NCBI GenBank assembly: GCA_041661265.1
Contig: JBAZUT010000002.1
Span: 76,316 to 140,315 of the forward strand
Length of the DNA stretch: 64,000 nucleotides
Source of the DNA: Minisyncoccota bacterium
GTDB lineage: Bacteria > Patescibacteriota > Minisyncoccia > JAHIHE01 > JAGLIN01
Direction of reading: 5' to 3'
Shown here: one piece after another, positions 1 to 64,000 of the stretch
Position numbering within the stretch: the first letter of the stretch is position 1
How the letters are laid out: every line of letters starts with the position of its first letter
The notes under the pieces: model-generated
What the model was told of the DNA's origin: nothing
The model's input: the letters and a program-made list of their open reading frames with translations, nothing else
The model's database searches: none
Made by a program: the position numbers and the translations under genes

Positions 1-181
1 ATCTTTTCCTTTTCACCAAGCTTCGCCTTATCGGAATCCATATTAATATAATAAGAATAAAAGTTTCCCTCCGAACCGGTCTATGTCCCTATTTTAACAA
101 ATTATATGTATTTTGTCATACCAATCGGACTATCGCGGCAACACAATAAAAAGAATGCGGACGTTTCCGCATTTTAATAAT

Positions 182-640
182 TTAATCCGCCTTGATTGCA
201 TTCGGCAGGCTTTCTATTGACTTTTTCGCGACCGACAACAATACCGTGAACACGACAACGATCGCTCCCGTAAGGTTCATGAACATAAATGCCAGATCGG
301 GCGTTGCCGAGAATGGCACTCCAGCCTCGGCATATGTCCACGGCCTTATATACGTTACCAATACAAGCATGTATGCAACGATACTGGGAAGTATCACGGC
401 GCAAAGAGCCATTGATCTCACGAAAGTGCTGTGCGGTATCAGTCTGAATATTAATCTTGCAAATAATGTGCACTCAGCGGCTATCACAAACAAAACCGCC
501 AGATACATCGCAAATGCTTTGATGGCAATGATAATCCCGAATTCCGCAATTGCGATTATCATGCCGACAAGCAATAAACCCGCCAGAACCGAGACTATCA
601 GAATGAATGCCGCCCTCTCTTCAGAATATTCTTTTTCCAT
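182..640 (-). CDS. hypothetical small membrane protein (152 aa, about 4 TM helices)
   Basis: ORF with hydrophobic helices; weak purine-rich site upstream. Confidence 0.4.
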   Translation of the reverse strand: MEKEYSEERAAFILIVSVLAGLLLVGMIIAIAEFGIIIAIKAFAMYLAVLFVIAAECTLFARLIFRLIPHSTFVRSMALCAVILPSIVAYMLVLVTYIRPWTYAEAGVPFSATPDLAFMFMNLTGAIVVVFTVLLSVAKKSIESLPNAIKAD

Positions 641-903
641 TTCTTATCACCCTTTGTATGTTTTCAATGAATTTTAACTTTATATTTCCAGGCTGAATAT
701 GTTTCACCCGGACTTGCTATTTTACCACAAGATCCGGTTTTGTCAATCATCGCGCCAATATTCCATAAACTGGAATATTATCAATGGACACGGTCAGGAC
801 CGAAGCTGAAAAGATTATTCAGACCCTTGACGCGACCACGAACACATGCTAATGTCTTTATTCACGCTCAAACAAGGTGTGAAACGAAACAAAGAGGTAT
901 AAT

Positions 904-1080
904 ATGCTATCCGGACAACACGACGCGTTTATCGCTCTCGTTGGAACCCTGACGACAGTCGACCAGGTTGTAAGTGCAATGAATTTTGCCAGAATGGTAG
1001 ATGAAGACTCCCAGAATGGCATTTGGGAAGCCTGCCAGCAAGCTATGGCAAGAGTGCAAGTCAAACCGCCGGCTAAATAA
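904..1080 (+). CDS. small hypothetical protein (58 aa); not in the ORF track because it is under 60 aa
   Basis: ATG preceded by AAAGAGGT about 8 nt upstream; GC-richer than its surroundings; ends exactly where repeat R begins. Confidence 0.35.
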   Translation: MLSGQHDAFIALVGTLTTVDQVVSAMNFARMVDEDSQNGIWEACQQAMARVQVKPPAK

Positions 1081-1240
1081 AAGATGGATCAAATTCCATC
1101 TCATTTTTTTATTCAGCGTATGCCTATTCGCCTATTCGCGCGAATTAGAGATATTAAAAGATCCACGTAAAAGATATAAAGAAATAAAAAAATAATAGTT
1201 ACTTTTGGTAACTATTGCTTTCGGTTAAAACCGACATTCC
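1081..1240. repeat. intergenic repeat R copy 1 (second copy at 3105..3290); contains two hairpins
   Basis: About 85-90% identity by eye to 3105-3290; AATAGTTAC-TTTTG-GTAACTATT and CGGTT-AAAA-CCG hairpins. Confidence 0.6.
1194..1216. terminator. bidirectional hairpin between convergent genes
   Basis: Perfect 9-bp stem AATAGTTAC/GTAACTATT with 5-nt loop, A/T-rich flanks. Confidence 0.45.
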
Positions 1241-1243
1241 GCT

Positions 1244-1621
1244 TTATTTAGGAAGCAGCGTTTCCAATTTTTCTGATATTCTCATGCTTCCCTGAATGGA
1301 GGTTCCTCCCGGCGCTGAGCACGGAGACGGGCTTCCGGTCAGCGTTATCAAAACGCCTCCGTCTGAACTGCCCGCGAAAGATACGCACGATCTGTCACTT
1401 ACGCTTTTCAGCGATCCGCTCTCCCCTTTTTGCAGATCCTTTATCATGTCCAGATATTCAGCCCAATTTAATTTTGCGCTATAGTCGTATCTTCTGACAT
1501 CTTCCCTGTCGAAATCCTCGACTTCGAGAAAGACGAAATTTCCGTCACGGTACATTCTTGAATTGCTTGCATTATTTTCTTTTTCGCCGGTATTCCAAAA
1601 CACTTGCTTTTCGTCGCTCAT
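1244..1621 (-). CDS. hypothetical protein, paralog family A (125 aa)
   Basis: RBS AAAGAGG before ATG; paralogous to 3267..3578 (shared YDY, EY.DMIK and GSPSP motifs). Confidence 0.55.
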   Translation of the reverse strand: MSDEKQVFWNTGEKENNASNSRMYRDGNFVFLEVEDFDREDVRRYDYSAKLNWAEYLDMIKDLQKGESGSLKSVSDRSCVSFAGSSDGGVLITLTGSPSPCSAPGGTSIQGSMRISEKLETLLPK

Positions 1622-1723
1622 TATATCGCCTCTTTTGTCTGGCTTTGGCCATACTTCTTTTACTTCATACTATAATGTAATATTCCATATGTCAAAATCA
1701 GATCCCCCCTCCGAGGCAAGTTG

Positions 1724-1737
1724 TTGACATATGTCAA
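1724..1737. promoter_or_regulatory. 14-bp perfect palindrome TTGACATATGTCAA overlapping a -35-like hexamer upstream of 1788 CDS
   Basis: Palindrome seen directly; TTGACA-17 nt-TAAGAT arrangement. Confidence 0.3.
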
Positions 1738-1787
1738 TATTCATATTAAGATACGGTGTTTCACATAAAATAAATGGAGGTGAGATA

Positions 1788-2132
1788 ATGTGGACGGTAA
1801 AAGGAATCAATGGAAAAGTTTTTTTTATCAAAGGAGGATCGTCTGAAGCCGACGAACAAAAAGATGCCATTAGAGCGATATTACGGGCCTATCTGGATAC
1901 GGAAATAACTCTGGAAGATCCCGAGCCGGGATTATATGAATTAATCGTAATAAATTCATATTCTCATGGCGGACGGAAAGGCTGCATATATTTGAAATCA
2001 GAAGGTATTATATTTGTAGGGAATTATATACCTTCAAAAGACGAGTCAATAGAAGATGGCATTCATTTTGAAGAATTCAATTCAGGACAATCGGAGAAAC
2101 TCAGAGAGTTCCTTCGCCTTAAGCAGGTCTAA
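1788..2132 (+). CDS. hypothetical protein (about 115 aa)
   Basis: GGAGGTGA RBS 5 nt before ATG at 1788; ORF track ORF 1731..2132 probably starts too early. Confidence 0.5.
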   Translation: MWTVKGINGKVFFIKGGSSEADEQKDAIRAILRAYLDTEITLEDPEPGLYELIVINSYSHGGRKGCIYLKSEGIIFVGNYIPSKDESIEDGIHFEEFNSGQSEKLREFLRLKQV

Positions 2133-2265
2133 CCTGCTTTTATTTTATCCGTACTGCCGTTTTGGCATATTTACGGCTTGACATTTGGAGTGTTATTGCT
2201 ATAATACACCGTTCGAATCAGGCGCGCAAAACGTGCCACACCTGATCTCGACGGAGGTTTCAATA

Positions 2266-3075
2266 ATGGAAAACACAAAAGCCAAAACGGATATCAAGAT
2301 CAAGATCGAAAGTCTGAAAGAGAGGGATGACTTCGTTGAAACAATATCCATTTTAATGACAGAGAACCTGGAACGATACCTGGCAATGAAACGCAGAATA
2401 TGCCTTTTGGCCGGCTATGCAGAAATTACAGCCGAAGAGGAAAAGGGTGAAAAACAATACATCGCCCGGACAATTGAAAGCATAGCTTCGTTCTATCTCG
2501 ATGAGATCGACGAAGATGCACTGGCCAAAATACTTGCGGATCTCCTGCATGAAGAAGTTCCGAAATCCACCGCCACTGTCCGCGAGAACATGTGCGGATC
2601 GGTTTTGATCTGCAGCAGAAAAGAGCTGCCGGTGATAAAATGGCAGGTATTCCCCGCAGACACATCACAGCTGTTCGATCCCGCAAATGAGCTTTCAAAA
2701 GAGAAAGGGATCTCGCTCAGGGACTTTTTCAGATCCAAGGATCACTACAGGGAAATGATGGTTTCCCTATACGACAATCCGAATAGTTTCGCCCTGGATA
2801 TCACCATGCAAATAAAAGAATTCTTTGAACTGAGGCTCTCTGAATGTATTTTCATGGACCTGCTGGTCGACTCACAAGATCTGAGCAAAGTGCAAAGTTT
2901 TGTAAAAGCGAACAGGATCAATCGCCCGGAGGGAAAGAGGATCGCAACGGCAGGAGCCATAGTCGCCCTTGAATCCACGAAAGAGATTTTCGGAAATAAC
3001 GAATTGCAGGAGAAAAAACTGGCCATACTGAAAGAAGAACTCGAAGAGCTAAAAAAAACAGTAGTTCCAACCTAG
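2266..3075 (+). CDS. hypothetical protein (about 269 aa)
   Basis: ACGGAGGT RBS then ATG MENTKAK; ORF-track start at 2185 is likely upstream of the true start. Confidence 0.55.
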   Translation: MENTKAKTDIKIKIESLKERDDFVETISILMTENLERYLAMKRRICLLAGYAEITAEEEKGEKQYIARTIESIASFYLDEIDEDALAKILADLLHEEVPKSTATVRENMCGSVLICSRKELPVIKWQVFPADTSQLFDPANELSKEKGISLRDFFRSKDHYREMMVSLYDNPNSFALDITMQIKEFFELRLSECIFMDLLVDSQDLSKVQSFVKANRINRPEGKRIATAGAIVALESTKEIFGNNELQEKKLAILKEELEELKKTVVPT

Positions 3076-3104
3076 GACTACTTTTTTCTTATATTATATA
3101 AACA

Positions 3105-3290
3105 AAATGGATTAAATTCCATCTCATTTTTTTTCCAGCGTATGCCTATTCGCCTATTCGCGCGAATTAGAGATATTAAAAGATCCACGGAATAGATATA
3201 AAGAAATAAAAAATAATAGTTACTTTTGAGTAACTATCTGCTGCGGTTTAAAACCGATATTTTGTCTTATTTGGGAAGAAGCATCTTGAA
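3105..3290. repeat. intergenic repeat R copy 2
   Basis: Matches 1081-1240 including both hairpins. Confidence 0.6.
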
Positions 3291-3634
3291 TTCCAGCGGT
3301 ATTATCACAGTTCCTTTGATCTGCCTCCCTCCCGGAGAAACAGATGGCGAAGGAATGCCATATAACGTGAGCTCAGCGCGTCCGTTCCCTTTGTCCATGA
3401 AATAGACCGACGATCCGCCGTCTGCACCCTTGATAAGTCCACCCTCTCCATTCTGCATTTTTTTGATCATATCGACATATTCTGTCCAAGCCAGAACAGC
3501 GCGATAGTCATATCTTCTTTGATCTTCGCTATCATAACGTTCCACCTCCAAATATACAGAATCTCCATTCCTGTACATTCTTGAACTGTGAGCACAGGAC
3601 TGCGGTTCGCCTGTATTCCAAAATTCCTGTTCAT
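3267..3634 (-). pseudogene. frameshifted or truncated paralog of 1244..1621
   Basis: Upstream ATG at 3634 with GGAGGCG RBS is homologous to the copy-1 start but a 10-nt indel puts it out of frame; in-frame ORF only from internal Met (3578, 103 aa, no RBS). Confidence 0.4.
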
Positions 3635-3731
3635 TGTCGTTAATTATATCGCCTCCTTTGTCTGGCTTTTGCCAAACATCTTTTCCTCATACTATAATGT
3701 AATTTTCCATATGTCAAAATATCAAAGGGGT

Positions 3732-3890
3732 ATGTCGTTCCGAACTTGCTTGCCTCACCGTAGCTTTCGCGAAGGACAGGCCTGCCCCTGCCTCACGGCA
3801 GGCAGGGGCCTCCGGAGGAAGCTGGAATCCACATTTGTTTCGCAAATAATATTTATACGCACAATACGGAAGATGCTGAAACGAGTTCAG
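3732..3890. repeat. GC-rich element H copy 1 (candidate structured RNA or MITE-like repeat)
   Basis: About 80% identical to 4085-4250; internal hairpin GCCCCTGCC...GGCAGGGGC. Confidence 0.5.
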
Positions 3891-3938
3891 CATGACAATT
3901 CAGAAACCTGAATCAACCAAGGAAAGTGTTTTATACAA

Positions 3939-3966
3939 CACTATGATAATTCATATTATCATAGTG
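3939..3966. promoter_or_regulatory. perfect 12-bp inverted repeat CACTATGATAAT-TCAT-ATTATCATAGTG
   Basis: Seen directly; possible operator or hairpin. Confidence 0.3.
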
Positions 3967-4084
3967 CGGGAAAGAGTGAACAAACGCTATCTTAAAATTC
4001 TAGCCATAGCAATAAAATTAAGATAGTGGCATTTGAGAATAAAATAATAGATGGATCGAACTCCATCTCTTTTTTTAAAATAAT

Positions 4085-4250
4085 ATGTCATTCCAAACTT
4101 GCTTGCCTCGCCGTATCCGCCAGACGGCGGAGACAGACGGGCCTGCCCCTGCCTACCGGCAGGCAGGCGCCTATGGAGGAATCCGGAATCCACATTTCTT
4201 TCGAAATAATATTAATATGCATAATACGGTAGATGTTCAAATAATTATTT
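4085..4250. repeat. GC-rich element H copy 2
   Basis: Homologous to 3732-3890; preceded by a fragment of repeat R (AGATGGATCGAACTCCATCTC). Confidence 0.5.
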
Positions 4251-4254
4251 GCAA

Positions 4255-4338
4255 GTTCAAATCTCCGCATTTGAACCAAATATTTCTATACTAATAAATT
4301 AGAAACGTATGGTTCAGGTACGGAGACCTGAACCAACC
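4255..4338. repeat. attC-like imperfect-inverted-repeat element, copy 1
   Basis: ATCTCCGCATTTGAACC ... GGTTCAGGTACGGAGAC CTGAACCAACC; lies immediately 3' of the minus-strand cassette gene. Confidence 0.55.
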
Positions 4339-4343
4339 AAAAT

Positions 4344-4874
4344 CTAATTAATATTAGAACCTTGTGAAAGCTTAGAAACCTTCTGCAAAAATAGCGAACG
4401 ATTATTAGGATCAAGATCTTTTGTAAGAAAATCATAGGCCATTTTTTGTTCAGGATTCAAAATAACAAACTCGGGATTTTTAGCGTACATCCACAAAAGA
4501 AATGCCACAAATAATGGCTCTTTTTGTTTTGTTAAAAGATAATATAACTGCACAGCATCCCAAAGTACGAACTCATTAGTATCTGGATTAAATTTAATGT
4601 CCGCTTCTGAATCTCTATTTGCATGCTTAAAAAAATTCTTCGCTTCATTAAGTTTTTTTCCAAATTCATTTTGGCGTTCTTCGCGAACCGTTTCTAATAT
4701 TTGTGATTTTAAACTTTTTATTTTGCGCGCCCTACAAAGCGATTCGAACATTTCTTGAGCAGCAGAGCCTAGCGTATGAATTGAAACTGGATCATTTTTG
4801 TTTAAAAACATTTGTACAGCTTTATGCAATTGTCTTGATGCAGCATCAAGTTTTGAGATATGCATGAAAGTCAT
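4344..4874 (-). CDS. hypothetical protein (176 aa), cassette-like gene
   Basis: Clean ORF bounded by repeat elements; no recognisable family. Confidence 0.55.
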   Translation of the reverse strand: MTFMHISKLDAASRQLHKAVQMFLNKNDPVSIHTLGSAAQEMFESLCRARKIKSLKSQILETVREERQNEFGKKLNEAKNFFKHANRDSEADIKFNPDTNEFVLWDAVQLYYLLTKQKEPLFVAFLLWMYAKNPEFVILNPEQKMAYDFLTKDLDPNNRSLFLQKVSKLSQGSNIN

Positions 4875-4920
4875 TTATTTATCATTTACAATATAAAAAG
4901 ATAGATAATTACCCTCCGTT

Positions 4921-5005
4921 GGTTTAAATCTCCGCATTTGAACCAAATATTCCTATATTAATAAACTAGAAACGCATGGTTCAGGTGCGGAGACCTGAAC
5001 CAACC
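4921..5005. repeat. attC-like imperfect-inverted-repeat element, copy 2
   Basis: Near-identical to copy 1. Confidence 0.55.
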
Positions 5006-5016
5006 GAAAACATTAT

Positions 5017-5202
5017 TTATTCTGCCTTAATGCATACTCCGGTAAATTTATCACATTTCATAATTGTTTTAATTGTCGTTCCTTTTAAATCACCGAATCT
5101 TCGAGTTGATTCTGACGCTATAAAATAGTATCTATTGCTAAGCAGATATGCAATTGCAAATAATATAATCATAATAATTGCGATTGTAAATTTTTTGTCC
5201 AT
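5017..5202 (-). CDS. small membrane protein (61 aa), cassette-like gene
   Basis: ORF with N-terminal TM helix between two repeat copies. Confidence 0.35.
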   Translation of the reverse strand: MDKKFTIAIIMIILFAIAYLLSNRYYFIASESTRRFGDLKGTTIKTIMKCDKFTGVCIKAE

Positions 5203-5322
5203 AGGTTTTTGTATTCGTTTTTTAAATATTTTTAACTATAAAACATCCAACTCCTCCTATTAATTCTTTACTATACAACACTTACTGTCTATGTCGATAT
5301 CAACAACATTATATCCTTTAGT

Positions 5323-5402
5323 TGGTTCAAATCTCCGCATTTGAACCAAATATTTCTATTTTTTCAGAAACGGTTGATTCAGATGCGAATACCTAAACCA
5401 AT
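5323..5402. repeat. attC-like element copy 3 (right arm degenerate)
   Basis: Left arm TGGTTCAAATCTCCGCATTTGAACC conserved; right arm diverged. Confidence 0.45.
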
Positions 5403-5428
5403 TAATAATTCATATTGTTCATATACAT

Positions 5429-6079
5429 TTAATATTTCTTTGGAAAATACTTTTTCCCCACTTGCCACAAATATTTATCAACCTGTTTTAAAGTAAATTC
5501 ATTCAAGCCATAATATTTCCTAAAGTCTATAAGAATATCTTTATATTCTGGATATGATTTTAAATCTTGTCTTGAAAAATTACAGAATTTATCTTTCTTT
5601 TTGCAATATAACAGCATTTTTTCAACATACGAGTCATATATTGGATAAACTGTCGGTTTATGATGGCTGCAGTATTTTGTCGCAAATGAATAGAAATTAA
5701 TCATTCTTCCTCCTTTCATCCTGACATTTGCGATTTTATTTACTATTGTCAGATTATTTTTCAAAAGGCAATCGTCAATTTTTAACGCCACAATATGTTT
5801 TGCAATGGTAAATGGCGAATAAATATTTGTACTGTAGAAATCGTTTAATGAACATACTTTTATTAAAACATCATCAAGATTCTTATTCAATGGATAAGTT
5901 TTTGAAAACAATTTTCTCAAGCTGCTTTCCTGCATCATGTAATTTTCAAGAGAATTCCATCTTTTAAGATATTTTTTGATTTCTTTTTGCGACGGTTTGG
6001 GTATAACTTTACTTTTTAACATATGATTTTTGCTTCGCACTTTTGTTAAAACAACTTCATTTGAAAAAAATCCTGCCAT
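5429..6079 (-). CDS. hypothetical protein (216 aa), cassette-like gene
   Basis: Clean ORF; Lys/Tyr-rich; no family recognised. Confidence 0.55.
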   Translation of the reverse strand: MAGFFSNEVVLTKVRSKNHMLKSKVIPKPSQKEIKKYLKRWNSLENYMMQESSLRKLFSKTYPLNKNLDDVLIKVCSLNDFYSTNIYSPFTIAKHIVALKIDDCLLKNNLTIVNKIANVRMKGGRMINFYSFATKYCSHHKPTVYPIYDSYVEKMLLYCKKKDKFCNFSRQDLKSYPEYKDILIDFRKYYGLNEFTLKQVDKYLWQVGKKYFPKKY

Positions 6080-6167
6080 AAACTTGTTTCGGGAAATGTT
6101 GAGGTGGATTTATTCTACATGAAGATTATCAGATTGCCACGGCGCTTTTGTGCCTCACAATGAGTCA

Positions 6168-6215
6168 AATCCCCCTAAATCCCCCTTTTTCAAAGGGGGA
6201 AAAATAACCCGAATC
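6168..6215. repeat. C-run hairpin repeat AAATCCCCCTAAATCCCCCC-TTTTTCAAAGGGGGAAAA (copy 1)
   Basis: Second copy at 14891-14930; CCCCCTTT..AAAGGGGG hairpin. Confidence 0.5.
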
Positions 6216-6261
6216 TTAAATTTGTGACTTTACGGACATTCAGACTTTATAGACTTTCGAC

Positions 6262-7893
6262 TCATTTCCCCATCGACGCCTTAATGAATTCCACAAACAG
6301 CGGATGCGGTTTCAGGGGTCGAGATTTAAATTCAGGATGGAATTGGGTTCCGACAAAGAACGGATGCTCTTTTTTCGGAAGTTCCACGATCTCCATCAGC
6401 CTTTCGTCGGGAGAAGTTCCTGAGAAAACCATTCCCTTTGCTTCCAGCGTCCCGACATAATCGGGATTCACTTCCCACCTATGCCTGTGCCGTTCGGAAA
6501 TCTCAGAACTTTTATATGCTTTTCTTGCGATCGAGCCGTCTTTCAGTTTAGCCGGATATGCTCCCAGCCTCATCGTCGCGCCGAAGTTGCTGTCCTTCAG
6601 ATTCTTCTTCTGTTCCGGCATGATGTCGATCACGGGGTGCGGGGTCATCTCATCGATCTCCGTCGTATTGGCTCCTTCAAAACCGCAAACGTGGCGCGCA
6701 AACTCAATGCAGGCGATCTGCATTCCATAGCAAAGCCCGAGGAACGGGATCTTGTTCTTCCTGAGATATTCGATCGCCCTGATCTTTCCCTCGATCCCCC
6801 TGGCTCCGAATCCTCCCGGAACGATCACTCCGTCCATTGTTTTCAGCTCTTTCAGCTTTGCGGAATTCTTCTCATATTCTTCCGAATTTATCCATTCGAT
6901 GACCGGCTTTCTTCCCATAGCCCAGGCCGCATGCTTCACCGCCTCGATGACCGAGATATATGAATCCGACAAGACAAAATTTCCTGTGCTGAAATATTTT
7001 CCAACGATCCCGATCTTCACTGTTTTTGTGAGAGCGCGCCTCTTCTTCACCATTGCTCTCCATTCCTTGAGGTCCTTCTGCCTGATCCTCATGCCGAACT
7101 TGGAAAGTATTTTTTGCGCCAGGTCTTCATTGTCGAAATTGACCGGAACGTCATAGATCGATTCGACATCCGGAGCTGAAATGACAAAATCTTTCTCAAC
7201 ATTGCAGAACATCGATATTTTTCCCCTTCTGATCTCATCAATTGGAACTTCGCTCCTGCACATGATGAAATCAGGCTGGATCCCGACGGAGTTGAGCGAC
7301 CGCGTCGCATATTGCGTCGGCTTGGTCTTCATCTCTCCCACCTTATTCGGGATCGGCAGATAGCTCACCAGAAAGAAAAGCACATCTTTCGGATATTGCA
7401 GCTTGAGCATGCGGGCCGCCTCCAAAAAAAGAACGTTCTGATATTCCCCAACTGTTCCTCCGATCTCGACCATGACAAAATCCGCCTTCGTGTTCTTGGC
7501 CACTTTTTTTATCCTGCCAATGACCTCGAGCGGTATGTGCGGAACCACCTCGACGCACTTTCCTCCATATTCCAGATTTCTTTCGCGATGAATGACCGAC
7601 TCATAGACCCTGCCGGTCGTCATATAGTTATCCGAAAGTATATCCACATCCATGAATCTTTCATAATTCCCGATGTCCTGATCCGTTTCGATCCCGTCAT
7701 CGGTCACAAAGACCTCTCCATGCTCTATCGGATTCATCGTTCCCGCATCCACGTTTATATACGGATCTATCTTGATTGCCGTGACTGAGAAACCTTTGCT
7801 CTGAAGAACCTTGCCGATAGAAGCTGTCGCAATGCCTTTTCCCACGCCCGACATCACTCCGCCCGCAACAAATATATACTTTGTCCTTGGCAT
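6262..7893 (-). CDS. pyrG: CTP synthase
   Basis: N-terminal synthetase P-loop GGVMSGVGKG and glutamine amidotransferase GLCYGMQ motif; 543 aa. Confidence 0.97.
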   Translation of the reverse strand: MPRTKYIFVAGGVMSGVGKGIATASIGKVLQSKGFSVTAIKIDPYINVDAGTMNPIEHGEVFVTDDGIETDQDIGNYERFMDVDILSDNYMTTGRVYESVIHRERNLEYGGKCVEVVPHIPLEVIGRIKKVAKNTKADFVMVEIGGTVGEYQNVLFLEAARMLKLQYPKDVLFFLVSYLPIPNKVGEMKTKPTQYATRSLNSVGIQPDFIMCRSEVPIDEIRRGKISMFCNVEKDFVISAPDVESIYDVPVNFDNEDLAQKILSKFGMRIRQKDLKEWRAMVKKRRALTKTVKIGIVGKYFSTGNFVLSDSYISVIEAVKHAAWAMGRKPVIEWINSEEYEKNSAKLKELKTMDGVIVPGGFGARGIEGKIRAIEYLRKNKIPFLGLCYGMQIACIEFARHVCGFEGANTTEIDEMTPHPVIDIMPEQKKNLKDSNFGATMRLGAYPAKLKDGSIARKAYKSSEISERHRHRWEVNPDYVGTLEAKGMVFSGTSPDERLMEIVELPKKEHPFFVGTQFHPEFKSRPLKPHPLFVEFIKASMGK

Positions 7894-7974
7894 ATTTTTG
7901 TAAGTTTATGAAAGATATTAATTTATCCGACTTAGGCCCAAACATATGAAAAAGAGGCTAAAAAGCCCCGTTTT

Positions 7975-8421
7975 CTATTCTTGCGCTTCGACTATGACCA
8001 CCGCCCTGACCTCAAGGCCGTGATCCAGATCTATCACAAATTCTTTTTCTCCGGCTTCCTTGATGGGTTCTGCAATGACTATTTTCGAACTGTCGATCTC
8101 AAAACCTTTTTCCTTCAATGCCTTGGATATTTCATCCGCCTTCACTGCGGCATAAAGTTTTCCCGCTTTGTCCGCTTTTGCACTGACAGAGATCGAAACT
8201 CCCTCGAGTTTGGCCGCAAGCTCCTGCGCCTTCTTGAAATCCTCTTCCGAACGCAATTCTTTCTCTTTCTTGATCTCTTCCGCTCTTTTTATGGTCGCCT
8301 TCGTTGCGGCTTGGGCATACCCTCCGGGAATCAGAAAATTCCTGGCATATCCGTCTGCCACATCCTTGATATCACCAGCGCTTCCGAGATTCTGTACATC
8401 TTTTGTGAGTATTACTTTCAT
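7975..8421 (-). CDS. rplI: 50S ribosomal protein L9
   Basis: MKVILTKDVQNLG...GYARNFLIP signature. Confidence 0.9.
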   Translation of the reverse strand: MKVILTKDVQNLGSAGDIKDVADGYARNFLIPGGYAQAATKATIKRAEEIKKEKELRSEEDFKKAQELAAKLEGVSISVSAKADKAGKLYAAVKADEISKALKEKGFEIDSSKIVIAEPIKEAGEKEFVIDLDHGLEVRAVVIVEAQE

Positions 8422-8495
8422 AACTTTCGTCCTTTAATGCTTAAAAATTAAATTACTTCTTAAAAGAAGCTATAATGCTTCTAGAAACCATTGTA

Positions 8496-8765
8496 CTACA
8501 TTATTTCAAAATTATCAAATGTTTTTCCTTTTTTGAGCCATTCATATTCCACTCTCTCCACATTCGCGCCCGTCGGACCATTATAGCACCATTCCAGCAA
8601 TTCTTTCAAGTTTTTCTCCTCTCCCGAAGCCATGATCTCCACGGTGCCATCGGGCATGTTCCTCGCAGATCCCGAAACGCCGCATTCCAGCGCTTTTCTT
8701 CTCGCTTCAACCCTGAAGAAAACCCCCTGAACTCTGCCGGATATCTTTATGTAGATCGTCTTCAT
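8496..8765 (-). CDS. acyP: acylphosphatase
   Basis: ISGRVQGVFFR motif, 89 aa. Confidence 0.85.
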   Translation of the reverse strand: MKTIYIKISGRVQGVFFRVEARRKALECGVSGSARNMPDGTVEIMASGEEKNLKELLEWCYNGPTGANVERVEYEWLKKGKTFDNFEIM

Positions 8766-8770
8766 AGGTG

Positions 8771-9976
8771 CTATTTCAACAGTTCCAAAGCCTTATCAAG
8801 CTGGGGATCTTTGTCATTATTTATATCCTCTTCCGTCAGTTCAACCTCGTAATCAGGATGTATTCCGTCATGATTTATATCCGTGCCGTTTGGCGTCAAC
8901 CATCGTGCAATTGTGACCTTCAGCGCCGAACCGTCCTTCAAGCCTTCCATTTCCTGAACAAGCCCTTTTCCGAAGGTCTTCTTCCCCACAAGCTTCACAT
9001 CGTTATCATCTTTCAACGCCCCCGCAAGTATCTCAGAAGCGCTGGCGCTCCCTTCATTGACCAGGACCACTACGGGAATATTGTCGAATCTCTTTCCTCC
9101 CTGAGCGGTATATTTTTCCTTTGACTTTCCTCCGTCCTGAATAACAACGGTTTTTCCCTCATCAATGAATCTGCTGGCAATATCGATCGCCCGATTAAAA
9201 TATCCCCCGGGATTGTTTCTGAGGTCCAGAACGATCCCCTTCGGCTCCTTAAGCAAAACATCGTCTATGATCCGGTCGAACTCCTGCCCCGTATCATCCT
9301 TGAACTGATTTATGGAAATATATGCAACATTGCCATCCATCATTTTCCAGTCCACCGTATTCATCACCACAGTGTCTCTCACGACCTCGATATCCCTGCT
9401 CTTCTCTTCATCCTTGCGTAAAATTGTCAGATTTACTTTCGTTCCTTTTTCTCCGCGGATCAGCATTATCGCCTCGTCTATGCTGAGTCCTGTGATATCC
9501 TTTTCATCCACCTTGATTATCACATCTCCCGCAATGATCCCCGCTTTCTCGGCCGGGCTTCCTTTGAGGGGAGCGATAACTGTCAAAAATCCGTTCCTGA
9601 ACCCGATCTCCGCTCCGATCCCGCCAAAACTGCCTTTCATGTCCTGGCTAAACAGATCATTTTCCGCCGGACTCAGGAAAACCGTATATGGATCTCCAAG
9701 AGAATCAACCATGCCCGAAACAGCGCCATATACCATTTTTTTATAGTCCAGCGGAGCGATCGTATATTTTTTTTCTATCACGCTCCATGCATCCCAAAAA
9801 ATGCCGAAATCAATGTTCTTGTCCTGAGAAACAGAACTGGGATATTGATTCGAAACATTAGCCGTCACGCCGCCTCCGGCATATGAATCCAGGATATCCT
9901 TTGAAGCAAATCCAAAGCCGAAACTGATGACTGAAACGAGAAGGAATACGGCTATTTTGTCGGAAAAGTTTTTCAT
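8771..9976 (-). CDS. S41 family C-terminal processing peptidase with PDZ domain
   Basis: GGIGAEIG, PDZ (GSPAEKAGIIAGDVIIKVD), signal peptide. Confidence 0.9.
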   Translation of the reverse strand: MKNFSDKIAVFLLVSVISFGFGFASKDILDSYAGGGVTANVSNQYPSSVSQDKNIDFGIFWDAWSVIEKKYTIAPLDYKKMVYGAVSGMVDSLGDPYTVFLSPAENDLFSQDMKGSFGGIGAEIGFRNGFLTVIAPLKGSPAEKAGIIAGDVIIKVDEKDITGLSIDEAIMLIRGEKGTKVNLTILRKDEEKSRDIEVVRDTVVMNTVDWKMMDGNVAYISINQFKDDTGQEFDRIIDDVLLKEPKGIVLDLRNNPGGYFNRAIDIASRFIDEGKTVVIQDGGKSKEKYTAQGGKRFDNIPVVVLVNEGSASASEILAGALKDDNDVKLVGKKTFGKGLVQEMEGLKDGSALKVTIARWLTPNGTDINHDGIHPDYEVELTEEDINNDKDPQLDKALELLK

Positions 9977-9996
9977 GCTTGGATTATTTTATTTTA

Positions 9997-11130
9997 TCAG
10001 TTAAAAAGATTCTTTATTTCTTCCCTGATTTTGCCGAAGTCTCCTCCGTCGGGAAGCAGAATATATGCGCCATTCTGATCTCTTGCGGCATAAAGAAGGC
10101 CGCCGCTCGTCGTGTCAAAAATTTTATGCTTTATTTTCGTTGAATCCAGTCTCTGGGCAAGCACAGCCATTTCCTGGATCTCCCAGAGCTGCGCATCCAC
10201 CCTCACATCATTTCCAAGAGTATCCAATATTGAAACGATCTTCAGCGGATTTGAAAGGACTCCGAGTCCGAGCGCTTTTTCCTTCACTGCCATAAGGACC
10301 TGCTGCTGTCTTTTTGCCCTGTCAAAGTCATTTGAACTGAATCTTGCCCGAACGAACAGAAGCGCCGTATCCCCGTTGATCGTTTGCTTGCCGGCAGGAA
10401 GGCTGATAGGCCCCTCCTCAAACTGGTTCAGCTCGGAAAACGGCTGGCTGAGAGTTATCGTGACCCCGCCCATTGTGTCTATTATTTCTTTGAAAGCCCG
10501 AAAATCAACGCTCGCGGCATAATGAACATCAAGCCCCGTAACCTCAGAAACTGTTTTTTTTGCATAGTCCAAACCGCCCTTCCAGCTCTTTGTGTCCTCC
10601 ATGCCCAAAACATACGCCTCGTTTATCTTCCTGCTGGTCTCGTGATTGGGCATTTTTACATAAAGGTCCCGCGGGATCGATATCAATGCGACATTTCCCG
10701 TCTTAAGCTCAACGCTCGCAACCATCATGGTATCGGTCAGAAGCCCTCCATTGGGATCATCCACTCCCCTTATTCCCAAGAGAAGAACATTCAGCCGCTC
10801 AAGCTTATTCTCCTTCACTCTTTCCATTGCGGAATAATCCTCGCCCTCAACAGGCAGGATCTGGAAGAATTTTGATCCGATCGGCAGCATTCTGATTATG
10901 CTTTTCAGAACCGAATTCTGTTCTCCTGTCATCTTGTCGAAAGTCAAACTGGCCTTATTGGCCATATAGCCTCCCGAAATAACCACAGCAAACAATAGCG
11001 TACAAAACACTGCGTACGTTTTCTTTCTCCTGCTTTTTTTCAACTTGGAAATAACTCCTTCCTTGACATCAATGTCTTGATTGACGATCTTTTCAATATC
11101 GAACTTCTCCTTTGGAGGATAATATACCAT
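9997..11130 (-). CDS. LCP family (LytR-CpsA-Psr) cell-envelope polymer transferase
   Basis: N-terminal TM then DTMMVASV...ISIPRDLYV motif. Confidence 0.85.
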   Translation of the reverse strand: MVYYPPKEKFDIEKIVNQDIDVKEGVISKLKKSRRKKTYAVFCTLLFAVVISGGYMANKASLTFDKMTGEQNSVLKSIIRMLPIGSKFFQILPVEGEDYSAMERVKENKLERLNVLLLGIRGVDDPNGGLLTDTMMVASVELKTGNVALISIPRDLYVKMPNHETSRKINEAYVLGMEDTKSWKGGLDYAKKTVSEVTGLDVHYAASVDFRAFKEIIDTMGGVTITLSQPFSELNQFEEGPISLPAGKQTINGDTALLFVRARFSSNDFDRAKRQQQVLMAVKEKALGLGVLSNPLKIVSILDTLGNDVRVDAQLWEIQEMAVLAQRLDSTKIKHKIFDTTSGGLLYAARDQNGAYILLPDGGDFGKIREEIKNLFN

Positions 11131-11236
11131 AAAATAAATATGAGAACATTAATGATGCTTTTATACCACTGATTATCGCATTTTATTCCTGAAATGTAAA
11201 TAGTAAAACCGCCTCCGAAACACAATAAGAATTTTA

Positions 11237-12862
11237 TCACATTCTATCTTTGAAATATGCGCCCTTCAGCGAATATAGGACTGCGATCACGAGGACTGTG
11301 AACATCAAAACCTTATCATTGAAGAGCACGACGTCGAACAAGCCGTAGATCAGCACCCAGAAAAAATATGCGAAAAATGCGCCGGCGAATATTTTCATCT
11401 CATCGCCCGCAAGTTCTTTTCTGAAAAGTCTGTTTGAAAATAATAATATTTCAAAATTGATCAGTATGAACACCAAGAGTCCGAATACTCCTGTCTCCGC
11501 CGCAATATCAAAATATATATTATGCGCGGAAGAACCCATTTTCGCAGTCCCCATCTCCTCATCCAGGATCAGCGGAAAGTTTCCGACGCCGACGCCGAAA
11601 AGATAATGCCTGTTTATAGACTCGATGGTCCTGTTCCATATCTCAATACGCCCCATATTTGAAGATTCGGTAAAATTGGAGATTGAGACCAGCCGCTTGA
11701 ACATCGCCTCCTCTTTGACGTCCCCGATCTCGACCCCGCTCCTGGAAAGCTGGACTTCCTGATTTTTCCTCAGCACGAATCCCGAGATCGGCATCAGTAT
11801 GAAAAATATCATTATGGAAAACAGAATCACCCTCGGATTTATTTTTTCACGCGCTCCCCGGCGCATCTTCCTTGATAGGTCCTTGATGCCGTTTATTTTC
11901 GATCTAAAATTCGTGAAATATGCAACACCTATCGCAAGCGCCGCAACAGAACTCGCCCACACCCCGCGGGATCCCGAAAAGAAAAGGGCCAGCAGATAAA
12001 GCGACATGGCCAATATGATATTATTTTTTTTCGGTCCTTTCTCGTGAACGATAAAGAATAATACTACGGGCATTGCAATGAGGATGAAAAGTGAGAATGA
12101 ATGCGAATCGGGAAAAACCGAGAACATTCTGAGAGTTGCCGGCAGAACATCATAATACGAAAACCATGTATTACTGTAGCTCAAAAGCGTGCTGAGATTC
12201 TCTCCATAGAACACCTTTATGACGCTATTGGTCCAGAACTGCCAGAACTTGAAAAGAGGCACGAAAAAAGTCAGAATGAGCTGGAAATATCCTATGAATG
12301 CGACAATAAGCGAACACTGGAGGAGATATTTCAAAACAGAGAGAACGTCCTCTTTCCTGCTTATAGCGGCCTGGCTCACCGGAAAAAGAAGCGCTATGTT
12401 CACAATGAATAAAATCTTCTTGATACCGGCCCCGATATAATGAGCCTCGGCAAGAGAAAGAAGATTAATAATGATGAATAAAACGAACAACCCAAAAAGT
12501 CTTCCATATGCCTTCTCTCTGACGGATATGATCGATGCCGCCGCCATATTTTTTACTTTTTCGGCCGCACCTTTTCCGCTGATCTTCAGGCAATAGCGCC
12601 CGATAACCGCCTTCGCAAACAGGGCAGCGATCAGTATCCTCCAGACGCTCATCGAATCCGAAAACTGATTTCCCGGAAGGGCGGTGAAAAAAGGGATCGA
12701 AATGATAAAAAGCCCCAAAGAATCCAAAAGTGTCATCCTATAAAAACCATAGCACATTACCGCAAGAATAAGATATGACGATTCCTGGGGCAATATGCCC
12801 AATATCATCAAAACAACGATAATGATCTGGATATAGAATATTTTGCTTATGGATATTGACAT
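11237..12862 (-). CDS. O-antigen ligase / Wzy-like polytopic membrane protein
   Basis: More than 10 TM helices; FSGSRGVWAS motif typical of the O-antigen ligase family. Confidence 0.65.
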   Translation of the reverse strand: MSISISKIFYIQIIIVVLMILGILPQESSYLILAVMCYGFYRMTLLDSLGLFIISIPFFTALPGNQFSDSMSVWRILIAALFAKAVIGRYCLKISGKGAAEKVKNMAAASIISVREKAYGRLFGLFVLFIIINLLSLAEAHYIGAGIKKILFIVNIALLFPVSQAAISRKEDVLSVLKYLLQCSLIVAFIGYFQLILTFFVPLFKFWQFWTNSVIKVFYGENLSTLLSYSNTWFSYYDVLPATLRMFSVFPDSHSFSLFILIAMPVVLFFIVHEKGPKKNNIILAMSLYLLALFFSGSRGVWASSVAALAIGVAYFTNFRSKINGIKDLSRKMRRGAREKINPRVILFSIMIFFILMPISGFVLRKNQEVQLSRSGVEIGDVKEEAMFKRLVSISNFTESSNMGRIEIWNRTIESINRHYLFGVGVGNFPLILDEEMGTAKMGSSAHNIYFDIAAETGVFGLLVFILINFEILLFSNRLFRKELAGDEMKIFAGAFFAYFFWVLIYGLFDVVLFNDKVLMFTVLVIAVLYSLKGAYFKDRM

Positions 12863-12928
12863 TTTTTAATATTTATATTATGATGTTAAGTTATTATAAG
12901 CTTTTAAGCTTATAATACGCGGAGGATT

Positions 12929-13303
12929 ATGGAAAATATTAATATCGGTAAAGCGCACTGGACCGCAACAATGCTTCTTATGCTGGCAATTATGCTTCTG
13001 GCCGAAAGAAAGAATAATATCGAACTTCTGGGATCATTCATGCTCTTTGTGTTCTCGTCCATGATGTGGATGGTTTTAAATGCCAGATTGCGGGATGCAA
13101 AACCGAAAACTGAAAGCAGCAAATTGAAAAAACTACACCTGACATTTGTTGTCATTTCGGGAATTCTGTTCGCAGCATCCTATATAATGGTTTTCATTGA
13201 ACCGCAACGATTCAACGCCGTATTGGTCGCAATGCTGGCAACTATTACGGTCATGCTGTCAAGCGGAGTCAAGTATTATGAGGTTAATAGATCATCGAAT
13301 TAA
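12929..13303 (+). CDS. hypothetical membrane protein (124 aa)
   Basis: GGAGGA RBS; 3-4 TM helices. Confidence 0.5.
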   Translation: MENINIGKAHWTATMLLMLAIMLLAERKNNIELLGSFMLFVFSSMMWMVLNARLRDAKPKTESSKLKKLHLTFVVISGILFAASYIMVFIEPQRFNAVLVAMLATITVMLSSGVKYYEVNRSSN

Positions 13304-14443
13304 TTAACCTCTTTTTTTTATTGACTCAATATTCCGCAATATCTCATCCGCGCATCTTTGCCAGCTGAACCTTTTTAGATTCTCCCGCCCCAGCAAAACC
13401 AATTTTTCCCTATAGGGTCCGTCAAGGATCAGCCTTTTCATACTATCATATATTTCTTTTTCCGTATTGTGTCCGACATATTCAACGGAATTTCCCCCCG
13501 CCTCCGGAAGCGAGCTTCCTCGGGTCGTAACGACGGGTTTATCGAATTTCTGCGCTTCAACAACCGGAAGGCCGAACCCCTCATAATCCGACAGATAGAT
13601 CACGAATTCACAGCCGCCATACAAATAATTCAGCTCTTCCTCCGCCACCGAATCAATATGCAGAATGGCATTTCTTCCAAGTTTTTTGTTGATATCGGCC
13701 GCCTGGCCGTCAATATCCTCAAAGGGATATGTATGATTCTTTCCAAGCACGACAAGCTGATAATCATTAAGCTCTTCGGATATTTTCCCAAAGGCCCTGA
13801 TCAATTCCGGAACATGCCTCCTGGTGAAGATTGAACCTATATAAAGGATATATTTTCCTTCTATCTTGTACTTGCCCGGCTTTTCCCCCATTTCAGACGC
13901 GCTCCTGTCCTTTTTTTCAAACCCCTCATCACATGCAAGATAGGTCACCTTGATCTTTTCCGGGCTTGTTCCATAGTATTTTATGATCTCATTCTTGCTG
14001 AACTCCGATATCGTGAAAATAAGATCGGTCGATTTCGCCGAATATTTCGACATCATCCTCAGAATGAACTGGCTTCGGGAATCGAACCACTCGGGATGCG
14101 CTTCATATGAAATGTCATGGAGCGCAACCGATGATCTTGCGGGACAATAAAAAGGCTTCAGATAAAAAGGCGAAAAGAAGAAATCAACCCTATCTTTTTT
14201 TATATTTATCGGAATAAGGACATGCTGGAAGAAAAAATTGCTCGAAAACCCAAAAGCGCTTCCAAGAAGCTTCGGGCGGAAATTAGAGCTCTTCAGATAT
14301 TCTTCCTGCGGTATCCTGTTTTTGAAATAAAGCAGAAATTCATGCTCCGGATGGTCTTTCCAGCGCTTCAAAACATTGGAAAGATATCTTCCCACTCCAG
14401 TTGTCGGCTGCTCAAGGCTTCTTGCATCGATCGCAATGATCAT
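13304..14443 (-). CDS. glycosyltransferase family 4 (GT1-like fold)
   Basis: EGFGLPVVEA motif. Confidence 0.85.
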   Translation of the reverse strand: MIIAIDARSLEQPTTGVGRYLSNVLKRWKDHPEHEFLLYFKNRIPQEEYLKSSNFRPKLLGSAFGFSSNFFFQHVLIPINIKKDRVDFFFSPFYLKPFYCPARSSVALHDISYEAHPEWFDSRSQFILRMMSKYSAKSTDLIFTISEFSKNEIIKYYGTSPEKIKVTYLACDEGFEKKDRSASEMGEKPGKYKIEGKYILYIGSIFTRRHVPELIRAFGKISEELNDYQLVVLGKNHTYPFEDIDGQAADINKKLGRNAILHIDSVAEEELNYLYGGCEFVIYLSDYEGFGLPVVEAQKFDKPVVTTRGSSLPEAGGNSVEYVGHNTEKEIYDSMKRLILDGPYREKLVLLGRENLKRFSWQRCADEILRNIESIKKRG

Positions 14444-14485
14444 TTGATTGAATTATATTATATACTGCTATGAAAAGGAAACTTG

Positions 14486-14525
14486 CACTCCTCCCCTTGG
14501 AAAAAGGAGGTTGGGAGGGATTTTC
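14486..14525. repeat. 40-bp direct repeat DR1 flanking the DUF559 gene
   Basis: CACTCCTCCCCTTGGAAAAAGGAGGTTGGGAGGGATTTTC; near-identical to 14952-14991. Confidence 0.6.
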
Positions 14526-14877
14526 AATTCATCTCTTCATAAATCTTTTCAACAACTCCCTCAATATTCTTCAAAACCTCTATATTTGTAAATCTCAGAA
14601 CTTTTAAACCACAATCTTGCATATATCCATCCCGGACTCTGTCTTTTTCTTTATTCACATTTTCGCAGTGCTGTCCGCCATCTACTTCTATTACCAATTT
14701 AGCGCATGAACAATAAAAATCCACTATATAATTGCCAATTGTTTTCTGGCGATAAAACTGACTATCCTTTATTTGCCTACCTCTTATTTTCAACCAAAGC
14801 AATTTTTCAGCATCTGTCATATTCTTACGAAGTTCCCGCGCTCTGGATTTTAGTTTTTTATTATATTGTAGAATCAT
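14524..14877 (-). CDS. DUF559 endonuclease-domain protein (Vsr-like fold)
   Basis: LLW..LR...FRRQ..IG.YI.DF.C...KLVIE.DG..H...D..RD..L...G..VLRF.N..V pattern. Confidence 0.8.
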   Translation of the reverse strand: MILQYNKKLKSRARELRKNMTDAEKLLWLKIRGRQIKDSQFYRQKTIGNYIVDFYCSCAKLVIEVDGGQHCENVNKEKDRVRDGYMQDCGLKVLRFTNIEVLKNIEGVVEKIYEEMN

Positions 14878-14890
14878 GAATCATTTAATG

Positions 14891-14930
14891 CAAATCCCCC
14901 TTAATCCCCCTTTATAAAGGGGGAAATAGA
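14891..14930. repeat. C-run hairpin repeat copy 2
   Basis: CAAATCCCCCTTAATCCCCCTTTATAAAGGGGGAAATAGA matches 6168-6215. Confidence 0.5.
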
Positions 14931-14951
14931 TTTGATTATCTTTTTTTTATT

Positions 14952-14991
14952 CACTCCTCCCTTTTGAAAAGGGAGGTTGGGAGGGATTTTT
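14952..14991. repeat. 40-bp direct repeat DR2
   Basis: TCACTCCTCCCTTTTGAAAAGGGAGGTTGGGAGGGATTTT. Confidence 0.6.
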
Positions 14992-15082
14992 TAATAATTT
15001 CCAAAATGCAGTCTTCTATTTATGCAATAATCATTTGCTACATAATTTCACAATACTATTTAATAAAATCAAAGTCAAACAA

Positions 15083-15112
15083 AAACCCCGCATGTGCACA
15101 TGATGGGTTTTT
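15083..15112 (-). terminator. rho-independent terminator downstream of hup
   Basis: AAAACCCC-GCATGTGCACATGAT-GGGTTTTT; stem plus U-run, loop holds 12-nt palindrome CATGTGCACATG. Confidence 0.6.
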
Positions 15113-15127
15113 GTAAAACTGACTGTA

Positions 15128-15412
15128 TTATTTTACGGCATCCTTCAGGCTCTTGCCTGCTTTGAACTTTGGAACCGTCATTGCCGGGATCTGGATCTTT
15201 TCGCCCGGTTTCTGAGGATTAACTCCTACTCTTGCAGCTCTCTTGCTTACAGAGAAAGTGCCGAATCCTGTCAGAGCGACCTTTCCGCCCTCAACTAGAG
15301 TCTTGGTTATGGCTTCTAATGCAGCGTTTACGACCAATTCAACTTCCTTTTTTGAAACGTCCGTTTTTGCTGCAATACTGCCGATAAGTTCGTCTTTTGT
15401 CATTTTTGACAC
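15128..15412 (-). CDS. hup: HU family DNA-binding protein
   Basis: MTKDELI...GFGTF...R.GRNP.T signature. Confidence 0.92.
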   Translation of the reverse strand: MSKMTKDELIGSIAAKTDVSKKEVELVVNAALEAITKTLVEGGKVALTGFGTFSVSKRAARVGVNPQKPGEKIQIPAMTVPKFKAGKSLKDAVK

Positions 15413-15511
15413 CCCCTTTCTTTATAAAATCTAAATTTAAATTAAAATCGATTTTTTAAACTGATTGCGACTATAGTGAATTATACACAAACGGCTAAAA
15501 TAAAGCAAATT

Positions 15512-16312
15512 TTAAAAAACATCGCTTAATACCTCGCTGATCCTCTCTATGCTTTTCGCTTTTCCCGTTTCTTCGTCGATGTCCATCAGAACCGCGTTCA
15601 CGATCGCGGAATTATCGTCACTTATCTCATATTTGAACGGGATCTGGCTGATCATTTGCTCGATCACCACTTCTTTCTTGCATCCGATTATCGAATCCTT
15701 CGGTCCGACCATTCCGACATCTGAGATAAAAGCCGTTCCGCCTTTCTGCACCTCATTGTCGGCTGTCTGTACGTGCGTATGCGTCCCGCATACAGCACTG
15801 ACCCTTGAATCAAGATATTGTGCAAGGGCTCTTTTCTCACTCGTGGCTTCCGCGTGAAAATCTATTACAATGACTTTCACTTTTCCCTTATTCTCGTTTA
15901 TAATCCTGTCCGCCGCGCGAAACGGACAGTCAGGATATCTCTGGAAAAACACCCTTCCGATCAGATTGATGACCATTATCTTGGCGCCGTTCACCTCAAA
16001 AATCCTGAATCCCTTGTCTAATTCAAACCTGGGATAATTCGCGGGACATAAAAAATTGAATTCTTTCTTGCTTTTTATGATCTCTCCGGATTCGCTCGTA
16101 TCCCAGACATGATCCCCGCAAGTCATAATATCGATCCCGAATGAAGCGATCTCTCTCAGTGTATTCTTGGTCACGCCTTTGCCATGTGCGACATTATCGC
16201 AATTTGCGATCGCTACGTCATAGCCATATTTCTTCTTATATGCAGGCAAAGCTCTCTTTATCGCCATCCTTGCGGCTTTGCCCACCATATCTCCAAAAAA
16301 TAATATCTTCAT
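15512..16312 (-). CDS. ymdB: YmdB-like metallophosphoesterase (TIGR00282 family)
   Basis: MKILFFGDMVGK start and GDHVWD motif; ORF-track N-terminal extension to 16342 probably not translated. Confidence 0.8.
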   Translation of the reverse strand: MKILFFGDMVGKAARMAIKRALPAYKKKYGYDVAIANCDNVAHGKGVTKNTLREIASFGIDIMTCGDHVWDTSESGEIIKSKKEFNFLCPANYPRFELDKGFRIFEVNGAKIMVINLIGRVFFQRYPDCPFRAADRIINENKGKVKVIVIDFHAEATSEKRALAQYLDSRVSAVCGTHTHVQTADNEVQKGGTAFISDVGMVGPKDSIIGCKKEVVIEQMISQIPFKYEISDDNSAIVNAVLMDIDEETGKAKSIERISEVLSDVF

Positions 16313-16370
16313 CTCGTTAATAAGCAAATTAGCTTTTATCAAATACTTTAGATCTCATATATCCCAATGT

Positions 16371-16409
16371 CTTGACCCAAGTTTTGACTTTTGACATTTG
16401 ACTTTTGAC
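16371..16409. repeat. tandem heptad array CTTGACC...TTTTGAC TTTTGAC ATTTGAC TTTTGAC
   Basis: Four perfect 7-nt units directly between rny stop and ymdB start. Confidence 0.6.
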
Positions 16410-16416
16410 CTCGCCC

Positions 16417-17949
16417 TTATCTCGCATATTCCACGGCCCTGGTCTCTCTTATGACATGAACTTTGATCTCTCCCGGATAGTTCAATGTCTCTTCGATCTT
16501 ATCGGCCACTTTCCGCGACAGTTTCAATGCCCCGAGATCATCTATTTTTTCCGGCGTAACGAATATCCTGATCTCGCGTCCCGCCTGGATAGCATATGAT
16601 TTCTCGACTTCATCGAAAGTGTTTGCGATATTTTCAAGCTCTTCAAGCCTCTTGATATAGTTCTCGAGAGTATCCTTCCTCGCGCCCGGTCTCGCCGCCG
16701 AGATCGCATCCGCAACCCTTATGATCACGGCCTCCGTCGATTCGAACGGATAGTCTTCATGATGCGATTGCATCGCCTTTATGATATCCTCCGACAAACC
16801 GAATTTTTTTAATATATTCCGTCCGATCTCAATATGAGTTCCCTGAATTTCATGATCGACCGCTTTTCCGATGTCATGCAGGAGTCCCGCTTTTTTCGCA
16901 ACCGTCACATCCGCACCGAGTTCTACGGCAAGCGAGTTCGATAATTGAGCGACTTCTATGGAATGCATAAGCACGTTCTGGCCATAGCTCGTCCTGAACT
17001 TCAGCCTTCCCAGAAGCTGCACCAGTTTCGGATCAAGCCCCGCAACTCCTACTTCTGCGACAGATGCCTGTCCCGCCCTCTTCACAACATCGATTATTTC
17101 CTTCTTCACGTCATTTACAACCTCTTCGATCCTTGCAGGATGGATCCTTCCATCAGACATGAGTTTCTCGAGCGAAAGTTTCGCAACCTGCCTTCTGATC
17201 GGATCAAAACCCGAAATGATTATCGTATCCGGAGTATCATCGATTATAACCTCAACCCCCGTCAACTGTTCCAGTGTCTTTATGTTCCTTCCTTCGCGTC
17301 CGATTATCCTCCCCTTCATCTCATCGCTCGGAAGCATTACGCTTGAAGTCGTAACTTCAGCCGCATGCGAGCCTGAATATTTCTGAATTGCCTGCACAAT
17401 GATCTCATTGGCTTTCTTCTTAACCTCGTCCGCCTCTTCGGCCTGGAGGAATTTTATTCTTTTTACCAGGTCTTCCTTGTGGTCTTTTTCCGCCTTATCC
17501 AAAAGCACCGTCTTGGCATCTTCAATAGTCAGACCGGCGATCTTTTCAAGTTTCGCTATCTGGTCCTTCTTTATAACCTCGACATCCTCTTTTATCTTCA
17601 TGATCTGCTTCGCTTTTTCCTGCAGCACGTTTTTCTGCCTCTCAGCCTCATCTGACTTCTTGTCCAGCATCTCTTCTTTTTTCTCAAGCCTCTGCTCATT
17701 CCTGATGACCTGCCTGGTCCTCTCCGTTTCTTCTCTTTTTACGTCTTCAAGGGTCTTTACGGCTTTATTCTTGGCTTCCAAGATTATTTCCGCCGCTTTG
17801 TCTTTTGCTTCAGTGAATATCTTTGACACCTTTGCTTCGGCCGATTCAACCTGTTTCTGAGCGAGGATCTGCCTGCCGAAATAACCCAAAATACAACCCG
17901 TTGAAAAGGCTATCAAAGCTAGCACAAGCATATATATTACATCTTCCAT
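16417..17949 (-). CDS. rny: ribonuclease Y
   Basis: N-terminal TM, coiled coil, KH domain, HD domain (LLHDIGKAVDHE). Confidence 0.95.
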   Translation of the reverse strand: MEDVIYMLVLALIAFSTGCILGYFGRQILAQKQVESAEAKVSKIFTEAKDKAAEIILEAKNKAVKTLEDVKREETERTRQVIRNEQRLEKKEEMLDKKSDEAERQKNVLQEKAKQIMKIKEDVEVIKKDQIAKLEKIAGLTIEDAKTVLLDKAEKDHKEDLVKRIKFLQAEEADEVKKKANEIIVQAIQKYSGSHAAEVTTSSVMLPSDEMKGRIIGREGRNIKTLEQLTGVEVIIDDTPDTIIISGFDPIRRQVAKLSLEKLMSDGRIHPARIEEVVNDVKKEIIDVVKRAGQASVAEVGVAGLDPKLVQLLGRLKFRTSYGQNVLMHSIEVAQLSNSLAVELGADVTVAKKAGLLHDIGKAVDHEIQGTHIEIGRNILKKFGLSEDIIKAMQSHHEDYPFESTEAVIIRVADAISAARPGARKDTLENYIKRLEELENIANTFDEVEKSYAIQAGREIRIFVTPEKIDDLGALKLSRKVADKIEETLNYPGEIKVHVIRETRAVEYAR

Positions 17950-18270
17950 TTTTTTCTCCTAGATCCGATCGGCCAATTTTGCTGATGCATGATCCGGAAA
18001 TACGCGCCGGCGTCTTCGATTTTGTCCTAGACGCGGGGCGGAGTTCAGCTATATTTTGCCAAAACCTAACAATGAGGCCGCAAACTGCGCCCCTTCCTTA
18101 GGATTACTATGATAAAACCGCTTTTTATAGCCAAAATTTTTATTCATAAATTAACAAAATACTCGCTTGCCGGATCATTCGATACAATCTTTTCCGATCG
18201 TTATTAATAATTTAACTTACAGAACCATGTTATCAGATAGAATGGATATTGTCAAAATGTTACCGGTATT

Positions 18271-19530
18271 TCATTCAAATCTCAAAGCTTCGATAGGATT
18301 CAGTCCTGCCGCTTTTTTGGCAGGGTACCACCCGAAAACGATCCCGAAGAAAGCGGCTACGAAAAAAGAAATAAGAATGGCTTCCACGGATATGACATAT
18401 GGCCAGGCGAATCCAAATGAATTTATGGCATAGGTTATTGCGAGGGATACCATAATACCCATTACTATCCCGATCACTCCTCCAAGAACAGAGATCAGGA
18501 TCGCCTCAAGCACGAACTGTATCAGGATATCCTTTTGCTTCGCCCCCAAGGCCTTGCGAAGACCGATCTCTTTTGTCCTCTCTGTGACTATGACAAGCAT
18601 TATATTCATGATACCGACCCCTCCCACCAGAAGGGATATTGCCGCAAGAAGTCCAAGAAGGAGAGATATTGCTCCGGTCACCGAATTCACTATATCCAGG
18701 ATCTGGCTGACCGCTACTATTTCAAAATCGTCATTTTTAGGATCCGCTATGTGGTGTCTTTGCCTCATAAGCTTCGCGATCTCGCTCCTGGCCTGCGGGA
18801 TAAATGCCTCGTCTGAGATCTTGATCCCTATTTCCATTATATAATCGATCCCAAGAAGCATCTTCTGCCCAGTCAAAAGCGGCACCACGACCATCTCATC
18901 CATGTTTATGCCGAACATGATCCCTCTTGACTTCAGAACTCCCACAACCTTAAAACTCACCTGTTTTATTTTAATTGATCTTCCGACGGCATTCTCGGAA
19001 CCGAAAAATTTCTTTGCCACATCGCCTCCGATCACGATAACCCTGGCCACGGCGCTGTTCTCATCCTCTGTGAAAAATCTTCCGCTGTCTATCTTCATCT
19101 GACCGTCTATTGCCGGATAGAAAGAATCGGAAGCAAGAATAAATACTTTTTTTTCTTTTTCCTCGTATTTTGCCACATCCATCGAAGAGGTATATCCGGA
19201 AACTGCTTCGATATACGGAAAGACTCTTCTGTCTCTCATGGCTACAGCATCATCTCCCTTGAGGGTCGTTACAACTATCCCCTCCGCTCTGGAACGCGCG
19301 CTATTTCCAAGATCGCTCCCGGGAATTTTGACCTGCACCGAGATCAGATTTGAACCGAATGAATTGATCTGATTTACGACCAAAGCTTTCAATCCCTGGC
19401 CTACGGAAACAATAATAATAACGGCAGCGACTCCGATGACTATGCCCAAAACGGACAAAGCCGTTCTCGTCTTGTTCGCTTTGAGGCCGATATACGCAAG
19501 TTTTATGATCTTGGGATTGATAATTGACAT
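18271..19530 (-). CDS. ABC transporter permease, FtsX/MacB-like (copy 1)
   Basis: N-terminal TM, large periplasmic domain, C-terminal 3 TM with GLRKALGA motif. Confidence 0.85.
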   Translation of the reverse strand: MSIINPKIIKLAYIGLKANKTRTALSVLGIVIGVAAVIIIVSVGQGLKALVVNQINSFGSNLISVQVKIPGSDLGNSARSRAEGIVVTTLKGDDAVAMRDRRVFPYIEAVSGYTSSMDVAKYEEKEKKVFILASDSFYPAIDGQMKIDSGRFFTEDENSAVARVIVIGGDVAKKFFGSENAVGRSIKIKQVSFKVVGVLKSRGIMFGINMDEMVVVPLLTGQKMLLGIDYIMEIGIKISDEAFIPQARSEIAKLMRQRHHIADPKNDDFEIVAVSQILDIVNSVTGAISLLLGLLAAISLLVGGVGIMNIMLVIVTERTKEIGLRKALGAKQKDILIQFVLEAILISVLGGVIGIVMGIMVSLAITYAINSFGFAWPYVISVEAILISFFVAAFFGIVFGWYPAKKAAGLNPIEALRFE

Positions 19531-20024
19531 ATTATTGTTTTTTTGATAGCGCTAGATGTCAGGTTTGAACTGAACTTTCAAATCTTGTACAACTTATGGA
19601 GATTGAAAAATTGAGCGAACAGAATGATGAAAATATAAAAGTCGTGATCACCGACATTGACGGCAGCATGATGCCCCAGGGAGGCCCGATGGCTTCATTG
19701 CCGAACAAAGAGACGGACTCGGCCTTGTCGAAGGAATACTGCACTATGCCGAAAACGGATATTTCGATGAGCGAACTGCCAAAAAAATACAACAAAAGAT
19801 CGACGAACTGAAAATTTTCTGAAACAAGGAGAGATAAAGTTATCTCTTTTTTTATCGGTCAAAATCATGAATAATTCCGCTCTTATAAGTTTCTGCCTGG
19901 TCGAATATTATCCATCATTCATGCAATAATCCCTCCTACGATAAATTTATTATTGAATTCATGAAATATTCAAAGATTATTCATATATTTTTCATTTTGA
20001 TCTTTAAATTTTTATTTTTAAATA

Positions 20025-21254
20025 TTATTCGTATCTCAATGCTTCGATCGCATTTAATTTTGCCGCCTTATGGGCCGGGTAAAGTCCAAAAACGATCCCG
20101 ATGATCACCGCAACAGACACGGAAATTATAACTGAAAAAGGAGAGATAATCATCTCCCAGTGATACCCGAGATATTGCAGAACGAGAGCGATCAAAACCG
20201 AAAATATCGACCCCAGGATCACTCCGATAGACCCGCCGACGAAAGTAAGCATTACGGATTCCACAAGGAACTGGTTCCTGATATCGGACCGCTTGGCGCC
20301 GATCGCCTTTCGAAGACCGATCTCCCTGGTCCGTTCCGTCACGCTGACCAGCATGATGTTCATTATCCCGACTCCGCCCACAATGAGAGATATGGCAGCA
20401 ATCGCACCCAGGAACAGATTAAGGGCATTTGTCACGCTTCCGATTATGTCCAGCGCTTGCGTCATGCTGCGCACCGTAAAATCTGCCTTAGCGGGATCGG
20501 TTATGTTGTGCCTCTGCATCAATAATTTGCGTATCATACTTATGGCCATTGGAATGTTCTCTTTCAGGTCCACCTTGCCCCTAAGAAAAGAAATATGGTC
20601 GATCCCCAGCATGATCTTCTGCGCCGTCTTGACCGGAATAAAGACCTGGTCGTCCTGGCCGGAGACGGATGAACCTTTCTTCTTCAAAATGCCGACGACG
20701 ACGAAACTCTCCTGATCTATTTTCACCCTCCTTCCGATCGCGTTTTCCGCGATGAATAATTTTTCATAAACGGAATTTCCCAGAACCACGATCCTGGAAA
20801 CGCTTTCATCTTCATCCTGGACAATGAATCTTCCGCTCACGACTTCCGCATTTTCAACGTTGATGAAATCCGAAGTCACTCCCGAAAAAGTGGCATTTTT
20901 CGATCTGTTTTCATAGGAAATATCGGCATTCCCATTGACATACGGGGTTACGGCGATGATATGGGGGATCTTTTTGATCTCTTTGGCGTCATCATAGGTG
21001 AGCGTCGTTATCACAACCCCGAACATCGATGAAGGCGGACCGCCTTCCTCGCTGGCGCCGGGAAGAACCCCTACGAGATTGCTTCCAAGGGATTCGATCT
21101 GATTGAAAACATAGCTTTGCGCCCCTGCGCCCACCGCCATGATCGTTATGACACTGCCCACTCCTATGATGATTCCCAGCATAGTCAAAAAAGACCGCCT
21201 TTTGTTGACAGCGATGTTTCCAAGTGCAAATTTAATAATTTTAACAATTTTCAT
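20025..21254 (-). CDS. ABC transporter permease, FtsX/MacB-like (copy 2)
   Basis: Paralog of 18271..19530 (GLRKAIGA motif). Confidence 0.85.
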   Translation of the reverse strand: MKIVKIIKFALGNIAVNKRRSFLTMLGIIIGVGSVITIMAVGAGAQSYVFNQIESLGSNLVGVLPGASEEGGPPSSMFGVVITTLTYDDAKEIKKIPHIIAVTPYVNGNADISYENRSKNATFSGVTSDFINVENAEVVSGRFIVQDEDESVSRIVVLGNSVYEKLFIAENAIGRRVKIDQESFVVVGILKKKGSSVSGQDDQVFIPVKTAQKIMLGIDHISFLRGKVDLKENIPMAISMIRKLLMQRHNITDPAKADFTVRSMTQALDIIGSVTNALNLFLGAIAAISLIVGGVGIMNIMLVSVTERTREIGLRKAIGAKRSDIRNQFLVESVMLTFVGGSIGVILGSIFSVLIALVLQYLGYHWEMIISPFSVIISVSVAVIIGIVFGLYPAHKAAKLNAIEALRYE

Positions 21255-21482
21255 AATTATCTCATAATGCCTAAAAAAATGTAATTATCATGAATTTTAT
21301 TCTTTAATTTTCAATTCACAATTATCAATTTACATTCAAATTCCAATTCATCAATATCCAATTTGAAAATTACGTAATTGAAAATTCACTGAAAATTGTA
21401 AATTGACCATTGAAAACTACTCAATGCCTATTAATCAGATCAATCATGATAATTAGAACAAGAAAATACTCTGCGGTTACGA

Positions 21483-22214
21483 TCATTTCTTAAACTCCCC
21501 ATTCGCAGCAAGTCTTCTTTTGCCTATTACTTCGTCTTCTATAATAAGCCCGTCTTTTACATGCAGGATCCTCTTTGCACACTCTGCGGTATATTTTTCA
21601 TGCGTAACCATGATAATTGTATGGCCTTCATTGTTCAGCTTTTGCAATATCTCAACGATCTCTTCGCCGGATTTGCTGTCAAGATTTCCCGTCGGTTCAT
21701 CGGCAAGAATAAGCCTCGGATTGTTTATAAGAGCCCTCACGATAGCCACTCTTTGCTGTTCTCCGCCCGATAATTGATTCGGCCTATGGTCAAGCCTATG
21801 CGTCAAACCGACTTTCGCAAGAAGCGCAACGGCTTTTTCCTTCATTTCCTTTTCATTGATATTGGCCAAATAGGTCGTTGGAAGAAGCACATTCTCCAGA
21901 ACACTGGTCCTCTGCAGAAGATTATATGATTGAAAAATAAATCCGATCTTTTCACTGCGAAACTCGGCAAGCTTGTCATCATCCAGCTTGGAAGTATCAA
22001 GGCCCTCAAAATAATAATCTCCGCTTGAAGGTTTGTCCAAAAAACCAATTAGATGCATAAGAGTTGATTTTCCCGAACCCGATGCCCCCATAATGGCGAC
22101 AAATTCGCCTTCATTGACTGAAAACGAAACGCCTTTTAACACGCTCGTTTCCACCTCCCCGTTCGTATAAATTTTTTTTATATCCTTCAGTTTTATCAAC
22201 TCTGCTATTGACAT
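21483..22214 (-). CDS. ABC transporter ATP-binding protein (MacB/LolD-type)
   Basis: Walker A GASGSGKST, signature LSGGEQQR, Walker B ILADEPT. Confidence 0.93.
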   Translation of the reverse strand: MSIAELIKLKDIKKIYTNGEVETSVLKGVSFSVNEGEFVAIMGASGSGKSTLMHLIGFLDKPSSGDYYFEGLDTSKLDDDKLAEFRSEKIGFIFQSYNLLQRTSVLENVLLPTTYLANINEKEMKEKAVALLAKVGLTHRLDHRPNQLSGGEQQRVAIVRALINNPRLILADEPTGNLDSKSGEEIVEILQKLNNEGHTIIMVTHEKYTAECAKRILHVKDGLIIEDEVIGKRRLAANGEFKK

Positions 22215-22236
22215 TATAGTAGTTTTATGCTATAAT
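22208..22236 (+). promoter_or_regulatory. consensus sigma70-type promoter TTGACA-17 nt-TATAAT
   Basis: Perfect hexamers with 17-nt spacer; -35 overlaps the ATPase start codon on the opposite strand. Confidence 0.55.
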
Positions 22237-22291
22237 TTAAAGTTAAATAATGTAACGTTTTGTCACAAACAAAACAAGAAAGGAAGACATT

Positions 22292-22405
22292 ATGAACTAC
22301 GAAATACAAGATATGATCGATGTAGCTTTAGATAAACTTAACGAACAGATGGAAAAATACGACATTTCTTCCAAGATCGAAGAAGCTGAAGAAGCTGAAT
22401 GGTAG
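22292..22405 (+). CDS. small acidic protein (37 aa, MNYEIQDMIDVALDKLNEQMEKYDISSKIEEAEEAEW)
   Basis: AGGAAG RBS, ATG, sits between a consensus promoter and a perfect terminator; under 60 aa so absent from the ORF track. Confidence 0.45.
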   Translation: MNYEIQDMIDVALDKLNEQMEKYDISSKIEEAEEAEW

Positions 22406-22417
22406 CTTCCATCCGCA

Positions 22418-22452
22418 AACCACCCCGGCTGAAAAGCGGGGTGGTTTGTTTT
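22418..22452. terminator. rho-independent terminator (bidirectional)
   Basis: AAACCACCCCGGCT-GAAA-AGCGGGGTGGTTT followed by GTTTT; A-run on the other side. Confidence 0.7.
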
Positions 22453-22490
22453 GGCTTGCCTCCCCTTTTCATCGATCCGCGAACTGGTCG

Positions 22491-24329
22491 CTAGGCCTGA
22501 CCCTCAACGAACGTTACAACGCTCTGGCCCTCGAAAAGTCCGCTCAAAACCTCTATGTTTATATCCCCTTTCAATCCCATTTCAATGTTGACATCCGTCA
22601 GCTTTCCATTTTCGACGATCTGAACATATTTTCGCGAACCATCTTCTTTGAGAGCCTGGAACGGAATCATAAGCACATTTTCTTTCTTTGCGGTCAGGAT
22701 GTCGAGATTGGCGGTCATTCCCGGTTTTATGATCTGCGCATCAGCTGTGAACATTGCCGTAACTTTGTAATATATGACGCCGGACACCTCGGTCTGCGCC
22801 GGATCAATGCTGATGATCTTTCCGACAAATTCTTTGTCCGGACCAAGCGCGTCAAAGGTTATTTTCACTTCATCCTCGATCTTCACTTTGGCTATGTCCA
22901 CTTCGGAGATATTTGCTTTTATTTCAAAACTGTCCGTGGTTATGATCGAAACGAAAACTTTTGCCGACGTGGCAATCTCTCCTATCTCGCCGTTAATTTC
23001 CGTGATGATGCCTTTATCGGGAGACTTGAGAGTGGAATTATCGATCTGGTTCTGTATGAGATCCACATTTGCCTGCGCTTTCTTGACCTGCGATTGGAAT
23101 GAAAGCATGTCAGCGCTCCTCGGCCTCGCTTTTTTAAACGCGAGCTGGTCCTCGGCCTGATTCAGAGCCCCCTCGGCAGCCTTAACCGAACTCTCCGCGG
23201 CATTGACCCTCAGGCTTGCGGATGACCTTGCGGAAACCAAAGATTGCTCATAAAGATCCAGGGAGCTTTGCGCCGAATTGACCGTGGCCTGAGCGCTGTC
23301 CAAATTCGTCTGATTTGTTATCTTCTGCGTAGAAACATCCTGATTGGCTGTAGTTATGTTGGATATTGAAGTGTTCGTTGAAGTCCTGGCTGAAGAAATA
23401 TTCGATTTCAACGTATCAAGCTCGGTTTGCGTCAGTGTCGACGAGGTTACGGTCGCCGAAAGAACTTTGTATGTATCGCTGAGCGCGGTCCGGATATTCT
23501 CAAGAGCATTTTTCGTCTTAAGAAGAGCTTCATCGGTCTTATCGTGCGTCAGCGAAGAAGTGATGCTGATCGCGTAATCATTGGCTGTATTATATGAATT
23601 AGTGGCCACTGCCTTGCTAGATGTTGCATTATTGAGATATTGGATATTGAGTACGCTCAAGGTATCCTGAGCATCTTCATATTCCAGCGTCGTCTTATTC
23701 GTATTCAGCGAGTTGGATGCCGTCACGAGGCCTGCATTGATCGTATCCCACGCATTATCATAATCTTGATTCAGATTATTTTCATTCGAAGTCGTGGTAT
23801 TATCAAGACTCTTCCGGGCATTTGCCAGGGTGGTCTTTGCGCTGTTCACAGAAGCTTCTGCGCTCAAGATGTCATTCTGCGATCCCTCCTCGGCATCCAG
23901 CAAGCTTTGCTGTGCATTTTCCAATGCAATCCTTGCATTCTCAACGGCAGTCTGGGATAACTTCAGATCTTCATCAGTTGCTCCCTCTATCAGCTTGTTC
24001 AGATCCGCGGTCGCCGAATTCAGACTCGCCCTCGCCTGTTCAAGCTGAGAATCCAATTGAGCCGTATCCAGCTTTGCGATAATAGCGCCCTGCTCGACAT
24101 GATCCCCGACCTTAACGTTTATTTCCTGAACCTTGCCCGAATTTACAAAATTCAGATCAAGCTTCTTCGCCGCCTCAACCGTGCCGGTTGCAGATACGGT
24201 CTGCAGAACCTCCCCCCTGGTCACTTGCGCAGTCGTATATTTAGGCTCCGGTTTTTTTGAAAAACTGAAAAAAGCGATAATTATGATCAATAGAACTGCA
24301 ACTGCAATAATTATGTTTCGCTTGGACAT
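22491..24329 (-). CDS. efflux periplasmic adaptor (HlyD/MacA-like membrane fusion protein) with extended coiled coil
   Basis: N-terminal TM, biotinyl-lipoyl-like and barrel motifs at the ends, about 350-aa Ser/Thr/Asn-rich coiled-coil middle. Confidence 0.8.
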   Translation of the reverse strand: MSKRNIIIAVAVLLIIIIAFFSFSKKPEPKYTTAQVTRGEVLQTVSATGTVEAAKKLDLNFVNSGKVQEINVKVGDHVEQGAIIAKLDTAQLDSQLEQARASLNSATADLNKLIEGATDEDLKLSQTAVENARIALENAQQSLLDAEEGSQNDILSAEASVNSAKTTLANARKSLDNTTTSNENNLNQDYDNAWDTINAGLVTASNSLNTNKTTLEYEDAQDTLSVLNIQYLNNATSSKAVATNSYNTANDYAISITSSLTHDKTDEALLKTKNALENIRTALSDTYKVLSATVTSSTLTQTELDTLKSNISSARTSTNTSISNITTANQDVSTQKITNQTNLDSAQATVNSAQSSLDLYEQSLVSARSSASLRVNAAESSVKAAEGALNQAEDQLAFKKARPRSADMLSFQSQVKKAQANVDLIQNQIDNSTLKSPDKGIITEINGEIGEIATSAKVFVSIITTDSFEIKANISEVDIAKVKIEDEVKITFDALGPDKEFVGKIISIDPAQTEVSGVIYYKVTAMFTADAQIIKPGMTANLDILTAKKENVLMIPFQALKEDGSRKYVQIVENGKLTDVNIEMGLKGDINIEVLSGLFEGQSVVTFVEGQA

Positions 24330-24553
24330 GATGGAAAAATATTAAAAATTATGAGAATCTCTCTGATAAGTTTCTTTTGAGCTATAAAATTCAGAATTTT
24401 GAGCAAAAATGATGAAAATGAGGAGGTTTAGCCTGTGTTAAGCCGACAAGTTTTGAATGATTTGCCAGCTGTAATTATGAGTTTTTGGCCAATGCGAACT
24501 TACGATGCAGGCTCTGATATCGTAAAAGATCGAAATGCGCCGCTTGGCTTGAT

Positions 24554-24877
24554 CTATGAAACTCCTCTTGTCAGCACAACGGTCGAGACCACGATAATCA
24601 TGGCATATGCAAGCCCGCATATCACCAATCCGACAAGCGCGTACTTTATTGCATTGGCTCCTCCTGTTACCATCCCGAAAATGATCATAAGAACACAGAT
24701 CATGGCGACCACGCCAAGAATAAAATTTATTATATTCAGGATCGACTGCACTACGTCCGTTTGAACATTTTTAGGCGCCTTTTTTTGCCCCCACGTCGGA
24801 ATGCTTGTGCCAAAAGCAACGCCTGCATTGAATGTAAGTGCATATCCGAAGACAAGATACCGCAATAATTTGTTCAT
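24554..24877 (-). CDS. small secreted membrane protein (signal peptide plus 2 TM); possibly a TrbC/VirB2-like fold
   Basis: Hydropathy pattern only. Confidence 0.4.
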   Translation of the reverse strand: MNKLLRYLVFGYALTFNAGVAFGTSIPTWGQKKAPKNVQTDVVQSILNIINFILGVVAMICVLMIIFGMVTGGANAIKYALVGLVICGLAYAMIIVVSTVVLTRGVS

Positions 24878-25218
24878 GATGATATGCTTATTGTTTTTTT
24901 CAAGGACCTGATCGATCGCTTCGGACTTACCGGGAAATAACGGAAAAAATTCCTTTAATCAAAAAGTTTCATGATCTCTATCATAGCGTTTTATATACCC
25001 CATTATGAATGAAATTGAAAAATTTCGCAACTGCCGCCATATGGATAAGTTCAAGGTCCCCATAAAACAAAAACACCCTATAAATAGGACGTTTTAGAGG
25101 GGGGCAAGAAAAACAAATTGTATGATCTTAAAGTTCATTTCCTCTTTGACAGTAAATGTACTTTCACGCTTTTCTTGCTCCTCTCTTCCGATCGTAATTT
25201 GTCAGTTTGTCTATTTTT

Positions 25219-25518
25219 TTAAAATGTTGTTGCTCCCCTGGTTTGTATGAAATATTCTTTTTCTTCGTGGGTTAATCCCAGGAATATTTTTACCTCGGCC
25301 GGTAGAAGTTTTCCGATTATGGCATTGAATTTCCTCTCAATCCTTTCATCGGCATCTTCAAGCTCGAAGTTGATTGTGCTCTTCAGTCTTGCGAGACTGA
25401 TATTCGAATCTTCCTTTCTCAACACATCCGACTGGAATTGTTCCCTGGTAATTCCAAAATTACGGATTTCAGGATTCCAATCAAACACCATTCCCGTTTC
25501 ATCTACTATTTCTGCCAT
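25219..25518 (-). CDS. hypothetical protein (99 aa)
   Basis: ORF only. Confidence 0.4.
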   Translation of the reverse strand: MAEIVDETGMVFDWNPEIRNFGITREQFQSDVLRKEDSNISLARLKSTINFELEDADERIERKFNAIIGKLLPAEVKIFLGLTHEEKEYFIQTRGATTF

Positions 25519-25709
25519 TTATTATACACCTCTTATATATTTATTTGTTTGACAAACTACAATCGTTAGCAATAAACTACCATAATACACTTTACTTGTC
25601 AACTTTATGCGAATGAAGTAAAATGAACATATCAATTGTAATATTTTAACTTATTGCCGGTATTTGTTTTTTATACTAAATACTAGATACTTAATACTAA
25701 CTATCATTC

Positions 25710-25877
25710 ATGGGAAAAGGGAAATGGGGCAAGCCCGCATACAAAGGCAGCGTCGATCCGATCAGTTCCGCAAATTACTTTATGTTTGTTATCATTCTTC
25801 TGCTTTTTTTGGGATTCGTCCAGGCGGGAATAAACAAGGGCTGGTTCACTGCAATTGTGGACTATATATCTCAATAG
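25710..25877 (+). CDS. possible small membrane protein (55 aa)
   Basis: ATG ORF with one TM helix ending 20 nt before a strong terminator; no RBS; different frame from ORF-track 25664..25891. Confidence 0.25.
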   Translation: MGKGKWGKPAYKGSVDPISSANYFMFVIILLLFLGFVQAGINKGWFTAIVDYISQ

Positions 25878-25896
25878 ACATTTTGATATGAAAAAA

Positions 25897-25920
25897 AGCG
25901 GGCTAACCCGCTTTTTTTAT
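25897..25920. terminator. bidirectional rho-independent terminator downstream of dnaK
   Basis: AGCGGG-CTAA-CCCGCT flanked by A-run and T-run. Confidence 0.7.
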
Positions 25921-25926
25921 GTGAAT

Positions 25927-27789
25927 TTATTTTTTGTCTTCATCCTTCTTGTCTCCCTTGTCATTATCCTTCACTTCTTCATATTCTCCCTCGACCGGAC
26001 CCTTTTCATTTTCTTTTTTCGCGCCGCCGTCTTTTTCCGGCTGAGCCTGCTGATACATAGCCGTTCCGATCTTTTGCGCTTCCTGCGAAAGATCTTCCAG
26101 GGCTTTTTTTATTGCATCGATATCCTCCCCGTCTTTCACTTTCTTGAGGATCGCCACTTTTTCTTCGATGGACTTCTTGTCTTCGGCCTTCAGTTTGTCG
26201 CCCGCCTCGCGGATCATCTTTTCTGTCGTATAGATCATCGTATCGGCATTGTTCTTCGCTTCGATCTTCTCTTTCTTTGCCCGGTCCGTAGCCGCATTGA
26301 CCTCGGCATCCTTCTTCATTCTTTCGATCTCTTCTTTCGAGAGGCCGGATGACGATTCGATCCTTATCGACTGTTCCTTGTTTGTCGCCTTATCTTTCGC
26401 CTTCACATTCAGTATGCCGTTCGCATCAATATCGAAAGTGACCTCGACTTGCGGAGTGCCTCTTGGCGCCGGAGGTATGCCGTCCAAAATAAATCTTCCG
26501 AGAGACTTGTTATCAGAGGCCATTTCTCTTTCTCCCTGAAGCACATTGATCTCAACCGAAGGCTGGCTGTCAGCCGCCGTCGAAAATACTTGCGTTTTCG
26601 ATGTCGGGATCGTAGTGTTCCTTTCGATAAGCTTGGTGGAAACTCCGCCCAATGTTTCGATCCCGAGAGAAAGCGGAGTGACATCCAGGAGAAGAACGTC
26701 CTTCACTTCACCCGAAAGCACGGCTCCCTGCACAGCCGCTCCCATAGCCACGCATTCCATCGGATCAACTCCCCGTTCGATCTTTTTCCCGACATAGTCT
26801 TCAACGAATTTCTGCACGATCGGCATCCTGGTGGGACCTCCGACCAGGATCACCTTGTGGATCTGCTGCGCCGAAAGCTTTGCGTCGCTCATTGCCTGCT
26901 CTATCGGATGCCTCATCCTGTCGATAAGAGGCTTGATCAATTCTTCAAGTTTTGCGCGCGTGAATTTCAGCGTAAGATGCTTCGGGCCCTCTGCCGTCGC
27001 TGTGATGAAAGGAAGGTTTATATCCGTTTCCATTGCAGAACTGAGCTCGATCTTCGATTTCTCGGCCGCTTCCCGAACTCTCTGCATGGCCATCTTGTCC
27101 TTTGACACGTCGATCCCGCTCTCAGCTTTGAATTCCTTAACGATATAATCAACAAGCGCCTTATCCATATCCGTTCCGCCAAGCTGAGTGTCTCCCGATG
27201 TCGAAAGCACTTCAAAAACCCCTCCGCCGAATTCCATGATCGTCACATCCAGAGTTCCCCCTCCCAGATCGAATACGATTATCTTCTGTTCCTTGCCTTC
27301 CTTGTCGAGCCCATAGGCAAGCGCCGCCGCCGTAGGTTCGTTGATGATCCTCACAACTTCCAGCCCCGCGATCGTTCCGGCATCCTTCGTTGCCTGTCTC
27401 TGCGAATCATCAAAATAAGCCGGCACGGTTATGACCGCCTTATCGATCCTCTCTCCGAGATATGCTTCCGCGTCTTTCTTTATTTTCTGCAGAATGAAAG
27501 CGGAGATCTGCTGAGGAGTGTATTCTTTCCCGAACACGTTATATTTGAAATTCGTTCCCATTTTCCTTTTCGCCGCCATGATCGTTCCTTCCGGATTCGT
27601 AACCGCCTGCCTCCTTGCAGGTTCTCCGACCAGAAATTCCCCTTTTTTCGTAAAAGCCACCACGGAAGGAAATGCTTTTCCGCCCAATGTGGCTCCTTCG
27701 GATGAAGGTATGATGACCGGACGGCTCGCTTCCATAACTGACGCCGCCGAATTTGATGTTCCGAGATCGATCCCTATTATTTTTGCCAT
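25927..27789 (-). CDS. dnaK: molecular chaperone DnaK (Hsp70)
   Basis: [18 protein letters not shown], full-length 620 aa. Confidence 0.98.
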
Positions 27790-27936
27790 AATTTTATATA
27801 GTTATAAAGTTAAAAGTTTATAAAGTTATCACTGGATAGTTATCCAATTATCATAATGTGATCGTATAATTGACATTATCATGTATTAATTTTATTATTG
27901 AATTAACAAAAACAAAAAATTTATGGAGGTTTTTAA

Positions 27937-28173
27937 ATGGCACATTTCAGATTAGAGTCAATGGTTGATTGCATTGCAGCTACAATAATTTCAGTCATAG
28001 TTTTATTCACAATAATGATTATGATTGGCAATTCCCTCTATGCAATTCCAGTTCTGGCATTCGCTTTTATAATAATGTTTATGCTGTATTTCTTCTTGTC
28101 ATTTGACAAAAACCCAATATCGAGAAGAATTATCCAGAAAGTAAAAAAACATTTCGACACTGCAGAGCGTTAG
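27937..28173 (+). CDS. small membrane protein (78 aa, 2 TM)
   Basis: GGAGGT RBS 7 nt before ATG; terminator about 100 nt downstream. Confidence 0.5.
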   Translation: MAHFRLESMVDCIAATIISVIVLFTIMIMIGNSLYAIPVLAFAFIIMFMLYFFLSFDKNPISRRIIQKVKKHFDTAER

Positions 28174-28271
28174 ACCCTGCAGGTCGATGCTCGCCTGAAG
28201 CGAGTATTGACATGCGGCAGAGACCGCATGGTATATAAATAATCAAAAGTATTTGAAATTCTAACACCCCA

Positions 28272-28300
28272 AAGAGCGAAAAAACGCTCTTATTTTTTTT
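28272..28300 (+). terminator. rho-independent terminator
   Basis: AAGAGCG-AAAAAA-CGCTCTT then TTTTTTTT; overlaps grpE stop. Confidence 0.55.
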
Positions 28301-28817
28301 GCGCTTTTTTCGCCACTTTCACTTTCGCCGCCCGGACCAATTTTCCATTGAATCTATATCCCTTCTGGATCTCATCCACGATCTCGCCTTCCGGTTTTTC
28401 CGATTCTATCATTTCAACCGCATCGTGGACATCGGTGCTGAATTTTTCCCCGATCGCCTTTATCTCTTCAAGCCCCTTTTTTTTGAGAAGATCCTCGAGC
28501 TGCAGTTTGATCTGGCGGATACCCTTCGCCCATTCCGATCCTTCCATTTCTTTCGGCGTATGCTTTATTGCGATCGAAAGAGAATCGTATATAGGCATAA
28601 CCTCCATGATCAATCCCGCCTTCGCAGAATCGATCAGATCCTCGAAAAGCTCGCTCTCTCTTCTTTTGTAATTGACGAAATCAGCCTGCGCACGTTTCCA
28701 GTTGTTCAGATATTCCTCCGATCTTTTCATCTCTTCTTCCAGCTTCTTTTCCAATTCATCCGATTGAACATCGGTTTCTTCGCCATTTTTCTCGTCATCC
28801 CCGATATTTGAACTCAT
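28290..28817 (-). CDS. grpE: nucleotide exchange factor GrpE
   Basis: Coiled-coil N-terminus, NYKRR motif. Confidence 0.9.
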   Translation of the reverse strand: MSSNIGDDEKNGEETDVQSDELEKKLEEEMKRSEEYLNNWKRAQADFVNYKRRESELFEDLIDSAKAGLIMEVMPIYDSLSIAIKHTPKEMEGSEWAKGIRQIKLQLEDLLKKKGLEEIKAIGEKFSTDVHDAVEMIESEKPEGEIVDEIQKGYRFNGKLVRAAKVKVAKKAQKK

Positions 28818-28945
28818 ATTTATTGATTAATGCTAAAGGAGTATCGGTTAATTACTCCGGACCATCAAGCCATGACCCCCGATGGCTTCATCGTCCCGAG
28901 CCCCGACATCAGTGTCGGGCCCGCAGATATGCACTGTGAACAAGA

Positions 28946-29377
28946 CTATTTTCCGACCTCGATCGGAATTTTCTTGTTTGCCTTTTTCTCGTCGACAGGA
29001 ACGGTTATTTTGAGTATCCCATCCTTGCTCTCCGCTTTCGCCTCGCCCGCCTTGACGTGAGCAGGAAGGGCGATGCTGCGGCTGAAGCTTCCCGATCTTA
29101 TTTCCTTGAAATAATAATTCTTCTCTTTGGTCTCTTTTTCTTTTTTTTCTTCTCCTTTGACCGTCAGAACGTCATTCTCTATGCTCGCCTCGACATTCTT
29201 CGGATCCATTCCCTCAAGAGCAACTTCCGCCACAACGCTGCCATCTGTCCGATATACGTTCATGGACGGTTTCGATTTTCTTGAAACAGCCGGGATCATC
29301 GGAAAAAGATCATCTCCCTCAAAAAATCTGTCAAAATCCTGAAAAGGCCTCCATTTGATAATATCCATGATTATCAC
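28946..29377 (-). CDS. Hsp20/alpha-crystallin family small heat-shock protein
   Basis: Alpha-crystallin domain; ends GILKITVP. Confidence 0.85.
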   Translation of the reverse strand: MIIMDIIKWRPFQDFDRFFEGDDLFPMIPAVSRKSKPSMNVYRTDGSVVAEVALEGMDPKNVEASIENDVLTVKGEEKKEKETKEKNYYFKEIRSGSFSRSIALPAHVKAGEAKAESKDGILKITVPVDEKKANKKIPIEVGK

Positions 29378-29423
29378 CCCCTTCCGTTTTTGATAATTTT
29401 TAAATTATGTTCTGCAAAAACGC

Positions 29424-29612
29424 TTATTTCTTGTTTTCTTCGGATGCGCCCTTGCAATCCGCATGACACCCAGCACATCCCGGACAGCTAAAAAGCTCTT
29501 CCTCGTTGACTTCCTTCATCGGCTTGCCGCAGCAGACCGGAGCTTTTTCTTTGTCGGTTTCCTCGATGCTTCCGCATCCTTCTGTACACACATAGAACTT
29601 TGACATATTCAT
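29424..29612 (-). CDS. cysteine-rich small protein (62 aa, 8 Cys incl. CxxCxxCxxxC)
   Basis: ORF inside the hrcA operon; metal-binding-like Cys spacing. Confidence 0.5.
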   Translation of the reverse strand: MNMSKFYVCTEGCGSIEETDKEKAPVCCGKPMKEVNEEELFSCPGCAGCHADCKGASEENKK

Positions 29613-29750
29613 TAGTTTAAATTTGTTAATATTTCATATATTACGAACCATGCCGATAAACACAATCCACTGTCAATGAAAATAATAAATTATCAATTAC
29701 CAATTCACAATTTTCAATGAATGATCAATGTTAAATTGAAAATTATGAAC

Positions 29751-30503
29751 TTAATATAATACAATTATCATTACCGCCATCACCGATCCTCCCCCAAGTA
29801 ACTTTTTAATATAATCAATCAATGATACGTTCCTGGAATATTTCATCCTCTTCGGTCCGATTATGGCAAGCATCCCTTCTTCTCCGCCTTTCAGATTATA
29901 TCTTGAAACCACCATACTGCACTCATCTGCGCCCGAGATCGGATTTTCTTTGCCTATAAAGATCTCAACTTCCGATCTTCCCTTGAGCTCTTTCGATAAT
30001 TTCTGAACGCTTCCATCCAGATAGTCGATTACTTCCGCGATCTTCGAAATACTGTCCAAATTTGTGAATTCCGGCTGAGAAAGAAGCCTCTGGACACCCG
30101 CCTTATAAAAATCCTCCGAGTCTATGATTCCGGACAGCGCCAGATTTCCCGACATCGCAGAAAGAAGATTCGCGGTGGTTCTTGCAAGCATCTTGTTCTG
30201 AGCTTTTAATTTCAGCACCTCGACCTCGAGCGACTTCTGCTCCCGGGGACTCAACTGTCCCCTTTCTTCCATAAGCACATCCACGAAATACCTGAAGCCT
30301 TTGTCGGTCGGGATCCTCCCTGCCGAAGTGTGAGGCTGATAGAGATATCCTTCATCCTCAAGCTCCAGCATTTCGGATCGCAGAGTCGCCGAACTTATAT
30401 CGAAATCATACTTATCTTTCAACAGAACCGAACTCACCGGAATTGCCGAATCGACATATTCCCTTACGATCGAGCCGAGTATCAATTCTTTCCTGTTTTC
30501 CAT
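29751..30503 (-). CDS. hrcA: heat-inducible transcription repressor HrcA
   Basis: N-terminal wHTH; family-level similarity; CIRCE immediately upstream. Confidence 0.9.
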   Translation of the reverse strand: MENRKELILGSIVREYVDSAIPVSSVLLKDKYDFDISSATLRSEMLELEDEGYLYQPHTSAGRIPTDKGFRYFVDVLMEERGQLSPREQKSLEVEVLKLKAQNKMLARTTANLLSAMSGNLALSGIIDSEDFYKAGVQRLLSQPEFTNLDSISKIAEVIDYLDGSVQKLSKELKGRSEVEIFIGKENPISGADECSMVVSRYNLKGGEEGMLAIIGPKRMKYSRNVSLIDYIKKLLGGGSVMAVMIIVLY

Positions 30504-30515
30504 GATTTTATCAGA

Positions 30516-30542
30516 TTAGCACTTAAACACCTAGAGTGCTAA
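30516..30542. promoter_or_regulatory. CIRCE operator TTAGCACT-N9-AGTGCTAA
   Basis: TTAGCACTTAAACACCTAGAGTGCTAA, perfect 9-bp arms with 9-nt spacer, 13 nt upstream of hrcA start. Confidence 0.9.
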
Positions 30543-30608
30543 TTCCATTATAATATTTTTTAAAGATGAGTCAAGTATCCGAATGTATATAAAAAAGAAT
30601 CGGCTTTT

Positions 30609-31196
30609 TTACCGACTCAGTCTGCTTGGAAGTATTTCCAATCCGACAAATTTCTTGTTTTCTTCGAACTGGAACAATACCACGTCCCCGTTTTCCAGAT
30701 ATCTCAGATTGATCCTGTCTTCCGTTTGCGCCATTGCGCTTTCGATGAAGAGCCTACTGCAAATGAGAAGAACATTTTGGCCCATTTCTATCCGGTCGGC
30801 CATGCTCTTGATCAAACGCAGCAAGTTCTTTCCTTCTGCCAGAAGAAGATATCTGCTTTCGCGTCGTTCAAACATTGCCCTGTCCGTAAATCTTCTTACA
30901 CCGGGATTTTCCGCCAATAGCAGATCCCACGCTCCTTCGGAAATCGGGTCCAGATCATCAAATTTTGAGACATAACCGCCTCCCGAAATGCGCTGTCCGG
31001 CCTGGATCGCTCTCGTAAAGTGCGAACTGCCGGCAAGCACGAACGAAGTCTCCGCCAAATACCTCAGATAAACATTATCCATTATTTTCTGCGCCTCCTG
31101 CGAAAGAGGTTCATCTTTTTGCCAAAAGGTCAGATCCTTATCATTTCTTGCCTGATCAGCTGCGACAACAAATATGCGCTTTGTTATTTTTATCAA
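30609..31196 (-). CDS. hypothetical protein (195 aa)
   Basis: ORF; divergent from corA; no family assigned. Confidence 0.45.
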   Translation of the reverse strand: MIKITKRIFVVAADQARNDKDLTFWQKDEPLSQEAQKIMDNVYLRYLAETSFVLAGSSHFTRAIQAGQRISGGGYVSKFDDLDPISEGAWDLLLAENPGVRRFTDRAMFERRESRYLLLAEGKNLLRLIKSMADRIEMGQNVLLICSRLFIESAMAQTEDRINLRYLENGDVVLFQFEENKKFVGLEILPSRLSR

Positions 31197-31419
31197 TCAA
31201 CTCACCTCGTAAATTACCATGTATCATTATTATTCAAAACATATGAATATTCTTCGAATAATAACCATATACTATATATTATATTATGCCTTTTGTCAAT
31301 AACGTATCCGGCCGGCTTGATACGGCCGTACTCCAAACCGGCCAGCTTCAAAATAATTCCTCAATTTGTCAATGTTCCGGAAAAAAGTTATAATATGATC
31401 GGAAACAATAAAATAAAAT

Positions 31420-32337
31420 ATGATCAAAGAAATACAAAAAGACAAAACAATCTGGATAAATATCACAAATCCGAGCAACAAAGACATCGCATTATTGAAA
31501 CAAAGATTTGCGATCAATCTCCCGGTGTTGAGCGAACTGACACCCCCGATCAAGAGATCCAAACTGGAAGAATATAAGGATTATCTTTTTTTGGTGATCC
31601 ATTTTCCCCTGTTCAACCGAAAAAAAAGAGCCAACGAATCTGCGGAGCTCGACATGATAATATTCAAAAACATTTTGATAACTTCCCATACGGTGCAATT
31701 TCCCGAGTTGAAACAGCTTTTCGACCGGTGTGTTTCGGACGATAAACTGAAGAACAGATATATGGAGAACAGCGCAGTCTGCCTTGCGTTCAGAATATTG
31801 GACCTCCTGATAGACTCGAGGCTTCCGATGCTTGATCACATTGATGACAATATAAACAACATCGATGAAGGTATTTTCGAAGGCAACGAAAGGAAAATGG
31901 TCAGCGAGATCGCCATCATAAAGCACGACATCATAAGCTTCCGGCGGATAATCAAGCCTCAGAGAGTCGTGCTGGAAAATCTGGCGCATGCCTATTCCAA
32001 GATCACCTACGAAAATCTTTCCCGCCTTGCATCCGAGGTCATAGGCTCCAACATAAAGGTCTGGAACACTTTGGAAAATCATAAAGAAATGATCGAGGCG
32101 CTGGAACACACGAATGAATCGCTTCTGTCATATAAACTGAATGACACGATGAAGATCCTGACCGCCTTTTCCGTTATTATTCTTCCCCTTTCGCTCATGG
32201 TAAATATGTTCGGTATGAACATAACCAACGGGATGCCATTCGTTGAATCCCCTGTCGGATTCTGGATCATTTTCTTCATGATGATGATCGCGTCCATGTT
32301 GCTCATTGTCTTTTTCAGATACAAAAAATGGCTGTAA
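31420..32337 (+). CDS. corA: CorA family magnesium/cobalt transporter
   Basis: C-terminal two TM with GMN motif (FGMNITNGMP). Confidence 0.85.
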   Translation: MIKEIQKDKTIWINITNPSNKDIALLKQRFAINLPVLSELTPPIKRSKLEEYKDYLFLVIHFPLFNRKKRANESAELDMIIFKNILITSHTVQFPELKQLFDRCVSDDKLKNRYMENSAVCLAFRILDLLIDSRLPMLDHIDDNINNIDEGIFEGNERKMVSEIAIIKHDIISFRRIIKPQRVVLENLAHAYSKITYENLSRLASEVIGSNIKVWNTLENHKEMIEALEHTNESLLSYKLNDTMKILTAFSVIILPLSLMVNMFGMNITNGMPFVESPVGFWIIFFMMMIASMLLIVFFRYKKWL

Positions 32338-32407
32338 ACTATCCGATATTCGAGTGATCGGGAAAATGCATTACGGAAAGCGCCTTGTTGGTGCTTTTTT
32401 TCGATTT

Positions 32408-32416
32408 GTGGTATAA
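32408..32416 (+). promoter_or_regulatory. extended -10 promoter element TGgTATAAT upstream of the giant gene
   Basis: TGGTATAAT 35 nt before the ATG; no SD sequence seen. Confidence 0.35.
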
Positions 32417-32450
32417 TAATGTCGACATTAATATAAATAAAAATAAAAAT

Positions 32451-35400
32451 ATGACCCCCAGGACCCTTTGCAGGCAAATAGTTTTTCTAGTTGCCTTCTT
32501 TGCTATAATAGCACAGGTGACTTCCCTGACGATACAAAATACCGGTTTTTCTTTGGCTTCGACGACTACAGGCGACACATCTGCGATCATCAATATGCCA
32601 TTGACTATGAATAACGGCGCGGCAGATTTTCCGCCGTCTTCCGGAATGACATTGAACGGCGCGGAAATTTTCAAGGCCAGCGTAAGCATGTCATACGTAC
32701 CGTTAATCAGCATACCAGGTCAGGCAAGTTTAAGCGGAATAACTTTTTATTTAGGTGCGAATTCAATGCCGGCAAATAAGGTTAACCCTAGTGACCCTGT
32801 CGAGGTTGACTATATTTTTAATTCTTTCAGCACCGGTTCGTTGACCGATGGAACATATGATTTTTATGCTAAAGCTTTTTATGGCAGTTCCGCTACGGTG
32901 GAGAGCGATCATTACACAGTAATTCTTGCCAGAACACCGCTTGCTCCGACGAGTTTGACGGTAGATGGAGCTCCTACCGCTTCGTCCATTAAGCTTAGAT
33001 GGATCAACCAGTCGACTACCGCGGATAAGTTTACTATAGAAAGAAAAGAAAGTTCATTGAGCAATTATACGGCTCTTCCTCTGTATGAAGTTCCAAATGC
33101 AACTACCTATACGGATGGTACGGTTGCAGCCGGAACTTCATATGATTACCGAATTCAGGCATGCAGATCCGGATCCGGTTGTTCGGGGCATTCAAATGTG
33201 ATCACTGTCAGTTCTGCCGAAAATTGTTCGCTTACTGTTTCGCTCTCCCCTGATACTCAGGCTGCTCAGTATGTCAGCCCGGGCCAAAGCGAAGCTTCTT
33301 TGGTGAAATTCAACCTTTTTCCGAATTGCGCTATTACACTGAATAGCCTCTCTGTTTCGCTCAATGGTTATACAAACATTTCCTCATTGCATCTCTACGA
33401 TAGCTCAACCCAAGTGAATGCGGTTAGTGTTGCCGGAGCAAGTGCAAGTTTTGATGGTTTAAATATACAAATTCCTGCAAGCCTGACCAGGTCTATTGAG
33501 ATCAGGGGAGATATTAATTCTTCTGCAATGTCCGGTTCAATGGTTTCTGGATCTTTTGGATCCTTTACGGCAACCAGCGCCTCAGGCTCAGTTGGCAGCA
33601 GCAACACAAGCGTTGTCGTCGGCAATGTAATGACCGTAAGCGGATATGCCGGCGATACAATTCCACCCGCCATACCGACGGAACTTGCTGCTCCAAAAAA
33701 TGATTATAACGAAGTTGATCTTTCATGGGCCGCATCCACCGATAATGTCGGAGTCGCAGGATACGAGGTTTGGAGAACTAACGGAACATGGATCAGATTA
33801 GGAAATTCTCCCACAACTTCATACATAGATACAACTGTTGCTTCGGGAACAGGTTATTATTACAAAATTATCGCATACGATGCGGCAGGAAATAAATCTC
33901 CCGAGCCGTCCCAGAGTGCATGGTTATTTTTAAACACTCCCGCATCAACGAGCTTGCCTTTACCTCCGTCCTATGTAACTGCTGAATCGATCGTCGGAAA
34001 AATTGTCGTCAGTTGGCCGCCAGCCGCCTCGGCCACAAAATACAGCATTCATAGAAAAATTGGCACGGGGACCTACCAACCCTTATCCTCAAATATAACC
34101 ATTTCTTATTATGACGACGTAAATGTTACTACTGGCAGTGTTTATCGATACAAGGTCATGGGCTGTGATGCCACCGCATGCTCAACAACAGGAACGGAAT
34201 CAAATTCTGTAACATATAACGGAGGCGGCGCGTCTTGCACCAGCTTGACTTCGGCTATTAATGACGCAGATACATCCTATGTTGCAAGTGAGCCTGTAAA
34301 CTTCACCTGGACATGTTCTCCCGGCGGTATTGCCAGTAATGTCTATATGAAGCTTTATAGATCGGATGGCACAGTCGTATCCTCTTTGAACAGCCCCAAT
34401 AATATAGGTACTCAGACATTGTATCTTAGTACTTTGAATTTATCTATTGGGTCATATATTGTTAAGGCCTGTTTCGAGTCTAATTGTTCAACGACCGCTA
34501 CCAGTCAGACATTTACGGTAGTTTCCGGCACCTCGACCGCTCCCGCCTTCACCGTATCGCCGATAGTTACTGAAAAAATAGGATACCCTTCAAAGAGGAT
34601 AATGAAAGTTGAAACGGTTTCCAGTCCGACCGGATATACGCCGACGAATATTATCGGCAAAATAAAAGATTCGTCGGGAAATATCGTCGGAAACACGACA
34701 TTCAATTTAGTTCTTCAAACTGTAGGATATTGGACATATGAATATGACATAAGCAGTCTCGCCGGAAATTACAATTTCTGCGCAAGCGGGATGTTTAACA
34801 CGACTTCCATTCCATGGGCCTGTACCACGGCCGCATTTACAGTGGCGACCACCACCCCTTCCGCCACGAGCATTTCAATTTATCCCGATGTGTTGAACAG
34901 TGCTGGAACGTTCAAAACACTGCAGATCACGGTGATGCCGTCAGGAACAAAACTGTATAACGTTTCAGGAAAGATCCGCAAGGACGGCGCATTTGGAGCC
35001 ATAGCATTCGATTCTATCGCGCTGACCTTCGATCCCTATTCAGCCTCCTGGAGAAAAGAATTTGATATGGGAAATCTCGCGGCCGGCGGAAATTATGTTT
35101 TTTGCGCAAAAGCTTCTCTTGATAGCACCGGATCAAACCCGATGCCCGAGGTTTGTACTGGAATATTCACCATAGACATCGCTGCTCCGGTGGATCAAAC
35201 CGCCACAACAACTCCTCAGCTCGAAGTGTATTTCCAGAATATCACACCTTTGGCGATCAAAGGGGATGTCAAAATTGCCATAAAAACAAATATTGAACCC
35301 GACATTGTGAACTTTAAACTGCAGAGAGAATCGGGTTCGGCCACCTATCCGGCGGCCAACAAGATCGACGCCACCAATTTCTATTTCCTATGGAATACGG

Positions 35401-37943
35401 CGCAATATTATGACGGAAACTATACCATTTCTGCGACAGCCAAAAAGGGCGTTTATGAAAAAACGGCCTTTGTGAGCGCAGTAGTCGCCAACTATTCTTC
35501 CACTCCCACAACAACTCCGACAACGCAGTCCACAGATATTTTCAATATCACTTTCAATGAAGCTTTCCAGCCCCCTCTTTCCGGAGAAAGAACCGTCTCC
35601 ATCTCATCCACCCAAAAAATGGATAGCTGCAAATTCAAGGTGGACGGCCCGAAATATGCCGAATTTCCGGGAACAAACAACGGCATGCAATGCTCCCTCG
35701 TTCTTCGCACCCTTGATTTTCCGGATGGAAAATATTTCATAAAAGCAATTGCCACAAGCGGCGTAAGCACCAAAGAAATTGTTCTGGATACTTCATTTTC
35801 AAATCAGCCGAGCACGACACTGCCACCGCCTAACCAAACATCTTCCTTCTATCTGCCGCCGGAGTGCAAGGACAAGGGATATCTGACACCGGAAACGTGC
35901 CAGAATTACATGATGCTCCCGCCGGAGTGCAGAAACCAGAATATCCTGGACCAGAAAGCCTGCGAGGCATATATGTATAAATACAGCATGCCGCCGGAAT
36001 GCGTCAGCCAGGGCGTTCAGACTCCGGAAGAATGCCAAAAAATAATCTATCTGGCCAGCATGCCGCCGGAATGCCGGAATCAGGGCGCAACGACAAAAGA
36101 AGAGTGCGACAAAATAATGAGTGTACAGTTCATGCTGACGCCGGAATGTAAATCTGCCAACATAACCGCCGCGGATGCCTGCAACACATACATGATCGAA
36201 AAATTCTCTCCTCCGGAATGCAGCAGTGCCGCAACTCAGGATGAATGCAATTACATAATGAGAAATTCATATAGCACTTTCAACGACCTGCAACCCCAGA
36301 TAACACAAAACACTTTTGGCATCGCACAGCCGGCGATAAACGAATTCCCGCCGGAATGCCGGGACGCCCGGATCACTTCCCCCGATGAATGCAAAAAACA
36401 CATGATGCTCCTTTCCATGCCCGTCGAATGCCGGGACGCCAATGTAACAACCGGACAGGAGTGCGAAAAGATCATGTTCAAGAAAAACGGACCGCCGGAA
36501 TGCATCGATGCCGGAATCGATGATCCGGCTGAGTGCGAAAAATTCATGTTCAAGAAGTATGCGCCGGACGACTGCAAGGCAACGGGCATCTTCAATCCCG
36601 AGGCGTGTAAAAAATATATGCTTGAGAAATACAGCGGAAAAGATGAAATTCCAAAAGATAAATTCCCGATCGAATGCCAGAAAGCGAATGCAAACACCTC
36701 CGAAGAATGCGACAAAGTCATGAAAACCATATACATGCCACAGGAATGCAAGGATAAGGGAATAACCGACCAGAAAGACTGCGATTCCTATTTTGAGAAA
36801 AAATATATGCCGCCCGTCTGCAAGGAAGCCGGAGCTTCGACAAGAGAAGAGTGCGATAAGGCTATGTTCAAAAAATATGCACCAAAAGAATGCCTGAAAG
36901 CCGGAATTGAAAAAGACGACGAGTGCCAAAAATATATGTTCAATCTGTATGCTCCGAAAGTGAAATGCGATAATGTGGAAGACTGGCAATGCAAGAAAAA
37001 CCTTGAAGAAGGACATCTGGGCAATATTGTTTCAAAGCAAGCTCAATTCGCTCAGATAAAAGATAATTCCGGCGAGATGATCGGAAAGTCAATGAAAGTG
37101 GGCGCCCTTATGGAATCGAAAGCATTTGAAAACAACGGAATGATCCCGCTCACACAAAAAGATACCAGTCTCAAGGTAGTTCCGGCTGCCGAGAACATGG
37201 TCCTGAACGACGAAGATACCCTTGTGCAGACCGGACCTGTCGCCTTTATGATCGACACCGACGGCGATAACCTGTCTGATGATATGGAATCGCTGCTTGG
37301 GACAGATCCGGACAAGACGGATTCGGACGGCGATGGATACAATGACGGTGAAGAGATACGGACCGGCCATGATCCTTCGGGACCCGGACTTTTCACGGGA
37401 AGCCTTTCCCCTGCCGAGAAAGCGATGATAGAAAACATAACCCTGGAACATCCGAAAACCTCCGGCGAGGTCTCGGAAACGCTTGCGGTTGAAAAGATAG
37501 ACAATGCGTCAAGCGGAAATGAAACCGACGCTCTTGGGTATCTCCTTTCGGGAACATCCGATCCGAACAGTATCGTAACCGTATATATTTATTCCGACCT
37601 GCCGCTCGTTCTGACCCTGAAAGCGAACAACGAAGGCAATTGGGAATATAAACTCGACAGATCTCTCTCCGATGGAGAACATGAGGTTTATGTTGTTGTG
37701 AATGATGAAACCGGAAAGATAGTCGCGAAAAGCAAGCCGTCAAGCCTTTTCATAAAAGAAGCGAAAGCAGTTTCTGCAAGCAATTATCTGGAAACTTCCA
37801 TAAGCGACCTCGCGGAAAAAACTCCGGCTGAGATCAGCTCTCAAAAATACAACTTTATCCTATTCCTTTCCATAACTACCGCCCTGAGCATATTCGGCGT
37901 AATGCTCATTCTCAGAAAAAGAAAGAATAATCCGGCGAAATAA
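32451..37943 (+). CDS. giant cell-surface protein (about 1830 aa): signal peptide, Fn3/Ig-like domains, 15x Cys-repeat module, Ca-binding DxDxDG repeats, C-terminal TM anchor
   Basis: Start MTPRTLCRQIVFLVAFFAIIA; Fn3-like segments (SWAASTDNVGVAGYEVWR, YYYKIIAYDAAGN); PPEC..EC repeats; DTDGDNLSDD...DSDGDGYNDGEE; C-terminal LFLSITTALSIFGVMLILRKRK. Confidence 0.85.
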   Translation: MTPRTLCRQIVFLVAFFAIIAQVTSLTIQNTGFSLASTTTGDTSAIINMPLTMNNGAADFPPSSGMTLNGAEIFKASVSMSYVPLISIPGQASLSGITFYLGANSMPANKVNPSDPVEVDYIFNSFSTGSLTDGTYDFYAKAFYGSSATVESDHYTVILARTPLAPTSLTVDGAPTASSIKLRWINQSTTADKFTIERKESSLSNYTALPLYEVPNATTYTDGTVAAGTSYDYRIQACRSGSGCSGHSNVITVSSAENCSLTVSLSPDTQAAQYVSPGQSEASLVKFNLFPNCAITLNSLSVSLNGYTNISSLHLYDSSTQVNAVSVAGASASFDGLNIQIPASLTRSIEIRGDINSSAMSGSMVSGSFGSFTATSASGSVGSSNTSVVVGNVMTVSGYAGDTIPPAIPTELAAPKNDYNEVDLSWAASTDNVGVAGYEVWRTNGTWIRLGNSPTTSYIDTTVASGTGYYYKIIAYDAAGNKSPEPSQSAWLFLNTPASTSLPLPPSYVTAESIVGKIVVSWPPAASATKYSIHRKIGTGTYQPLSSNITISYYDDVNVTTGSVYRYKVMGCDATACSTTGTESNSVTYNGGGASCTSLTSAINDADTSYVASEPVNFTWTCSPGGIASNVYMKLYRSDGTVVSSLNSPNNIGTQTLYLSTLNLSIGSYIVKACFESNCSTTATSQTFTVVSGTSTAPAFTVSPIVTEKIGYPSKRIMKVETVSSPTGYTPTNIIGKIKDSSGNIVGNTTFNLVLQTVGYWTYEYDISSLAGNYNFCASGMFNTTSIPWACTTAAFTVATTTPSATSISIYPDVLNSAGTFKTLQITVMPSGTKLYNVSGKIRKDGAFGAIAFDSIALTFDPYSASWRKEFDMGNLAAGGNYVFCAKASLDSTGSNPMPEVCTGIFTIDIAAPVDQTATTTPQLEVYFQNITPLAIKGDVKIAIKTNIEPDIVNFKLQRESGSATYPAANKIDATNFYFLWNTAQYYDGNYTISATAKKGVYEKTAFVSAVVANYSSTPTTTPTTQSTDIFNITFNEAFQPPLSGERTVSISSTQKMDSCKFKVDGPKYAEFPGTNNGMQCSLVLRTLDFPDGKYFIKAIATSGVSTKEIVLDTSFSNQPSTTLPPPNQTSSFYLPPECKDKGYLTPETCQNYMMLPPECRNQNILDQKACEAYMYKYSMPPECVSQGVQTPEECQKIIYLASMPPECRNQGATTKEECDKIMSVQFMLTPECKSANITAADACNTYMIEKFSPPECSSAATQDECNYIMRNSYSTFNDLQPQITQNTFGIAQPAINEFPPECRDARITSPDECKKHMMLLSMPVECRDANVTTGQECEKIMFKKNGPPECIDAGIDDPAECEKFMFKKYAPDDCKATGIFNPEACKKYMLEKYSGKDEIPKDKFPIECQKANANTSEECDKVMKTIYMPQECKDKGITDQKDCDSYFEKKYMPPVCKEAGASTREECDKAMFKKYAPKECLKAGIEKDDECQKYMFNLYAPKVKCDNVEDWQCKKNLEEGHLGNIVSKQAQFAQIKDNSGEMIGKSMKVGALMESKAFENNGMIPLTQKDTSLKVVPAAENMVLNDEDTLVQTGPVAFMIDTDGDNLSDDMESLLGTDPDKTDSDGDGYNDGEEIRTGHDPSGPGLFTGSLSPAEKAMIENITLEHPKTSGEVSETLAVEKIDNASSGNETDALGYLLSGTSDPNSIVTVYIYSDLPLVLTLKANNEGNWEYKLDRSLSDGEHEVYVVVNDETGKIVAKSKPSSLFIKEAKAVSASNYLETSISDLAEKTPAEISSQKYNFILFLSITTALSIFGVMLILRKRKNNPAK
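35862..37010 (+). repeat. about 15 tandem 24-aa coding repeats [M/F]PPEC(x9-10)[E/D]C.K.M..KY within the giant protein
   Basis: Repeat seen directly in the translation. Confidence 0.8.
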
Positions 37944-37969
37944 GATCTAATATAATTAACGGACACAAT

Positions 37970-39403
37970 ATGACCATTAAGGAACTGATCGTAAAGAACA
38001 AAGAGTCGTTCCAGCTGGGCTACGGACTTCTGCTTATCATCCTCATTCCGATCCTGATCACCGTGAATGTGAATTCGGTCATTGAGAAATACAGCAACAA
38101 CATCGACAAATCGCTGCAAAAACAGCTTCTTACTGTCGGCCGCTCCGTATATGCCCTCGTGAGAGATGACCTTTCGGATCAGGCGGAACTTCAGAAAAAG
38201 ATCGATGCGCTTTCAAAAAGGAACTCCGAATTTCAGAGTATCGAGGTATTGACGCCCGAAGCTTTGACTCAAGAAGGATCCGACTCAAATGAATCTTTCA
38301 AAGTGACAGCTTCCTTGAACCGCGCCGAAGTCGGAAAGGTCATAGATCTTTATTATTACAACCTGGCATGGGGACTCAAGGATAATGACGGACTGGCCAC
38401 ATCCTCCTTCCAAGTTCTGGCCACAAAGGACGGAGAAGCTCTCGTCGGCGATCTTTCAAGAAACGAACGTTTTTGGATCCTGGCCATGCCCATGAGCGAC
38501 GCATCGGGAAAAAAACAGGCCCTGCTCACGTTCAAGACATCTTCAAAGATAATCGATGACCTTGAAAGCGAGAATAGAAATTCCGCAATGTTCTGGCTCA
38601 TCATTACAGTCATTACAACGATCACTTTTCTTTCGATCAACATCAGGCTTTGGGACTATGCGCTCCTCTACAATAAGATCAAGGAGGTTGATCAGATGAA
38701 AGATGAATTCATCTCCATGGCCTCTCATGAACTCCGCACCCCCCTCTCATCCATAAAAGGATATGTTTCTCTCGTCCTGGAAGGAACTTTCGGAAAGATA
38801 GCGAATCCTGAAATGGAAAGAAGCCTGATCCGGGTCATGGCATCCACAAAACGGCTGGAAGAGCTTGTAGAAGACCTTCTTAGCGTTTCCAGGATCGAGC
38901 AGGGGCGCCTTGACGTGGAGCTGAGTGATGTCAAGATAGAGCCGATAGTTGAAGAGATAAACGGTCAGCTGAAGATCTCAGCAGACGCAAAGAACCTTGC
39001 GCTTATCTATCAGAGACCCCCGCAGGAACTTCCTCCGATCCAGTGCGATCCGGAACGCCTGAAACAAGTGCTCGTAAATCTTGTGGGCAATTCCATAAAA
39101 TATACCGAAAAGGGCAGTGTGACTGTCTCAACCGAAATGAACAAGGATAATAAACTGGAGATCAGGGTCAAAGATACGGGCATCGGAATGTCCGCCGAAG
39201 AGCAGAAAAGGCTGTTTGAAAAATTCTACAGGATCAAGAACGAAAACACCGAAAAGATCGTCGGGACCGGACTGGGGCTTTGGATAACGAAACAGATCGT
39301 GGAACTTATGAACGGAAAAATATATATCGAGAGCATGAAGGGCGCCGGAACGCAATTTACCGTGGTCCTTGATCCGGCAAAATCGAGATCATCCGGAAAA
39401 TAA
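37970..39403 (+). CDS. sensor histidine kinase (TM, HisKA, HATPase_c)
   Basis: H-box MASHELRTPLSSIKGY, N/G1/G2 boxes; no response regulator adjacent. Confidence 0.9.
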   Translation: MTIKELIVKNKESFQLGYGLLLIILIPILITVNVNSVIEKYSNNIDKSLQKQLLTVGRSVYALVRDDLSDQAELQKKIDALSKRNSEFQSIEVLTPEALTQEGSDSNESFKVTASLNRAEVGKVIDLYYYNLAWGLKDNDGLATSSFQVLATKDGEALVGDLSRNERFWILAMPMSDASGKKQALLTFKTSSKIIDDLESENRNSAMFWLIITVITTITFLSINIRLWDYALLYNKIKEVDQMKDEFISMASHELRTPLSSIKGYVSLVLEGTFGKIANPEMERSLIRVMASTKRLEELVEDLLSVSRIEQGRLDVELSDVKIEPIVEEINGQLKISADAKNLALIYQRPPQELPPIQCDPERLKQVLVNLVGNSIKYTEKGSVTVSTEMNKDNKLEIRVKDTGIGMSAEEQKRLFEKFYRIKNENTEKIVGTGLGLWITKQIVELMNGKIYIESMKGAGTQFTVVLDPAKSRSSGK

Positions 39404-39660
39404 TATTTAATATAACAACAAGCCCCGCTTGACAGAATGAGCATAAGTGGTAAACTACATTCTGCCGAGAGATTGAAATAAAAAATATAAATTAAGGAAG
39501 GAACTGCGCACATGCGGTCTCATCAATATTTCCTCTTTGCGCATGCAGGATTCCCCTCCGGCGCACATTCCTTCCTTAATTACCAAATCATGCCACTAAG
39601 GCTGTTTTTTGTTGGCAAAATGATATTTTAATGTATAATTAAATTGAAATTAATTTAACA

Positions 39661-41058
39661 ATGAATATGCCAATAAAACTCTATAACACATTTTCAAGGA
39701 AACTCGAGGAATTCAAGTCCATCGAAAAGGACAAAGTTCGCATGTATAACTGCGGTCCTACCGTTTATGACTATGTGCATATCGGCAATTTCAGGACATA
39801 TCTCATGGCGGATTTCCTCAGAAGAATGTTCGAATATTCCGGTTATGAGGTCAAACAGATCAAGAACATCACTGATGTCGGACATCTCACTCAGGACGAC
39901 ATTGAAGCCGGAGAGGATAAGATGCTCAAGGCCGCAAAACGCGAAAAAAAGAGCCCCTATGATATTGCCCGATTCTACGAAAAATCGTTCCATGAAGATG
40001 AAACCAAACTTAACATACTTCCTGCCTTCAATTTCCCCAGAGCCACCGAATATATCCCCCAGATGATAGAAATGATAAAAAAACTCATAGAAAAAGGCTT
40101 TGCATATGAGGTCAAGGGATCTGTTTATTATGATGTCGATAAATTTGCCGATTACGGAAAGCTGTCCGGGAACACGCTGGAAAATCTGAAAATAGGAGCT
40201 CGCTTGGAAGCGCATCCCGACAAAAAGAATCCTTATGATTTCGCCCTTTGGCTCAAAGCCGATCCCGATCACCTGATGCAATGGGATTCTCCCTGGAGCC
40301 GCGGCTACCCCGGATGGCATATTGAATGTTCCGCAATGAGCTCGAGCAATCTCGGCGAAACGATCGATGTCCACACCGGAGGAGAAGACAATGTATTCCC
40401 CCACCACGAAGATGAAATAGCGCAATCCGAAGGAGCCAGCGGGAAAAAATTCGTAAACTATTGGATACATGGACGCCATCTTCTGGTTGACGGAGAAAAG
40501 ATGTCTAAATCAAAGGGTAATTTCTATCCTATTTCCGAGTTCGAAAAAAGGAAGATAGATCCGATCTCTTTCCGCTATTTGTGCCTCACCACGCATTTCA
40601 CGTCTCAATTGAATTTCACGTGGAAAAGCCTTGAAGCCGGCCAGAATGCCCTGAACAAGATGATCGAGTTCATGGGATCCGATGAAAACAAGGGTGAACA
40701 GGAAGAAGGTTATGTGATCAGCGAATTCGATGATAAGTTCAGAGAGTCTCTGGAAAACAACCTGGACACCCCAAAAGCGCTGGCAACCGCATGGGAAATG
40801 ATCAGATCGAAAGATTACTCCGCTTGCGACAAAAAAGAAACACTTCTCAAATTTGACCGCTTTTTCGGATTTAACCTCAAAAACATAAAAACCGTTTCAA
40901 CTGAAATCCCGGAAAATATTCAAAAATTATCCGGCGAAAGGCTTGAAGCGAGAAAAAACAAGGACTGGAAAAGATCCGATGAGCTGAGAGATCTGATAGA
41001 GAAAAAAGGGTTTTCCATAAAAGACACGAAAGACGGACAGATCATAAAAAAGAAGTAG
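39661..41058 (+). CDS. cysS: cysteine--tRNA ligase
   Basis: [13 protein letters not shown] (HIGH) and KMSKSKGN motifs. Confidence 0.95.
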
Positions 41059-41072
41059 GCCAAGACCTGCTT

Positions 41073-41333
41073 CTATTTATCTGAATAAACAAGCTTATAA
41101 ACTTCGCTTGCGATACACAGAGTATCTTCCTTCCATTTATTGCCGTTTTCAGATTCTATAATGAAACTTTCTTTTTTATTTATGACCAGAATGCCTTTGA
41201 CCGGCATATAGGTCTTGGTTCCGGGATTGACCCTTGTGTTTGTATGTATGACAAACCTCAATTCTCCATTTTCCGGAACAACGCTTCCTTTGAGCATCCT
41301 ATCCGCTATTTCTTTTATTGTTTTTTCCTCCAT
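41073..41333 (-). CDS. hypothetical protein (86 aa)
   Basis: AAAGAGG RBS before internal ATG MEEKTIKE; ORF-track longer N-terminus is unlikely. Confidence 0.4.
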   Translation of the reverse strand: MEEKTIKEIADRMLKGSVVPENGELRFVIHTNTRVNPGTKTYMPVKGILVINKKESFIIESENGNKWKEDTLCIASEVYKLVYSDK

Positions 41334-41469
41334 AATCTGCCTCTTTTGAAAAATACTACCACATATTCCAGATATAGTAAAGGTGCGGCATTGATCCGAT
41401 TTGTTGGTTAAATGTGCACAAACAGAGCATAATTCCGCCGTTGCCATTAACCATTAACATGATATACTG

Positions 41470-41575
41470 AATCTGCAGACAAATTCAGTATTTAGTATAT
41501 AGTATTAAGTATTTAGCAAATCAATTCTCGTATAATGCCTTAATACTAAATACTATATACTTAATACTTTCATTC
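41470..41575. promoter_or_regulatory. AT-rich inverted-repeat motif pair (AGTATTTAGTATATAGTATTAAGTATTTAG ... TAATACTAAATACTATATACTTAATACT) upstream of dnaB
   Basis: Seen directly; a similar motif is at 25668-25700. Confidence 0.35.
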
Positions 41576-41641
41576 TTCATATCATCATCGTAGATATAAA
41601 TAAATTCCAAGTTATTCAGCTAAAATTATTTAAATATCAAC

Positions 41642-43009
41642 ATGGCCCAGGAAACGAAAAATCCCGCCTTCGAAAGCAACAAACTTCCGCCTCAGAACGT
41701 CGAAGCCGAACAGTCCGTTCTAGGCTCGCTTATGATAGACAAGAACGCCATAATCAAGATCGCGGACCTGATCAATCCTGAAGATTTTTATAAGAACACG
41801 CATGGAAAGATATTCGACGCGATGCTCTATCTCTATGAACACCATGAACCGATCGACATCCTCAGCCTTTCGAACAGGCTCAATGAGACCGGCGAACTTG
41901 ATGGAATAGGAGGACACAGCTATCTTGCGTCGCTCGCCAACACGGTTCCGACAGCCGCCAACGTGATCCACTATGCAAAGATCGTCGAAAAAAAAGCGGT
42001 TCTCAGAAAACTTATAGACAATGCCTCGCAAATAATCGAGAATTCGTATAATGAGACCGAAGAGGTTGATAAGATACTTGATAATGCCGAACAGAAGATA
42101 TTTGCGGTTTCCCAGAAGCACGTCAGACAGGATTTTTCTCCGATCAAACCGGCGCTGGAAGAAGCTTTCGACAGGATCGACGAACTGCACAAAAACAAAG
42201 GAAAGCTCCGGGGCATTCCTACGGGATTCACCGACCTGGACAACATCCTGGCGGGACTTCAAAAATCAAATCTTATAATTCTTGGCGCGAGGCCCAGCGT
42301 CGGCAAGTCTTCTCTTGCCATGGACATCGCAAGACATGCCGCAACAAGAGAAAAAGTTTCCGTCGGGATCTTTTCGCTCGAAATGTCAAAAGATGAAATG
42401 ATCGACAGGCTGATCTGCGCGGAAGCGAATATCGATCTGTGGAAACTCAGGACGGGAAAACTTTCCAGCACCGGAGAGAATGACGATTTTTCGAGGATCG
42501 GCCATGCAATGGGAATATTGTCCGAATCCCCCATTTTCATCGATGACACCGCCACGCTGAATGTCATGGAGATGAGAACAATGGCGCGCCGGCTTCAGGC
42601 GGAGCATGGCCTGGGACTTATAATTATCGACTACCTGCAGCTCATTGAAGGAAGAGGGAAAACCGATAATCGCGTACAGGAAGTGAGCGAGATATCAAGA
42701 TCTCTCAAAGGACTCGCCAGAGAATTGAATATCCCCATTGTTGCGCTTTCGCAGCTCTCGAGGGGCATCGAATCAAGACAGGACCAAAAACCGAAACTAT
42801 CGGATCTCAGGGAAAGCGGGTCTATCGAGCAGGATGCCGATGTCGTGCTCTTCATATACAGAGAAGACAGGGTCAACAAGAGCACCGAAAACAAGAACAT
42901 TGCGGATATACTTGTTTCCAAGCACAGAAATGGCCCGATCGGCGAAGTGAAATTGTATTTCAATGAGCAATGCACCAGCTTCAAAAACCTGGACAGAAGA
43001 CACGAGTGA
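41642..43009 (+). CDS. dnaB: replicative DNA helicase DnaB
   Basis: N-terminal domain, Walker A GARPSVGKSS, RecA-like core, 455 aa. Confidence 0.95.
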   Translation: MAQETKNPAFESNKLPPQNVEAEQSVLGSLMIDKNAIIKIADLINPEDFYKNTHGKIFDAMLYLYEHHEPIDILSLSNRLNETGELDGIGGHSYLASLANTVPTAANVIHYAKIVEKKAVLRKLIDNASQIIENSYNETEEVDKILDNAEQKIFAVSQKHVRQDFSPIKPALEEAFDRIDELHKNKGKLRGIPTGFTDLDNILAGLQKSNLIILGARPSVGKSSLAMDIARHAATREKVSVGIFSLEMSKDEMIDRLICAEANIDLWKLRTGKLSSTGENDDFSRIGHAMGILSESPIFIDDTATLNVMEMRTMARRLQAEHGLGLIIIDYLQLIEGRGKTDNRVQEVSEISRSLKGLARELNIPIVALSQLSRGIESRQDQKPKLSDLRESGSIEQDADVVLFIYREDRVNKSTENKNIADILVSKHRNGPIGEVKLYFNEQCTSFKNLDRRHE

Positions 43010-43029
43010 TAAGTAAACAGTAAATCGCA

Positions 43030-43180
43030 ATATTTTACTATTTACAAATGTCAATTTACAATTATCAATTTTCAATAAATTATCAATTTCTCAATTATCA
43101 GACAGTTTGATAATTTTGTCATTAATTATTCATCGTGAATTGATAATTATTTTTTAATTTTACATTTTAAATTTTACATT
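43030..43180. repeat. CAATT-periodic AT-rich intergenic element (family shared with 21300-21440 and 29640-29750)
   Basis: GTCAATTTACAATTATCAATTTTCAAT...AATTG inverted half. Confidence 0.4.
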
Positions 43181-43184
43181 ATTC

Positions 43185-43784
43185 ATGTCCTATCCCCGAC
43201 CGCTGCAAAATCTGATAGACGAATTTTCAAAGCTTCCCGGAATCGGACCGCGTACAGCAGCTCGGTTCGCTTTTAATCTGCTCCGAAGATCGGATGAAGA
43301 ACTATCGCTCCTGAGCGATGCGATCATAAAACTCAAAAAGGATATGCAGATATGCCGGATATGTTTCAATATATCCGAAAAAGAACTTTGTGAGTTCTGC
43401 TCCAATTCCAAACGCGACAAAAGCACTATTTGCATAGTCGAAGAGGCCATGAATATCCCTGCAATCGAAAAAACAAGGCAGTACAACGGCCTTTACCACG
43501 TCCTTGGAGGCGTGATCAGGCCGAATGAAGGGATCGGACCGGATAACCTGAAGATCAAGGAATTGACCGCAAGAATAAAAGATAATGGGATCCAGGAGAT
43601 AATTATCGCAACAAATCCCAATACGGAAGGAGAGACAACTGCGCTTTACTTGTCAAAATTACTGTCAAAGTCTAAGATAAAAGTAACAAGGCTCGCGCGC
43701 GGCCTTTCCACGGGAAGCGACCTGGAATACGCCGATGAAATAACGATATCGAGCGCCCTTTCGGGAAGAAAAGAGATCATTTAA
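43185..43784 (+). CDS. recR: recombination protein RecR
   Basis: HhH (LPGIGPRTA), C4 zinc finger CRIC...CEFC, Toprim. Confidence 0.95.
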   Translation: MSYPRPLQNLIDEFSKLPGIGPRTAARFAFNLLRRSDEELSLLSDAIIKLKKDMQICRICFNISEKELCEFCSNSKRDKSTICIVEEAMNIPAIEKTRQYNGLYHVLGGVIRPNEGIGPDNLKIKELTARIKDNGIQEIIIATNPNTEGETTALYLSKLLSKSKIKVTRLARGLSTGSDLEYADEITISSALSGRKEII

Positions 43785-43829
43785 GGAGGTGTTAACATCG
43801 CAAAGAATTCCCTGTTCTTCAGCACGATA

Positions 43830-44153
43830 TTGAACTGTCTCATCGAGAGAATGTCGGCCGAGGATGAAAAATGGATAAAAAAATACAGAATGAAGAACGA
43901 TATATGGAATATCTTTTTCCTGGAGCGCAATAACGGCTGCAGAAAAAAAGAAATAGACATTAAAGCAGCAAAAATGATGTCCAGAGACATTCTCGATGCA
44001 AAAAAGAATAGGATCACCGAAAGCCCCTTTTCCAAAAATCCGCATCTTGCTCAGCTTTCATTGATGATAGGCCTCAAAATAACCGGATTGAAAATGAATG
44101 AATCTGAAATAAAAGACCTGATCCTGGATGCAGTAAAGACAAAAAATGCTTGA
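43830..44153 (+). CDS. hypothetical protein (about 107 aa; start uncertain, TTG or upstream non-ATG)
   Basis: GGAGGTG RBS at 43785 after recR stop; in-frame ORF. Confidence 0.35.
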   Translation: MNCLIERMSAEDEKWIKKYRMKNDIWNIFFLERNNGCRKKEIDIKAAKMMSRDILDAKKNRITESPFSKNPHLAQLSLMIGLKITGLKMNESEIKDLILDAVKTKNA

Positions 44154-44192
44154 CACCACAGGGCAGAATGGCCTTGTTTTTTTATACAAAAA

Positions 44193-44211
44193 CAAACCCC
44201 TCTGCGGGGTT
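44193..44211. terminator. bidirectional terminator downstream of rplU
   Basis: AAACCCC-TCTG-CGGGGTTT. Confidence 0.55.
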
Positions 44212-44234
44212 TGCTTTAAAATATTCAAACAAAT

Positions 44235-44552
44235 TTATTTTGTTATTTTTTCTATTTCGATCTCAGTATACGGCTGTCTGTGAGAACCATTCCTGTTATA
44301 TCTTTTCTTGGCCTTATGCTTGACGACAGTCACTTTGTCATGCCTTCCCTGTTTCAGGATCTTGGCCTCAACCTTGGCTCCCTTTATCAACGGTTCACCG
44401 ACAACAACCTCTTTGGCATCCTTCGAAGAAACCATAAGAACGCTGTCGAAAATGACCTTTGACCCCTCTTCGCCTTCAATTTTCTCGATCTTTAGCTTGT
44501 CGCTTGGAGAAACTTTGTATTGTTTTCCGCCGGTTTTGATAACTGCTATCAT
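44235..44552 (-). CDS. rplU: 50S ribosomal protein L21
   Basis: MIAVIKTGGKQYKV start. Confidence 0.92.
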   Translation of the reverse strand: MIAVIKTGGKQYKVSPSDKLKIEKIEGEEGSKVIFDSVLMVSSKDAKEVVVGEPLIKGAKVEAKILKQGRHDKVTVVKHKAKKRYNRNGSHRQPYTEIEIEKITK

Positions 44553-44652
44553 ATTATTCAATAACTAATTACTTAAAAAAACAAAGGCTATTTCGGCTTC
44601 AAGACTTAAATAGCTTTGCCTAACTATTTTTAACAATAGAATTCTATCACTA

Positions 44653-45708
44653 TTACTGCTTTGTGTCAATAATTTTGCCCTTTTCGCCCTTTATGCCGAA
44701 TTCATAGATCAGATAATTCGCCAGAACGAAAAGCAGGATCAAAGATATTATTTTTCCGATATTTTGAAAAAATATGGCAGCAACTGCAAACACAGCGCAT
44801 ATCACATAGACAAAATATGCGATCTTTTTCTGTGACCATCCCCTTTTCAATAGACGATAATGAAGATGGGTCGCATCTCCCGTAAAAGGAGAATTTCCCG
44901 ATCTCATTCTCACTGCCATTACCCACATGGCATCAATTATCGGAAACCCCATAATAAGAAGCGCGGTCGCTATCTTCCCTCCCGAAAATATGGCAAGAAC
45001 TGACAGCATAAAACCCAAAAAATACGAACCGCTTGTTCCCATGAAGATCCTTGCCGGATGCATATTGAATATCAAAAAGCCAAGTGTCGAACCGGCCAGG
45101 GCTATGGCCATGATCGCAAGCGGCGGCTGATTTACAATATCAGAAATGCTGATAATGAACAATGTGACCGCTCCGATAAAACCGACTCCTCCCGCGAGGC
45201 CATCCGAACCATCGAGCCAATTCATGACATTCATAAATCCGACGATCCAGAACAACACGAAAAGAGATCCCAAAACAGAATAATCACCGATCACAAACTG
45301 ATCCAGACGAAACTCTTTGCCGCCAAGCGGGTTTGCGATATAATCGACGGTCAACCCCGAATATATCATTATAAGAGCTACGGATATCTGGACCAGCAAC
45401 TGTTTTTTCCAGGACACATCCTTAAGGTCGTCATAAATGCCGAATATTAAAATCATCACCGACGATACAGCTATTCCGGTCTTTAGCACGTCAAAAACGA
45501 GCTCTCTGCTCAGAGAAAATATCAATAAAAATGATATTATCATCGATGCTCCGCCGAATCGGGAGATTGGCCTCTCCAAGGATCCGCTTGTTGTCCTCAT
45601 CCGGAGAAGATCATATTTCCTCGACATTTTAGCGACAAAAAAAGTCAGCGCAATGCTTGCGAAGAGTGCCAGAAAAAATGGTTGTATATATAGTGCTATA
45701 TTTGACAT
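44653..45708 (-). CDS. WecA/MraY-family polyprenyl-phosphate N-acetylhexosamine-1-phosphate transferase
   Basis: About 10 TM; NWLDGSDGLAGG motif; start taken at MSNIALY. Confidence 0.8.
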   Translation of the reverse strand: MSNIALYIQPFFLALFASIALTFFVAKMSRKYDLLRMRTTSGSLERPISRFGGASMIISFLLIFSLSRELVFDVLKTGIAVSSVMILIFGIYDDLKDVSWKKQLLVQISVALIMIYSGLTVDYIANPLGGKEFRLDQFVIGDYSVLGSLFVLFWIVGFMNVMNWLDGSDGLAGGVGFIGAVTLFIISISDIVNQPPLAIMAIALAGSTLGFLIFNMHPARIFMGTSGSYFLGFMLSVLAIFSGGKIATALLIMGFPIIDAMWVMAVRMRSGNSPFTGDATHLHYRLLKRGWSQKKIAYFVYVICAVFAVAAIFFQNIGKIISLILLFVLANYLIYEFGIKGEKGKIIDTKQ

Positions 45709-45749
45709 AACGTACTGCCTTATGTAACATTCAAAAATGGAGGTCGTAT

Positions 45750-46268
45750 ATGAAAGATATACTAACAAAGATCATTAACAAAGTGAAGGAATTCAATGAT
45801 AGTCTCATAACTCCGCCCGATTTCGTATTGATTGACGCCATCATGGAACTTCTTGGCCGGAATCCATACACGAGCCAGGAGTTGAATAAACTCCTGAATA
45901 TAAACAACGAATCAAAGGTCAACGGCATTCTCAAAGAGCTTATAAAGAATGACTTTATCAAAAAGACAGATTTCACCATGGAGGTTGATGGGTCTGTGAT
46001 TCCGTCTCCTTTATATTATTCCCTGAGCTACGAAGATAAATTTCTGGAAGCTCTTGAGAAAAAAAGCATGACGATCCCGGATCTCTATCGGGAACTCGGC
46101 TGTACGGACGAATTCAAAATAATAGCCATGGTAGGGAAACTAGAACCGGAGAACAAGATAGAGCTTGAAGAATGGCCGGAAGGAATAAAAACTATCTGCC
46201 GGGATGAAGTAATAAACCTGGTTAAATATAAAAGGACAAAAACTGTCTCAAAAGGTCAAAGGGAATAA
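45750..46268 (+). CDS. hypothetical protein (172 aa), possible winged-helix
   Basis: GGAGGT RBS 6 nt before ATG. Confidence 0.5.
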   Translation: MKDILTKIINKVKEFNDSLITPPDFVLIDAIMELLGRNPYTSQELNKLLNINNESKVNGILKELIKNDFIKKTDFTMEVDGSVIPSPLYYSLSYEDKFLEALEKKSMTIPDLYRELGCTDEFKIIAMVGKLEPENKIELEEWPEGIKTICRDEVINLVKYKRTKTVSKGQRE

Positions 46269-46374
46269 CAATTCCTTTTTTTAATAATCGTACAGGAATC
46301 AATCAGAATGACCGGACACATAATTGACATTATTCACTTCTTTGTATTATATTATTCAAAAGGAGGCAAAAGCA

Positions 46375-46830
46375 TTGGATAATTCAAAAAAAGAAACAGG
46401 CACGAAAATGGAGAAGGAATTTAAGTCGCGCCGGGAACTGATCCATGTCCAGGTCCAGGATTATGAGCGGTCAGAGCTGGAAAAAGCCAACAGGCCGATC
46501 AGGATGAGAAATCTTGTACGAAAAAGGATGAGCGAACTTGAAAAGAAAGCGCTTGAATTTTTCTCAGTTCCATCGGGCTCAATGGAAGTCGCCGAAAAAC
46601 TTTATGAATATCTTTCCAAAACTGAAAAGTTCAGCCTGGAAGACGAGTACGCGATGAGAGATGCTCTTATGACATTGATCATATACCCGATGAACGAGAG
46701 CAGAAAGATCGTAGATGCCAAAATAATGAGAAAAGTGCATAGCGACAGCGGATCATATTTTGTTCTACTCCTCCAGGATGCGACTCTTGTAACCGATACG
46801 GATAAACCGTTAATTTTCGAATCAGAATAG
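46375..46830 (+). CDS. hypothetical protein (about 151 aa)
   Basis: AAGGAGG RBS then in-frame TTG; alternative ATG at 46408. Confidence 0.45.
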   Translation: MDNSKKETGTKMEKEFKSRRELIHVQVQDYERSELEKANRPIRMRNLVRKRMSELEKKALEFFSVPSGSMEVAEKLYEYLSKTEKFSLEDEYAMRDALMTLIIYPMNESRKIVDAKIMRKVHSDSGSYFVLLLQDATLVTDTDKPLIFESE

Positions 46831-46937
46831 GACAATGTTCCTATTTTTTTTAAATCTCGCTCCGACAGCCGACCTGAATTTCCCGAAACAAGAAGGCATA
46901 TCCGTCAAATTTACGCGAGACCAATTGAAGGATCCGG

Positions 46938-48488
46938 TTATTTCCTCACCTTTTTTGTAACCCAGAATTCCATATATTTTCCAAACAGCATTCTTGTCTG
47001 AGCATCAAGCATCGGAAGCGCTCCAAGAGGGACTGCTATGATCGGAGCCAATATCCACTGTATAACCATGGATATTTTTTTTATTCTGCTGGTTCCATAG
47101 GGGGCCTTCGGGAGCAAGAAGATCGAAAGAAACATCGAAACGATCAGGCCGATCGTCGCAAAGGTCATGAGATATCCCAGAACTTTCGGCAAGTTCAGCG
47201 CCAGAACCGTCTGATTGAAATTATTCCCTCCGAGAATGATCGGAAGCCATCCGAAAAAAGAGATGATTATCGGAGTAAGCCCCCACGATATTCTTCCGAT
47301 AAACTCCTCCCATGCCCTGGAGATCTTTTTCAAAATGGGTATCTTCCTGTCATGCAGAAACGATCTGTATACTATCGGAATATTCTCGATCCCCCAAGCC
47401 CATCTTCTCTGCTGCCTGTATTGATTCGCGATAGTGCTCAGAAAGTTCTCCGCCATTACGGCATCAAGCGAAACTGAAAGATAGATCGGCTGAACATGAT
47501 AATTTCCGTGGTAATAAGAGAAACATTTCCAATATATTATCGAGTCATCCGATATCATGTCCCTGGGCCAATAGTTCACGGCCACAAGCGTCTTGAAGCT
47601 CATTGAATGGCTCGAAAAGGTCACCATCTCGTCATATCGCACGCTCTGCATGATCTGCCAGAACGATGAACTTACCATAATGACGCGGACAATGCTGTTC
47701 GCCTCCCAGATATTGTTGTTATAGAGAGGAAGCGGCTGATAGCTCAGCTGATGTCTTTTGGGATTTTTTATGAATTGATAGGCAAGGCACGCAAAATACT
47801 GCGGATGGACGCACGTGTCGCTATCGAAGGTCGAAACGATGACATTCTCATATCCGATCCCTTTTTCATCAAGGAATATTCTTGCCTCTTCCGCCGCCCA
47901 GCTCGCATTCGCACCCTTCACTTTCGCCTCCCCCTCCATGCCTTCCGGATGAACGGTCGTAAGATATGCGAAAAACTTATTTGTATAAAGCTCCTCAAGG
48001 ATCTTCGCCCTCGAAAAAGCTTCCTCGCCCGCCCTTTCCTCGAAAGCAACGACAACGATCATTTTTTCCTTGGGATAATTCGAATTCACAATACAGTCAA
48101 GCGTGGTTCTGAGAACCTCGAGCCCTTCTTTATATGTGGGAAATATGATCAGCTGATAGACGTTCTCAAATCGGACCTTTTCAGCATCATCCCTCTCCCC
48201 CGCCAATTCTCTGCATTTTGCAAGCCAGTCCATGCCTTCCCATATCTTCATTCTCCTGTAACCGTATATGGCGAAGACGGTTATATAAAAAACCTTAACC
48301 ATCCAATAAAGATCGAAGATAATTATAAATACGGCAATAATAACCGGAAAATTGTACGACACATAGACACCGCCGATCAAAAACGACCAACTCACGATCC
48401 CCGGCAGCATCTCTATTGCCCTCTGGATATACCGTTCCTTGCGTTCTTTCGGCTTGGATGTCGGAAAATAAAATTTTTCTTCATTCAT
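46938..48488 (-). CDS. processive family-2 glycosyltransferase (cellulose/chitin-synthase-like), membrane-embedded
   Basis: DSD...QQRRWAWG (QxxRW) motif; N- and C-terminal TM clusters. Confidence 0.8.
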   Translation of the reverse strand: MNEEKFYFPTSKPKERKERYIQRAIEMLPGIVSWSFLIGGVYVSYNFPVIIAVFIIIFDLYWMVKVFYITVFAIYGYRRMKIWEGMDWLAKCRELAGERDDAEKVRFENVYQLIIFPTYKEGLEVLRTTLDCIVNSNYPKEKMIVVVAFEERAGEEAFSRAKILEELYTNKFFAYLTTVHPEGMEGEAKVKGANASWAAEEARIFLDEKGIGYENVIVSTFDSDTCVHPQYFACLAYQFIKNPKRHQLSYQPLPLYNNNIWEANSIVRVIMVSSSFWQIMQSVRYDEMVTFSSHSMSFKTLVAVNYWPRDMISDDSIIYWKCFSYYHGNYHVQPIYLSVSLDAVMAENFLSTIANQYRQQRRWAWGIENIPIVYRSFLHDRKIPILKKISRAWEEFIGRISWGLTPIIISFFGWLPIILGGNNFNQTVLALNLPKVLGYLMTFATIGLIVSMFLSIFLLPKAPYGTSRIKKISMVIQWILAPIIAVPLGALPMLDAQTRMLFGKYMEFWVTKKVRK

Positions 48489-48570
48489 ATGTTATGCAGT
48501 TGCATTATAGGTTTCACACTCCCCCGGATTAATTATACCATAGCACTGTTAATCTCAATTTCTATTTATA

Positions 48571-49413
48571 TTACATGATGCGGATAAAGTCAATCGATCT
48601 TATCTTTCTCTCGATATTGAATTCTATGAAAGTGTTCATGAGATGATTGAGCATTCCCGCCATTTTCGCTTCAGCGCATATTTTTTTGAGATTTTTCATA
48701 CTTCCCGACAGGTGAGCCGAGTGTTCCACTGATCCGCTCCCCCCTCTGTATTGCAGAAAACGCATCAGTTTTACGGCGTTATCATCCAAAAATACCGCCT
48801 GATTATCCCTCGACGTGCACTTATCACAGACAATACCTCCCAGGGAATGGCTGAAATAATTTTCACCGGGATTCAGATTTTCCAGACAATGAACGCACCT
48901 CCTGAACTCCGCCGAATATCCGGCGAGATCCAGAATATTGATCTGGAAAAATAGCACCAGAAGATCCAGCGTATCCATACGGCCGGCTGATCTCTGTCTG
49001 CTCCCGGCAGAATTTTCCTGCGCGGAAATATCCGCAGACTCATCCAGAAAAACAAGGCTATCTTTCAGCAAGTGATATATCCTTTCATCTCTGTGTCCGG
49101 CAATTGTCATTTTTTCCACAAGCTCGGAAAAATAATATGCTATCGAAGCCGCTCTGAAATTTTTTCTCAGGCATGAAAAACTTTTTAACGTAAAACTGCT
49201 GGTTGTCTTGTCTATACTCCTTGCATGCGCAAATATAAGATCCGTGCACAAAAAAAGCTCGAGATGACCCTTCAACTTTCCCCTGTGTTTTCTTGCACTC
49301 CTTGCGACAGCCTCCACCTTTCCATATTCCTTCGTATAAAAATCCAGAATCAGGCTCGATTCGCCGAAATTATGCCTCTTTATTATTATACCCTCCGACT
49401 TATATGTTGACAT
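48571..49413 (-). CDS. recO: DNA repair protein RecO
   Basis: N-terminal OB fold, C4 Zn motif CVHC...CDKC. Confidence 0.85.
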   Translation of the reverse strand: MSTYKSEGIIIKRHNFGESSLILDFYTKEYGKVEAVARSARKHRGKLKGHLELFLCTDLIFAHARSIDKTTSSFTLKSFSCLRKNFRAASIAYYFSELVEKMTIAGHRDERIYHLLKDSLVFLDESADISAQENSAGSRQRSAGRMDTLDLLVLFFQINILDLAGYSAEFRRCVHCLENLNPGENYFSHSLGGIVCDKCTSRDNQAVFLDDNAVKLMRFLQYRGGSGSVEHSAHLSGSMKNLKKICAEAKMAGMLNHLMNTFIEFNIERKIRSIDFIRIM

Positions 49414-49425
49414 TTTACTTTTGTG

Positions 49426-52400
49426 TTATGCCTTTTTTACGCCAATCGCGACATTTACATCTCTTATCTTCAGATCCTTCACAAGATCGAAATTATTTTT
49501 TTCTATCGTTTCTATTGGCGTTATATCGGAAGCAAGGCACTCTTTTTGGATGCTTTCTTTCCATCCGCCCATGATCTTCCCGACAAGCCCATTTCCACCC
49601 CCGGACGAATAGGCGACCGAAATCCTATCGTTTCTGTCATATTTAGCCTCTTTTCTCATTGTTTGTATATGGCGGATGATCTCCCTCGAATAGCCCTCCA
49701 TTTCAAGCTCTTCGGTTATTTCAAGATATAATCCTATTTTTATTGTGCCATCATCTTCATATGCCCATCCCTCTCTTGTTTCAAATTCATTCACATAACG
49801 CGCCTCTTTAACATTCAATTCATCCCTCATAATTTCAAATAACTCATCGGTGAGTGCCGCATCTGTAAATTTATCCTTCACATCATACTTATTACTAGTT
49901 TCCTTAGTAGCCTCGATTTTCCCAATAATCAGCACACTCAACGGCATCCTAACTCTAATAGAATTTTTAGCTCTTGCCGCCAAAGCCAATTTAGTTACTC
50001 TGCGAACCAAATCCATTGACTGAGACAGCTCGTTATCAATCAATTTTTTATTTGTTTCCGGGAATTTCTCCAGATGCACCGAAGCATTTCCTGTCAGATT
50101 CCTGAAGATTTCGTCCGCAAGAAATGGCATGAACGGCGCCATGACTTTCGAATATTCGATCATGACATAATATAAAGTTCTGAAAGCATTCATTCTGTCT
50201 TCAGCATCGTTCTCGGACGAAAACCTCTTTCTTGATCTCCTGATATACCAATTTGAAAGTTTATCCGTGAAATCACGAAGGGGTCTTGAAGCCTTAACGA
50301 GATCATAGTTTTCCATCTCGCCGTTCACTCCGCTTATAAGAAGATTCAGTTCGGACACAATCCATCGGTCGAGAAAATTATCTGATATTTTTTTGCTTTC
50401 GAGGTCTTTTGCCTCGAGTTTTGCCATCTCCAGATTCATCGCAAGAAACGAGTAGGCATTCCAAAGAATGAGAATGAACCGCTTCAAAACTTCCTCCACG
50501 CCCTTCTCGGAAAAATTTAGATTCTCGCCTTTCATGACCGGAGAAGAGAGCAGATAATATCGCAAGGAATCCGCGCCATATTTTTCAATAAGAAGATTCG
50601 GATCCGGATAGTTCTTCAGGCTTTTGCTCATTTTCTGCCCGTCTTCAGCCTGAACTATCCCGTTCACGATCACATTCTTGAATGCCGCCTTATCGAAGAG
50701 AGCAGTTGAAAGAACCATCAAAGTATAGAACCATCCCCTCGTCTGGTCCAACCCTTCGGCAATGAAATCCGCCGGGAAACTCTTATTGAATTTTTCAACA
50801 TTCTCAAACGGATAATGATATTGGGCATAGGGCATCGATCCGGATTCGAACCAGCAATCGAATACGTCTCCGACAATTACCGCTTCCCCCGCGCACTTCG
50901 GACATTTCGCCTTGACCATGTCGATGTTCGGCTTATGCATATTGAACTCCCGCCCGCCCTCGTCAATATAGAATATCTCGCTCTCGCAATACCCAAGCGC
51001 ATCTTGCGCAACGAAACAATCCGCTATGGAAATTCCGCTCAAAACCCTCCTGAAGATCGCATTGATGCCTCCATGGCTTACGACCAGAATGTTCTTCCCG
51101 GGATATTTTTCTATGCACCGGCCGATGAATTTTCTGACGCGCACTTCCATCTGCCTTCTCGACTCCCCGTCTCCGCCCAGGACAAAATCATATTTTTCTT
51201 CAAGAGTTGCGATCTTCTTGTATTTTTTATAAAGCTCGTCATTCTCCAGAAGATATTTGGCCGTTCTATCGTTCCATGAACCATATTTATATTCCATCAC
51301 CAGATCATCTGTAACAACCTCCGCTTTCAATGCTTTGCTTATTATTTCCGCAGTCTGGCGGGTGCGCAGGACCGGAGACGTTATAATTATATCTATTTTT
51401 TTATCTTTCAGTTCTTTCGCTGCTTTTTCGGCATGTCCGATGCCATCCTCCGTCAGCGGATATTTTTCAAGGCTGTCCGATTTGATATTTTCCAGATTCT
51501 TTCCGCTCTCCCCATGGCGCATAAAAATGATCTTGGTTATCTTCTTTTCAGTATTATTCCTGAGTTCATCGATCGAACTTACGACCAATTTTTCTCCGCA
51601 ATCCTTGCACTTCCAGACCGGAAGCGGAGCTCCCCAGAACCTGCTCCTGGAAACCGCCCAGTCGCGCGCGTCCTCAAGCCACTTGCCGAATCTCCCTTCC
51701 TTGATATATTCCGGAACCCACCTTATCTTCTTGTTGTTCTTTATCATCTTGTCCTTGATGTCCGTGACCTTCACAAACCATGAGCTTGTCGCATAATTGA
51801 TGAGCGGAGTATTGCATCTCCAGCAATGAGGGTAGCTATGCTCGTATTTCTCCTTGGCATACAGTGTTCCGGTGTGAGCAAGATATTTTATGATCTCGAT
51901 GTCAGTTTTCTGGCTGTCTTCGGCAGACTTCACTTTCATACCTGCGAATTCTTTCATCTCGGGAGTGAATGTGCCATCCGTCCTCACGTTGACGATTATT
52001 GGAAGCCCGATCTGTTTTGCCGCCTGCATATCGATCTCGCCGAATGCCCCGTTTATGGTCACGATCCCGGTTCCGTCTTCCAGGCTCACATAATCCGTCA
52101 AATGCGTCTTATAGACATTTTCATTTTTCTTAACCCTGTCGTCATCTTTATAAAAATCGGAAAATGGATGAATATATGAAATATGCTCCATGTCTTTTCC
52201 TTCTATCTCTTTTATGGCATCGTATTTTTCAACTTTACCTTTTTCAATGACATAAGGGAGTCTTTCTTTTACGCAAATGAATTGTTCGCCTTGCGCCGAA
52301 AACAGCGTATAACTGAAATCTCCGCCCACAGCAAGGCCCATTGTCGTCGGAACACTCCATGGAGTTGTCGTCCACGCCAGAAAACTTGTCGGCTTTCCTG

Positions 52401-53067
52401 TGCATTGCTTATCCAGGAAGGCTTTGTCGGTGATCTTGAATTTCACGATAACCGAAAAATCTTTTACCGTCTTGTATCCCAGCGTCACTTCGAAATTGGA
52501 TAGCGTAGTTTCACATCTCGGGCAAAGATGCATGGACTTTTTCCCTTCATATATCAGACCTTTTTTATACAGTTCAGAAAAGACCCACCATATTGATTCC
52601 GTGTATTTCCAGTCCATGGTCTTGTAGTCATTATCCATATCCACCCACCTGCCGACTCGCGGAATGAATTTTTTCCACTCATCCGCATATCGAAGCACAG
52701 ATGAATGACAGGCATCATTGAACTTGTCCACGCCCCACTTTTCTATGTCCTTTTTGTTCTTTATGCCATGCTCTTTTTCGATCAGATTCTCGATCGGAAG
52801 CCCATGACAATCCCAACCCCACTTTCTCTCAACTCTTTTTCCCTTCATGGTCCAGAACCTGGGCACCGCATCTTTCATAAGACTCGCCACCACGTTCCCG
52901 TAATGAGGAAGTCCCGTCGCAAAAGGAGGACCGTCAAAAAAGCTATACGCCGGCTTTTCTCCCTCCTCGCCCACGGATCTTTCGAAAATCTTATTTTCTT
53001 TCCAATATGCCATCAATTCACGCTCCATTTCCGGAAAATTTTGCTTTGGATCGGCTTTTTTGAACAT
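49426..53067 (-). CDS. ileS: isoleucine--tRNA ligase (type 2) with an inserted histidine-phosphatase domain
   Basis: HYGN (HIGH) region, CP1 editing domain, KMSKS, Zn knuckles; start at MFKKADP (ORF-track extension to 53169 unlikely). Confidence 0.93.
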   Translation of the reverse strand: MFKKADPKQNFPEMERELMAYWKENKIFERSVGEEGEKPAYSFFDGPPFATGLPHYGNVVASLMKDAVPRFWTMKGKRVERKWGWDCHGLPIENLIEKEHGIKNKKDIEKWGVDKFNDACHSSVLRYADEWKKFIPRVGRWVDMDNDYKTMDWKYTESIWWVFSELYKKGLIYEGKKSMHLCPRCETTLSNFEVTLGYKTVKDFSVIVKFKITDKAFLDKQCTGKPTSFLAWTTTPWSVPTTMGLAVGGDFSYTLFSAQGEQFICVKERLPYVIEKGKVEKYDAIKEIEGKDMEHISYIHPFSDFYKDDDRVKKNENVYKTHLTDYVSLEDGTGIVTINGAFGEIDMQAAKQIGLPIIVNVRTDGTFTPEMKEFAGMKVKSAEDSQKTDIEIIKYLAHTGTLYAKEKYEHSYPHCWRCNTPLINYATSSWFVKVTDIKDKMIKNNKKIRWVPEYIKEGRFGKWLEDARDWAVSRSRFWGAPLPVWKCKDCGEKLVVSSIDELRNNTEKKITKIIFMRHGESGKNLENIKSDSLEKYPLTEDGIGHAEKAAKELKDKKIDIIITSPVLRTRQTAEIISKALKAEVVTDDLVMEYKYGSWNDRTAKYLLENDELYKKYKKIATLEEKYDFVLGGDGESRRQMEVRVRKFIGRCIEKYPGKNILVVSHGGINAIFRRVLSGISIADCFVAQDALGYCESEIFYIDEGGREFNMHKPNIDMVKAKCPKCAGEAVIVGDVFDCWFESGSMPYAQYHYPFENVEKFNKSFPADFIAEGLDQTRGWFYTLMVLSTALFDKAAFKNVIVNGIVQAEDGQKMSKSLKNYPDPNLLIEKYGADSLRYYLLSSPVMKGENLNFSEKGVEEVLKRFILILWNAYSFLAMNLEMAKLEAKDLESKKISDNFLDRWIVSELNLLISGVNGEMENYDLVKASRPLRDFTDKLSNWYIRRSRKRFSSENDAEDRMNAFRTLYYVMIEYSKVMAPFMPFLADEIFRNLTGNASVHLEKFPETNKKLIDNELSQSMDLVRRVTKLALAARAKNSIRVRMPLSVLIIGKIEATKETSNKYDVKDKFTDAALTDELFEIMRDELNVKEARYVNEFETREGWAYEDDGTIKIGLYLEITEELEMEGYSREIIRHIQTMRKEAKYDRNDRISVAYSSGGGNGLVGKIMGGWKESIQKECLASDITPIETIEKNNFDLVKDLKIRDVNVAIGVKKA
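51025..51543 (-). other. inserted histidine-phosphatase (phosphoglycerate-mutase-like) domain within ileS, about 170 aa
   Basis: KIIFMRHGESGKN ... ILVVSHGGINAIFRRV, lying between the WKCKDCGEK and CPKCAG...WFESGSMP segments of IleRS. Confidence 0.7.
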
Positions 53068-53271
53068 AATATGATTTATTTGTTTACATATCCATTTTAA
53101 GCTAATATAAGCAAAAAGTAAATATATTCCCCGATGTTGACAAAATCGTTCATATCCAATAAACTTCAAGGAAACCCTAAAATATTTTGGTCCGGGAATA
53201 TGCCTTTATTGCATAGATATAGCCATATTCTTGTCCTATAATAAGGACACGTAATACAAAGGTGATATATT

Positions 53272-53988
53272 TTGTCCGACACGAAAAATAAAATCGACAT
53301 AAACCCCGAAAATGCCTTGATTTTGGCAAAATGCAACCCAAAACTGGCACTTTTGATAGCGGAAATGCTTGAAAGGAAAGGAGATGACGAAAAGATCATT
53401 GAGGTGTTCCGCCTCGCTCCCGGCGACACGCTGAAATTCATCTACAAGAATCCCCGGTTCGCATCGCAGCTTGTAAAGATCATACCGGATAAGGTCGATG
53501 AGATCATCAATATGCCCAACCTTCCGAAAGAAGAGCTTGTCGAGATCGCCCTCTGTTTTCCGGATAAAATGCTCAGGATAGCCAGGAAAAATCCGGATAG
53601 CATCACCCTGATGTTCTTTGAAGCGATGTACAATGCAGATGATGATCCTAAAATTGAAAAGCAGAAAATAGCCCTAATCAAGAAAAAGGTCTGCGAGATA
53701 GGGCAGGAATTCCCGGATCACATAATGCCGATCTTGTCGAAAATAAAAGACTCCAGGAAATGCGAAGATGAGCAAAAGGGAATAATGATCGAAACCGCAA
53801 AGTTCTTTCCCGAAAAGGCGGTTGATATCGCAACATTCTTCAATCTTGAAATCGATATCGCAAGGGAGGTTCCAAGCGTCGCCGCAAAGATCGCAATTGA
53901 AAAACCATTGCTGGCATTCGCCATAATCGAAGCAGTCCCTGCATCAGAAAAAGAAATAAGGGAACATTTCACCCTGAAATATAAATAA
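53272..53988 (+). CDS. hypothetical alpha-helical repeat protein (238 aa)
   Basis: ORF followed by a terminator. Confidence 0.5.
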   Translation: MSDTKNKIDINPENALILAKCNPKLALLIAEMLERKGDDEKIIEVFRLAPGDTLKFIYKNPRFASQLVKIIPDKVDEIINMPNLPKEELVEIALCFPDKMLRIARKNPDSITLMFFEAMYNADDDPKIEKQKIALIKKKVCEIGQEFPDHIMPILSKIKDSRKCEDEQKGIMIETAKFFPEKAVDIATFFNLEIDIAREVPSVAAKIAIEKPLLAFAIIEAVPASEKEIREHFTLKYK

Positions 53989-53991
53989 AAA

Positions 53992-54018
53992 ATCCGTCGA
54001 ACGAAACGGATCTTTTTT
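53992..54018 (+). terminator. rho-independent terminator
   Basis: ATCCGT-CGAACGAA-ACGGAT then TTTTTTT. Confidence 0.65.
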
Positions 54019-54096
54019 TATTTACCAAAATCCCCTCTTGAGAGCCTGCTGATAGGCAGGGGGTTAGGGGTGTGTAATTTCAGTCATCTCATAAAT

Positions 54097-55263
54097 TTAT
54101 TTCCTTACACCCGCAACTTCTTTGTATATCTTCAGCGTTTCTTCCGCAGTTTTTTTCCAATGATATTTTTTTGCCTGCTCGACTCCCTTCGTCTTGAGAT
54201 CCTCGCGCAATTTTTCATCATCAAGAATTTTCAGAATGGAGCTTTTCATGGCATCTATATCATAAGGACTTACATGCATGGCCGCATTTCCCGTTATCTC
54301 AATGTGGGACGGGACATCGGAACAGATGACCGGAACTCCGCATGCCATCGCCTCAAGCACGGATGAACCGAATTCTTCATAGACAGGAACGGAAACAAAA
54401 ACATCCGCTCCGGAAAATATTCCATTCAGATCCTCCGGCGCGATATATCCCGGAAACAGAACCTCATTCTTCAGCCCGAAATCTTTCGCAGTCTGCCTTA
54501 TCTCGTCGGACAGCCATCCGTTCTTGCCGGCAAGAACCAGCTTATATTTGGAATTTGGTTTTTTTCCTTTCAGGATCAGCCTCAATTTTGAAAAAGCCTC
54601 GATCAGCCTGGAAAGATTGTTCAAAGGCTTGATAGTATTCATAAAAAGTATATATTCGCCGTCGATCCCGTATTTTTCTTTGACCCTCTGGATCTCGCTT
54701 ATGGGAGCCTCTTTGAAGAATTTTTCATCAAACGCATTATAGACCACTCTGATCTTCTTATCCTCAACTTCGAAGTCTCCTACAAGATCCTTCCTTGCGG
54801 ACTCGCTCGTTGCAATGACCATATCCGCTTTTTTAAATGCAGGGGGTTTGAGCTTGAACTTCATGACACTCTTCTGAGGGAACATATCCGGAAACTTTTT
54901 CATTGCAAGATAATAGGACGTCACCACCAGCCTTCCTCTGTATGTCATCGGAACCCTCCCTCCGGGAACATGCAGAACATCCAGATTGTCGTGAGTGAAA
55001 TATGCCGACGCAAGCATCTCGGAATATGCAACGGGAAGGAATTTTTTATAATAGGAGAACGGGAAATGCCTTATGGTCACATTCGGCCGGCTGAACTTCT
55101 TTATATCCTTGTCCCTCACTCTATAATTAAAATACAGAAAATATTCATTTTCTTTGTCAATTTCAAGCAGATGCCTGATCAATTGATAGGTATAATGCCC
55201 TAATCCTGCGGCATCTCCCAATTCCGGATTCAATATTGTTTGCGCGTCTATTCCAATTCTCAT
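54097..55263 (-). CDS. glycosyltransferase family 4
   Basis: EEFGSSVLEAMACGVPVI motif. Confidence 0.85.
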   Translation of the reverse strand: MRIGIDAQTILNPELGDAAGLGHYTYQLIRHLLEIDKENEYFLYFNYRVRDKDIKKFSRPNVTIRHFPFSYYKKFLPVAYSEMLASAYFTHDNLDVLHVPGGRVPMTYRGRLVVTSYYLAMKKFPDMFPQKSVMKFKLKPPAFKKADMVIATSESARKDLVGDFEVEDKKIRVVYNAFDEKFFKEAPISEIQRVKEKYGIDGEYILFMNTIKPLNNLSRLIEAFSKLRLILKGKKPNSKYKLVLAGKNGWLSDEIRQTAKDFGLKNEVLFPGYIAPEDLNGIFSGADVFVSVPVYEEFGSSVLEAMACGVPVICSDVPSHIEITGNAAMHVSPYDIDAMKSSILKILDDEKLREDLKTKGVEQAKKYHWKKTAEETLKIYKEVAGVRK

Positions 55264-55374
55264 ATAATTGAATTATTTTCTTATCTGATACCCCAATTAT
55301 GACCCCGTATAAATTCAGTGTCAAATATGATTTCAACATTGCCACTGGCTCATTCATTGTGATAGACTTAAATT

Positions 55375-55824
55375 ATGAAAATCTTAGCAATAAACAAACG
55401 GGCGACTTTTGACTATGAGATCCTGGAAAAGCGGGAGGGCGGTTTGGTGTTGTCCGGACAGGAGGTCAAATCGATCAAATCCGGACACATGAGCCTCAAG
55501 GGCGCATATGTCACTTCCCGCGGCTTGGAACTGTTTCTCACCAATTCCAATGTTCCCGCCTATCAGCCCAAAAACACCTCCGAAAGCTATGATCCCACAA
55601 GACCCCGGAAGGTCATGCTGCATAAACAGGAAATAAAAACCCTCCTCGGAAAGATAACCCAGAGAGGCTTGACATTGGTGCCAATTAAGGTATACTCCAT
55701 ACATGGTTTGATAAAGCTTGAATTCGGCATAGGAAAAGGAAAAAAGAAGGTTGATAAGCGGGAAGATATCAAGAAAAGAGAAGACAAAATGAGAATTGCA
55801 AGAGCTTTAAGACCTAAGGCCTAA
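55375..55824 (+). CDS. smpB: SsrA-binding protein
   Basis: IA.NK.A.FDY.I.E..E.G..L.G.EVKS motif. Confidence 0.93.
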   Translation: MKILAINKRATFDYEILEKREGGLVLSGQEVKSIKSGHMSLKGAYVTSRGLELFLTNSNVPAYQPKNTSESYDPTRPRKVMLHKQEIKTLLGKITQRGLTLVPIKVYSIHGLIKLEFGIGKGKKKVDKREDIKKREDKMRIARALRPKA

Positions 55825-55880
55825 TTTTATTTAGTGCCTGACTAAGTTCATGATCATTGAAATGAAATTAGGATCCTATC

Positions 55881-56268
55881 GGGGATGAAATTTGGATTCG
55901 ATAGGAATCTGATTTAAAGACTGCCAATTGAGCACGCCTGTAATCTCATAAAACCTTCGGGCAAATCATAAGTGCAAAATCACTTACAGAAAAAGTGGCA
56001 TCTCTATTCAGAATGCCGTCTTTTTCAACCGCTATTGCTTAATTTAAGCCGATAGCCATCGAATTACCGATTCTTGGTAGGTAAACCTCGGTGTCATATT
56101 CCAGGATAGCGCTTGACCGCTTGGGATCAAGCCGCGAAAATACACCAAGCAAGGATCTACGGGTAACTTGGCTGTTCATCACCCATAGATCCCACTTCGA
56201 ACAGCATATATTGGTAGAAGGTCTTTGAAGGGATATCTTACACGCGGGTTCAACTCCCGCCATCTCCA
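55881..56268 (+). ncRNA. ssrA: tmRNA (ssrA)
   Basis: 5' GGGGAUGAAAUUUGGAUUCGAUAGG resembles canonical tmRNA 5' end; 3' GCGGGUUCAACUCCCGCCAUCUCCA T-arm and acceptor pairing with 5' GGGGAUG; directly downstream of smpB. Confidence 0.85.
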
Positions 56269-56474
56269 CTTAATTTCCCACCCCCGCTTTCAGTTACCGG
56301 GTAAAACTTATTTTTTGATAAGTATTTCAGTTTCAAGAAAGATTCTTCAATCTCTGGTTTTTAATTAATATTCCAATAACTTAATTTAAAAATTATATAT
56401 TCAGAAATTATTTAGGAATTAGAAATTAGAAATTAAAAATTAATTGTAAACATATAGCACAAAAAGAATTCAGG

Positions 56475-56999
56475 ATAAACCACCAGATAAGACTGCCGGA
56501 AGCTTCAATTATCGGCGACGATGGAGAGAAGTTGGGCATTATGAGCATCAGCGATGCCTTGAGACTGGCGACCGAAAAAACCCTTGATCTCGTGGAAGTT
56601 TCTCCGAACCTCAATCCCCCGGTCTGCAAGATCATGGATTACGGGAAATTCCTTTATAAGATCGCAAAGCAGAAACGGCAGCAAAGCGCAAAACAGAAAA
56701 CGGTAGGCACAAAAGGAATAAGGCTCTCGATCAGGATCGAGAAACACGATATGGAGTTCAAGGCAAAGAACGCCATCAAATTTATGGAAAAGGGCCACAA
56801 GGCGAAAATAGACATGTTCCTGAAAGGAAGAGAAAAAGCGAATATTGACTTTGCTCGGGAAAAGATCGAAAAATTCCTTCAGATGGTGCGCGAATTCGTA
56901 AAAGCGGACCCTAAAAACGCCGCAAAAGAGATATTCTCCGAAAAGGGCTTGCAAAAAACTCCACAAGGCTTTATAATCATCCTGGAATTTAAGAAATAA
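56475..56999 (+). CDS. infC: translation initiation factor IF-3; non-AUG start (AUA/AUU/UUG candidates)
   Basis: INHQIRLPEASIIGDDGEKLGIMSISDALRLA matches the IF3 N-terminus and is in frame upstream of the ORF-track TTG start; exact start unresolved. Confidence 0.85.
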   Translation: MNHQIRLPEASIIGDDGEKLGIMSISDALRLATEKTLDLVEVSPNLNPPVCKIMDYGKFLYKIAKQKRQQSAKQKTVGTKGIRLSIRIEKHDMEFKAKNAIKFMEKGHKAKIDMFLKGREKANIDFAREKIEKFLQMVREFVKADPKNAAKEIFSEKGLQKTPQGFIIILEFKK

Positions 57000-57000
57000 A

Positions 57001-57050
57001 CCCAACCCTGCAGCTTTGCTACAGGGTATCAGGGTGGGTTTTTTACGAGA
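57001..57050 (+). terminator. terminator or attenuator hairpin between infC and rpmI
   Basis: CCCAACCCTG...CAGGGT..GGGTGGGTTTTTT. Confidence 0.45.
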
Positions 57051-57112
57051 GGATTCGGCGCCGCCGAAACATTAAGTAGAAACCGTAATAATTAAGTTTA
57101 AATATTACAACA

Positions 57113-57298
57113 ATGAAATCCAAAACAAGAAAAGCGGTAGCCAAGAGGTTCAAGATCACCAAAACAGGCAAAGTCATGGCAAGATCGGCCAATCAGGATC
57201 ATTTCAACTCCAGAGAATCCGGCAACGTAACAAGAAGAAAAAGACTGGACAAGACAATATCAAGTTCACTGAAGAATGCCATCAAGAAACAGATTTAA
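57113..57298 (+). CDS. rpmI: 50S ribosomal protein L35
   Basis: Basic 61-aa protein, KRFKITKTGK motif, infC-rpmI-rplT synteny. Confidence 0.85.
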   Translation: MKSKTRKAVAKRFKITKTGKVMARSANQDHFNSRESGNVTRRKRLDKTISSSLKNAIKKQI

Positions 57299-57321
57299 TA
57301 AGTAAAAGATAAACTCAACAT

Positions 57322-57681
57322 ATGACAAGAATCAAACGAGGGGTAATGTCCCATAAAAGAAGAAAGAATGTCCTGAGAAGAGCGAAAGGTTTTGAGAACG
57401 GTAAAAAGAACAAATTCATCAGAGCAAAAGAGCATCTGATGCATGCCGGAGTTTATGCATTCCGAGATAGACGCGCTAAAAAAAGGACAATGAGAGCATT
57501 GTGGCTGATCAGGCTGAACGCCGCAGTAAGAGAATACGGGATAAGCTACAGCAGATTCATAAACGCCGCCAAGAACGCAAAAATCGACATCGACAGGAAA
57601 GTCCTTTCAGATCTCGCATTGAACAATCCGGAGATATTTGCAAAGATCGTTGAAAAAGCAAAAACCCAGATCAAACAATAG
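57322..57681 (+). CDS. rplT: 50S ribosomal protein L20
   Basis: MTRIKRGV...RRAKGF...RALWLIRLNAA motif. Confidence 0.93.
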   Translation: MTRIKRGVMSHKRRKNVLRRAKGFENGKKNKFIRAKEHLMHAGVYAFRDRRAKKRTMRALWLIRLNAAVREYGISYSRFINAAKNAKIDIDRKVLSDLALNNPEIFAKIVEKAKTQIKQ

Positions 57682-57779
57682 CACGCATTTAAAAAAACAG
57701 CCTCGTATGGGTTGTTTTTTTATGTGATCAAACCCGATTATTTTTTAGATTTTTGGGCCTCATGAACTTCTCACTCTCC

Positions 57780-58745
57780 CTACCACCTATAATTATCAAA
57801 AGTCCAATTGATGATCTTTTCGGTATCTTTGAATCTATCCGATGAATTCAGGACGACGCTTACGATCTTATTGTTCGCATCGTCAGATCCCGCAACAAGA
57901 ACCATGCATTCCCCCGCATCATCAGTAAACCCCGTCTTGCCACCTTCGATATTTTTCACTTTCCCCAAAAGCAGATTAGTGCTTTTTAATATATGCTTGG
58001 TTTTTTTGTCGGCCGACCAGACCTCGCCCCTTTGGATCTTCATATCCTCCCATATCCTTGAATAACGCAGGCCATAATCAAAGATCTGCGCAATTTCATA
58101 GGCAGTAGAATAATTCTCCTCCTGCTGGTCCAGTCCGGATGCATTGAAAAATCTGGTATTTTCAAGACCGAGCAATTCCGCTCTTTCATTCATAAGCCCG
58201 ATAAAGTCCCCCGATTCCCCGTTCACATGCTCGGCGATCGCCTCTGCTGCGACATTATTCGAATTCACAAGCATGATCTTCAGAAGATCTTCCGCCATAA
58301 TCTCTTCGCCCGCAAAAAGACCGTCTCTTTTTCCGCCTTTCTTTATGGCCTTTTCGGTTATAACGATCCTATCGGAAAGATCTATTTTTTCCATGGCTAT
58401 AATGGCCGTCATGAGTTTCGAAAGGCTCGCAATCGGCATTTTTCTGTTTTCTTCTTTTGAAAAAAGAACTGCATTCGTTCCAATATCCATAACCACCGCC
58501 GACTTTGAGCTAATCTCCATTTCTTTTGCATCGTTGTTCTTTGAAGGCAATATACTGAGTTCGCTTCCGACTTTGAGATTTTCCATATAATAATTCCAAT
58601 TAATTTTGTCGTCATTACCCGCGCTTGCGTCAACCGACCCTTCATTCACAACAGCGCCCAAAAGATCAGCTTCAGTGTTGCCTGAAGAAAATATGTATGT
58701 TTGGTTTATCAGGGCCATTATCAATATAGCGATTTTTTCTATCAT
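57780..58745 (-). CDS. D-alanyl-D-alanine carboxypeptidase (peptidase S11, PBP5-like)
   Basis: SLSKLMT (SxxK), SNN, KTGFT motifs. Confidence 0.85.
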   Translation of the reverse strand: MIEKIAILIMALINQTYIFSSGNTEADLLGAVVNEGSVDASAGNDDKINWNYYMENLKVGSELSILPSKNNDAKEMEISSKSAVVMDIGTNAVLFSKEENRKMPIASLSKLMTAIIAMEKIDLSDRIVITEKAIKKGGKRDGLFAGEEIMAEDLLKIMLVNSNNVAAEAIAEHVNGESGDFIGLMNERAELLGLENTRFFNASGLDQQEENYSTAYEIAQIFDYGLRYSRIWEDMKIQRGEVWSADKKTKHILKSTNLLLGKVKNIEGGKTGFTDDAGECMVLVAGSDDANNKIVSVVLNSSDRFKDTEKIINWTFDNYRW

Positions 58746-59491
58746 TATTGGCTGTTATTATTTGATTGGTCTTGTGAAGGACCGGAGTCCGGAGTCTTTG
58801 TGTTCAGATCCGACGGTAAATCGCTTATGCCGGATCGTGATGCGTCAATTACGGTTTGCTCCGGTGATGCGCCGGCTTCTTGGACAATATCCTGTTTTTG
58901 CCCGGATGCGTCAGCTTCTTTTTGAGGCACTGCGCCTTCTTCCTTCGCCTCCGCATTTTCAACGAATCTTTCTTCCAGGATCTTCTTGTTTCTCAATTCT
59001 TCAAACCTCGGAAGATGTTCCGCCTTTTCCACTCCCAGCTTTTTTAAAAAATCGAAAGATATCCTATAGAGATATGTCCTCGCATCGCTTGGGTTGTCTA
59101 TTCTCTCGACCAATCCTCTTATGAGAAGATGGCGAAGCGTAAAGCTGCAGTTCACCCCCCTGATCTCTTCGATCTTCGATCTCGGTATGGGTCCCCTATA
59201 GGCCACGACCGACAGAACTTCGAGCGCCGCGCGGCTGAGTTCGCCTTCGATGTCCGCTTTCATATAATTTTCAACATATTTGCTGTTTTCCCCGGCCGTG
59301 ACCATCTGGACTTCCTTGTCTTTGATAAGTATCCTCAGCCCTCTAGCCTCTTCGTTGTATTTTTTGGCAAGATCAACCGCGGCATTTTCAAGGTCCGCAA
59401 CCTCAATTGACGTATATTTTGAAAGTTTTTTGAAACTCATTGGCTCTCCCGAAATGAACAGCATGCTTTCTATGATCGATCCGATATTCAT
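58745..59491 (-). CDS. scpB: segregation and condensation protein B
   Basis: IIESMLFISGEP...EVLSVVAYRGPI motif; low-complexity C-terminal tail. Confidence 0.88.
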   Translation of the reverse strand: MNIGSIIESMLFISGEPMSFKKLSKYTSIEVADLENAAVDLAKKYNEEARGLRILIKDKEVQMVTAGENSKYVENYMKADIEGELSRAALEVLSVVAYRGPIPRSKIEEIRGVNCSFTLRHLLIRGLVERIDNPSDARTYLYRISFDFLKKLGVEKAEHLPRFEELRNKKILEERFVENAEAKEEGAVPQKEADASGQKQDIVQEAGASPEQTVIDASRSGISDLPSDLNTKTPDSGPSQDQSNNNSQ

Positions 59492-59500
59492 AATATTTTA

Positions 59501-60238
59501 TTAGGATTTATTTTCATTTTTTTTAATCTTTATATCACCAAACATCTCCGCCTGTTCTATGACCACGATATTCTTCCTGACAAGTTCCAGCATGGCAAGA
59601 AATGTGACGATTACCTCAACTTTGGTTTTGGCATTCACAACGGCCTGGCTGAAAGTGCATTCGATCCTTTCCGAAAGATTGTGGAGTATATGTTCGATCT
59701 TATCCTTGATGGATATGACCTCTCTCATCGTTTCCTGCTTGAGATGGCTGACATCCGGAAGCTTGCTTATGACATCATCAAATGCTTTCGCAAGATCAGA
59801 AGCAACGATGCTTTCCGGCGGACAAAAAACCGTTTCCACCCCCAAATAGCTTTCTCTGGAAAAGAACATTTTCTTCCTCATTTCAAGCTTTTTTATCTCC
59901 TTGGAGATTTCTTTGAATCTTCTATATTCAATGAGCCTTGCCTTGAGCTCTTCTATGTCCTCTTCTTCCTCTTTTTCCAGTTCCAGCATAGGAAGAATGG
60001 CCTTTGATTTTATCAGTATCAATTTTCCCGCCACCAACAAAAAATCCGCCAGATGTTCCGGTGTGATGTCTTCCTTTGATCCCTCAAGATAGCCCAGAAA
60101 TTGATCGGCGACCTGCGCAAGCGCAAGATCAGTGATCTCCAGTTTTTCCTTTTCGATCAGCTCCAGAAGAAGGTCCAGCGGTCCCTCGAATAGCTTTTCC
60201 TTGCTCTGCCAGTGATGCGCCTTTACAATATATGACAT
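59501..60238 (-). CDS. scpA: segregation and condensation protein A
   Basis: FEGPLDLLLELI motif. Confidence 0.88.
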   Translation of the reverse strand: MSYIVKAHHWQSKEKLFEGPLDLLLELIEKEKLEITDLALAQVADQFLGYLEGSKEDITPEHLADFLLVAGKLILIKSKAILPMLELEKEEEEDIEELKARLIEYRRFKEISKEIKKLEMRKKMFFSRESYLGVETVFCPPESIVASDLAKAFDDVISKLPDVSHLKQETMREVISIKDKIEHILHNLSERIECTFSQAVVNAKTKVEVIVTFLAMLELVRKNIVVIEQAEMFGDIKIKKNENKS

Positions 60239-60268
60239 TTGAATTAAAATCGATTTAGGTGATTAACA

Positions 60269-60529
60269 ATGTACATATTAAACAGCAGAATATATCCGTT
60301 CAGAGGCTTCGATGAACATTCATTCAAGGACTTCGGGGTCATAACAAACTCTGCAATGGAATATCTTCTCGCGGAGACAAAAACAGAATCTCCATGCTCG
60401 CTTATGGAAGCATTCAACGCTTCATTCAGAAGCGATGCACAAAAAAAACAAATAATGACCTCGATAATAGAGATTAAAACATCAAAAACATTCCCTTTCC
60501 TGAAAATATCCAAGATCATCGCAAGCTGA
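60269..60529 (+). CDS. hypothetical protein (86 aa)
   Basis: AGGTGA RBS 6 nt before ATG; the overlapping minus-strand ORF has no RBS. Confidence 0.35.
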   Translation: MYILNSRIYPFRGFDEHSFKDFGVITNSAMEYLLAETKTESPCSLMEAFNASFRSDAQKKQIMTSIIEIKTSKTFPFLKISKIIAS

Positions 60530-60545
60530 ACAGCTCGCGTTTTTT

Positions 60546-61064
60546 TTATCTCTTTTTCATCTTTTTCTTCGCCTCGGAAAATGCGCCTTTTATCATATCT
60601 TCGATCTCAATGAACTTTTTAGTTGCCATTTTTACCGATCTCTCATAATCGCCCGAATTGATCACCAAATTCTTGTTTTTCAGAAGGCTCTTGTCTATAA
60701 ATGCCGTCATTTTATTCAACGATCCCAGCGGGATCGTTGCGCCGACTTTTCCCTTCAGATTCTTTCTCATCCAGTTTTCTTTCGCAAACTCAACAGCTTT
60801 CACGGTTTTTTCCCCTTTTTTTTTCAGCCACTTATTAACCTCTTTCAGAAGCTTTTTCTTGTCCAGGTTCTTGTTGGCGGGAATAAGCGCAAGAATATGT
60901 CTTTTTGCGTCAATTTTCATCACCAGAGTTTTCACGACCTCTTTCGGATCGATATGCTGCGTCTTCGCATTATCAAGCGCCGTAAAAACAGTCCTATGAT
61001 CGATGACTTCGTGCTTGACCTTGTTCTTCTCAAGCAATTTTTGAAGATCTTTTAATATAGCCAT
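60546..61064 (-). CDS. YbaK/ProX-like aminoacyl-tRNA deacylase domain protein
   Basis: Family-level pattern (KTL...P....D.KKL, C-terminal G...P.G); moderate. Confidence 0.55.
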   Translation of the reverse strand: MAILKDLQKLLEKNKVKHEVIDHRTVFTALDNAKTQHIDPKEVVKTLVMKIDAKRHILALIPANKNLDKKKLLKEVNKWLKKKGEKTVKAVEFAKENWMRKNLKGKVGATIPLGSLNKMTAFIDKSLLKNKNLVINSGDYERSVKMATKKFIEIEDMIKGAFSEAKKKMKKR

Positions 61065-61120
61065 GGTGTTAATTTAACGACTTAGCCAAAAATAAAAAGT
61101 TTTAGTCATTGGAAATTGAG

Positions 61121-61151
61121 TTGACATTTGAGCTTTGACGTTTGACATTTG
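61121..61151. repeat. TTGAC heptad array TTGACATTTGAGCTTTGACGTTTGACATTTG
   Basis: Three TTTGAC units; same family as 16371-16409; directly upstream of a minus-strand gene start. Confidence 0.5.
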
Positions 61152-61152
61152 C

Positions 61153-61851
61153 CTAAAGCCTTCTTTCGATCTCATCATCAATTATCTCTTTCAGTCCGTC
61201 TTTCACTTTTCTTCTGACCTTGTCCTTCAGTCCTGTAAATTCGATGCCTGCGATCTTTATGCTTTCCCGGCCCTTCCCGCCCCTGTCCTCTTCGGCTTCA
61301 TTTTTTTTCCTCTTCGCGCCCGCTCCGGCACGATCCGCGCTATACTCGATGCTTTTTTCATAGAGAGCGAAAATGAACATCACAACGAAAAATACCATTC
61401 CGGAAGCGATCTCGGTATCCAGGAACATTCCCCCAAGGCCGAAAGCATTGATAGTAACGGAGTCGAGATATAGCAACAACAGAATTGTCATAAATGACGC
61501 CCAAATGAAGAGGGCCAGGATCTGTCCGATCCAAGATATGCTCCTTTTAAGTTTCGAGGTGTTCTTTGAAATGAGACCGCCAGTGGACCAGAAGAAGATA
61601 ATTCCAACGGGAGATATCATCCAAAGCATAAGCACAAAAAATATTCTAAGGGAGTAATTGATCGCACCTTCAAATTGGCTGCATGAATAAAAAGGATGGT
61701 TGCATGTGCCGTAAACCGCGCCTCCCGCACCGGAATAGTCATCGTTTCCATATGACAATGCCTCCTGTTTCACCGAGAATGACCCGACCAGAACCAGGAT
61801 CATGAACATAAGACCGATCAATTTGGCTTGGTACATTTTTTGTATTTTCAT
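61153..61851 (-). CDS. hypothetical membrane protein (about 232 aa, 5-6 TM)
   Basis: AGGAGGAAT RBS before ATG MKIQKMYQ. Confidence 0.55.
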   Translation of the reverse strand: MKIQKMYQAKLIGLMFMILVLVGSFSVKQEALSYGNDDYSGAGGAVYGTCNHPFYSCSQFEGAINYSLRIFFVLMLWMISPVGIIFFWSTGGLISKNTSKLKRSISWIGQILALFIWASFMTILLLLYLDSVTINAFGLGGMFLDTEIASGMVFFVVMFIFALYEKSIEYSADRAGAGAKRKKNEAEEDRGGKGRESIKIAGIEFTGLKDKVRRKVKDGLKEIIDDEIERRL

Positions 61852-62033
61852 ATTCCTCCTTTTTAGTGTTAACTCTGTCTCTATTTTAGCAAAATATCGA
61901 TATTTTGACAAATTCGTCTTATTGTAAATTATCGCAAACTTCCGCGATCTATTGCCCGCACTTGTTCACAATATTGCCATTATCACCTTGCTTGCATATC
62001 ATAAAAAAAAATGAGGATTTTCCTCATTTATTG

Positions 62034-63086
62034 TCATCCCAGAAGATCCACGGGTTCCACGGTATATATATTCCTGATGAAATTTTCATATCGCCTGAAT
62101 AGCTCTTCGGGTGATCCGCTCTCTTTATTGAAGCATTCTGCGAATTCTCCGGCAATCTCTTTGATTATCCGCAATTCCGCTTCAAAAAATACTTTTCTCT
62201 CCTTTTTGATCAAAACCTGATCCGTTGTGCCGGATGGCTTATTTTTTTCGGCATATGTCTCCCGATAATAAAGGATCACAGCCACAGCGACCGCATCAAC
62301 CTTGCCTTCTATTCCGCGCGCTATCGCCTCATAGATATATTTTTTCAGCTTTGCCGAAACTTCGCTTCCGATAACGGGATATTTTTTATATCCGAAGTAT
62401 TGCGCGGCATGCCCCCAATATGGCTCAACCAGCTTTTCGAGGCGAATCATCCTTTCCTTTTCCTCTTCGGGCGTCGGTATTTTCAAGGTTTTCATGAGGC
62501 TCCGAGAGCTGATCAATCCTCTTTTCACTTCAGCTTCAAATGGGGCCCTGTCCACATTGATCCCTTTCAGCATAAGCGCGTCGACGGCCTCTTCCAGTTC
62601 AGGAGGAATATCTTTTGCGATCTCTTCATAACGATCCTTGCCTATGATCCTTTTAAGCCATTCCTTGTCCCGGCCATGATCCCTGTCCGAAGGATTGAAT
62701 GCATGTGTAGTTTTTATCATGTCGTCAGGATAGTCGATCCTGGCAAAAAACTTCAAAGCCCGGATGACTCTGTACATGATAAACGGGTTATTGTGCCTGG
62801 AAGTATTGTCTATTGCGATTCCCATATCGTTTTTATCCCGGGGATTCGACGCATAAAAACCTGTCATAAATTTTCCATTGGCATTTCCGCAGAAATAATT
62901 CATAACGACCTCCATCCTGTCGGATATGTGTGTGAGTTTCTTCAGTTCTTCGGGTATTTCCGGAAGATGTTTCAAAAACAAAGTTTTTGGCTCCATCTCC
63001 CTGATCATCCAAAGTATGAATATGTTCGTAACCGGATCCGACTTTCCAATAAAATCTGCATATTTCTTTTTCTGGTCATTCTGCAT
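62034..63086 (-). CDS. hypothetical protein (350 aa)
   Basis: GAGGAGGTG RBS before ATG; no family recognised. Confidence 0.55.
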   Translation of the reverse strand: MQNDQKKKYADFIGKSDPVTNIFILWMIREMEPKTLFLKHLPEIPEELKKLTHISDRMEVVMNYFCGNANGKFMTGFYASNPRDKNDMGIAIDNTSRHNNPFIMYRVIRALKFFARIDYPDDMIKTTHAFNPSDRDHGRDKEWLKRIIGKDRYEEIAKDIPPELEEAVDALMLKGINVDRAPFEAEVKRGLISSRSLMKTLKIPTPEEEKERMIRLEKLVEPYWGHAAQYFGYKKYPVIGSEVSAKLKKYIYEAIARGIEGKVDAVAVAVILYYRETYAEKNKPSGTTDQVLIKKERKVFFEAELRIIKEIAGEFAECFNKESGSPEELFRRYENFIRNIYTVEPVDLLG

Positions 63087-63275
63087 AAGAGCACCTCCTC
63101 TATATAGCCTTAAGACGGCTAAAAACGCTTTTTCCCGCCCAAAAAGCGCATTCAGCGGCCTTAATGGCTTTTAAACAAAGAACACTCCTTTTGACGTTTA
63201 AATATATATCCAAACGAGCATTGTGTCAATCGCCGGATGCGCAAAAAAATCAGACACATTTATTTGAAAAAATCC

Positions 63276-63314
63276 ATAAAAAAAAGACGAATAGTTATTA
63301 TTATTGTTCGTCTT
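63276..63314 (-). terminator. rho-independent terminator
   Basis: AAGACGAA-loop-TTCGTCTT with U-run on the minus strand. Confidence 0.55.
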
Positions 63315-63591
63315 TATATGCCAGGCTGATCCTCCTGGCCATGATGTATTTCTCATTTTTAGAAATAGCGTCATGAAGATTTTGTATTTTTCTTGAATCC
63401 CCCTTGACCCGGACGGTGATTCTTGCATGAGATGTGGAATGGGACAATATGACACCCCTATCCTCCAATTCCATTTTTTCTATAAGCCCTTCTATGTCCC
63501 TTTTAGCCTCCTCTCCCGTGAAAGTCACATCCTGCACATCCACTGTCAAACTCGCTCCGTTTGTTTCTATATAATCCGCAACGTTCTGCAT
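63301..63591 (-). CDS. hypothetical protein (96 aa)
   Basis: AAGGAGGAAGG RBS before ATG. Confidence 0.5.
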   Translation of the reverse strand: MQNVADYIETNGASLTVDVQDVTFTGEEAKRDIEGLIEKMELEDRGVILSHSTSHARITVRVKGDSRKIQNLHDAISKNEKYIMARRISLAYKDEQ

Positions 63592-63861
63592 AGATCCTTC
63601 CTCCTTTTTTTAATATCATTTTTGTTTTAAAAAACAGCTCCCTTCAAGCTGTTATCTTATGACTGAATTCGGCTATCAGATTAAATCACAAGAAAACGGC
63701 TCGAAAATCAGGAGCTAGTAATTCCAGATTCAATAACATATCGATCAATGTTTTCGTTCCAATATTTTTCATAGATACAGAATAACATAATAAACAAAAT
63801 TGTCAATGCAAACGGAAGATATGCAGACCGACAATGGTCACAGATACGGCCGGTCAGTCTT

Positions 63862-64000
63862 TCATGGACTTATAAATTTTCAGAAGTTCTTCCACTCTCC
63901 CATCAATGGCCTTGGCGATCTTTCCATCAATAACCCCATTTTCAACTTGCCGGTCAGCTGAATATAAAATCCCGTCTATGCGCCCTTCCTCTTCAGTTCC
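63862..64000 (-). CDS. C-terminal fragment of a CDS continuing beyond the window
   Basis: Open frame to window edge, ends ...ELLKIYKSMKD*. Confidence 0.3.

Follow-up and report, generated by a model that had tools for sequence, protein, structure and literature searches.

A possible gene-cassette array built from paired dyad sites downstream of pyrG in an uncultivated Paceibacteria genome

The window analysed here is a 64-kb stretch of the genome of an uncultivated member of the Paceibacteria (Candidatus Paceibacterota, CPR). Its lowest-GC bin is an island at 4243-6100 that lies immediately downstream of pyrG in gene direction (Table 1). The island has a GC content of 30.0%, whereas pyrG reaches 48.8% and the remaining window about 42%; the base composition of the island is foreign. 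Since the ENA, JGI and Logan contigs of this species were assembled independently and have an identical arrangement, the island is not an assembly artefact. The absence of a GC-skew switch shows that the locus is not the terminus either. The CTP synthase gene spans 6262-7893, with its island-side end at the position given in the original prediction.

Three unrelated genes, all on the minus strand, occupy the island, and their stop codons lie 5-26 nt before a copy of a repeated element, as had been described at first. For the 216-aa ORF of cassette gene 1, the true start is probably at 6022, which would give a protein of 197 aa, as in the homologues. More than 5000 PF27257 homologues of this gene (65-80% identity) were found in Patescibacteria, Bacteroidota and other phyla, and they adjoin restriction-modification and Shedu-type genes. 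Cassette gene 2 gave no match in family searches. Cassette gene 3 has no Pfam domain according to a Pfam search; its structure model is confident (pLDDT 89), and its 355 homologues belong to CPR and Omnitrophota. The cargo is typical of accessory or defence genes: a HEPN-fold protein and a family found beside restriction-modification and Shedu genes. Homologues of the HEPN-fold and PF27257 proteins were also found elsewhere without the element. Two copies of a GC-rich repeat, A1 (3731-3881) and A2 (4084-4241), were confirmed; they are about 80-86% identical to each other, and A2 has no Rfam match and is missing from the related loci.

Table 1 Features of the locus downstream of pyrG (positions in the 64-kb window)
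Feature	Position	Strand	Basis or remark
GC-rich repeat A1	3731..3881		just beyond terminal variant
Terminal variant S1'	3884..3918	-	S1 left arm and centre, 7-nt insertion TTGTCAT, then CTGAAC
GC-rich repeat A2	4084..4241		between element copy 1 and terminal variant
Low-GC island with putative cassette array (three genes and three elements)	4243..6100	-	GC content
Element copy 1	4252..4341	-	S1 4311-4334, S2 4254-4277; 89.7% identical to copy 2
Cassette gene 3, 176-aa HEPN-fold protein	4344..4874	-	structure model
Element copy 2	4919..5008	-	S1 4978-5001, S2 4921-4944; most regular copy
Cassette gene 2, 61-aa ORF, one hydrophobic helix	5017..5202	-	called as gene in three independent assemblies
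Element copy 3	5321..5404	-	S1 5376-5399 decayed, S2 5324-5347 intact
Cassette gene 1, 216-aa ORF, PF27257 (HI_0787_N)	5429..6079	-	family match
pyrG (CTP synthase)	6262..7893	-	conserved proximal anchor of variable locus

The element is about 87 nt long and occurs in three full copies and one degenerate copy within 1.5 kb, all in the same orientation, with the full copies 403-667 nt apart on a single strand. The 24-mer GGTTCAAATCTCCGCATTTGAACC is found with at most one mismatch at 4254, 4921 and 5324, that is, at the repeat positions reported originally, and GGTTCAGGTGCGGAGACCTGAACC is found at 4311 and 4978; shuffled sequences are expected to contain 0.00 matches in both cases. The partial fourth right end previously noticed at about 3906-3918 is real as well. 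It contains CCTGAATCAACC at 3907-3918 and is part of the degenerate copy, whose span we enlarge to 3884-3918. This terminal variant marks the distal end of the array.

Each element is composed of two dyad sites, S1 and S2, of 24-28 bp, with arms of 9-11 bp and a 6-nt centre. On the gene strand, S1 is the 10-6-10 dyad GGTTCAGGT-CTCCGC-ACCTGAACC and S2 is the perfect 11-6-11 dyad GGTTCAAAT-GCGGAG-ATTTGAACC, which with its 11-bp arms reads TTGGTTCAAAT-GCGGAG/CTCCGC-ATTTGAACCAA. The centres CTCCGC and GCGGAG are each other's reverse complement, so the dyads are mutually inverted. An element thus carries four TGGTTCA half-sites as two dyads that are 57 bp apart from centre to centre. The 16-17-bp terminal inverted repeats recognised in the original prediction are present, but each of them proves to be palindromic, with arms of 9-11 bp around a 6-nt centre; the variable core does lie between the two sites, but this AT-rich spacer measures about 33 nt instead of 38 nt and includes an invariant GTTTCT. 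Copy 2 reaches a covariance-model score of 110 bits. In copy 1 the outer arm of S2 is changed (…GAACTTGC in place of …GAACCAAC), and in copy 3 the third right end, S1 at 5376-5399, has decayed to GATTCAGATGCGAATACCTAAACC. When copy 3 was compared with copy 2, the 5' part was identical at 29 of 45 positions (64%) and the 3' part at 39 of 42 (93%; Fisher p = 0.0016). Copy 3 is therefore a mosaic, which is the pattern that crossovers inside the element would be expected to leave.

A single-stranded element can alternatively fold as one 28-bp hairpin, which contains only symmetric 2x2 mismatch and G-T positions and no single-base bulges. Copy 2 folds with -20.3/-20.4 kcal/mol on the two strands (z about -6), and the energies of the two strands are nearly equal in general (-20.4 vs -20.3 and -16.6 vs -17.2 kcal/mol). 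A function in RNA or in regulation could be considered from these folds: the element would be a 3'-UTR stem-loop that stabilises or insulates transcripts, or two operators bound by a dimeric DNA-binding regulator, and would have been copied together with the genes by duplication or recombination. Indeed, the element lies in the transcribed 3' region of each gene, its folds are strong (z from -3 to -6.7), and dyads with 6-bp centres also fit HTH dimers. S1 of copy 3 differs at five positions, and at four of them the gene strand has C->T, a change that keeps G-U pairs intact. Variable positions are paired slightly better on the gene strand (100 of 112 cells vs 94 of 112), with pair-count shuffles not significant for four sequences and with local dyads and the long hairpin fitting equally. 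We nevertheless regard this explanation as distinctly unlikely, as the strand asymmetry is small, the fold energies are equal on both strands and the stems have no U-tract. It also leaves unexplained why the same element is attached to unrelated foreign genes in two species at this locus only. An Rfam 15 search of the window returned only tmRNA above threshold, and within 3500-6300 it returned no family match but only sub-threshold generic hairpin look-alikes of miRNA precursors (21-29 bits, compared with thresholds of 65-119). An intrinsic terminator was rejected: the minus (gene) strand has no terminator-like call at any element, and the sole such call at the elements is on the opposite strand at 5322-5349.

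The original prediction had proposed that the elements might be attC-like sites of an integron array lacking its integrase. A CALIN is defined by two or more sites on the same strand, spaced by less than 4 kb, and by the lack of a nearby intI (Cury et al. 2016, PMC4889954), and the spacing of the three copies, their location on one strand and the absence of a nearby recombinase agree with this definition. The agreement concerns geometry only, since the sites fail the motif test. A regex scan of 3500-6300 revealed no RYYYAAC...GTTRRRY pair 50-150 nt apart on either strand: the plus strand has one RYYYAAC and no GTTRRRY, and the minus strand is its mirror image. The canonical R''/R' cores are thus absent, as had been suspected. 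The element ends in GTTGGTT...AACCAAC, a polarity opposite to that of attC, and the proposed check for extrahelical bases found a long hairpin without bulges and both strands about equally stable. Membership in the attC family is not supported on these grounds (no cores, reversed ends, no bulges, no strand-specific fold), and this part of the prediction was not borne out. A true integron array without integrase would require divergent attC sites whose bottom strands, when folded, are recognised by an IntI from a gene located elsewhere. The site length of about 87 nt, the imperfect palindromes 3' of small promoter-poor ORFs and the homogeneity of sites within the genome, as in sedentary chromosomal integrons, are compatible with this. 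We consider it very improbable, because in addition to the missing cores on both strands, the reversed ends and the lack of extrahelical single bases and of a strand-specific fold, the arms adjoin the 6-nt centres as ...AAT/ATT... and not as ...AAC/GTT....

We compared the locus with two related contigs, L096 and L097. The pyrG product of L097 has 90% amino acid identity to that of the window species, and the upstream synteny (HU-GT-Wzy-LytR-CtpB-AcyP-L9-pyrG) is conserved. In L097 the element lies directly 3' of pyrG, within a stretch of 29.6% GC, and the genes at the locus (107, 68, 189 and 87 aa) are unrelated to those of the window. The L097 array, too, terminates in S1' including the 7-nt insertion (ATTGTCATSCTGAACT, L097:10592-10627), and direct alignment of the two terminal variants gave 26 identical positions of 33. 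In L096 (pyrG 92%), which stands between the window species and L097 on pyrG identity, the pyrG site has neither element nor array, and the variable region is 1.0 kb long compared with 6.2 kb in the window. Homology to both contigs is lost a few bases at most from the stop codon of pyrG. Two genomes only carry the element, and cassette content turns over between species at one locus. The three assemblies of the window species are identical, and no direct sign of excision, circles or inversion was seen; this counts against a cassette reading, as do the restriction of the element to two genomes and the fact that in L097 one element is common to three genes.

The element evolves unevenly. Between the window and L097, S1 and S2 together are identical at 44 of 48 positions (92%) and the spacer at 20 of 33 (61%; p = 0.0016). 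In the same comparison pyrG codon positions 1/2/3 are 92.6/95.4/64.0% identical, and we conclude that the dyads are constrained and the spacer is near-neutral. The 6-nt centres co-vary, being CTCCGC/GCGGAG in copy 2, CTCCGT/GCGGAG in copy 1 and CTCCGT/ACGGAG in L097. Copies within a genome are 90% alike, compared with 76-77% between genomes.

Searches for other copies with nhmmer and the covariance model, covering 179 kb on both strands (the window, 10 kb to its left and the related contigs), found none outside the arrays; no further copy exists in 74 kb of the host genome or in 10.6 kb of L097. A 19-mer exact scan of GTDB representative genomes gave chance matches only, and a 22-mer exact scan of JGI metagenomes gave only the same locus and no other contig of the metagenomes that contain the organism. 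Exact-motif scans of IMG/VR returned nothing related, and BLASTN of the region against plasmid and phage records returned nothing. The 36 ORFs of the window, searched against Pfam, include no tyrosine or serine recombinase, no transposase and no PF00589, and the precomputed gene calls of the syntenic contig and of the 10 kb left of the window include no recombinase or transposase. The statement that no integrase is nearby thus holds for both sets, and no IntI-type tyrosine recombinase, Xer gene, RAYT or Y1 transposase was found within the approximately 74 kb of genome read.

These results bear on the possibility that the element is a selfish palindromic repeat of the REPIN or MITE type, consisting of two inverted REP-like palindromes that arrived with the foreign DNA or spread locally. 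Genes would then be exchanged by homologous recombination, with the repeats serving as portable homology and without site-specific recombination. Paired inverted palindromes that form one long hairpin correspond to the architecture of REPINs and BIMEs; Bertels and Rainey are said to have described REPINs in 2011 as two inverted palindromic units in one hairpin. The greater likeness of copies within than between genomes is also typical of repeat populations, several copies are decaying, and there is no recombinase nearby. We consider this reading unlikely, however. All copies share one orientation and cluster within 1.5 kb, and none occurs elsewhere in the 74 kb and 10.6 kb or on further contigs from metagenomes harbouring the organism; the tested ORFs and gene calls include no RAYT or transposase; and selfish spread leaves the difference between 92% in the dyads and 61% in the spacer unexplained. 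The REP-like distribution that the original prediction had named as evidence against cassettes was not seen, the copies being co-oriented, located 3' of genes and confined to the array over the 179 kb. The copies do have a 10-bp terminal inverted repeat (GGTTGGTTCA) but lack flanking direct repeats. With no target-site duplication at the ends of any copy and no dispersed insertion, a MITE is improbable. Of the lineage-specific cassette or MITE system named as an alternative from the beginning, the cassette half is favoured and the MITE half is disfavoured by the distribution of the copies.

Another possibility is that the repeats are relic att sites, left as hybrid attL/attR by CIME-like tandem accretion of small integrative elements at the 3' end of pyrG, each unit having come in on its own by means of the integrase of a helper element that has since been lost. 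Accretion of CIMEs and integrative elements at the 3' ends of housekeeping genes is known, for example for ICESt1/3 at fda. The same position after pyrG in two species, with L096 lacking the array in between, the conserved hybrid-looking terminal site, the foreign low-GC DNA and the region without a remaining integrase all fit. A conserved att-core half-site at the pyrG end was found in neither genome, at 0.3-0.9 kb and with one gene each the units are very small, and complete two-dyad elements instead of simple direct-repeat cores separate them; we therefore regard accretion as quite unlikely. It overlaps heavily with the explanation that we prefer, and the main difference is whether the units later move individually.

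The explanation that we prefer, with a probability of roughly 0.45, is that the locus is a lineage-specific chromosomal cassette array 3' of pyrG with a new type of recombination site and an unlinked recombinase. The fallback of the original prediction, a cassette system specific to the lineage and working by a non-integron mechanism, is now the favoured reading. Its description of the region as cassette-array-like was strengthened by the restriction of co-oriented elements to the array, 3' of genes, and by the same element with unrelated genes in L097. The site immediately 3' of pyrG would be a hypervariable site that holds a gene-cassette array, a cassette being one small low-GC accessory gene, or sometimes a few genes, followed by the element of about 87 nt. 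Dyads of the 11-6-11 and 10-6-10 type with reverse-complement centres have the geometry of tyrosine-recombinase core sites. We infer that recombination takes place at S1 and S2, which would be the putative core-type binding and crossover sites of a site-specific recombinase. The gene for the candidate enzyme would lie in another part of the genome or belong to a mobile element, and its substrate would be either double-stranded or folded single-stranded DNA. Exchange between equivalent sites of different elements would allow cassettes to be excised, inserted and swapped, similar to the exchange at integron attC sites and plasmid pdif sites. The array in the window may be partly fossil: the terminal copy and S1 of copy 3 have decayed, so that some of it, at least, is not being maintained.

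On a broader scale, we propose tentatively, as a possibility somewhat below even odds, that CPR (Paceibacteria) have an integron-like capture platform of their own after pyrG that gains, loses and exchanges single accessory or defence genes at a two-dyad site by means of an unlinked recombinase whose site specificity is unrelated to that of IntI. Integrons are the textbook case of modular gene capture, and their known range comprises one recombinase family and one site type. If the proposal is true, gene-cassette platforms evolved more than once, and the reduced genomes of CPR bacteria, which are ultra-small and depend on hosts, have a route to acquire and exchange defence and accessory genes. 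The element would also provide a sequence signature for mining metagenomes for the recombinase and the cassette pool, with the covariance model as the starting point; surveys based on attC models would miss such arrays. Should the element be a local REPIN-like repeat instead, the locus would be a clean hypervariable spot beside pyrG of modest interest.

Comparison with known systems gives a mixed picture. REPINs and BIMEs share with the element the inverted short palindromes with a spacer, the single hairpin of about 90 nt and the extragenic position at gene 3' ends. REPINs occur in tens to hundreds of dispersed copies in association with a RAYT gene, in contrast to the one locus and one orientation found here, with no RAYT within reach and no GTAG-type REP head. 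The 3' end of a conserved housekeeping gene as anchor, att-like repeats between foreign units and units without integrase are common to CIMEs and the array. Unlike CIMEs, the array has 0.3-0.9 kb single-gene units, complete two-dyad repeats and no att core overlapping the pyrG end.

The array resembles integrons and CALIN in its co-oriented, mostly single small genes of unknown or defence-type function, each followed by an imperfect palindrome of 60-140 nt made of two 'simple sites'. As in integrons, the sites of one genome are almost identical and specific to the species, related species have wholly different cassette contents, and the cargo is foreign in composition; as in CALIN, there is no adjacent integrase. 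It differs from integrons in the absence of R''/R' consensus cores and the reversed polarity of the terminal repeats, in its longer, more symmetric dyads with arms of 9-11 bp around 6-nt centres, and in the lack of extrahelical bases and of a folding strand bias. Neither a conserved attI-like site nor a Pc/intI platform was found, and no attI-like sequence is conserved between the window and L097 at the pyrG-proximal end. The host phylum, CPR, is a further difference; the literature searched contained no description of integron cassette arrays in CPR.

On Acinetobacter plasmids, pdif modules are bounded by dif-like sites for XerC/XerD, have accessory, toxin or defence genes as cargo and depend on a recombinase encoded elsewhere. 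The array differs from them in that its arms are perfect palindromes and not distinct XerC and XerD arms, with no convincing likeness to dif in a comparison by eye. In addition, its sites come in fixed pairs 57 bp apart from centre to centre, and it is chromosomal instead of plasmid-borne, with no GC-skew switch. The 28-bp pdif sites have the 11-6-11 layout of S2 (S1 has 10-bp arms) and alternate in orientation, and similarly each gene of the array is bracketed by inverted sites, as seen from the reverse-complement centres of S1 and S2. The combination of four TGGTTCA half-sites in a two-dyad site with co-varying 6-nt centres looks previously undescribed.

Each of the three genes of the array is followed by a copy of an element of about 87 nt. 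The 24-mer GGTTCAAATCTCCGCATTTGAACC occurred with at most one mismatch at 4254, 4921 and 5324, the word GGTTCAGGTGCGGAGACCTGAACC at 4311 and 4978, and both were found nowhere else in the 64-kb window, where dinucleotide-preserving shuffles gave an expectation of 0.00 matches for either word. A third right end (5376–5399) is a decayed version of the right-end word, and a partial fourth copy, the terminal variant, lies at the distal side of the array. The stop codons of the three minus-strand ORFs are 5, 11 and 26 nt ahead of an element. The word matches and the shuffles thus bear out the repeats, the three ORFs on one strand and the partial fourth copy of the original prediction, and the two GC-rich repeats at the array end (A1 and A2) and pyrG also proved to be where it had placed them. 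An assembly artefact is ruled out, since contigs assembled independently (ENA, JGI and Logan) show the identical arrangement down to the base. We interpret the locus, tentatively and with a probability of about 45%, as a lineage-specific cassette array, partly decaying in this genome (a MAG of Candidatus Paceibacterota, CPR), in which two dyad sites of the element, S1 and S2, would serve as core-type sites for a site-specific recombinase encoded at an unlinked place.

Features of the array, of the element and of the rest of the window
Feature	Position	Strand	Description
Array	4243–6100		30.0% GC
Gene 1	5429–6079	−	216 aa, PF27257
Gene 2	5017–5202	−	61-aa protein, one hydrophobic helix
Gene 3	4344–4874	−	176 aa, HEPN fold
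Element copy 1	4252–4341		
Element copy 2	4919–5008		
Element copy 3	5321–5404		
S1		gene (minus)	GGTTCAGGT-CTCCGC-ACCTGAACC; begins right after stop codon
Spacer		gene	~33 nt, AT-rich; GTTTCT invariant
S2		gene	GGTTCAAAT-GCGGAG-ATTTGAACC
Outer ends of element		gene	GTTGGTT...AACCAAC
Terminal variant	3884–3918		partial fourth copy
GC-rich repeat A1	3731–3881		~150 nt
GC-rich repeat A2	4084–4241		~150 nt
pyrG	6262–7893		
Near-perfect palindrome	3939–3966		28 nt, ACACTATGATAATTCATATTATCATAGTG
Terminator-like hairpin	4049–4068		AGATGGATCGAACTCCATCT
Copy of this hairpin	1075–1109		35 nt, 89% identical
Small ORF	3267–3578	−	103 aa
Small ORF	1244–1621	−	125 aa
Class I aminoacyl-tRNA synthetase	49426–53169	−	1247 aa; tRNA-synt_1 + Anticodon_1
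tmRNA gene	55881–56271	+	predicted tag peptide AKSLTEKVASLFRMPSFSTAIA

S2 is a dyad with perfect arms of 11 bp and S1 a dyad with arms of 10 bp, each around a 6-nt centre, so each of the "terminal repeats" described previously is itself a dyad. The centres of S1 and S2 are exact reverse complements. The pairs found are CTCCGC/GCGGAG (copy 2), CTCCGT/GCGGAG (copy 1) and CTCCGT/ACGGAG (the related locus L097, described below); this co-variation, with one double change, fits base pairing and a rule that the centres must match equally well. Alternatively, the element can fold as a single 28-bp hairpin, equally on both strands (−20.4 vs −20.3 kcal/mol for copy 2, z of about −6). Over the four full copies, 89% of the cells were paired in the long hairpin and 95% in the two local hairpins, and the covariation values observed for both folds were reached by shuffles of these four sequences, so that neither fold beat them. 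The gene strand paired marginally better than the other strand (100/112 vs 94/112). We infer that recombination would take place at S1 and S2, with either the duplex or the folded element as the substrate of the responsible enzyme.

The prediction had called the region integron- or CALIN-like. The cassette-array-like layout and the lack of a nearby integrase stood; membership of the attC family was not supported. As had been suspected for the cores, no RYYYAAC...GTTRRRY pair was present on either strand between 3500 and 6300; in addition, the polarity of the ends is reversed, and folding revealed neither extrahelical bases nor a strand-specific structure. On these motif and fold tests a canonical integron was rejected, and a true but divergent integron CALIN, which would share the array organization, is most improbable. 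An RNA-level or operator function of the element, for which the dyads and the long hairpin might speak, appears quite unlikely: none of the copies has a terminator-like call on the gene strand, no Rfam family matched the element above threshold (only the tmRNA did so in the window, and the array region gave just sub-threshold generic hairpin look-alikes), and both a terminator and a known RNA were discarded as explanations.

To follow the distribution of the element, we ran nhmmer and a covariance model derived from the copies over a total of 179 kb from this genome and from its relatives; no further copy emerged. When a 19-mer was used as an exact word against the GTDB representative genomes (596 Gb), 66 single-match hits came back, mostly in Atopobium/Lancefieldella; none was accompanied by another copy or by a tRNA, and no relatives were among them. 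The one that we inspected sits in protein-coding-looking sequence without a tRNA. A 22-mer searched in the same way against JGI metagenomes recovered this locus and nothing else, BLASTN against plasmids and phages gave no match, and four IMG/VR scans with centre-free palindromes and degenerate S1/S2 patterns yielded just isolated chance palindromes and an unrelated conserved sequence common to several phage contigs. Within the 179 kb read and the exact-word public scans, the distribution is the opposite of REP-like, the random spread on both strands that the prediction had set against cassettes. A dyadic repeat could nevertheless be REPIN- or MITE-like and turn over through homologous recombination. 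We consider this unlikely, since the distribution within the DNA searched is not that of a typical REPIN or MITE; a target-site duplication is not visible either.

Close relatives were reached through pyrG. The L097 locus shares the upstream synteny (HU-GT-Wzy-LytR-CtpB-AcyP-L9-pyrG; pyrG 90.1% identical in amino acids and 84% in nucleotides), and directly after pyrG it contains a stretch of 29.6% GC in which four small genes (107, 68, 189 and 87 aa) share one orientation; these genes are unrelated to the array genes of the window. One full element is present there (L097:10137–10227; nhmmer E = 3e-26; 98 bits with the covariance model), in keeping with the cassette reading: the same element at the same locus, with different genes between. 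The L097 contig ends in the variant TTGGTTTAGGT-CTCCGC-ATTGTCATCCTGAACT, and the partial fourth copy of the window, TTGATTCAGGT-TTCTGA-ATTGTCATGCTGAACT, is this variant with an identical 7-nt insertion (26/33 positions identical in our own alignment). Both species therefore have in common a derived distal array end, and everything between pyrG and this end differs. No attI-like motif just after pyrG is common to the two loci. In another relative, L096 (pyrG 92.4% identical in amino acids to that of the window and 90.1% to that of L097), no element was found, and the distance from pyrG to a conserved 73/75-aa gene is 1.0 kb (L096:2247–3260) vs 6.2 kb in the window (41–6261). This interval is hypervariable, harboring the array and five ORFs without family match in the window and one unrelated 136-aa ORF in L096; the array was lost from L096, or else the window genome and L097 obtained theirs independently at one and the same site. 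In L098/L099, a relative farther away (83%), the neighbours are different and the element is missing.

Insertion at one site could also mean that the elements are relic att sites, left behind as tiny integrative elements accreted in tandem at the pyrG end, a rather unlikely explanation that overlaps the favoured one. A tRNA-derived att site was rejected: the left site does look like the 3' end of a tRNA, with a TTCAAAT loop, 5+7 nt and ACCA, but ARAGORN found no tRNA in the window and the putative T-stem is unpaired. Since a GC-skew switch is absent, the locus is not a terminus or dif site. A diversity-generating retroelement was dismissed as well, as the repeats are outside coding sequence, their differences are not adenine-specific and a reverse transcriptase is absent.

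Comparison of the L097 copy with copy 1 of the window showed 44/48 identical positions in S1 and S2 vs 20/33 in the spacer (Fisher p = 0.0016); the three codon positions of pyrG are 92.6, 95.4 and 64.0% identical between these genomes. The dyads in this respect resemble constrained positions, and the spacer resembles near-neutral sequence. Copies are 90% similar within the window genome vs 76–77% between genomes. Copy 3 is a mosaic with respect to copy 2, its S1 half being identical at 29/45 and its S2 half at 39/42 positions (p = 0.0016), which is what crossovers within the element would produce. Comparable chimerism has been described for attC arrays (PMC4889954).

The composition of the array is foreign: it falls into the lowest-GC bin of the window (average ~43%), and pyrG has 48.8% GC. 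Neither a tyrosine or serine recombinase nor a transposase was detected with Pfam among 36 window ORFs (including all those of at least 150 aa without prior annotation on the syntenic ENA contig) or in the precomputed gene calls of this contig and of the 10 kb past the left end of the window (locus L072), confirming that no integrase is nearby. A2 lies inside the array end and A1 just past the terminal variant. The two repeats are 80–86% identical, contain a strong internal hairpin (GGCCTGCCCCTGCC..GGCAGGCAGG), have no Rfam match and are absent from L096–L099; they may account for several assemblies breaking here. The near-perfect palindrome belongs to the 165-nt segment separating the terminal variant from A2. 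Between these two there is also a bidirectional terminator-like hairpin with A/T runs on its sides. The two small ORFs of the variable region are paralogous, with common motifs such as RRYDY...W.EY.DMIK, and neither has a match in Pfam, NCBIfam, PADLOC or PHROGs.

The PF27257 (HI_0787_N) family of gene 1 is unusually conserved, its sequences in Patescibacteria, Bacteroidota and Peregrinibacteria being 65–80% identical. Members of the family adjoin R-M, Shedu and methylase genes, and the fold of the protein weakly resembles that of HhH-GPD DNA glycosylases; the gene may be mobile and associated with defence or DNA modification. A literature search for PF27257/HI_0787 gave nothing useful. Where homologues of the gene 1 and gene 3 products (216 and 176 aa) occur, their neighbours are R-M, Shedu or core genes, and no element or comparable repeat was found in these contexts. 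Elsewhere in the window, the class I aminoacyl-tRNA synthetase contains an inserted histidine-phosphatase-superfamily domain (His_Phos_1, residues 547–739, E = 2.6e-34), and no island or integrase adjoins the tmRNA gene.

The cross-species evidence, from two genomes, lifts the array above a curiosity. In the literature searched, we saw no report of an integron-type cassette array from CPR bacteria, and we found no curated family matching the element. The putative cassette array, which would have a new type of site, is analogous to both integron/CALIN arrays and pdif modules.

Follow-up and report, generated by a model that had tools for sequence, protein, structure and literature searches.

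An intact gene for a small predicted nuclease of the DUF559 (Vsr-like) family, together with three copies of a C-run/G-run hairpin repeat, forms a discrete cassette that some close relatives lack, in a 64-kb stretch of DNA (hereafter the window). The same pairing of gene and repeat recurs across many bacterial phyla, including E. coli, where ycjD is accompanied by the long-unexplained BoxC ("triplex-motif") repeats. The unit is about 505 bp long and lies between a GT4 glycosyltransferase gene (13304..14443, minus strand) and the gene for HU, hup (15128..15403, minus strand). The parts of the locus are as follows, where L003 and L005 denote two contigs of close relatives and Y and R denote pyrimidine and purine blocks.

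14524..14877, minus strand: DUF559 (Vsr-like PD-(D/E)XK) predicted nuclease gene, 117 aa, intact.
14486..14524, minus strand: 3' module, in Y-Y-R orientation on the gene's strand (AAAATCCCTCCC-AA-CCTCC-loop-GGAGG), starting on the last base of the stop codon; a degenerate copy.
14891..14929, plus strand: 5' module, reading C-block, loop, G-block, G-block on the gene's strand (tttCCCCCtttataaaGGGGGattaaGGGGGAttt) and ending 20 nt before the ATG.
14952..14990, minus strand: second copy of the 3'-type module, lying upstream of the 5' module and forming an inverted doublet with it.
14444..15047, no strand: segment of 604 bp without counterpart in the cassette-less alleles L003 and L005.
15050..15078, minus strand: promoter-like site TTGACT-17-TATTGT, shared by both alleles; weak evidence.
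6166..6204, plus strand: solitary module of the same family, between pyrG (6262..7893) and an unknown 216-aa ORF (5429..6079), with no DUF559 remnant nearby.

The preliminary description had reported a 117-aa DUF559 gene bracketed by two 40-bp direct repeats, each read as a hairpin, with a distinct C-run hairpin lying between them, and this observation is confirmed. The positions 14486-14525 and 14952-14991 are 36/40 identical by direct reading, 84% identical over 50 nt in a repeat-family comparison, and 35/38 in local alignment. The shared 19-mer GGAGGTTGGGAGGGATTTT occurs only at these two places in 64 kb, against 0.03 expected. The hairpin CTCCC-TTTTGAAAA-GGGAG assigned to both repeats is right for the copy at 14952, which as DNA has a 9-bp stem with -8.9 kcal/mol and a z of -2.55. 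The copy at 14486, however, is degenerate, with a 5-bp stem and a z of +0.36. The C-run hairpin at 14891-14930 and its relative at about 6166-6204 are real. One correction is required: the 40-bp repeat and the C-run hairpin are not two different repeats but the same module family in opposite orientations.

The protein matched Pfam DUF559 (PF04480) at E=7.8e-38 over 108 of 109 profile positions (129.2 bits against a cut-off of 20.6, positions 2-108 of 109). All 18 residues invariant among 36 homologues are present, including E64, D66, G67, H70, D79 and R82. The solved structure 3hrl, N. gonorrhoeae NGO0050, matched by sequence at E=5.6e-28. An AlphaFold model (pLDDT 87.5) matched 3hrl best in a Foldseek search, with a TM of 0.87, followed by the catalytic domain of the homing endonuclease I-Bth0305I (3r3p, E=8.8e-4, TM 0.55-0.65). 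E. coli YcjD (NCBIfam PRK09767) is of the same family and size and was matched at E=3.2e-26. Identity to the E. coli gene is only about 44%, the score is below the NCBIfam equivalog cut-off (91.7 vs 218 bits), and the module subtype differs. Searches of defence-system libraries gave only partial hits to DpdF and a methyl-directed REase domain, which show shared nuclease-domain similarity, not membership. Vsr very-short-patch repair endonucleases belong to the same superfamily, as does Caulobacter VsrA, which contains a DUF559 domain and causes DNA damage when its cognate methylation is missing. The window protein, however, had no Vsr Pfam match, only DUF559 and a sub-threshold MTES_1575 match, and the adjacent genes, GT4 and HU, include no cytosine methyltransferase. 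Vsr genes are not known to carry flanking three-block repeats.

To define the repeat family, we built a covariance model only from modules next to DUF559 genes of other organisms. Each module is a three-block hairpin (C-block, C-block, loop, G-block) found in two orientations. In the 64-kb window the model hit exactly four sites, 6166-6204 (49.9 bits, E=3.1e-14), 14891-14929 (48.0 bits, E=1.2e-13), 14952-14990 (44.7 bits, E=1.5e-12) and 14486-14524 (40.9 bits, E=2.5e-11), whereas the next full-length hit was at E=0.048. Three copies thus lie at the cassette and one is solitary, within the 64 kb available. The 5' module forms an 8-bp DNA hairpin of -7.8 kcal/mol. The inverted doublet at 14880-15000 folds with an outer stem between the two extra blocks, with -20.8 kcal/mol and a z of -2.6. 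The same layout occurs in L169, a homologue locus whose protein is 74% identical, and in 11 other homologue loci. A tblastn and a profile search over six frames found no DUF559 similarity elsewhere in the window, including next to the solitary module. Pfam and PHROG searches on the unknown ORFs at 182-6079 gave no hits, and an Rfam scan of the window found only the tmRNA at 55881-56271.

The modules match the known BoxC/PIT (potential intrastrand triplex)/TMECO triplex-motif class of E. coli and many bacteria (Bachellier 1999; Hoyne & Maher 2000; Holder et al. 2015, PMC4666352). In that class a pyrimidine block, the complementary purine block and a second, mirror-symmetric purine block are separated by short loops. 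The published elements are intergenic, occur in either orientation and often as inverted doublets, and lie at rearrangement-prone loci. All four window modules have three consecutive blocks, Y-R-R or the complement Y-Y-R. The ITxF criteria (PMC4666352) ask for at least 6 triads (G.G-C, A.A-T, T.A-T) with at most 1 mismatch and loops of 1-6 nt. Nine perfect triads were possible for 14891-14929 (Y=TCCCCCTTT, R1=AAAGGGGGA, R2=AGGGGGATT), for 14952-14990 (on the plus strand) and for 6166-6204, whereas no triplex-compatible register was found in the degenerate copy 14486-14524. A reading in which the third block could not fold back onto the hairpin was discarded, as this block is antiparallel to the purine arm, as a purine-motif triplex requires (PMC4666352). 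Triplex formation by the single strand in vitro has been shown for TMECO oligonucleotides only (PMC4666352). The window modules are a low-GC sequence variant (TCCCCCTTT / CCTCCCTTT blocks) of the same architecture. The published E. coli consensus CCCTCNCCC N3-6 GGGNGAGGG N3 GGGNGAGGG had no match in the window, and one beside E. coli ycjD. A count of G.T versus A.C mismatches in stems, intended to separate RNA-level from DNA-level selection, gave 18 T.G against 3 C.A, most of them from over-extended stem ends, so that it does not separate the two. In the module alignment 6 of 9 pairs change on both sides, with a covariation score of 0.196 against 0.166 in shuffles, but the modules had been picked with a perfect-stem detector, so that this count is biased and we do not rely on it.

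We next asked whether modules and DUF559 genes are associated beyond the window. Of 156 DUF559 homologues from many phyla, 74 carry the Y-R-R orientation within 60 nt upstream, against 6 with the other orientation, and 68 carry the Y-Y-R orientation within 60 nt downstream, against 6. Control ORFs in the same loci scored 1/144 and 2/144. A stricter detector gave 84/149 against 3 and 50/146 against 13, with a module density of 1.51/kb near the gene and 0.10/kb elsewhere. About 40% of homologues show no module with our low-GC profile, though many of these have a high-GC variant by eye. The preliminary description had named as its refutation the case that the hairpins are ubiquitous and unassociated with DUF559; they are instead specifically tied to DUF559 genes, and that condition does not hold. 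The repeats are nevertheless not private to this cassette, since they belong to a widely dispersed class, most copies of which in E. coli are solitary.

These data bear on a passive association, in which three-block modules are independent miniature repeats, mobilised by something else or arising by recombination, that accumulate beside DUF559 genes because those genes sit in dispensable, recombination-prone spacers or because modules prefer to insert next to one another. In its favour, modules occur in arrays and doublets near some genes (homologue loci L014, L128 and L100), small unrelated palindromes (CCTGCC...GGCAGG) are nested inside modules (L001, L017 and L019), and most E. coli copies are solitary. 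We consider it unlikely, as the polarity is fixed, the spacing to the start and stop codons is tight, other ORFs in the same loci almost never have modules, and the whole unit is conserved or moves as one piece in the cases described below.

The roughly 500-bp unit behaves as a discrete cassette that is present or absent. Two independent contigs, L003 and L005, with an identical HU protein and about 93% identical GT4, go from hup to GT4 without it. Homology to these alleles ends after AAATAGTATTGTGA (window 15048) and resumes at the GT4 ATG (14443), and in place of the 604 bp they carry about 155 bp of other sequence, including (AAATACT)x5. The promoter-like site at 15050..15078, found by a consensus scan only, is conserved in L003 and L005, and the cassette lies between it and the GT4 start codon. 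The predicted empty site with a single copy of the 40-bp repeat was searched for and not found: the two cassette-less alleles have no module at all, even at E<=1 with filters off. A faint resemblance of ATTTTGCAAAGGAG in L003 to half a module is too weak to use. The direct repeats are therefore internal building blocks of the unit, not a target duplication or att scar. Around the window cassette we found no sharp ends, no short target duplication and no extra terminal inverted repeats, and its modules are only 71-74% complementary as inverted repeats. The 21-nt inverted repeat 14443-14463 / 15053-15073 is AT-rich, 76% complementary, and has one arm in sequence shared with the cassette-less allele. 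The flanks of the two alleles differ, so gain and loss cannot be told apart.

Further signs of movement came from other loci. L169 carries the same module-module-gene-module unit in an unrelated neighbourhood. In a deltaproteobacterial MAG, two loci (L022 and L072) share ~505 bp at ~99% identity, with 20-bp terminal inverted repeats bounding the segment as GGGCATA(A/G)GCGCTAACTTAA / TTAAGTTAGCGCTTATGCCC. Each copy is inserted in the loop of a CCCTCCCCC/GGGGGAGGG module hairpin, with 5-bp duplications TTGAC|TTGAC and ATCGA|CTCGA. This transposon-like footprint comes from one genome (n=2 copies) and has extra 20-bp ends that the window lacks. Flanking direct repeats occur in 28/106 loci against 1/120 controls; one is a 139-nt duplication of the IorA 5' end around the cassette in homologue locus L166. 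In E. coli, ycjD has a module at its stop codon, a duplicated fragment of its own 3' end, and a consensus TMECO 168 nt downstream. It is the alternative allele to the eefRABCD operon (PMC12817139), and TMECO loci are rearrangement-prone (PMC4666352). On the other hand, 22 of 23 TMECO copies in E. coli are not next to ycjD, and Holder et al. found no link to mobile elements. Carriage on plasmids or phages as the vehicle is rare, with homologues in 44 of 72,556 plasmid records and 5 of 50,697 phage records.

A classical free-standing homing endonuclease gene, which would cut a specific site in the cassette-less hup-GT4 spacer and be copied in by double-strand-break repair with the modules as merely co-converted flanking DNA, was also considered. 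It draws on the fold relation to I-Bth0305I, weak PHROG hits to HNH/homing endonuclease families, the existence of alleles with and without the gene in natural populations, and duplicated host-gene ends around some cassettes that resemble co-conversion products. Both genes would also be selfish genes polymorphic for presence or absence. However, I-Bth0305I-type enzymes are intron-encoded and carry extra DNA-binding regions, whereas the present protein is a bare 117-aa nuclease domain with no separate DNA-binding domain, lies in a spacer and carries its own repeats. The two alleles differ over ~600 vs ~155 bp with no precise junction or recognition site readable, related cassettes sit in many unrelated sites rather than one conserved target, and the one clear insertion footprint is in module loops with a 5-bp duplication, which is not how homing works. 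This reading is doubtful, and the homing suggested in the preliminary description is not shown. Its view of a mini mobile cassette is thus partly supported: the discrete, mobile unit holds, but the repeats are parts of it rather than insertion scars.

A further alternative is that the modules are expression signals of an ordinary, host-beneficial Vsr-like repair nuclease, with a 5' hairpin that presents, or alternately sequesters, a G-rich Shine-Dalgarno block and a 3' hairpin that stabilises the mRNA end. The 5' G-block and 3' C-block could also pair to hold translation off, as in hok fold-back inhibition, with the direct repeat incidental and presence or absence reflecting ordinary gene gain and loss. 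The gene-proximal G-block ends 7-13 nt before the start codon in 39 of 84 loci, and the 3' extra C-block starts 0-3 nt after the stop or overlaps the last codons. The extra blocks GGGGGATTT and AAATCCC are mutually complementary, the family is chromosomal, and the only functional study of a DUF559 protein, that of Caulobacter VsrA, which behaves as a chromosomal DNA-damage-inducible nuclease, points to a Vsr-like repair or methylation-related role. Against this, the same modules occur as solitary copies, both at window 6166-6204 and in E. coli (23 copies), and PIT elements showed no promoter or terminator activity in earlier tests, as cited in PMC4666352. No module is called as an intrinsic terminator, the only terminator-like call in 14300-15500 lying inside GT4, and in the window the G-block is 20 nt from the ATG. 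The conserved mirror symmetry, including the ATT tail, fits a purine-motif DNA triplex, a structure that according to the introduction of the same paper cannot form in RNA. This view also does not explain the L022/L072 footprint or the flanking duplications, and we regard it as unlikely, though less so than the passive association or homing.

With moderate confidence, we interpret window 14486-14990 as a ~505-bp selfish or semi-selfish cassette of one small DUF559 gene and three BoxC/PIT-type modules, in which the gene is bracketed by inverted modules with the extra block on the gene-proximal side, and a third module, a direct copy of the 3' one, sits upstream. The analysis itself establishes that the architecture recurs across bacterial phyla, that the whole unit is absent from close relatives and sits elsewhere in a 74% relative, and that in at least one genome such a unit has recently copied itself into the loop of another module. 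What we infer, in the absence of any known biochemical link between a DUF559 protein and these modules, is the nuclease activity of the protein, the folding of the window modules into triplexes, and the way the cassette moves. In this view the nuclease recognises and nicks or cuts the module DNA, in extruded hairpin/triplex or duplex form, and repair of the break by recombination copies the gene, or the modules alone, into other module-bearing or nearby sites. This would also account for the flanking direct duplications and for the genomic instability reported around these repeats. The modules may additionally serve expression, because the gene-proximal G-block lies at Shine-Dalgarno distance in many homologues. 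Such a mechanism would follow the logic of RAYT-REP/REPIN systems, in which a single small nuclease gene is bracketed by inverted copies of a hairpin repeat that also occurs as dispersed solitary copies and inverted doublets, and which are chromosomal rather than plasmid- or phage-borne. The window gene is likewise flanked by inverted copies of a hairpin repeat that also occurs as solitary copies and inverted doublets, and its family is likewise chromosomal; it may work like a RAYT-REP system. It is not a member of these systems, as the enzyme is a PD-(D/E)XK Vsr-like protein rather than an HUH Y1 (IS200/IS605-like) transposase, and the repeat has three blocks with triplex potential rather than a simple REP hairpin.

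BoxC/PIT/triplex-motif repeats have been catalogued in E. coli and hundreds of other genomes since the 1990s and are tied to genome rearrangements, but no function, origin or associated protein is known. DUF559 is a very large family (7,999 of the 8,000 candidates scored reached E<=0.001) with almost no functional data. Within the openly readable literature searched on DUF559, ycjD, RAYT with Vsr, and intrastrand triplexes with nucleases, no paper links DUF559 to these repeats; here the modules are tied to a predicted nuclease gene with fixed polarity. A possible, though less likely than not, extension is that the small DUF559 nucleases are the missing enzymatic partner of these repeats, a nuclease-plus-structured-repeat mobile system spread across most bacterial phyla, E. 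coli K-12 included (ycjD and its 23 TMECO copies). The nuclease would act on the folded three-block DNA, for example at the hairpin loop where the L022/L072 element inserted, and would thereby drive spread of the repeats, spread of its own gene, and the genomic instability seen at these sites. If instead the modules are expression signals, this is still a widespread and undescribed 5'/3' UTR pair. If the orientation-specific coupling means that the nuclease acts on the repeats, two open questions become a single testable one, for which E. coli K-12 provides a gene (ycjD), and the logic so far known from RAYT-REP, a single nuclease gene paired with its own dispersed repeats, would gain a second case that uses a different fold and a non-B DNA structure.

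The region reads as it had been set out in the preliminary description, and the observation made there is confirmed. The genes concerned are arranged as follows.

13304..14443, minus strand, a GT4 glycosyltransferase gene.
14524..14877, minus strand, an ORF of 117 aa that matches Pfam DUF559 at E=7.8e-38 over essentially the whole profile.
15128..15403, minus strand, the HU gene (hup), after which YmdB and RNase Y follow.

The two 40-nt stretches 14486-14525 and 14952-14991 are 36/40 identical, with 84% identity over 50 nt and 35/38 matches in a local alignment. The 19-mer that they have in common occurs nowhere else in the 64 kb, against 0.03 matches expected by chance. The copy at 14952 is a good 9-bp DNA hairpin (z -2.55), whereas the copy at 14486 is degenerate (z +0.36). 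The C-run hairpin described at 14891-14930 and its relative near 6166-6204 are also real.

On the strand of the gene, the sequence before the ATG reads tttCCCCCtttataaaGGGGGattaaGGGGGAttt, which is a C-block, a loop, a complementary G-block, a short spacer and a second G-block. The two 40-bp repeats read AAAATCCCTCCC-AA-CCTCCC-ttttcaaaa-GGGAGG, which is two C-blocks, a loop and one G-block, the reverse-complement form of the same design. The two kinds of repeat distinguished in the preliminary description are therefore one module in two orientations. To test this independently of the window, we collected 160 loci encoding DUF559 homologues (44-66% identity) from GTDB genomes and JGI metagenomes, aligned 48 modules found beside those genes, built a covariance model and searched the window with filters off. 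The model finds exactly four full-length matches, at 40.9-49.9 bits and E values of 3e-14 to 2.5e-11.

6166-6204, plus strand, a solitary module, the best-scoring in the window.
14486-14524, minus strand, the module at the 3' end of the DUF559 gene.
14891-14929, plus strand, the module before the ATG of the DUF559 gene.
14952-14990, minus strand, the further upstream module.

The next full-length match has an E value of 0.048, and an independent strict pattern detector gives the same four sites. The solitary module lies 58 nt downstream of pyrG and 88 nt upstream of an unknown 216-aa ORF (5429..6079), in the 5'-type orientation relative to that ORF, which has no match in Pfam, NCBIfam, PADLOC or PHROG. 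Other repeats are present in the window. An intergenic repeat of about 55-100 nt with two hairpins (GTTCAAATctccgcATTTGAAC and GGTTCAGGTncggagACCTGAACC) occurs at 60-114, 4238-4342, 4905-5009 and 5308-5362 and separates small ORFs of unknown function (4344..4874, 5429..6079). Two segments 2,023 bp apart, 1074-1664 and 3097-3687, are 71-95% identical and include an 87-nt non-coding stretch at 95% as well as paralogous small ORFs (1244..1621, 3267..3578) without any family match. A 72-nt-periodic repeat (MPPEC...C motif) at 35849-36860 lies inside a 1,852-aa ORF (32385..37943), which looks like a Cys-rich tandem-repeat protein. Two adjacent paralogous genes (18271..19530 and 20025..21254) are 70-72% identical at the DNA level, the similar segments being 18268-18647 and 20022-20401. 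The tmRNA gene at 55881-56271 has an unusually long tag peptide, AKSLTEKVASLFRMPSFSTAIA.

The association of the module with DUF559 is general and polar. Using a sequence profile of the module on 156 DUF559 genes, we found the C-loop-G-G orientation within 60 nt upstream in 74 genes, against 6 with the other orientation, and the C-C-loop-G orientation within 60 nt downstream in 68 genes, against 6 with the other orientation. Both modules were present in 49 genes and at least one in 92. Most of the rest, which are from GC-rich organisms, show by eye a GC-rich version (CCCTCTCCC...GGGAGAGGG..GGGTGAGGG) that this profile does not capture. In contrast, other ORFs of at least 120 aa in the same loci have such a module in 1/144 cases upstream and 2/144 cases downstream. 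A stricter detector gives the same picture, with a module density of 1.51/kb within 300 nt of the gene and 0.10/kb elsewhere. The extra block is always on the gene-proximal side. Its G-version ends mostly 7-13 nt before the start codon, whereas its C-version starts 0-3 nt after the stop codon or overlaps the last codons. This overlap explains the odd PFTKGGLGDF and SPLTPL extensions on some database proteins. The hairpins are therefore not repeats unassociated with DUF559, the condition that had been set as grounds for rejecting the cassette. In Clostridia (loci L073, L076, L081 and L083), DUF559 genes are flanked by a different repeat (for example actccctcagtctcgctgcgttcgacagctccctcggcgagggag), present as direct copies upstream and downstream. 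The gene-repeat coupling may extend to other repeat families.

Four lines of evidence bear on the mobility of the unit. The first comes from alleles of the locus. Contigs found through the exact HU protein fall into two classes. Three of them, L001, L002 and L004, carry the cassette, identical to the window except for a 20-nt palindrome, GCCTGCCAGCCGGCAGGCAG, inserted inside the 5' module of L001 (L001 1400-1530 compared with window 14880-14930) within the same population, the DUF559 protein being 100% identical. Similar CCTGCC...GGCAGG mini-palindromes sit inside modules of the loci L017 and L019 and at window 3775-3845 and 4136-4206, which looks like a second, nested family of tiny palindromic insertions. 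The other two contigs, L003 and L005, come from two other samples, with identical HU and about 93% identical GT4, and run from hup to GT4 through a 238-bp spacer without the gene and without any module, even at E<=1. Homology with the window stops just after a shared promoter-like site (15078-15050) and resumes at the GT4 ATG. About 604 bp in the window thus stand against about 155 bp in L003 and L005, including a heptamer tandem repeat, (AAATACT)x5, just upstream of GT4 (L003 3140-3180, L005 2480-2518). Because the spacer flanks differ between the alleles, gain and loss cannot be distinguished for the window itself. The expected empty site with one repeat copy does not exist; both direct repeats came or went together with the gene.

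The second line is the occurrence of the same architecture elsewhere. The locus L169 encodes a 74%-identical protein next to unrelated genes and has the same order and the same subtypes, namely a CCCTCCC-type module, a CCCCC-type module in the opposite orientation, the gene, and then a CCCTCC-type module. Similarity to the window ends at the outer modules, which places the ends of the unit at about 14486 and 14990. Eleven further loci have a 3'-type module 61-200 nt upstream.

The third line is a recent copy event. L022 and L072, two contigs of one deltaproteobacterial MAG, share about 505 bp at about 99% identity (L022 2433-2936 and the same alignment columns of L072), a segment that contains the 5' module, the DUF559 gene and the 3' module. 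It is bounded by perfect 20-bp inverted ends, GGGCATA(A/G)GCGCTAACTTAA ... TTAAGTTAGCGCTTATGCCC. Outside it the contigs are unrelated, with the one exception that each copy sits in the loop of a CCCTCCCCC/GGGGGAGGG hairpin of the GC-rich module type, with a 5-bp direct duplication (TTGAC|TTGAC; ATCGA|CTCGA). That is a transposon-like footprint whose target is itself a module. A related end sequence, GGGCAAACGCGCTAACTTAA, is carried by the locus L069.

The fourth line is the presence of flanking duplications. Direct repeats between the 450 nt upstream and the 450 nt downstream occur in 28/106 loci, against 1/120 control positions, and they usually start right after the stop codon. In L166 (840-1565) and its relatives (L018, L140, L151, L155, L162 and L164), the cassette sits between a 43-codon N-terminal fragment of an IorA-like gene and the intact gene downstream, bracketed by a 139-nt direct duplication of the 5' end of that gene (127/139 identical). 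The same subfamily also sits right after the stop of a LivH-like permease gene (L133, L147, L018). The direct repeat of the window is the minimal form of this recurrent pattern.

The module itself is not new. Its GC-rich version is the E. coli BoxC or potential intrastrand triplex (PIT) element, which was studied as TMECO by Holder et al. 2015 (PMC4666352). The consensus is CCCTCNCCC N3-6 GGGNGAGGG N3 GGGNGAGGG, with 23 copies in MG1655, five of them as inverted doublets, and the element is present in more than 260 genomes. It forms a purine-motif triplex as a single strand in vitro and marks loci that are unusually rearranged between strains, whereas the authors found no link to flanking gene function or to mobile elements. 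Three of the four window modules satisfy the formal triplex criteria with nine perfect triads, for example Y=TCCCCCTTT, R1=AAAGGGGGA, R2=AGGGGGATT, and this fit extends to the near-invariant ATT tail. They are a low-GC sequence variant and do not match the E. coli consensus. The paper does not mention ycjD or any nuclease, and a literature search found no paper mentioning DUF559 or ycjD that links these genes to the repeats.

E. coli itself nonetheless shows the link. In K-12 (L167, NC_000913.3 1351000-1351900), ycjD (117 aa, DUF559) has a module abutting its stop codon, followed by a duplicated fragment (about 40 nt) of its own 3' end, and a consensus TMECO lies 168 nt downstream, before fabI. 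None of these is annotated in RefSeq. With 23 copies in 4.6 Mb, we estimate the chance of one lying within 200 nt of a given gene at about 0.002. In addition, ycjD is one of two alternative alleles at its locus, as strains have either eefRABCD or ycjD between sapF and fabI (PMC12817139). DUF559 genes are over-represented (odds ratio 14) among predicted inversion targets (PMC9881135), which would be expected of genes bracketed by inverted repeats.

The protein keeps every residue that is invariant in 36 homologues. It matches the structural-genomics entry 3hrl (N. gonorrhoeae NGO0050) at E=5.6e-28 and is modelled with confidence (pLDDT 87.5). The solved folds closest to the model are 3hrl, then the catalytic domain of the homing endonuclease I-Bth0305I, then the nuclease domains of PvuRts1I and AbaSI. 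It is a bare predicted nuclease domain with no extra DNA-binding module. The only functional study of a DUF559 protein, Caulobacter VsrA, shows a chromosomal nuclease that causes DNA damage when a cognate methylation is lacking (PMC12907096). Homologues are rare on plasmids and phages.

How, then, does the unit most likely work? The analysis itself establishes that the unit is a DUF559 nuclease gene bracketed by inverted three-block modules with a third module upstream, that this architecture is widespread and polar, that the unit is gained or lost as a whole, and that in one genome a related unit has copied itself into a module loop. What goes beyond this, including the nuclease activity of the protein and its action on the module, is inferred and remains tentative. 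In this view, the nuclease would recognise the module, possibly when it is extruded as a hairpin or triplex during replication or transcription, and cut there, and recombinational repair would then copy gene-bearing or gene-less module arrays to other sites. This would produce the direct duplications, the inverted doublets and the local instability, much as RAYTs are thought to act on REPs. It is also possible, and not exclusive, that the modules act in the mRNA, as the proximal G-block sits at Shine-Dalgarno distance in about half of the loci and can pair with the 3' C-block. In the window, however, the spacing is 20 nt. The solitary copies, the lack of promoter or terminator activity of PIT elements, and the DNA-type mirror symmetry all argue that expression control is not the whole story.

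The interpretation of the region as a selfish cassette is supported in part: it holds in substance, but the role assigned to the direct repeats is corrected, since they are modules of a known repeat class and part of the unit, not scars of insertion. The instance is one member of a large pairing of DUF559 nucleases and BoxC/PIT triplex-motif repeats. A nuclease gene paired with dispersed structured repeats is a known arrangement, and both partners are known, whereas their pairing is apparently undescribed. The main interest is that the pairing offers a testable candidate enzyme for a long-unexplained repeat family, with E. coli ycjD as a ready model.

Follow-up and report, generated by a model that had tools for sequence, protein, structure and literature searches.

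The question raised by this locus is what a very large surface protein might do with a long run of two-cysteine repeats. The DNA analysed, called the window below, is a 64-kb stretch from a Patescibacteria (CPR) bacterium. It carries a giant open reading frame (ORF) at 32451-37943, with a stop-free translation of 1830 aa. A large part of microbial diversity consists of CPR bacteria and DPANN archaea, many of which are thought to be attached to other cells, yet very few surface molecules from these groups have been described in any detail. The answer favoured here, with a confidence a little above even, is that 15 disulfide-stapled helical units serve as the stalk of a type I surface protein anchored in the membrane of this bacterium.

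Architecture of the giant open reading frame

All features described for the ORF are on the plus strand. The start codon ATG at 32451 is favoured over an alternative TTG start at 32385 because a terminator-like hairpin (32375-32399) covers the latter. A Kyte-Doolittle scan displays two hydrophobic segments only, at aa 5-29 and about aa 1800-1822. The first falls in a signal-peptide-like N-terminus, MTPRTLCRQIVFLVAFFAIIAQVTSLT (aa 1-27, 32451-32531), a call that is made from hydrophobicity and not by a dedicated cleavage-site predictor. The second is a C-terminal transmembrane helix, followed by the basic tail RKRKNNPAK (37848-37940). Thus both the signal peptide and the C-terminal anchor described in an earlier, sequence-only reading of this DNA are found, and the product is an extracellular protein that is membrane-anchored at its C-terminus. 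A sortase-anchored protein was considered, given the hydrophobic segment with its basic tail, and rejected; the LPXTG motif is absent before the C-terminal hydrophobic segment of this protein and is not conserved among relatives.

The signal peptide is followed by a variable head (aa 28-678, 32532-34484) that has an fn3 domain at aa 165-251 (Pfam, 32.8 bits), an fn3-like domain at aa 374-485 and a CbhB-like stretch (NCBIfam). The region adjoining the repeats, aa 679-1134 (34485-35852), is collinear in orthologues and matches no Pfam model, and is assigned as a set of conserved Ig-like domains by the character of its sequence. Thus where the sequence-only reading had several Fn3/Ig-like domains, fn3 and Big_13 matches (the latter described below) bear this out at two places, and the Ig-like nature of aa 679-1134 is putative.

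On the other side of the Cys-repeat module, a linker with helical and strand segments (37044-37253), kept in class A relatives (defined below), leads to two DxDxDG calcium-binding-type motifs of the bacterial TSP3 repeat kind (aa 1602-1642, 37254-37376). These are the acidic repeats previously placed at about 37255-37390. With the Pfam model TSP3_bac (PF18884) the segment scores 21 bits, under the 25-bit cut-off, and the orthologous segments score 32.1 bits in relative P0034 and 25.8 bits in P0052. A Big_13 bacterial Ig-like domain (PF19077; aa 1699-1761, 37545-37733) lies near the membrane and scores 34.2 bits (E = 3.9e-8) versus a 27-bit cut-off.

It should be noted that codon 695 (34533-34535) reads TCG (Ser) in this DNA, whereas three other public assemblies have TAG (stop) in its place, and thus the intact 1830-aa form may not be the prevailing allele. 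The TAG found elsewhere goes beyond the sequence-only reading, as do the family of about 415 clusters, the conserved position of the array and the kinase pairing described below.

The repeat unit, its family and its predicted fold

The 15 tandem units of the module (aa 1135-1531, 35853-37043) contain 30 Cys; 13 of the units are canonical, with C-x10-C at a period of 24 aa, and the other two are degenerate (C-x8-C and C-x7-C). About 15 two-Cys units of 24 residues had been proposed at 35862-37010; number, period and location hold, and the extent is slightly wider. Steps between the first Cys of successive units are 21, 24, 24, 25, 24, 46, 24, 24, 24, 34, 24, 24, 24 and 25. The column consensus, [MLF]-P-P-E-C-[KR]-x-A-G-I-T-T-x-E-E-C-x-K-Y-M-F-K-K-Y, agrees with the motif form given earlier. 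Cys makes up 7.6% of the module versus 1.2% of the rest of the protein, and the 397 aa of the module include 52 K+R and 66 D+E.

Units 1-5 (aa 1135-1252, 35853-36206) are canonical, with periods of 21, 24, 24 and 25, and are modeled by AF2 as helix-loop-helix structures with a pLDDT of 73-91. Unit 6 (C-x8-C) and its 22-aa insert occupy aa 1253-1298 (36207-36344). The insert is predicted to be disordered (pLDDT below 50, residues 145-165 of the AF2 model), and relatives also have an insert at this place. Units 7-10 (aa 1299-1404, 36345-36662) end with a 10-aa insert, SGKDEIPKDK, that closes unit 10, where a 34-residue step is kept family-wide. The most conserved part of the array is units 11-14 (aa 1405-1500, 36663-36950), in which invariant or nearly invariant columns cluster. 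The degenerate terminal unit 15 (C-x7-C, KCDNVEDWQCK; 36951-37043) runs into a conserved xHLG helix, and W383, Q384, H393 and G395 in this stretch are invariant or nearly so.

Homologs of the repeat were sought by profile. MAFFT shifted overlapping four-unit segments by whole units (192 columns), and this alignment was used for the profile search and for the four-unit AF2 model. A 96-aa alignment as query returned only two short proteins, hit lengths following query length; a 1000-aa segment was used next. Among 1.84 billion representative proteins, 415 relatives (representative clusters) are found, the best with E = 1.7e-172. The named matches and genome loci are from Patescibacteria or DPANN archaea, with the exception of one contig binned as Methanosarcinales. 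The protein belongs to this family by its unit of about 24 aa, P-x-x-C-x10-C, of the form [MLF]PPEC[KR]EAG[IA]T[TD]xEEC[ED]K[IY]MFKK[YH], present in 13 canonical and 2 degenerate copies. No relatives were detected among viral contigs in a contig scan, and therefore a phage vector for sharing between CPR and DPANN is without support.

The sequence-only reading had not recognised the unit, and the database searches concur. Pfam and NCBIfam have no family that covers it, whether the module, the whole protein or 10 diverse relatives are used; the best curated-family matches are at chance level (SPP1_GP23-1, E = 8e-4 but under its cut-off, and an Ssol_1539-like match). The profile has zero matches to PDB sequences at E<=10, and Foldseek with both AF2 models reveals nothing below E = 1 in PDB or BFVD. 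A description of this repeat was not found in the literature searched, where the one related passage (PMC4736985) says in general terms that Peribacteria have genes for large, Cys-rich extracellular proteins. The Myxococcus cysteine-rich repeat, the family cited there for Cys-rich CPR proteins, has no match in Pfam or NCBIfam at E<=1. By these searches the repeat appears to be an uncatalogued family, found only in CPR bacteria and DPANN archaea among the data searched. What is new is a repeat of about 24 aa that lies outside the curated protein-family and structure resources searched; its general kind is already known.

At the DNA level, Tandem Repeats Finder detects no 72-nt tandem array, just trivial short repeats, and unit pairs have a mean nt identity of 51% (maximum 67%) and an aa identity of 38%. 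Thus a recent expansion of the repeats, a possibility that had been raised for the DNA, is ruled out. In orthologues at 54-79% identity both the number of units and their spacing are unchanged, and the step pattern of the last units, 24, 24, 24, 34, 24, 24, 24, is kept across the family. The array appears to be old and positionally conserved, and not dynamic.

Structure modeling of the whole module by AF2 (pLDDT 73.5, pTM 0.29) shows every unit as an identical helix-loop-helix, and a four-unit model displays the same motif with a pLDDT of 85.7 and a pTM of 0.54. The predicted unit has a short helix (P-E-C-x-x-A), a loop of 4-5 residues and a 12-residue helix (T-x-E-E-C-x-K-x-M-F-K-K). In 898 two-unit windows the strongest real covarying pair is positions 10/19 within one unit, seen in both units; further covariation consists of i/i+3-4 pairs over positions 3-7 and 12-25. 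Cys-Cys pairs were set aside, since invariant columns produce them artefactually. Apart from sequence neighbours, positions in different units covary weakly and the pTM is low, and therefore both a rigid rod and beads on a string fit. Rigidity of the module and its reach through the cell envelope are thus putative.

Both Cys are retained in all 1729 fully aligned units, and an even Cys count is found in 116 of 123 proteins. The gap within units is x10 in 81% of cases, and that between units ranges from x9 to beyond x36. Pairing between units is disfavoured because it would leave the two outermost Cys of the module without a partner. Judged by Cys conservation, parity and gap pattern, each unit is most likely closed by a disulfide between its own two Cys. 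The disulfide-stapled hairpin suggested earlier is thereby upheld as a hairpin by the predicted fold, the Cys invariance and parity and the 10/19 covariation; the staple itself is putative. A search of the fetched loci yields one BdbD/DsbA-like gene and no VKOR gene; the BdbD/DsbA-like gene is on L043, a contig taken as CPR, at a distance of 3.5 kb from a family member, which suggests that the lineage may be capable of disulfide formation. Dsb (DsbA/BdbD) or VKOR genes were not found within the window. For window and loci alike this is a weak test, given its approximate reference queries.

Conserved chassis, downstream kinase and possible roles

Proteins of the bacterial class (class A) have the order signal peptide, variable head, Cys-repeat module, TSP3, Big_13 and C-terminal membrane anchor. 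Between 0 and about 1000 residues precede the repeats, and repeats, TSP3, Big_13 and anchor are present in all; most of these relatives have two DxDxDG motifs, and nearly all a hydrophobic C-terminus with a basic tail. The protein described here is a class A member by its repeats, xHLG helix, two DxDxDG motifs, Big_13 domain, and C-terminal transmembrane helix with basic tail. The C-terminal 299 aa show 40-48% identity in 17 GTDB loci. In a comparison with orthologue P0036 the heads are about 29% identical and rearranged, and aa 679-1830 are collinear at 71% identity; with P0042, collinearity begins at aa 829 (54% identity). P0005 is a complete, headless protein of 673 aa. By these alignments the repeat module and anchor are a conserved chassis and the outermost head an exchangeable cargo.

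The stalk role given to the repeats by the sequence-only reading suits this architecture. The chain would be exported via the N-terminal signal peptide, and the C-terminal helix and basic cytoplasmic tail would hold it in the cytoplasmic membrane. From the membrane outwards would follow Big_13, the two TSP3-type calcium motifs, the linker, the Cys-repeat module and about 1100 residues of Ig/Fn3-type domains, with the product of 35853-37043 forming a rod- or chain-like module of about 24 residues per unit. The outermost head presumably does the binding, and a role of the protein as an adhesin is plausible. However, DPANN class B proteins have fewer units (2-7) that are interspersed, with no transmembrane anchor after them, and thus the stalk role may not hold family-wide.

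A sensor histidine kinase gene (37970-39403, plus strand) begins 26 nt 3′ of the giant ORF. The kinase spans the membrane with two helices, exposes about 170 aa as a loop outside the cytoplasm, and carries HisKA and HATPase_c domains. In every evaluable locus of this subfamily, the gene that immediately follows on that strand is a kinase orthologue; the count is 16 of 16 for GTDB loci and 19 of 19 for metagenome loci, which are partly overlapping sets. The next gene, CysS, is not conserved across loci. No terminator-like site is present between the giant ORF and the kinase gene, and the two appear to be an operon-like pair. The kinase appears as an orphan: no response regulator was found in the window or the fetched loci, a weak test with approximate reference queries. 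This partner would sense outside of the cytoplasm, and it may receive a signal from the surface protein.

An alternative that is somewhat unlikely but deserves to be weighed is that the repeat module itself is the interaction surface, its putative partner being a polymer of the cell wall or S-layer, the loop that the kinase exposes outside the cell, or some component of a host surface, with the head secondary. Across the last eight units conservation holds at the level of single positions, and many non-Cys residues are invariant; this is more than a passive spacer needs and points to specific contacts. The spacing of units is fixed across the family, and the headless P0005 keeps module and anchor. 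The constant presence of the kinase gene in the subfamily, next to a CysS gene that is not conserved, also fits, but distant class A members are without a kinase neighbour. Cell-wall genes (VanW/PG_binding_4, VanY) adjoin distant members, which fits as well. On the other hand Pfam and NCBIfam reveal no match to a binding-domain family, and the units are highly charged and uniform, as a structural repeat predicts.

A broader proposal, to be regarded as unlikely, should also be considered: that the Cys-repeat protein and orphan kinase are a two-gene surface-sensing antenna, and that the unit moved between CPR and DPANN as a shared surface building block. An exchangeable Ig/Fn3 tip would be carried on the long disulfide-stapled stalk, and the membrane-near domains would pass host-cell engagement, or else the redox or mechanical state of the antenna, on to the extracellular loop of the kinase. 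If true, ultra-small episymbionts could sense attachment, and CPR and DPANN, unrelated lineages of alike lifestyle, would have exchanged the repeat.

Many CPR bacteria inhabit anoxic groundwater, of which CPR and DPANN are typical, and there free thiols are possible. It is conceivable, though quite improbable, that the Cys stay reduced in this habitat and that the Cys/Met-rich units are a soft-metal binding or redox-sensing array, in which the module would become more or less stiff upon oxidation or metal loading and the adjacent kinase, itself without an adjacent response regulator, might register the change. In each unit both Cys are indeed invariant and Met is conserved at positions 1 and 20, with Met at 5.0% of the module versus 1.9% elsewhere; however, the Met positions suit a hydrophobic core, and two potential thiol ligands with no conserved His are all that a unit offers. 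Were the 15 units to pair up as Cys4 sites, one would remain without a partner. Preferences at helix N-termini account for the Glu that precedes each Cys, P-E-C and T-x-E-E-C being in the first helical turns of the AF2 models. Cation transport genes occur near members (CorA, upstream of the giant ORF here and also seen in several loci, and, for P0055, a P-type cation ATPase that lies 5 nt downstream), whereas the DsbA/BdbD-like gene by one member argues for oxidative folding. Finally, minus-strand ORFs of 166-249 aa overlap the repeats (36267-37016 and 36251-36751), but that the real gene is antisense, or the periodicity a chance or compositional artefact, is scarcely credible and is excluded by homologue and substitution data: the protein has 13 C-x10-C motifs, whereas 2000 shuffles yield 1.1 on average and never more than 6, the 415 clusters carry the unit in the plus-strand frame, and in a near-identical strain the changes in that frame 3′ of codon 695 are five synonymous ones and a single conservative one.

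With the stalk as the preferred reading, the repeat protein is a concrete target for structural work and for the disulfide/redox question, and a testable candidate for attachment, possibly for attachment sensing via the kinase. The occurrence of the repeat across two domains of life makes it a useful marker of gene exchange between co-occurring ultra-small organisms.

Comparison with known systems

Helicobacter cysteine-rich proteins (Hcp), with Sel1-like repeats (PF08238), are secreted and consist of tandem helix-turn-helix units, each with one disulfide, stacked into an elongated array. Common to both are tandem helical units with one disulfide per unit, putative in the present case. However, Sel1-like units have about 36 aa and another consensus, and the unit described here has 24 aa and one very short helix; neither the module nor the whole protein matches Sel1 in Pfam at E<=1. 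TAL-effector and other short alpha-solenoid repeats are likewise tandem helix-loop-helix units, and TAL repeats are the top nominal Foldseek match of the whole module (E = 1.0, TM-score 0.12, rmsd about 20 Å), which is not significant. TAL units differ in having 34 aa and no Cys, in being cytoplasmic or nuclear, and in binding DNA.

In CHCH (twin Cx9C) proteins two Cx9C motifs, each in one helix, form two disulfides per domain, and the domains are not tandem. A small helical hairpin with inter-helix disulfides is also what is proposed here, but with a single C-x10-C that spans the loop and one putative disulfide per 24-aa unit. A zinc-finger or metal-knuckle repeat was rejected, as each unit has two conserved Cys and no conserved His versus the four ligands required; the Foldseek match to Zif268 (E = 5.2) is non-significant.

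Stalks of Gram-positive and RTX-type adhesins follow a comparable plan: an anchor, elements that bind calcium or are Ig-like, a long extender made of repeats, and a binding region at the distal end. Big_13 and TSP3 motifs are present here too. Their extender is a beta-sandwich, whereas the one described here is all-helical by prediction, with two Cys per unit, and has a C-terminal transmembrane anchor with no LPXTG and no outer-membrane secretion signal. The calcium-stabilised NF033510 'Ca_tandemer' was rejected; its one matching stretch scores 20.8 bits versus a cut-off of 50 and falls on the Big_13 region instead of the repeats.

Kinases with a co-encoded, anchored extracellular accessory protein include MtrB-LpqB (Actinobacteria), WalK-YycH/YycI (Firmicutes) and NlpE-CpxA. 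The gene pair described here has no sequence relationship to these and no response regulator in the locus, and its surface protein is far larger. What it displays in common with them is a conserved pairing of genes for an outside-sensing kinase and an anchored extracellular protein.

A membrane-anchored protein and its cysteine repeats

The giant open reading frame at 32451..37943 (+) consists of 1830 codons without an internal stop. A TTG codon is found upstream at 32385, but it is overlapped by a terminator-like hairpin (32375-32399) situated 3′ of the CorA gene, and is thus unlikely to be the start. A hydropathy scan of the translated sequence displays two hydrophobic segments only, a signal-peptide-like stretch at aa 5-29 and a segment at aa 1801-1822 that is directly followed by RKRKNNPAK. 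This layout is characteristic of a type I membrane protein, with ~1770 residues predicted to be extracellular. Pfam places an fn3 domain at aa 165-251, a bacterial TSP3 repeat (sub-threshold) over two DxDxDG motifs at aa 1602-1642, and Big_13 at aa 1699-1761; a second fn3-like stretch, aa 374-485, is detected by an NCBIfam exoglucanase model. Upstream of the C-terminal helix there is no LPXTG motif, and none is conserved among the relatives. The signal peptide, Fn3-type domain, DxDxDG motifs and C-terminal anchor proposed in the sequence-only reading are each recovered by the hydropathy scan or the domain models.

The protein has 47 Cys residues, 30 of which lie between aa 1139 and 1514 as 15 consecutive pairs. 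The approximately 15 tandem units described earlier are thus 15 when counted, and 13 are canonical, with C-x10-C within the unit, as a rule x12 before the next one, and 24-aa periodicity. Unit 6 displays C-x8-C and a subsequent 22-aa insert, a 10-aa insert follows unit 10, and unit 15 is degenerate (C-x7-C). The column consensus is [MLF]PPEC[KR]xAGITTxEECxKYMFKKY. Shuffling of the protein sequence yields a mean of 1.1 C-x10-C motifs and a maximum of 6, compared with the 13 observed. The tandem array is present as first reported, but its bounds, 35853-37043, are slightly wider than the 35862-37010 originally assigned. Two antisense open reading frames (166 and 249 aa; 36251-37016, minus strand) overlap the repeat region. 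Conservation of the plus-strand frame makes it almost certain that both are shadow ORFs.

Recent expansion of the array and variation in repeat number between strains had been suggested as points to check, and neither is found. No 72-nt tandem repeat is detected at the DNA level in the module, and the units share a mean nucleotide identity of 51% (maximum 67%); this marks the array as old and diverged, and not as a product of recent slippage. The orthologous proteins P0173 (79%), P0001 (77%), P0036 (75%) and P0042 (54%) have the same number of units and essentially the same spacing, thus copy number does not vary at the strain level and the positions of the units are conserved. Family-wide, a step pattern of 24, 24, 24, 34, 24, 24, 24 is retained by the last units, and unit number varies in the N-terminal half of the array.

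Unit structure and cysteine pairing

The whole module was modeled with AlphaFold2 with an alignment of 27 sequences as input (mean pLDDT 73.5, pTM 0.29). Every unit displays a helix of 5-6 residues that starts at P-E-C, a loop of 4-5 residues and a 12-residue helix that starts at T-x-E-E-C; the insert of unit 6 is disordered. The same helix-loop-helix pattern is present in a model of the four-unit segment aa 1299-1394 (pLDDT 85.7, pTM 0.54). In both helices of the unit the Cys is in the first helical turn. Pro, Glu and Thr are classic helix N-terminal residues, and the conserved Pro, Glu and Thr before the Cys may thus account for the “EC” signature of the units.

Independently of AlphaFold2, mean-field direct-coupling analysis was applied to 898 two-unit windows of the family, with the invariant Cys columns set aside. 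The strongest coupled pair, positions 10 and 19 within one unit, is recovered separately in both units, and is followed by i/i+3-4 pairs across positions 3-7 and 12-25 and by E4-K23. These couplings are in favour of a compact helix-loop-helix unit. Between units, only immediate sequence neighbours are coupled more than weakly, and the couplings therefore do not establish that the array is rigid.

With respect to disulfide pairing, Cys is present at both positions in all 1729 fully aligned units (from 1903 unit matches in 208 proteins). Of the 123 proteins with at least five units, 116 have an even Cys count in the array. Within units the spacing is x10 in 81% of cases; from one unit to the next it is x12 in only 52% and extends beyond x36, because inserts fall between units. 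A scheme in which Cys residues pair between adjacent units would strand the first and the last Cys of the array. These observations together favour pairing within the unit, and a putative C5-C16 disulfide in each unit is the most economical reading of the sequence data. A weak test, a search for Dsb or VKOR genes within the window, detected none. A BdbD/DsbA-like gene and a glutaredoxin gene are found 3.5 kb downstream of P0055, a family member at locus L043, on a contig taken as CPR.

Distribution, gene neighbourhood and alleles

The module used as a query matched 29 proteins, and a 1000-aa C-terminal query matched 52. An exhaustive search with a four-unit profile (HMMER, 1.84 billion representative proteins) gave 415 matches at E<=1e-3, of which 276 pass E<=1e-10 and 102 pass E<=1e-30. 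Two architectures are distinguished. Class A, the type of the window protein, has a signal peptide, 0 to ~1000 variable residues, 7 to 28 units, a conserved xHLG helix, two DxDxDG motifs, Big_13, and a transmembrane helix with a basic tail. Class B has a signal peptide, DUF5667 (PF18915; N-terminal, without overlap with the repeats), a Cys-rich segment, 2-7 units and a low-complexity tail, often with a C-terminal aromatic motif such as F-x-x-Y-Y-F-R. Many archaeal class B members (e.g., P0015, P0017, P0019, P0021-P0023, P0029) have no transmembrane helix and display a conserved aromatic C-terminus, e.g., ...NDNRFVRYYFRFL and ...GNAFFDYYYN. The aromatic motif might serve as an archaeal signal for sorting or anchoring that has so far gone unrecognised.

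A scan of GTDB with one genome per species revealed 39 family loci. Seventeen are from Patescibacteria (Paceibacterota/Parcubacteria, Falkowbacteria, Moraniibacteriota) and 21 from DPANN or unclassified archaea (Pace-, Woese- and Nanoarchaeota, Nanobdellati). The single exception, L023, is a 7.9 kb contig (CAZBFZ010000029.1) of a MAG labelled Methanosarcinales, an assignment that may be a binning error. A scan of viral contigs found no relatives. Class A loci are all bacterial and the class A C-terminal part is present in none of the archaeal loci; the closest named relatives of the giant protein are from MAGs of Minisyncoccia, Falkowbacteria and “Patescibacteria group”, which assigns the window to a CPR/Patescibacteria genome. 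From these sequence matches, the repeat family seems to be confined to CPR bacteria and DPANN archaea.

From aa 679 onwards the window protein aligns collinearly with P0036 up to the C-terminus (71%), whereas the N-terminal 680 residues of the two share only rearranged pieces (~29%); P0042 behaves similarly. P0005, a complete protein of 673 aa, passes directly from the signal peptide to the repeats and anchor. Thus a chassis of repeats, TSP3, Big_13 and membrane anchor is conserved and the distal domains are variable. A display stalk whose binding tip evolves fast would be expected to show this pattern, which supports the stalk proposed in the sequence-only reading; the attachment role suggested with it is plausible.

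An orphan sensor histidine kinase gene (477 aa; 37970-39403, +) starts 26 nt past the stop codon of the giant ORF. It encodes two transmembrane helices around a ~170-aa loop outside the cytoplasm, then HisKA and HATPase_c. An orthologue (45-61% identity) is directly downstream on the same strand in all 16 evaluable Patescibacteria loci of GTDB genomes, at an estimated gap of ~0 to 170 nt (one of ~540 nt), and the kinase is directly downstream in 19 of 19 evaluable metagenome loci, a set that partly overlaps with the 16. CysS, the next gene past the kinase, is common to only a few loci, thus the pairing outlasts general gene order. As weak evidence, no terminator-like site was found between the giant ORF and the kinase gene, and promoter-like sites are found only after the latter. 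A weak test for response regulators, in the window and in all loci, likewise detected none. The kinase neighbour is missing from four class A members that are more distant, and the pairing therefore belongs to a subfamily. It points to surface sensing, as a lead and not a result; with the distribution across CPR bacteria and DPANN archaea, it is one of the two most promising leads.

The window is bacterial and has a tmRNA along with housekeeping and envelope genes (DnaK/GrpE/HrcA, CorA, CysS, DnaB, RecR, RecO, RNase Y, CTP synthase, LytR_cpsA_psr, Wzy_C, glycosyltransferases, MacB/FtsX). The CorA magnesium/cobalt channel gene (31420-32337, +) is directly upstream of the giant ORF, and CorA is again upstream in related loci L010-L012, L047 and L064. 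At L043, P0055 is a distant class A gene with a P-type cation ATPase 5 nt downstream and VanY upstream; the neighbour of P0034 (L042) is VanW/PG_binding_4. Elsewhere, two MacB/FtsX permeases, an ABC ATPase and an HlyD-family adaptor are clustered at 18271-24329 (-) as a tripartite-type efflux set, although bacteria of this type are generally thought to lack an outer membrane. At 49426-53169 (-), a 1247-aa class I aminoacyl-tRNA synthetase of the Ile/Leu/Val/Met (tRNA-synt_1) group has a His_Phos_1 match (Pfam, aa 547-739, E = 2.6e-34); the histidine-phosphatase domain appears to be inserted in the middle of the catalytic domain.

Three other public assemblies (L040, L041, L046) have near-identical sequence, with A instead of C at position 34534. 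Codon 695 (34533-34535) is thereby changed from TCG (Ser) to TAG, an ordinary stop in the window genome (4 of 29 genes), and gene callers report two products of 694 and 1113 aa in place of the single ORF. Two of these assemblies differ from the window over 9.3 kb at 34534 alone. The third has seven differences in 6.7 kb, 34534 included; the other six, all downstream, are five synonymous changes and one Val to Ile, and the stalk-encoding part therefore does not resemble a pseudogene in decay. Two alleles may exist, one of them the intact 1830-aa form, and the codon 695 difference may be an on/off or truncation polymorphism.

Relation to known repeats

The unit had been described as unrecognised, and the searches agree. 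Neither Pfam nor NCBIfam has a model for it in scans of the window protein and ten diverse relatives, and a profile search of PDB chain sequences gave zero matches at E<=10. The two-Cys repeat is a family absent from Pfam, NCBIfam and PDB. No description of it was found in the literature; the nearest passage is a general statement that large extracellular proteins very rich in Cys, possibly for attachment, are encoded by Peribacteria (PMC4736985).

The module is an ancient, positionally conserved array of two-Cys helix-loop-helix units, and most likely represents a disulfide-stapled extracellular stalk of a membrane-anchored CPR surface protein. By their membership tests it falls outside the Helicobacter Hcp family and the known repeat-extender families. 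It is, however, alike in general kind to the disulfide-bridged helical repeats of the Hcp proteins and to other surface-protein repeat extenders.
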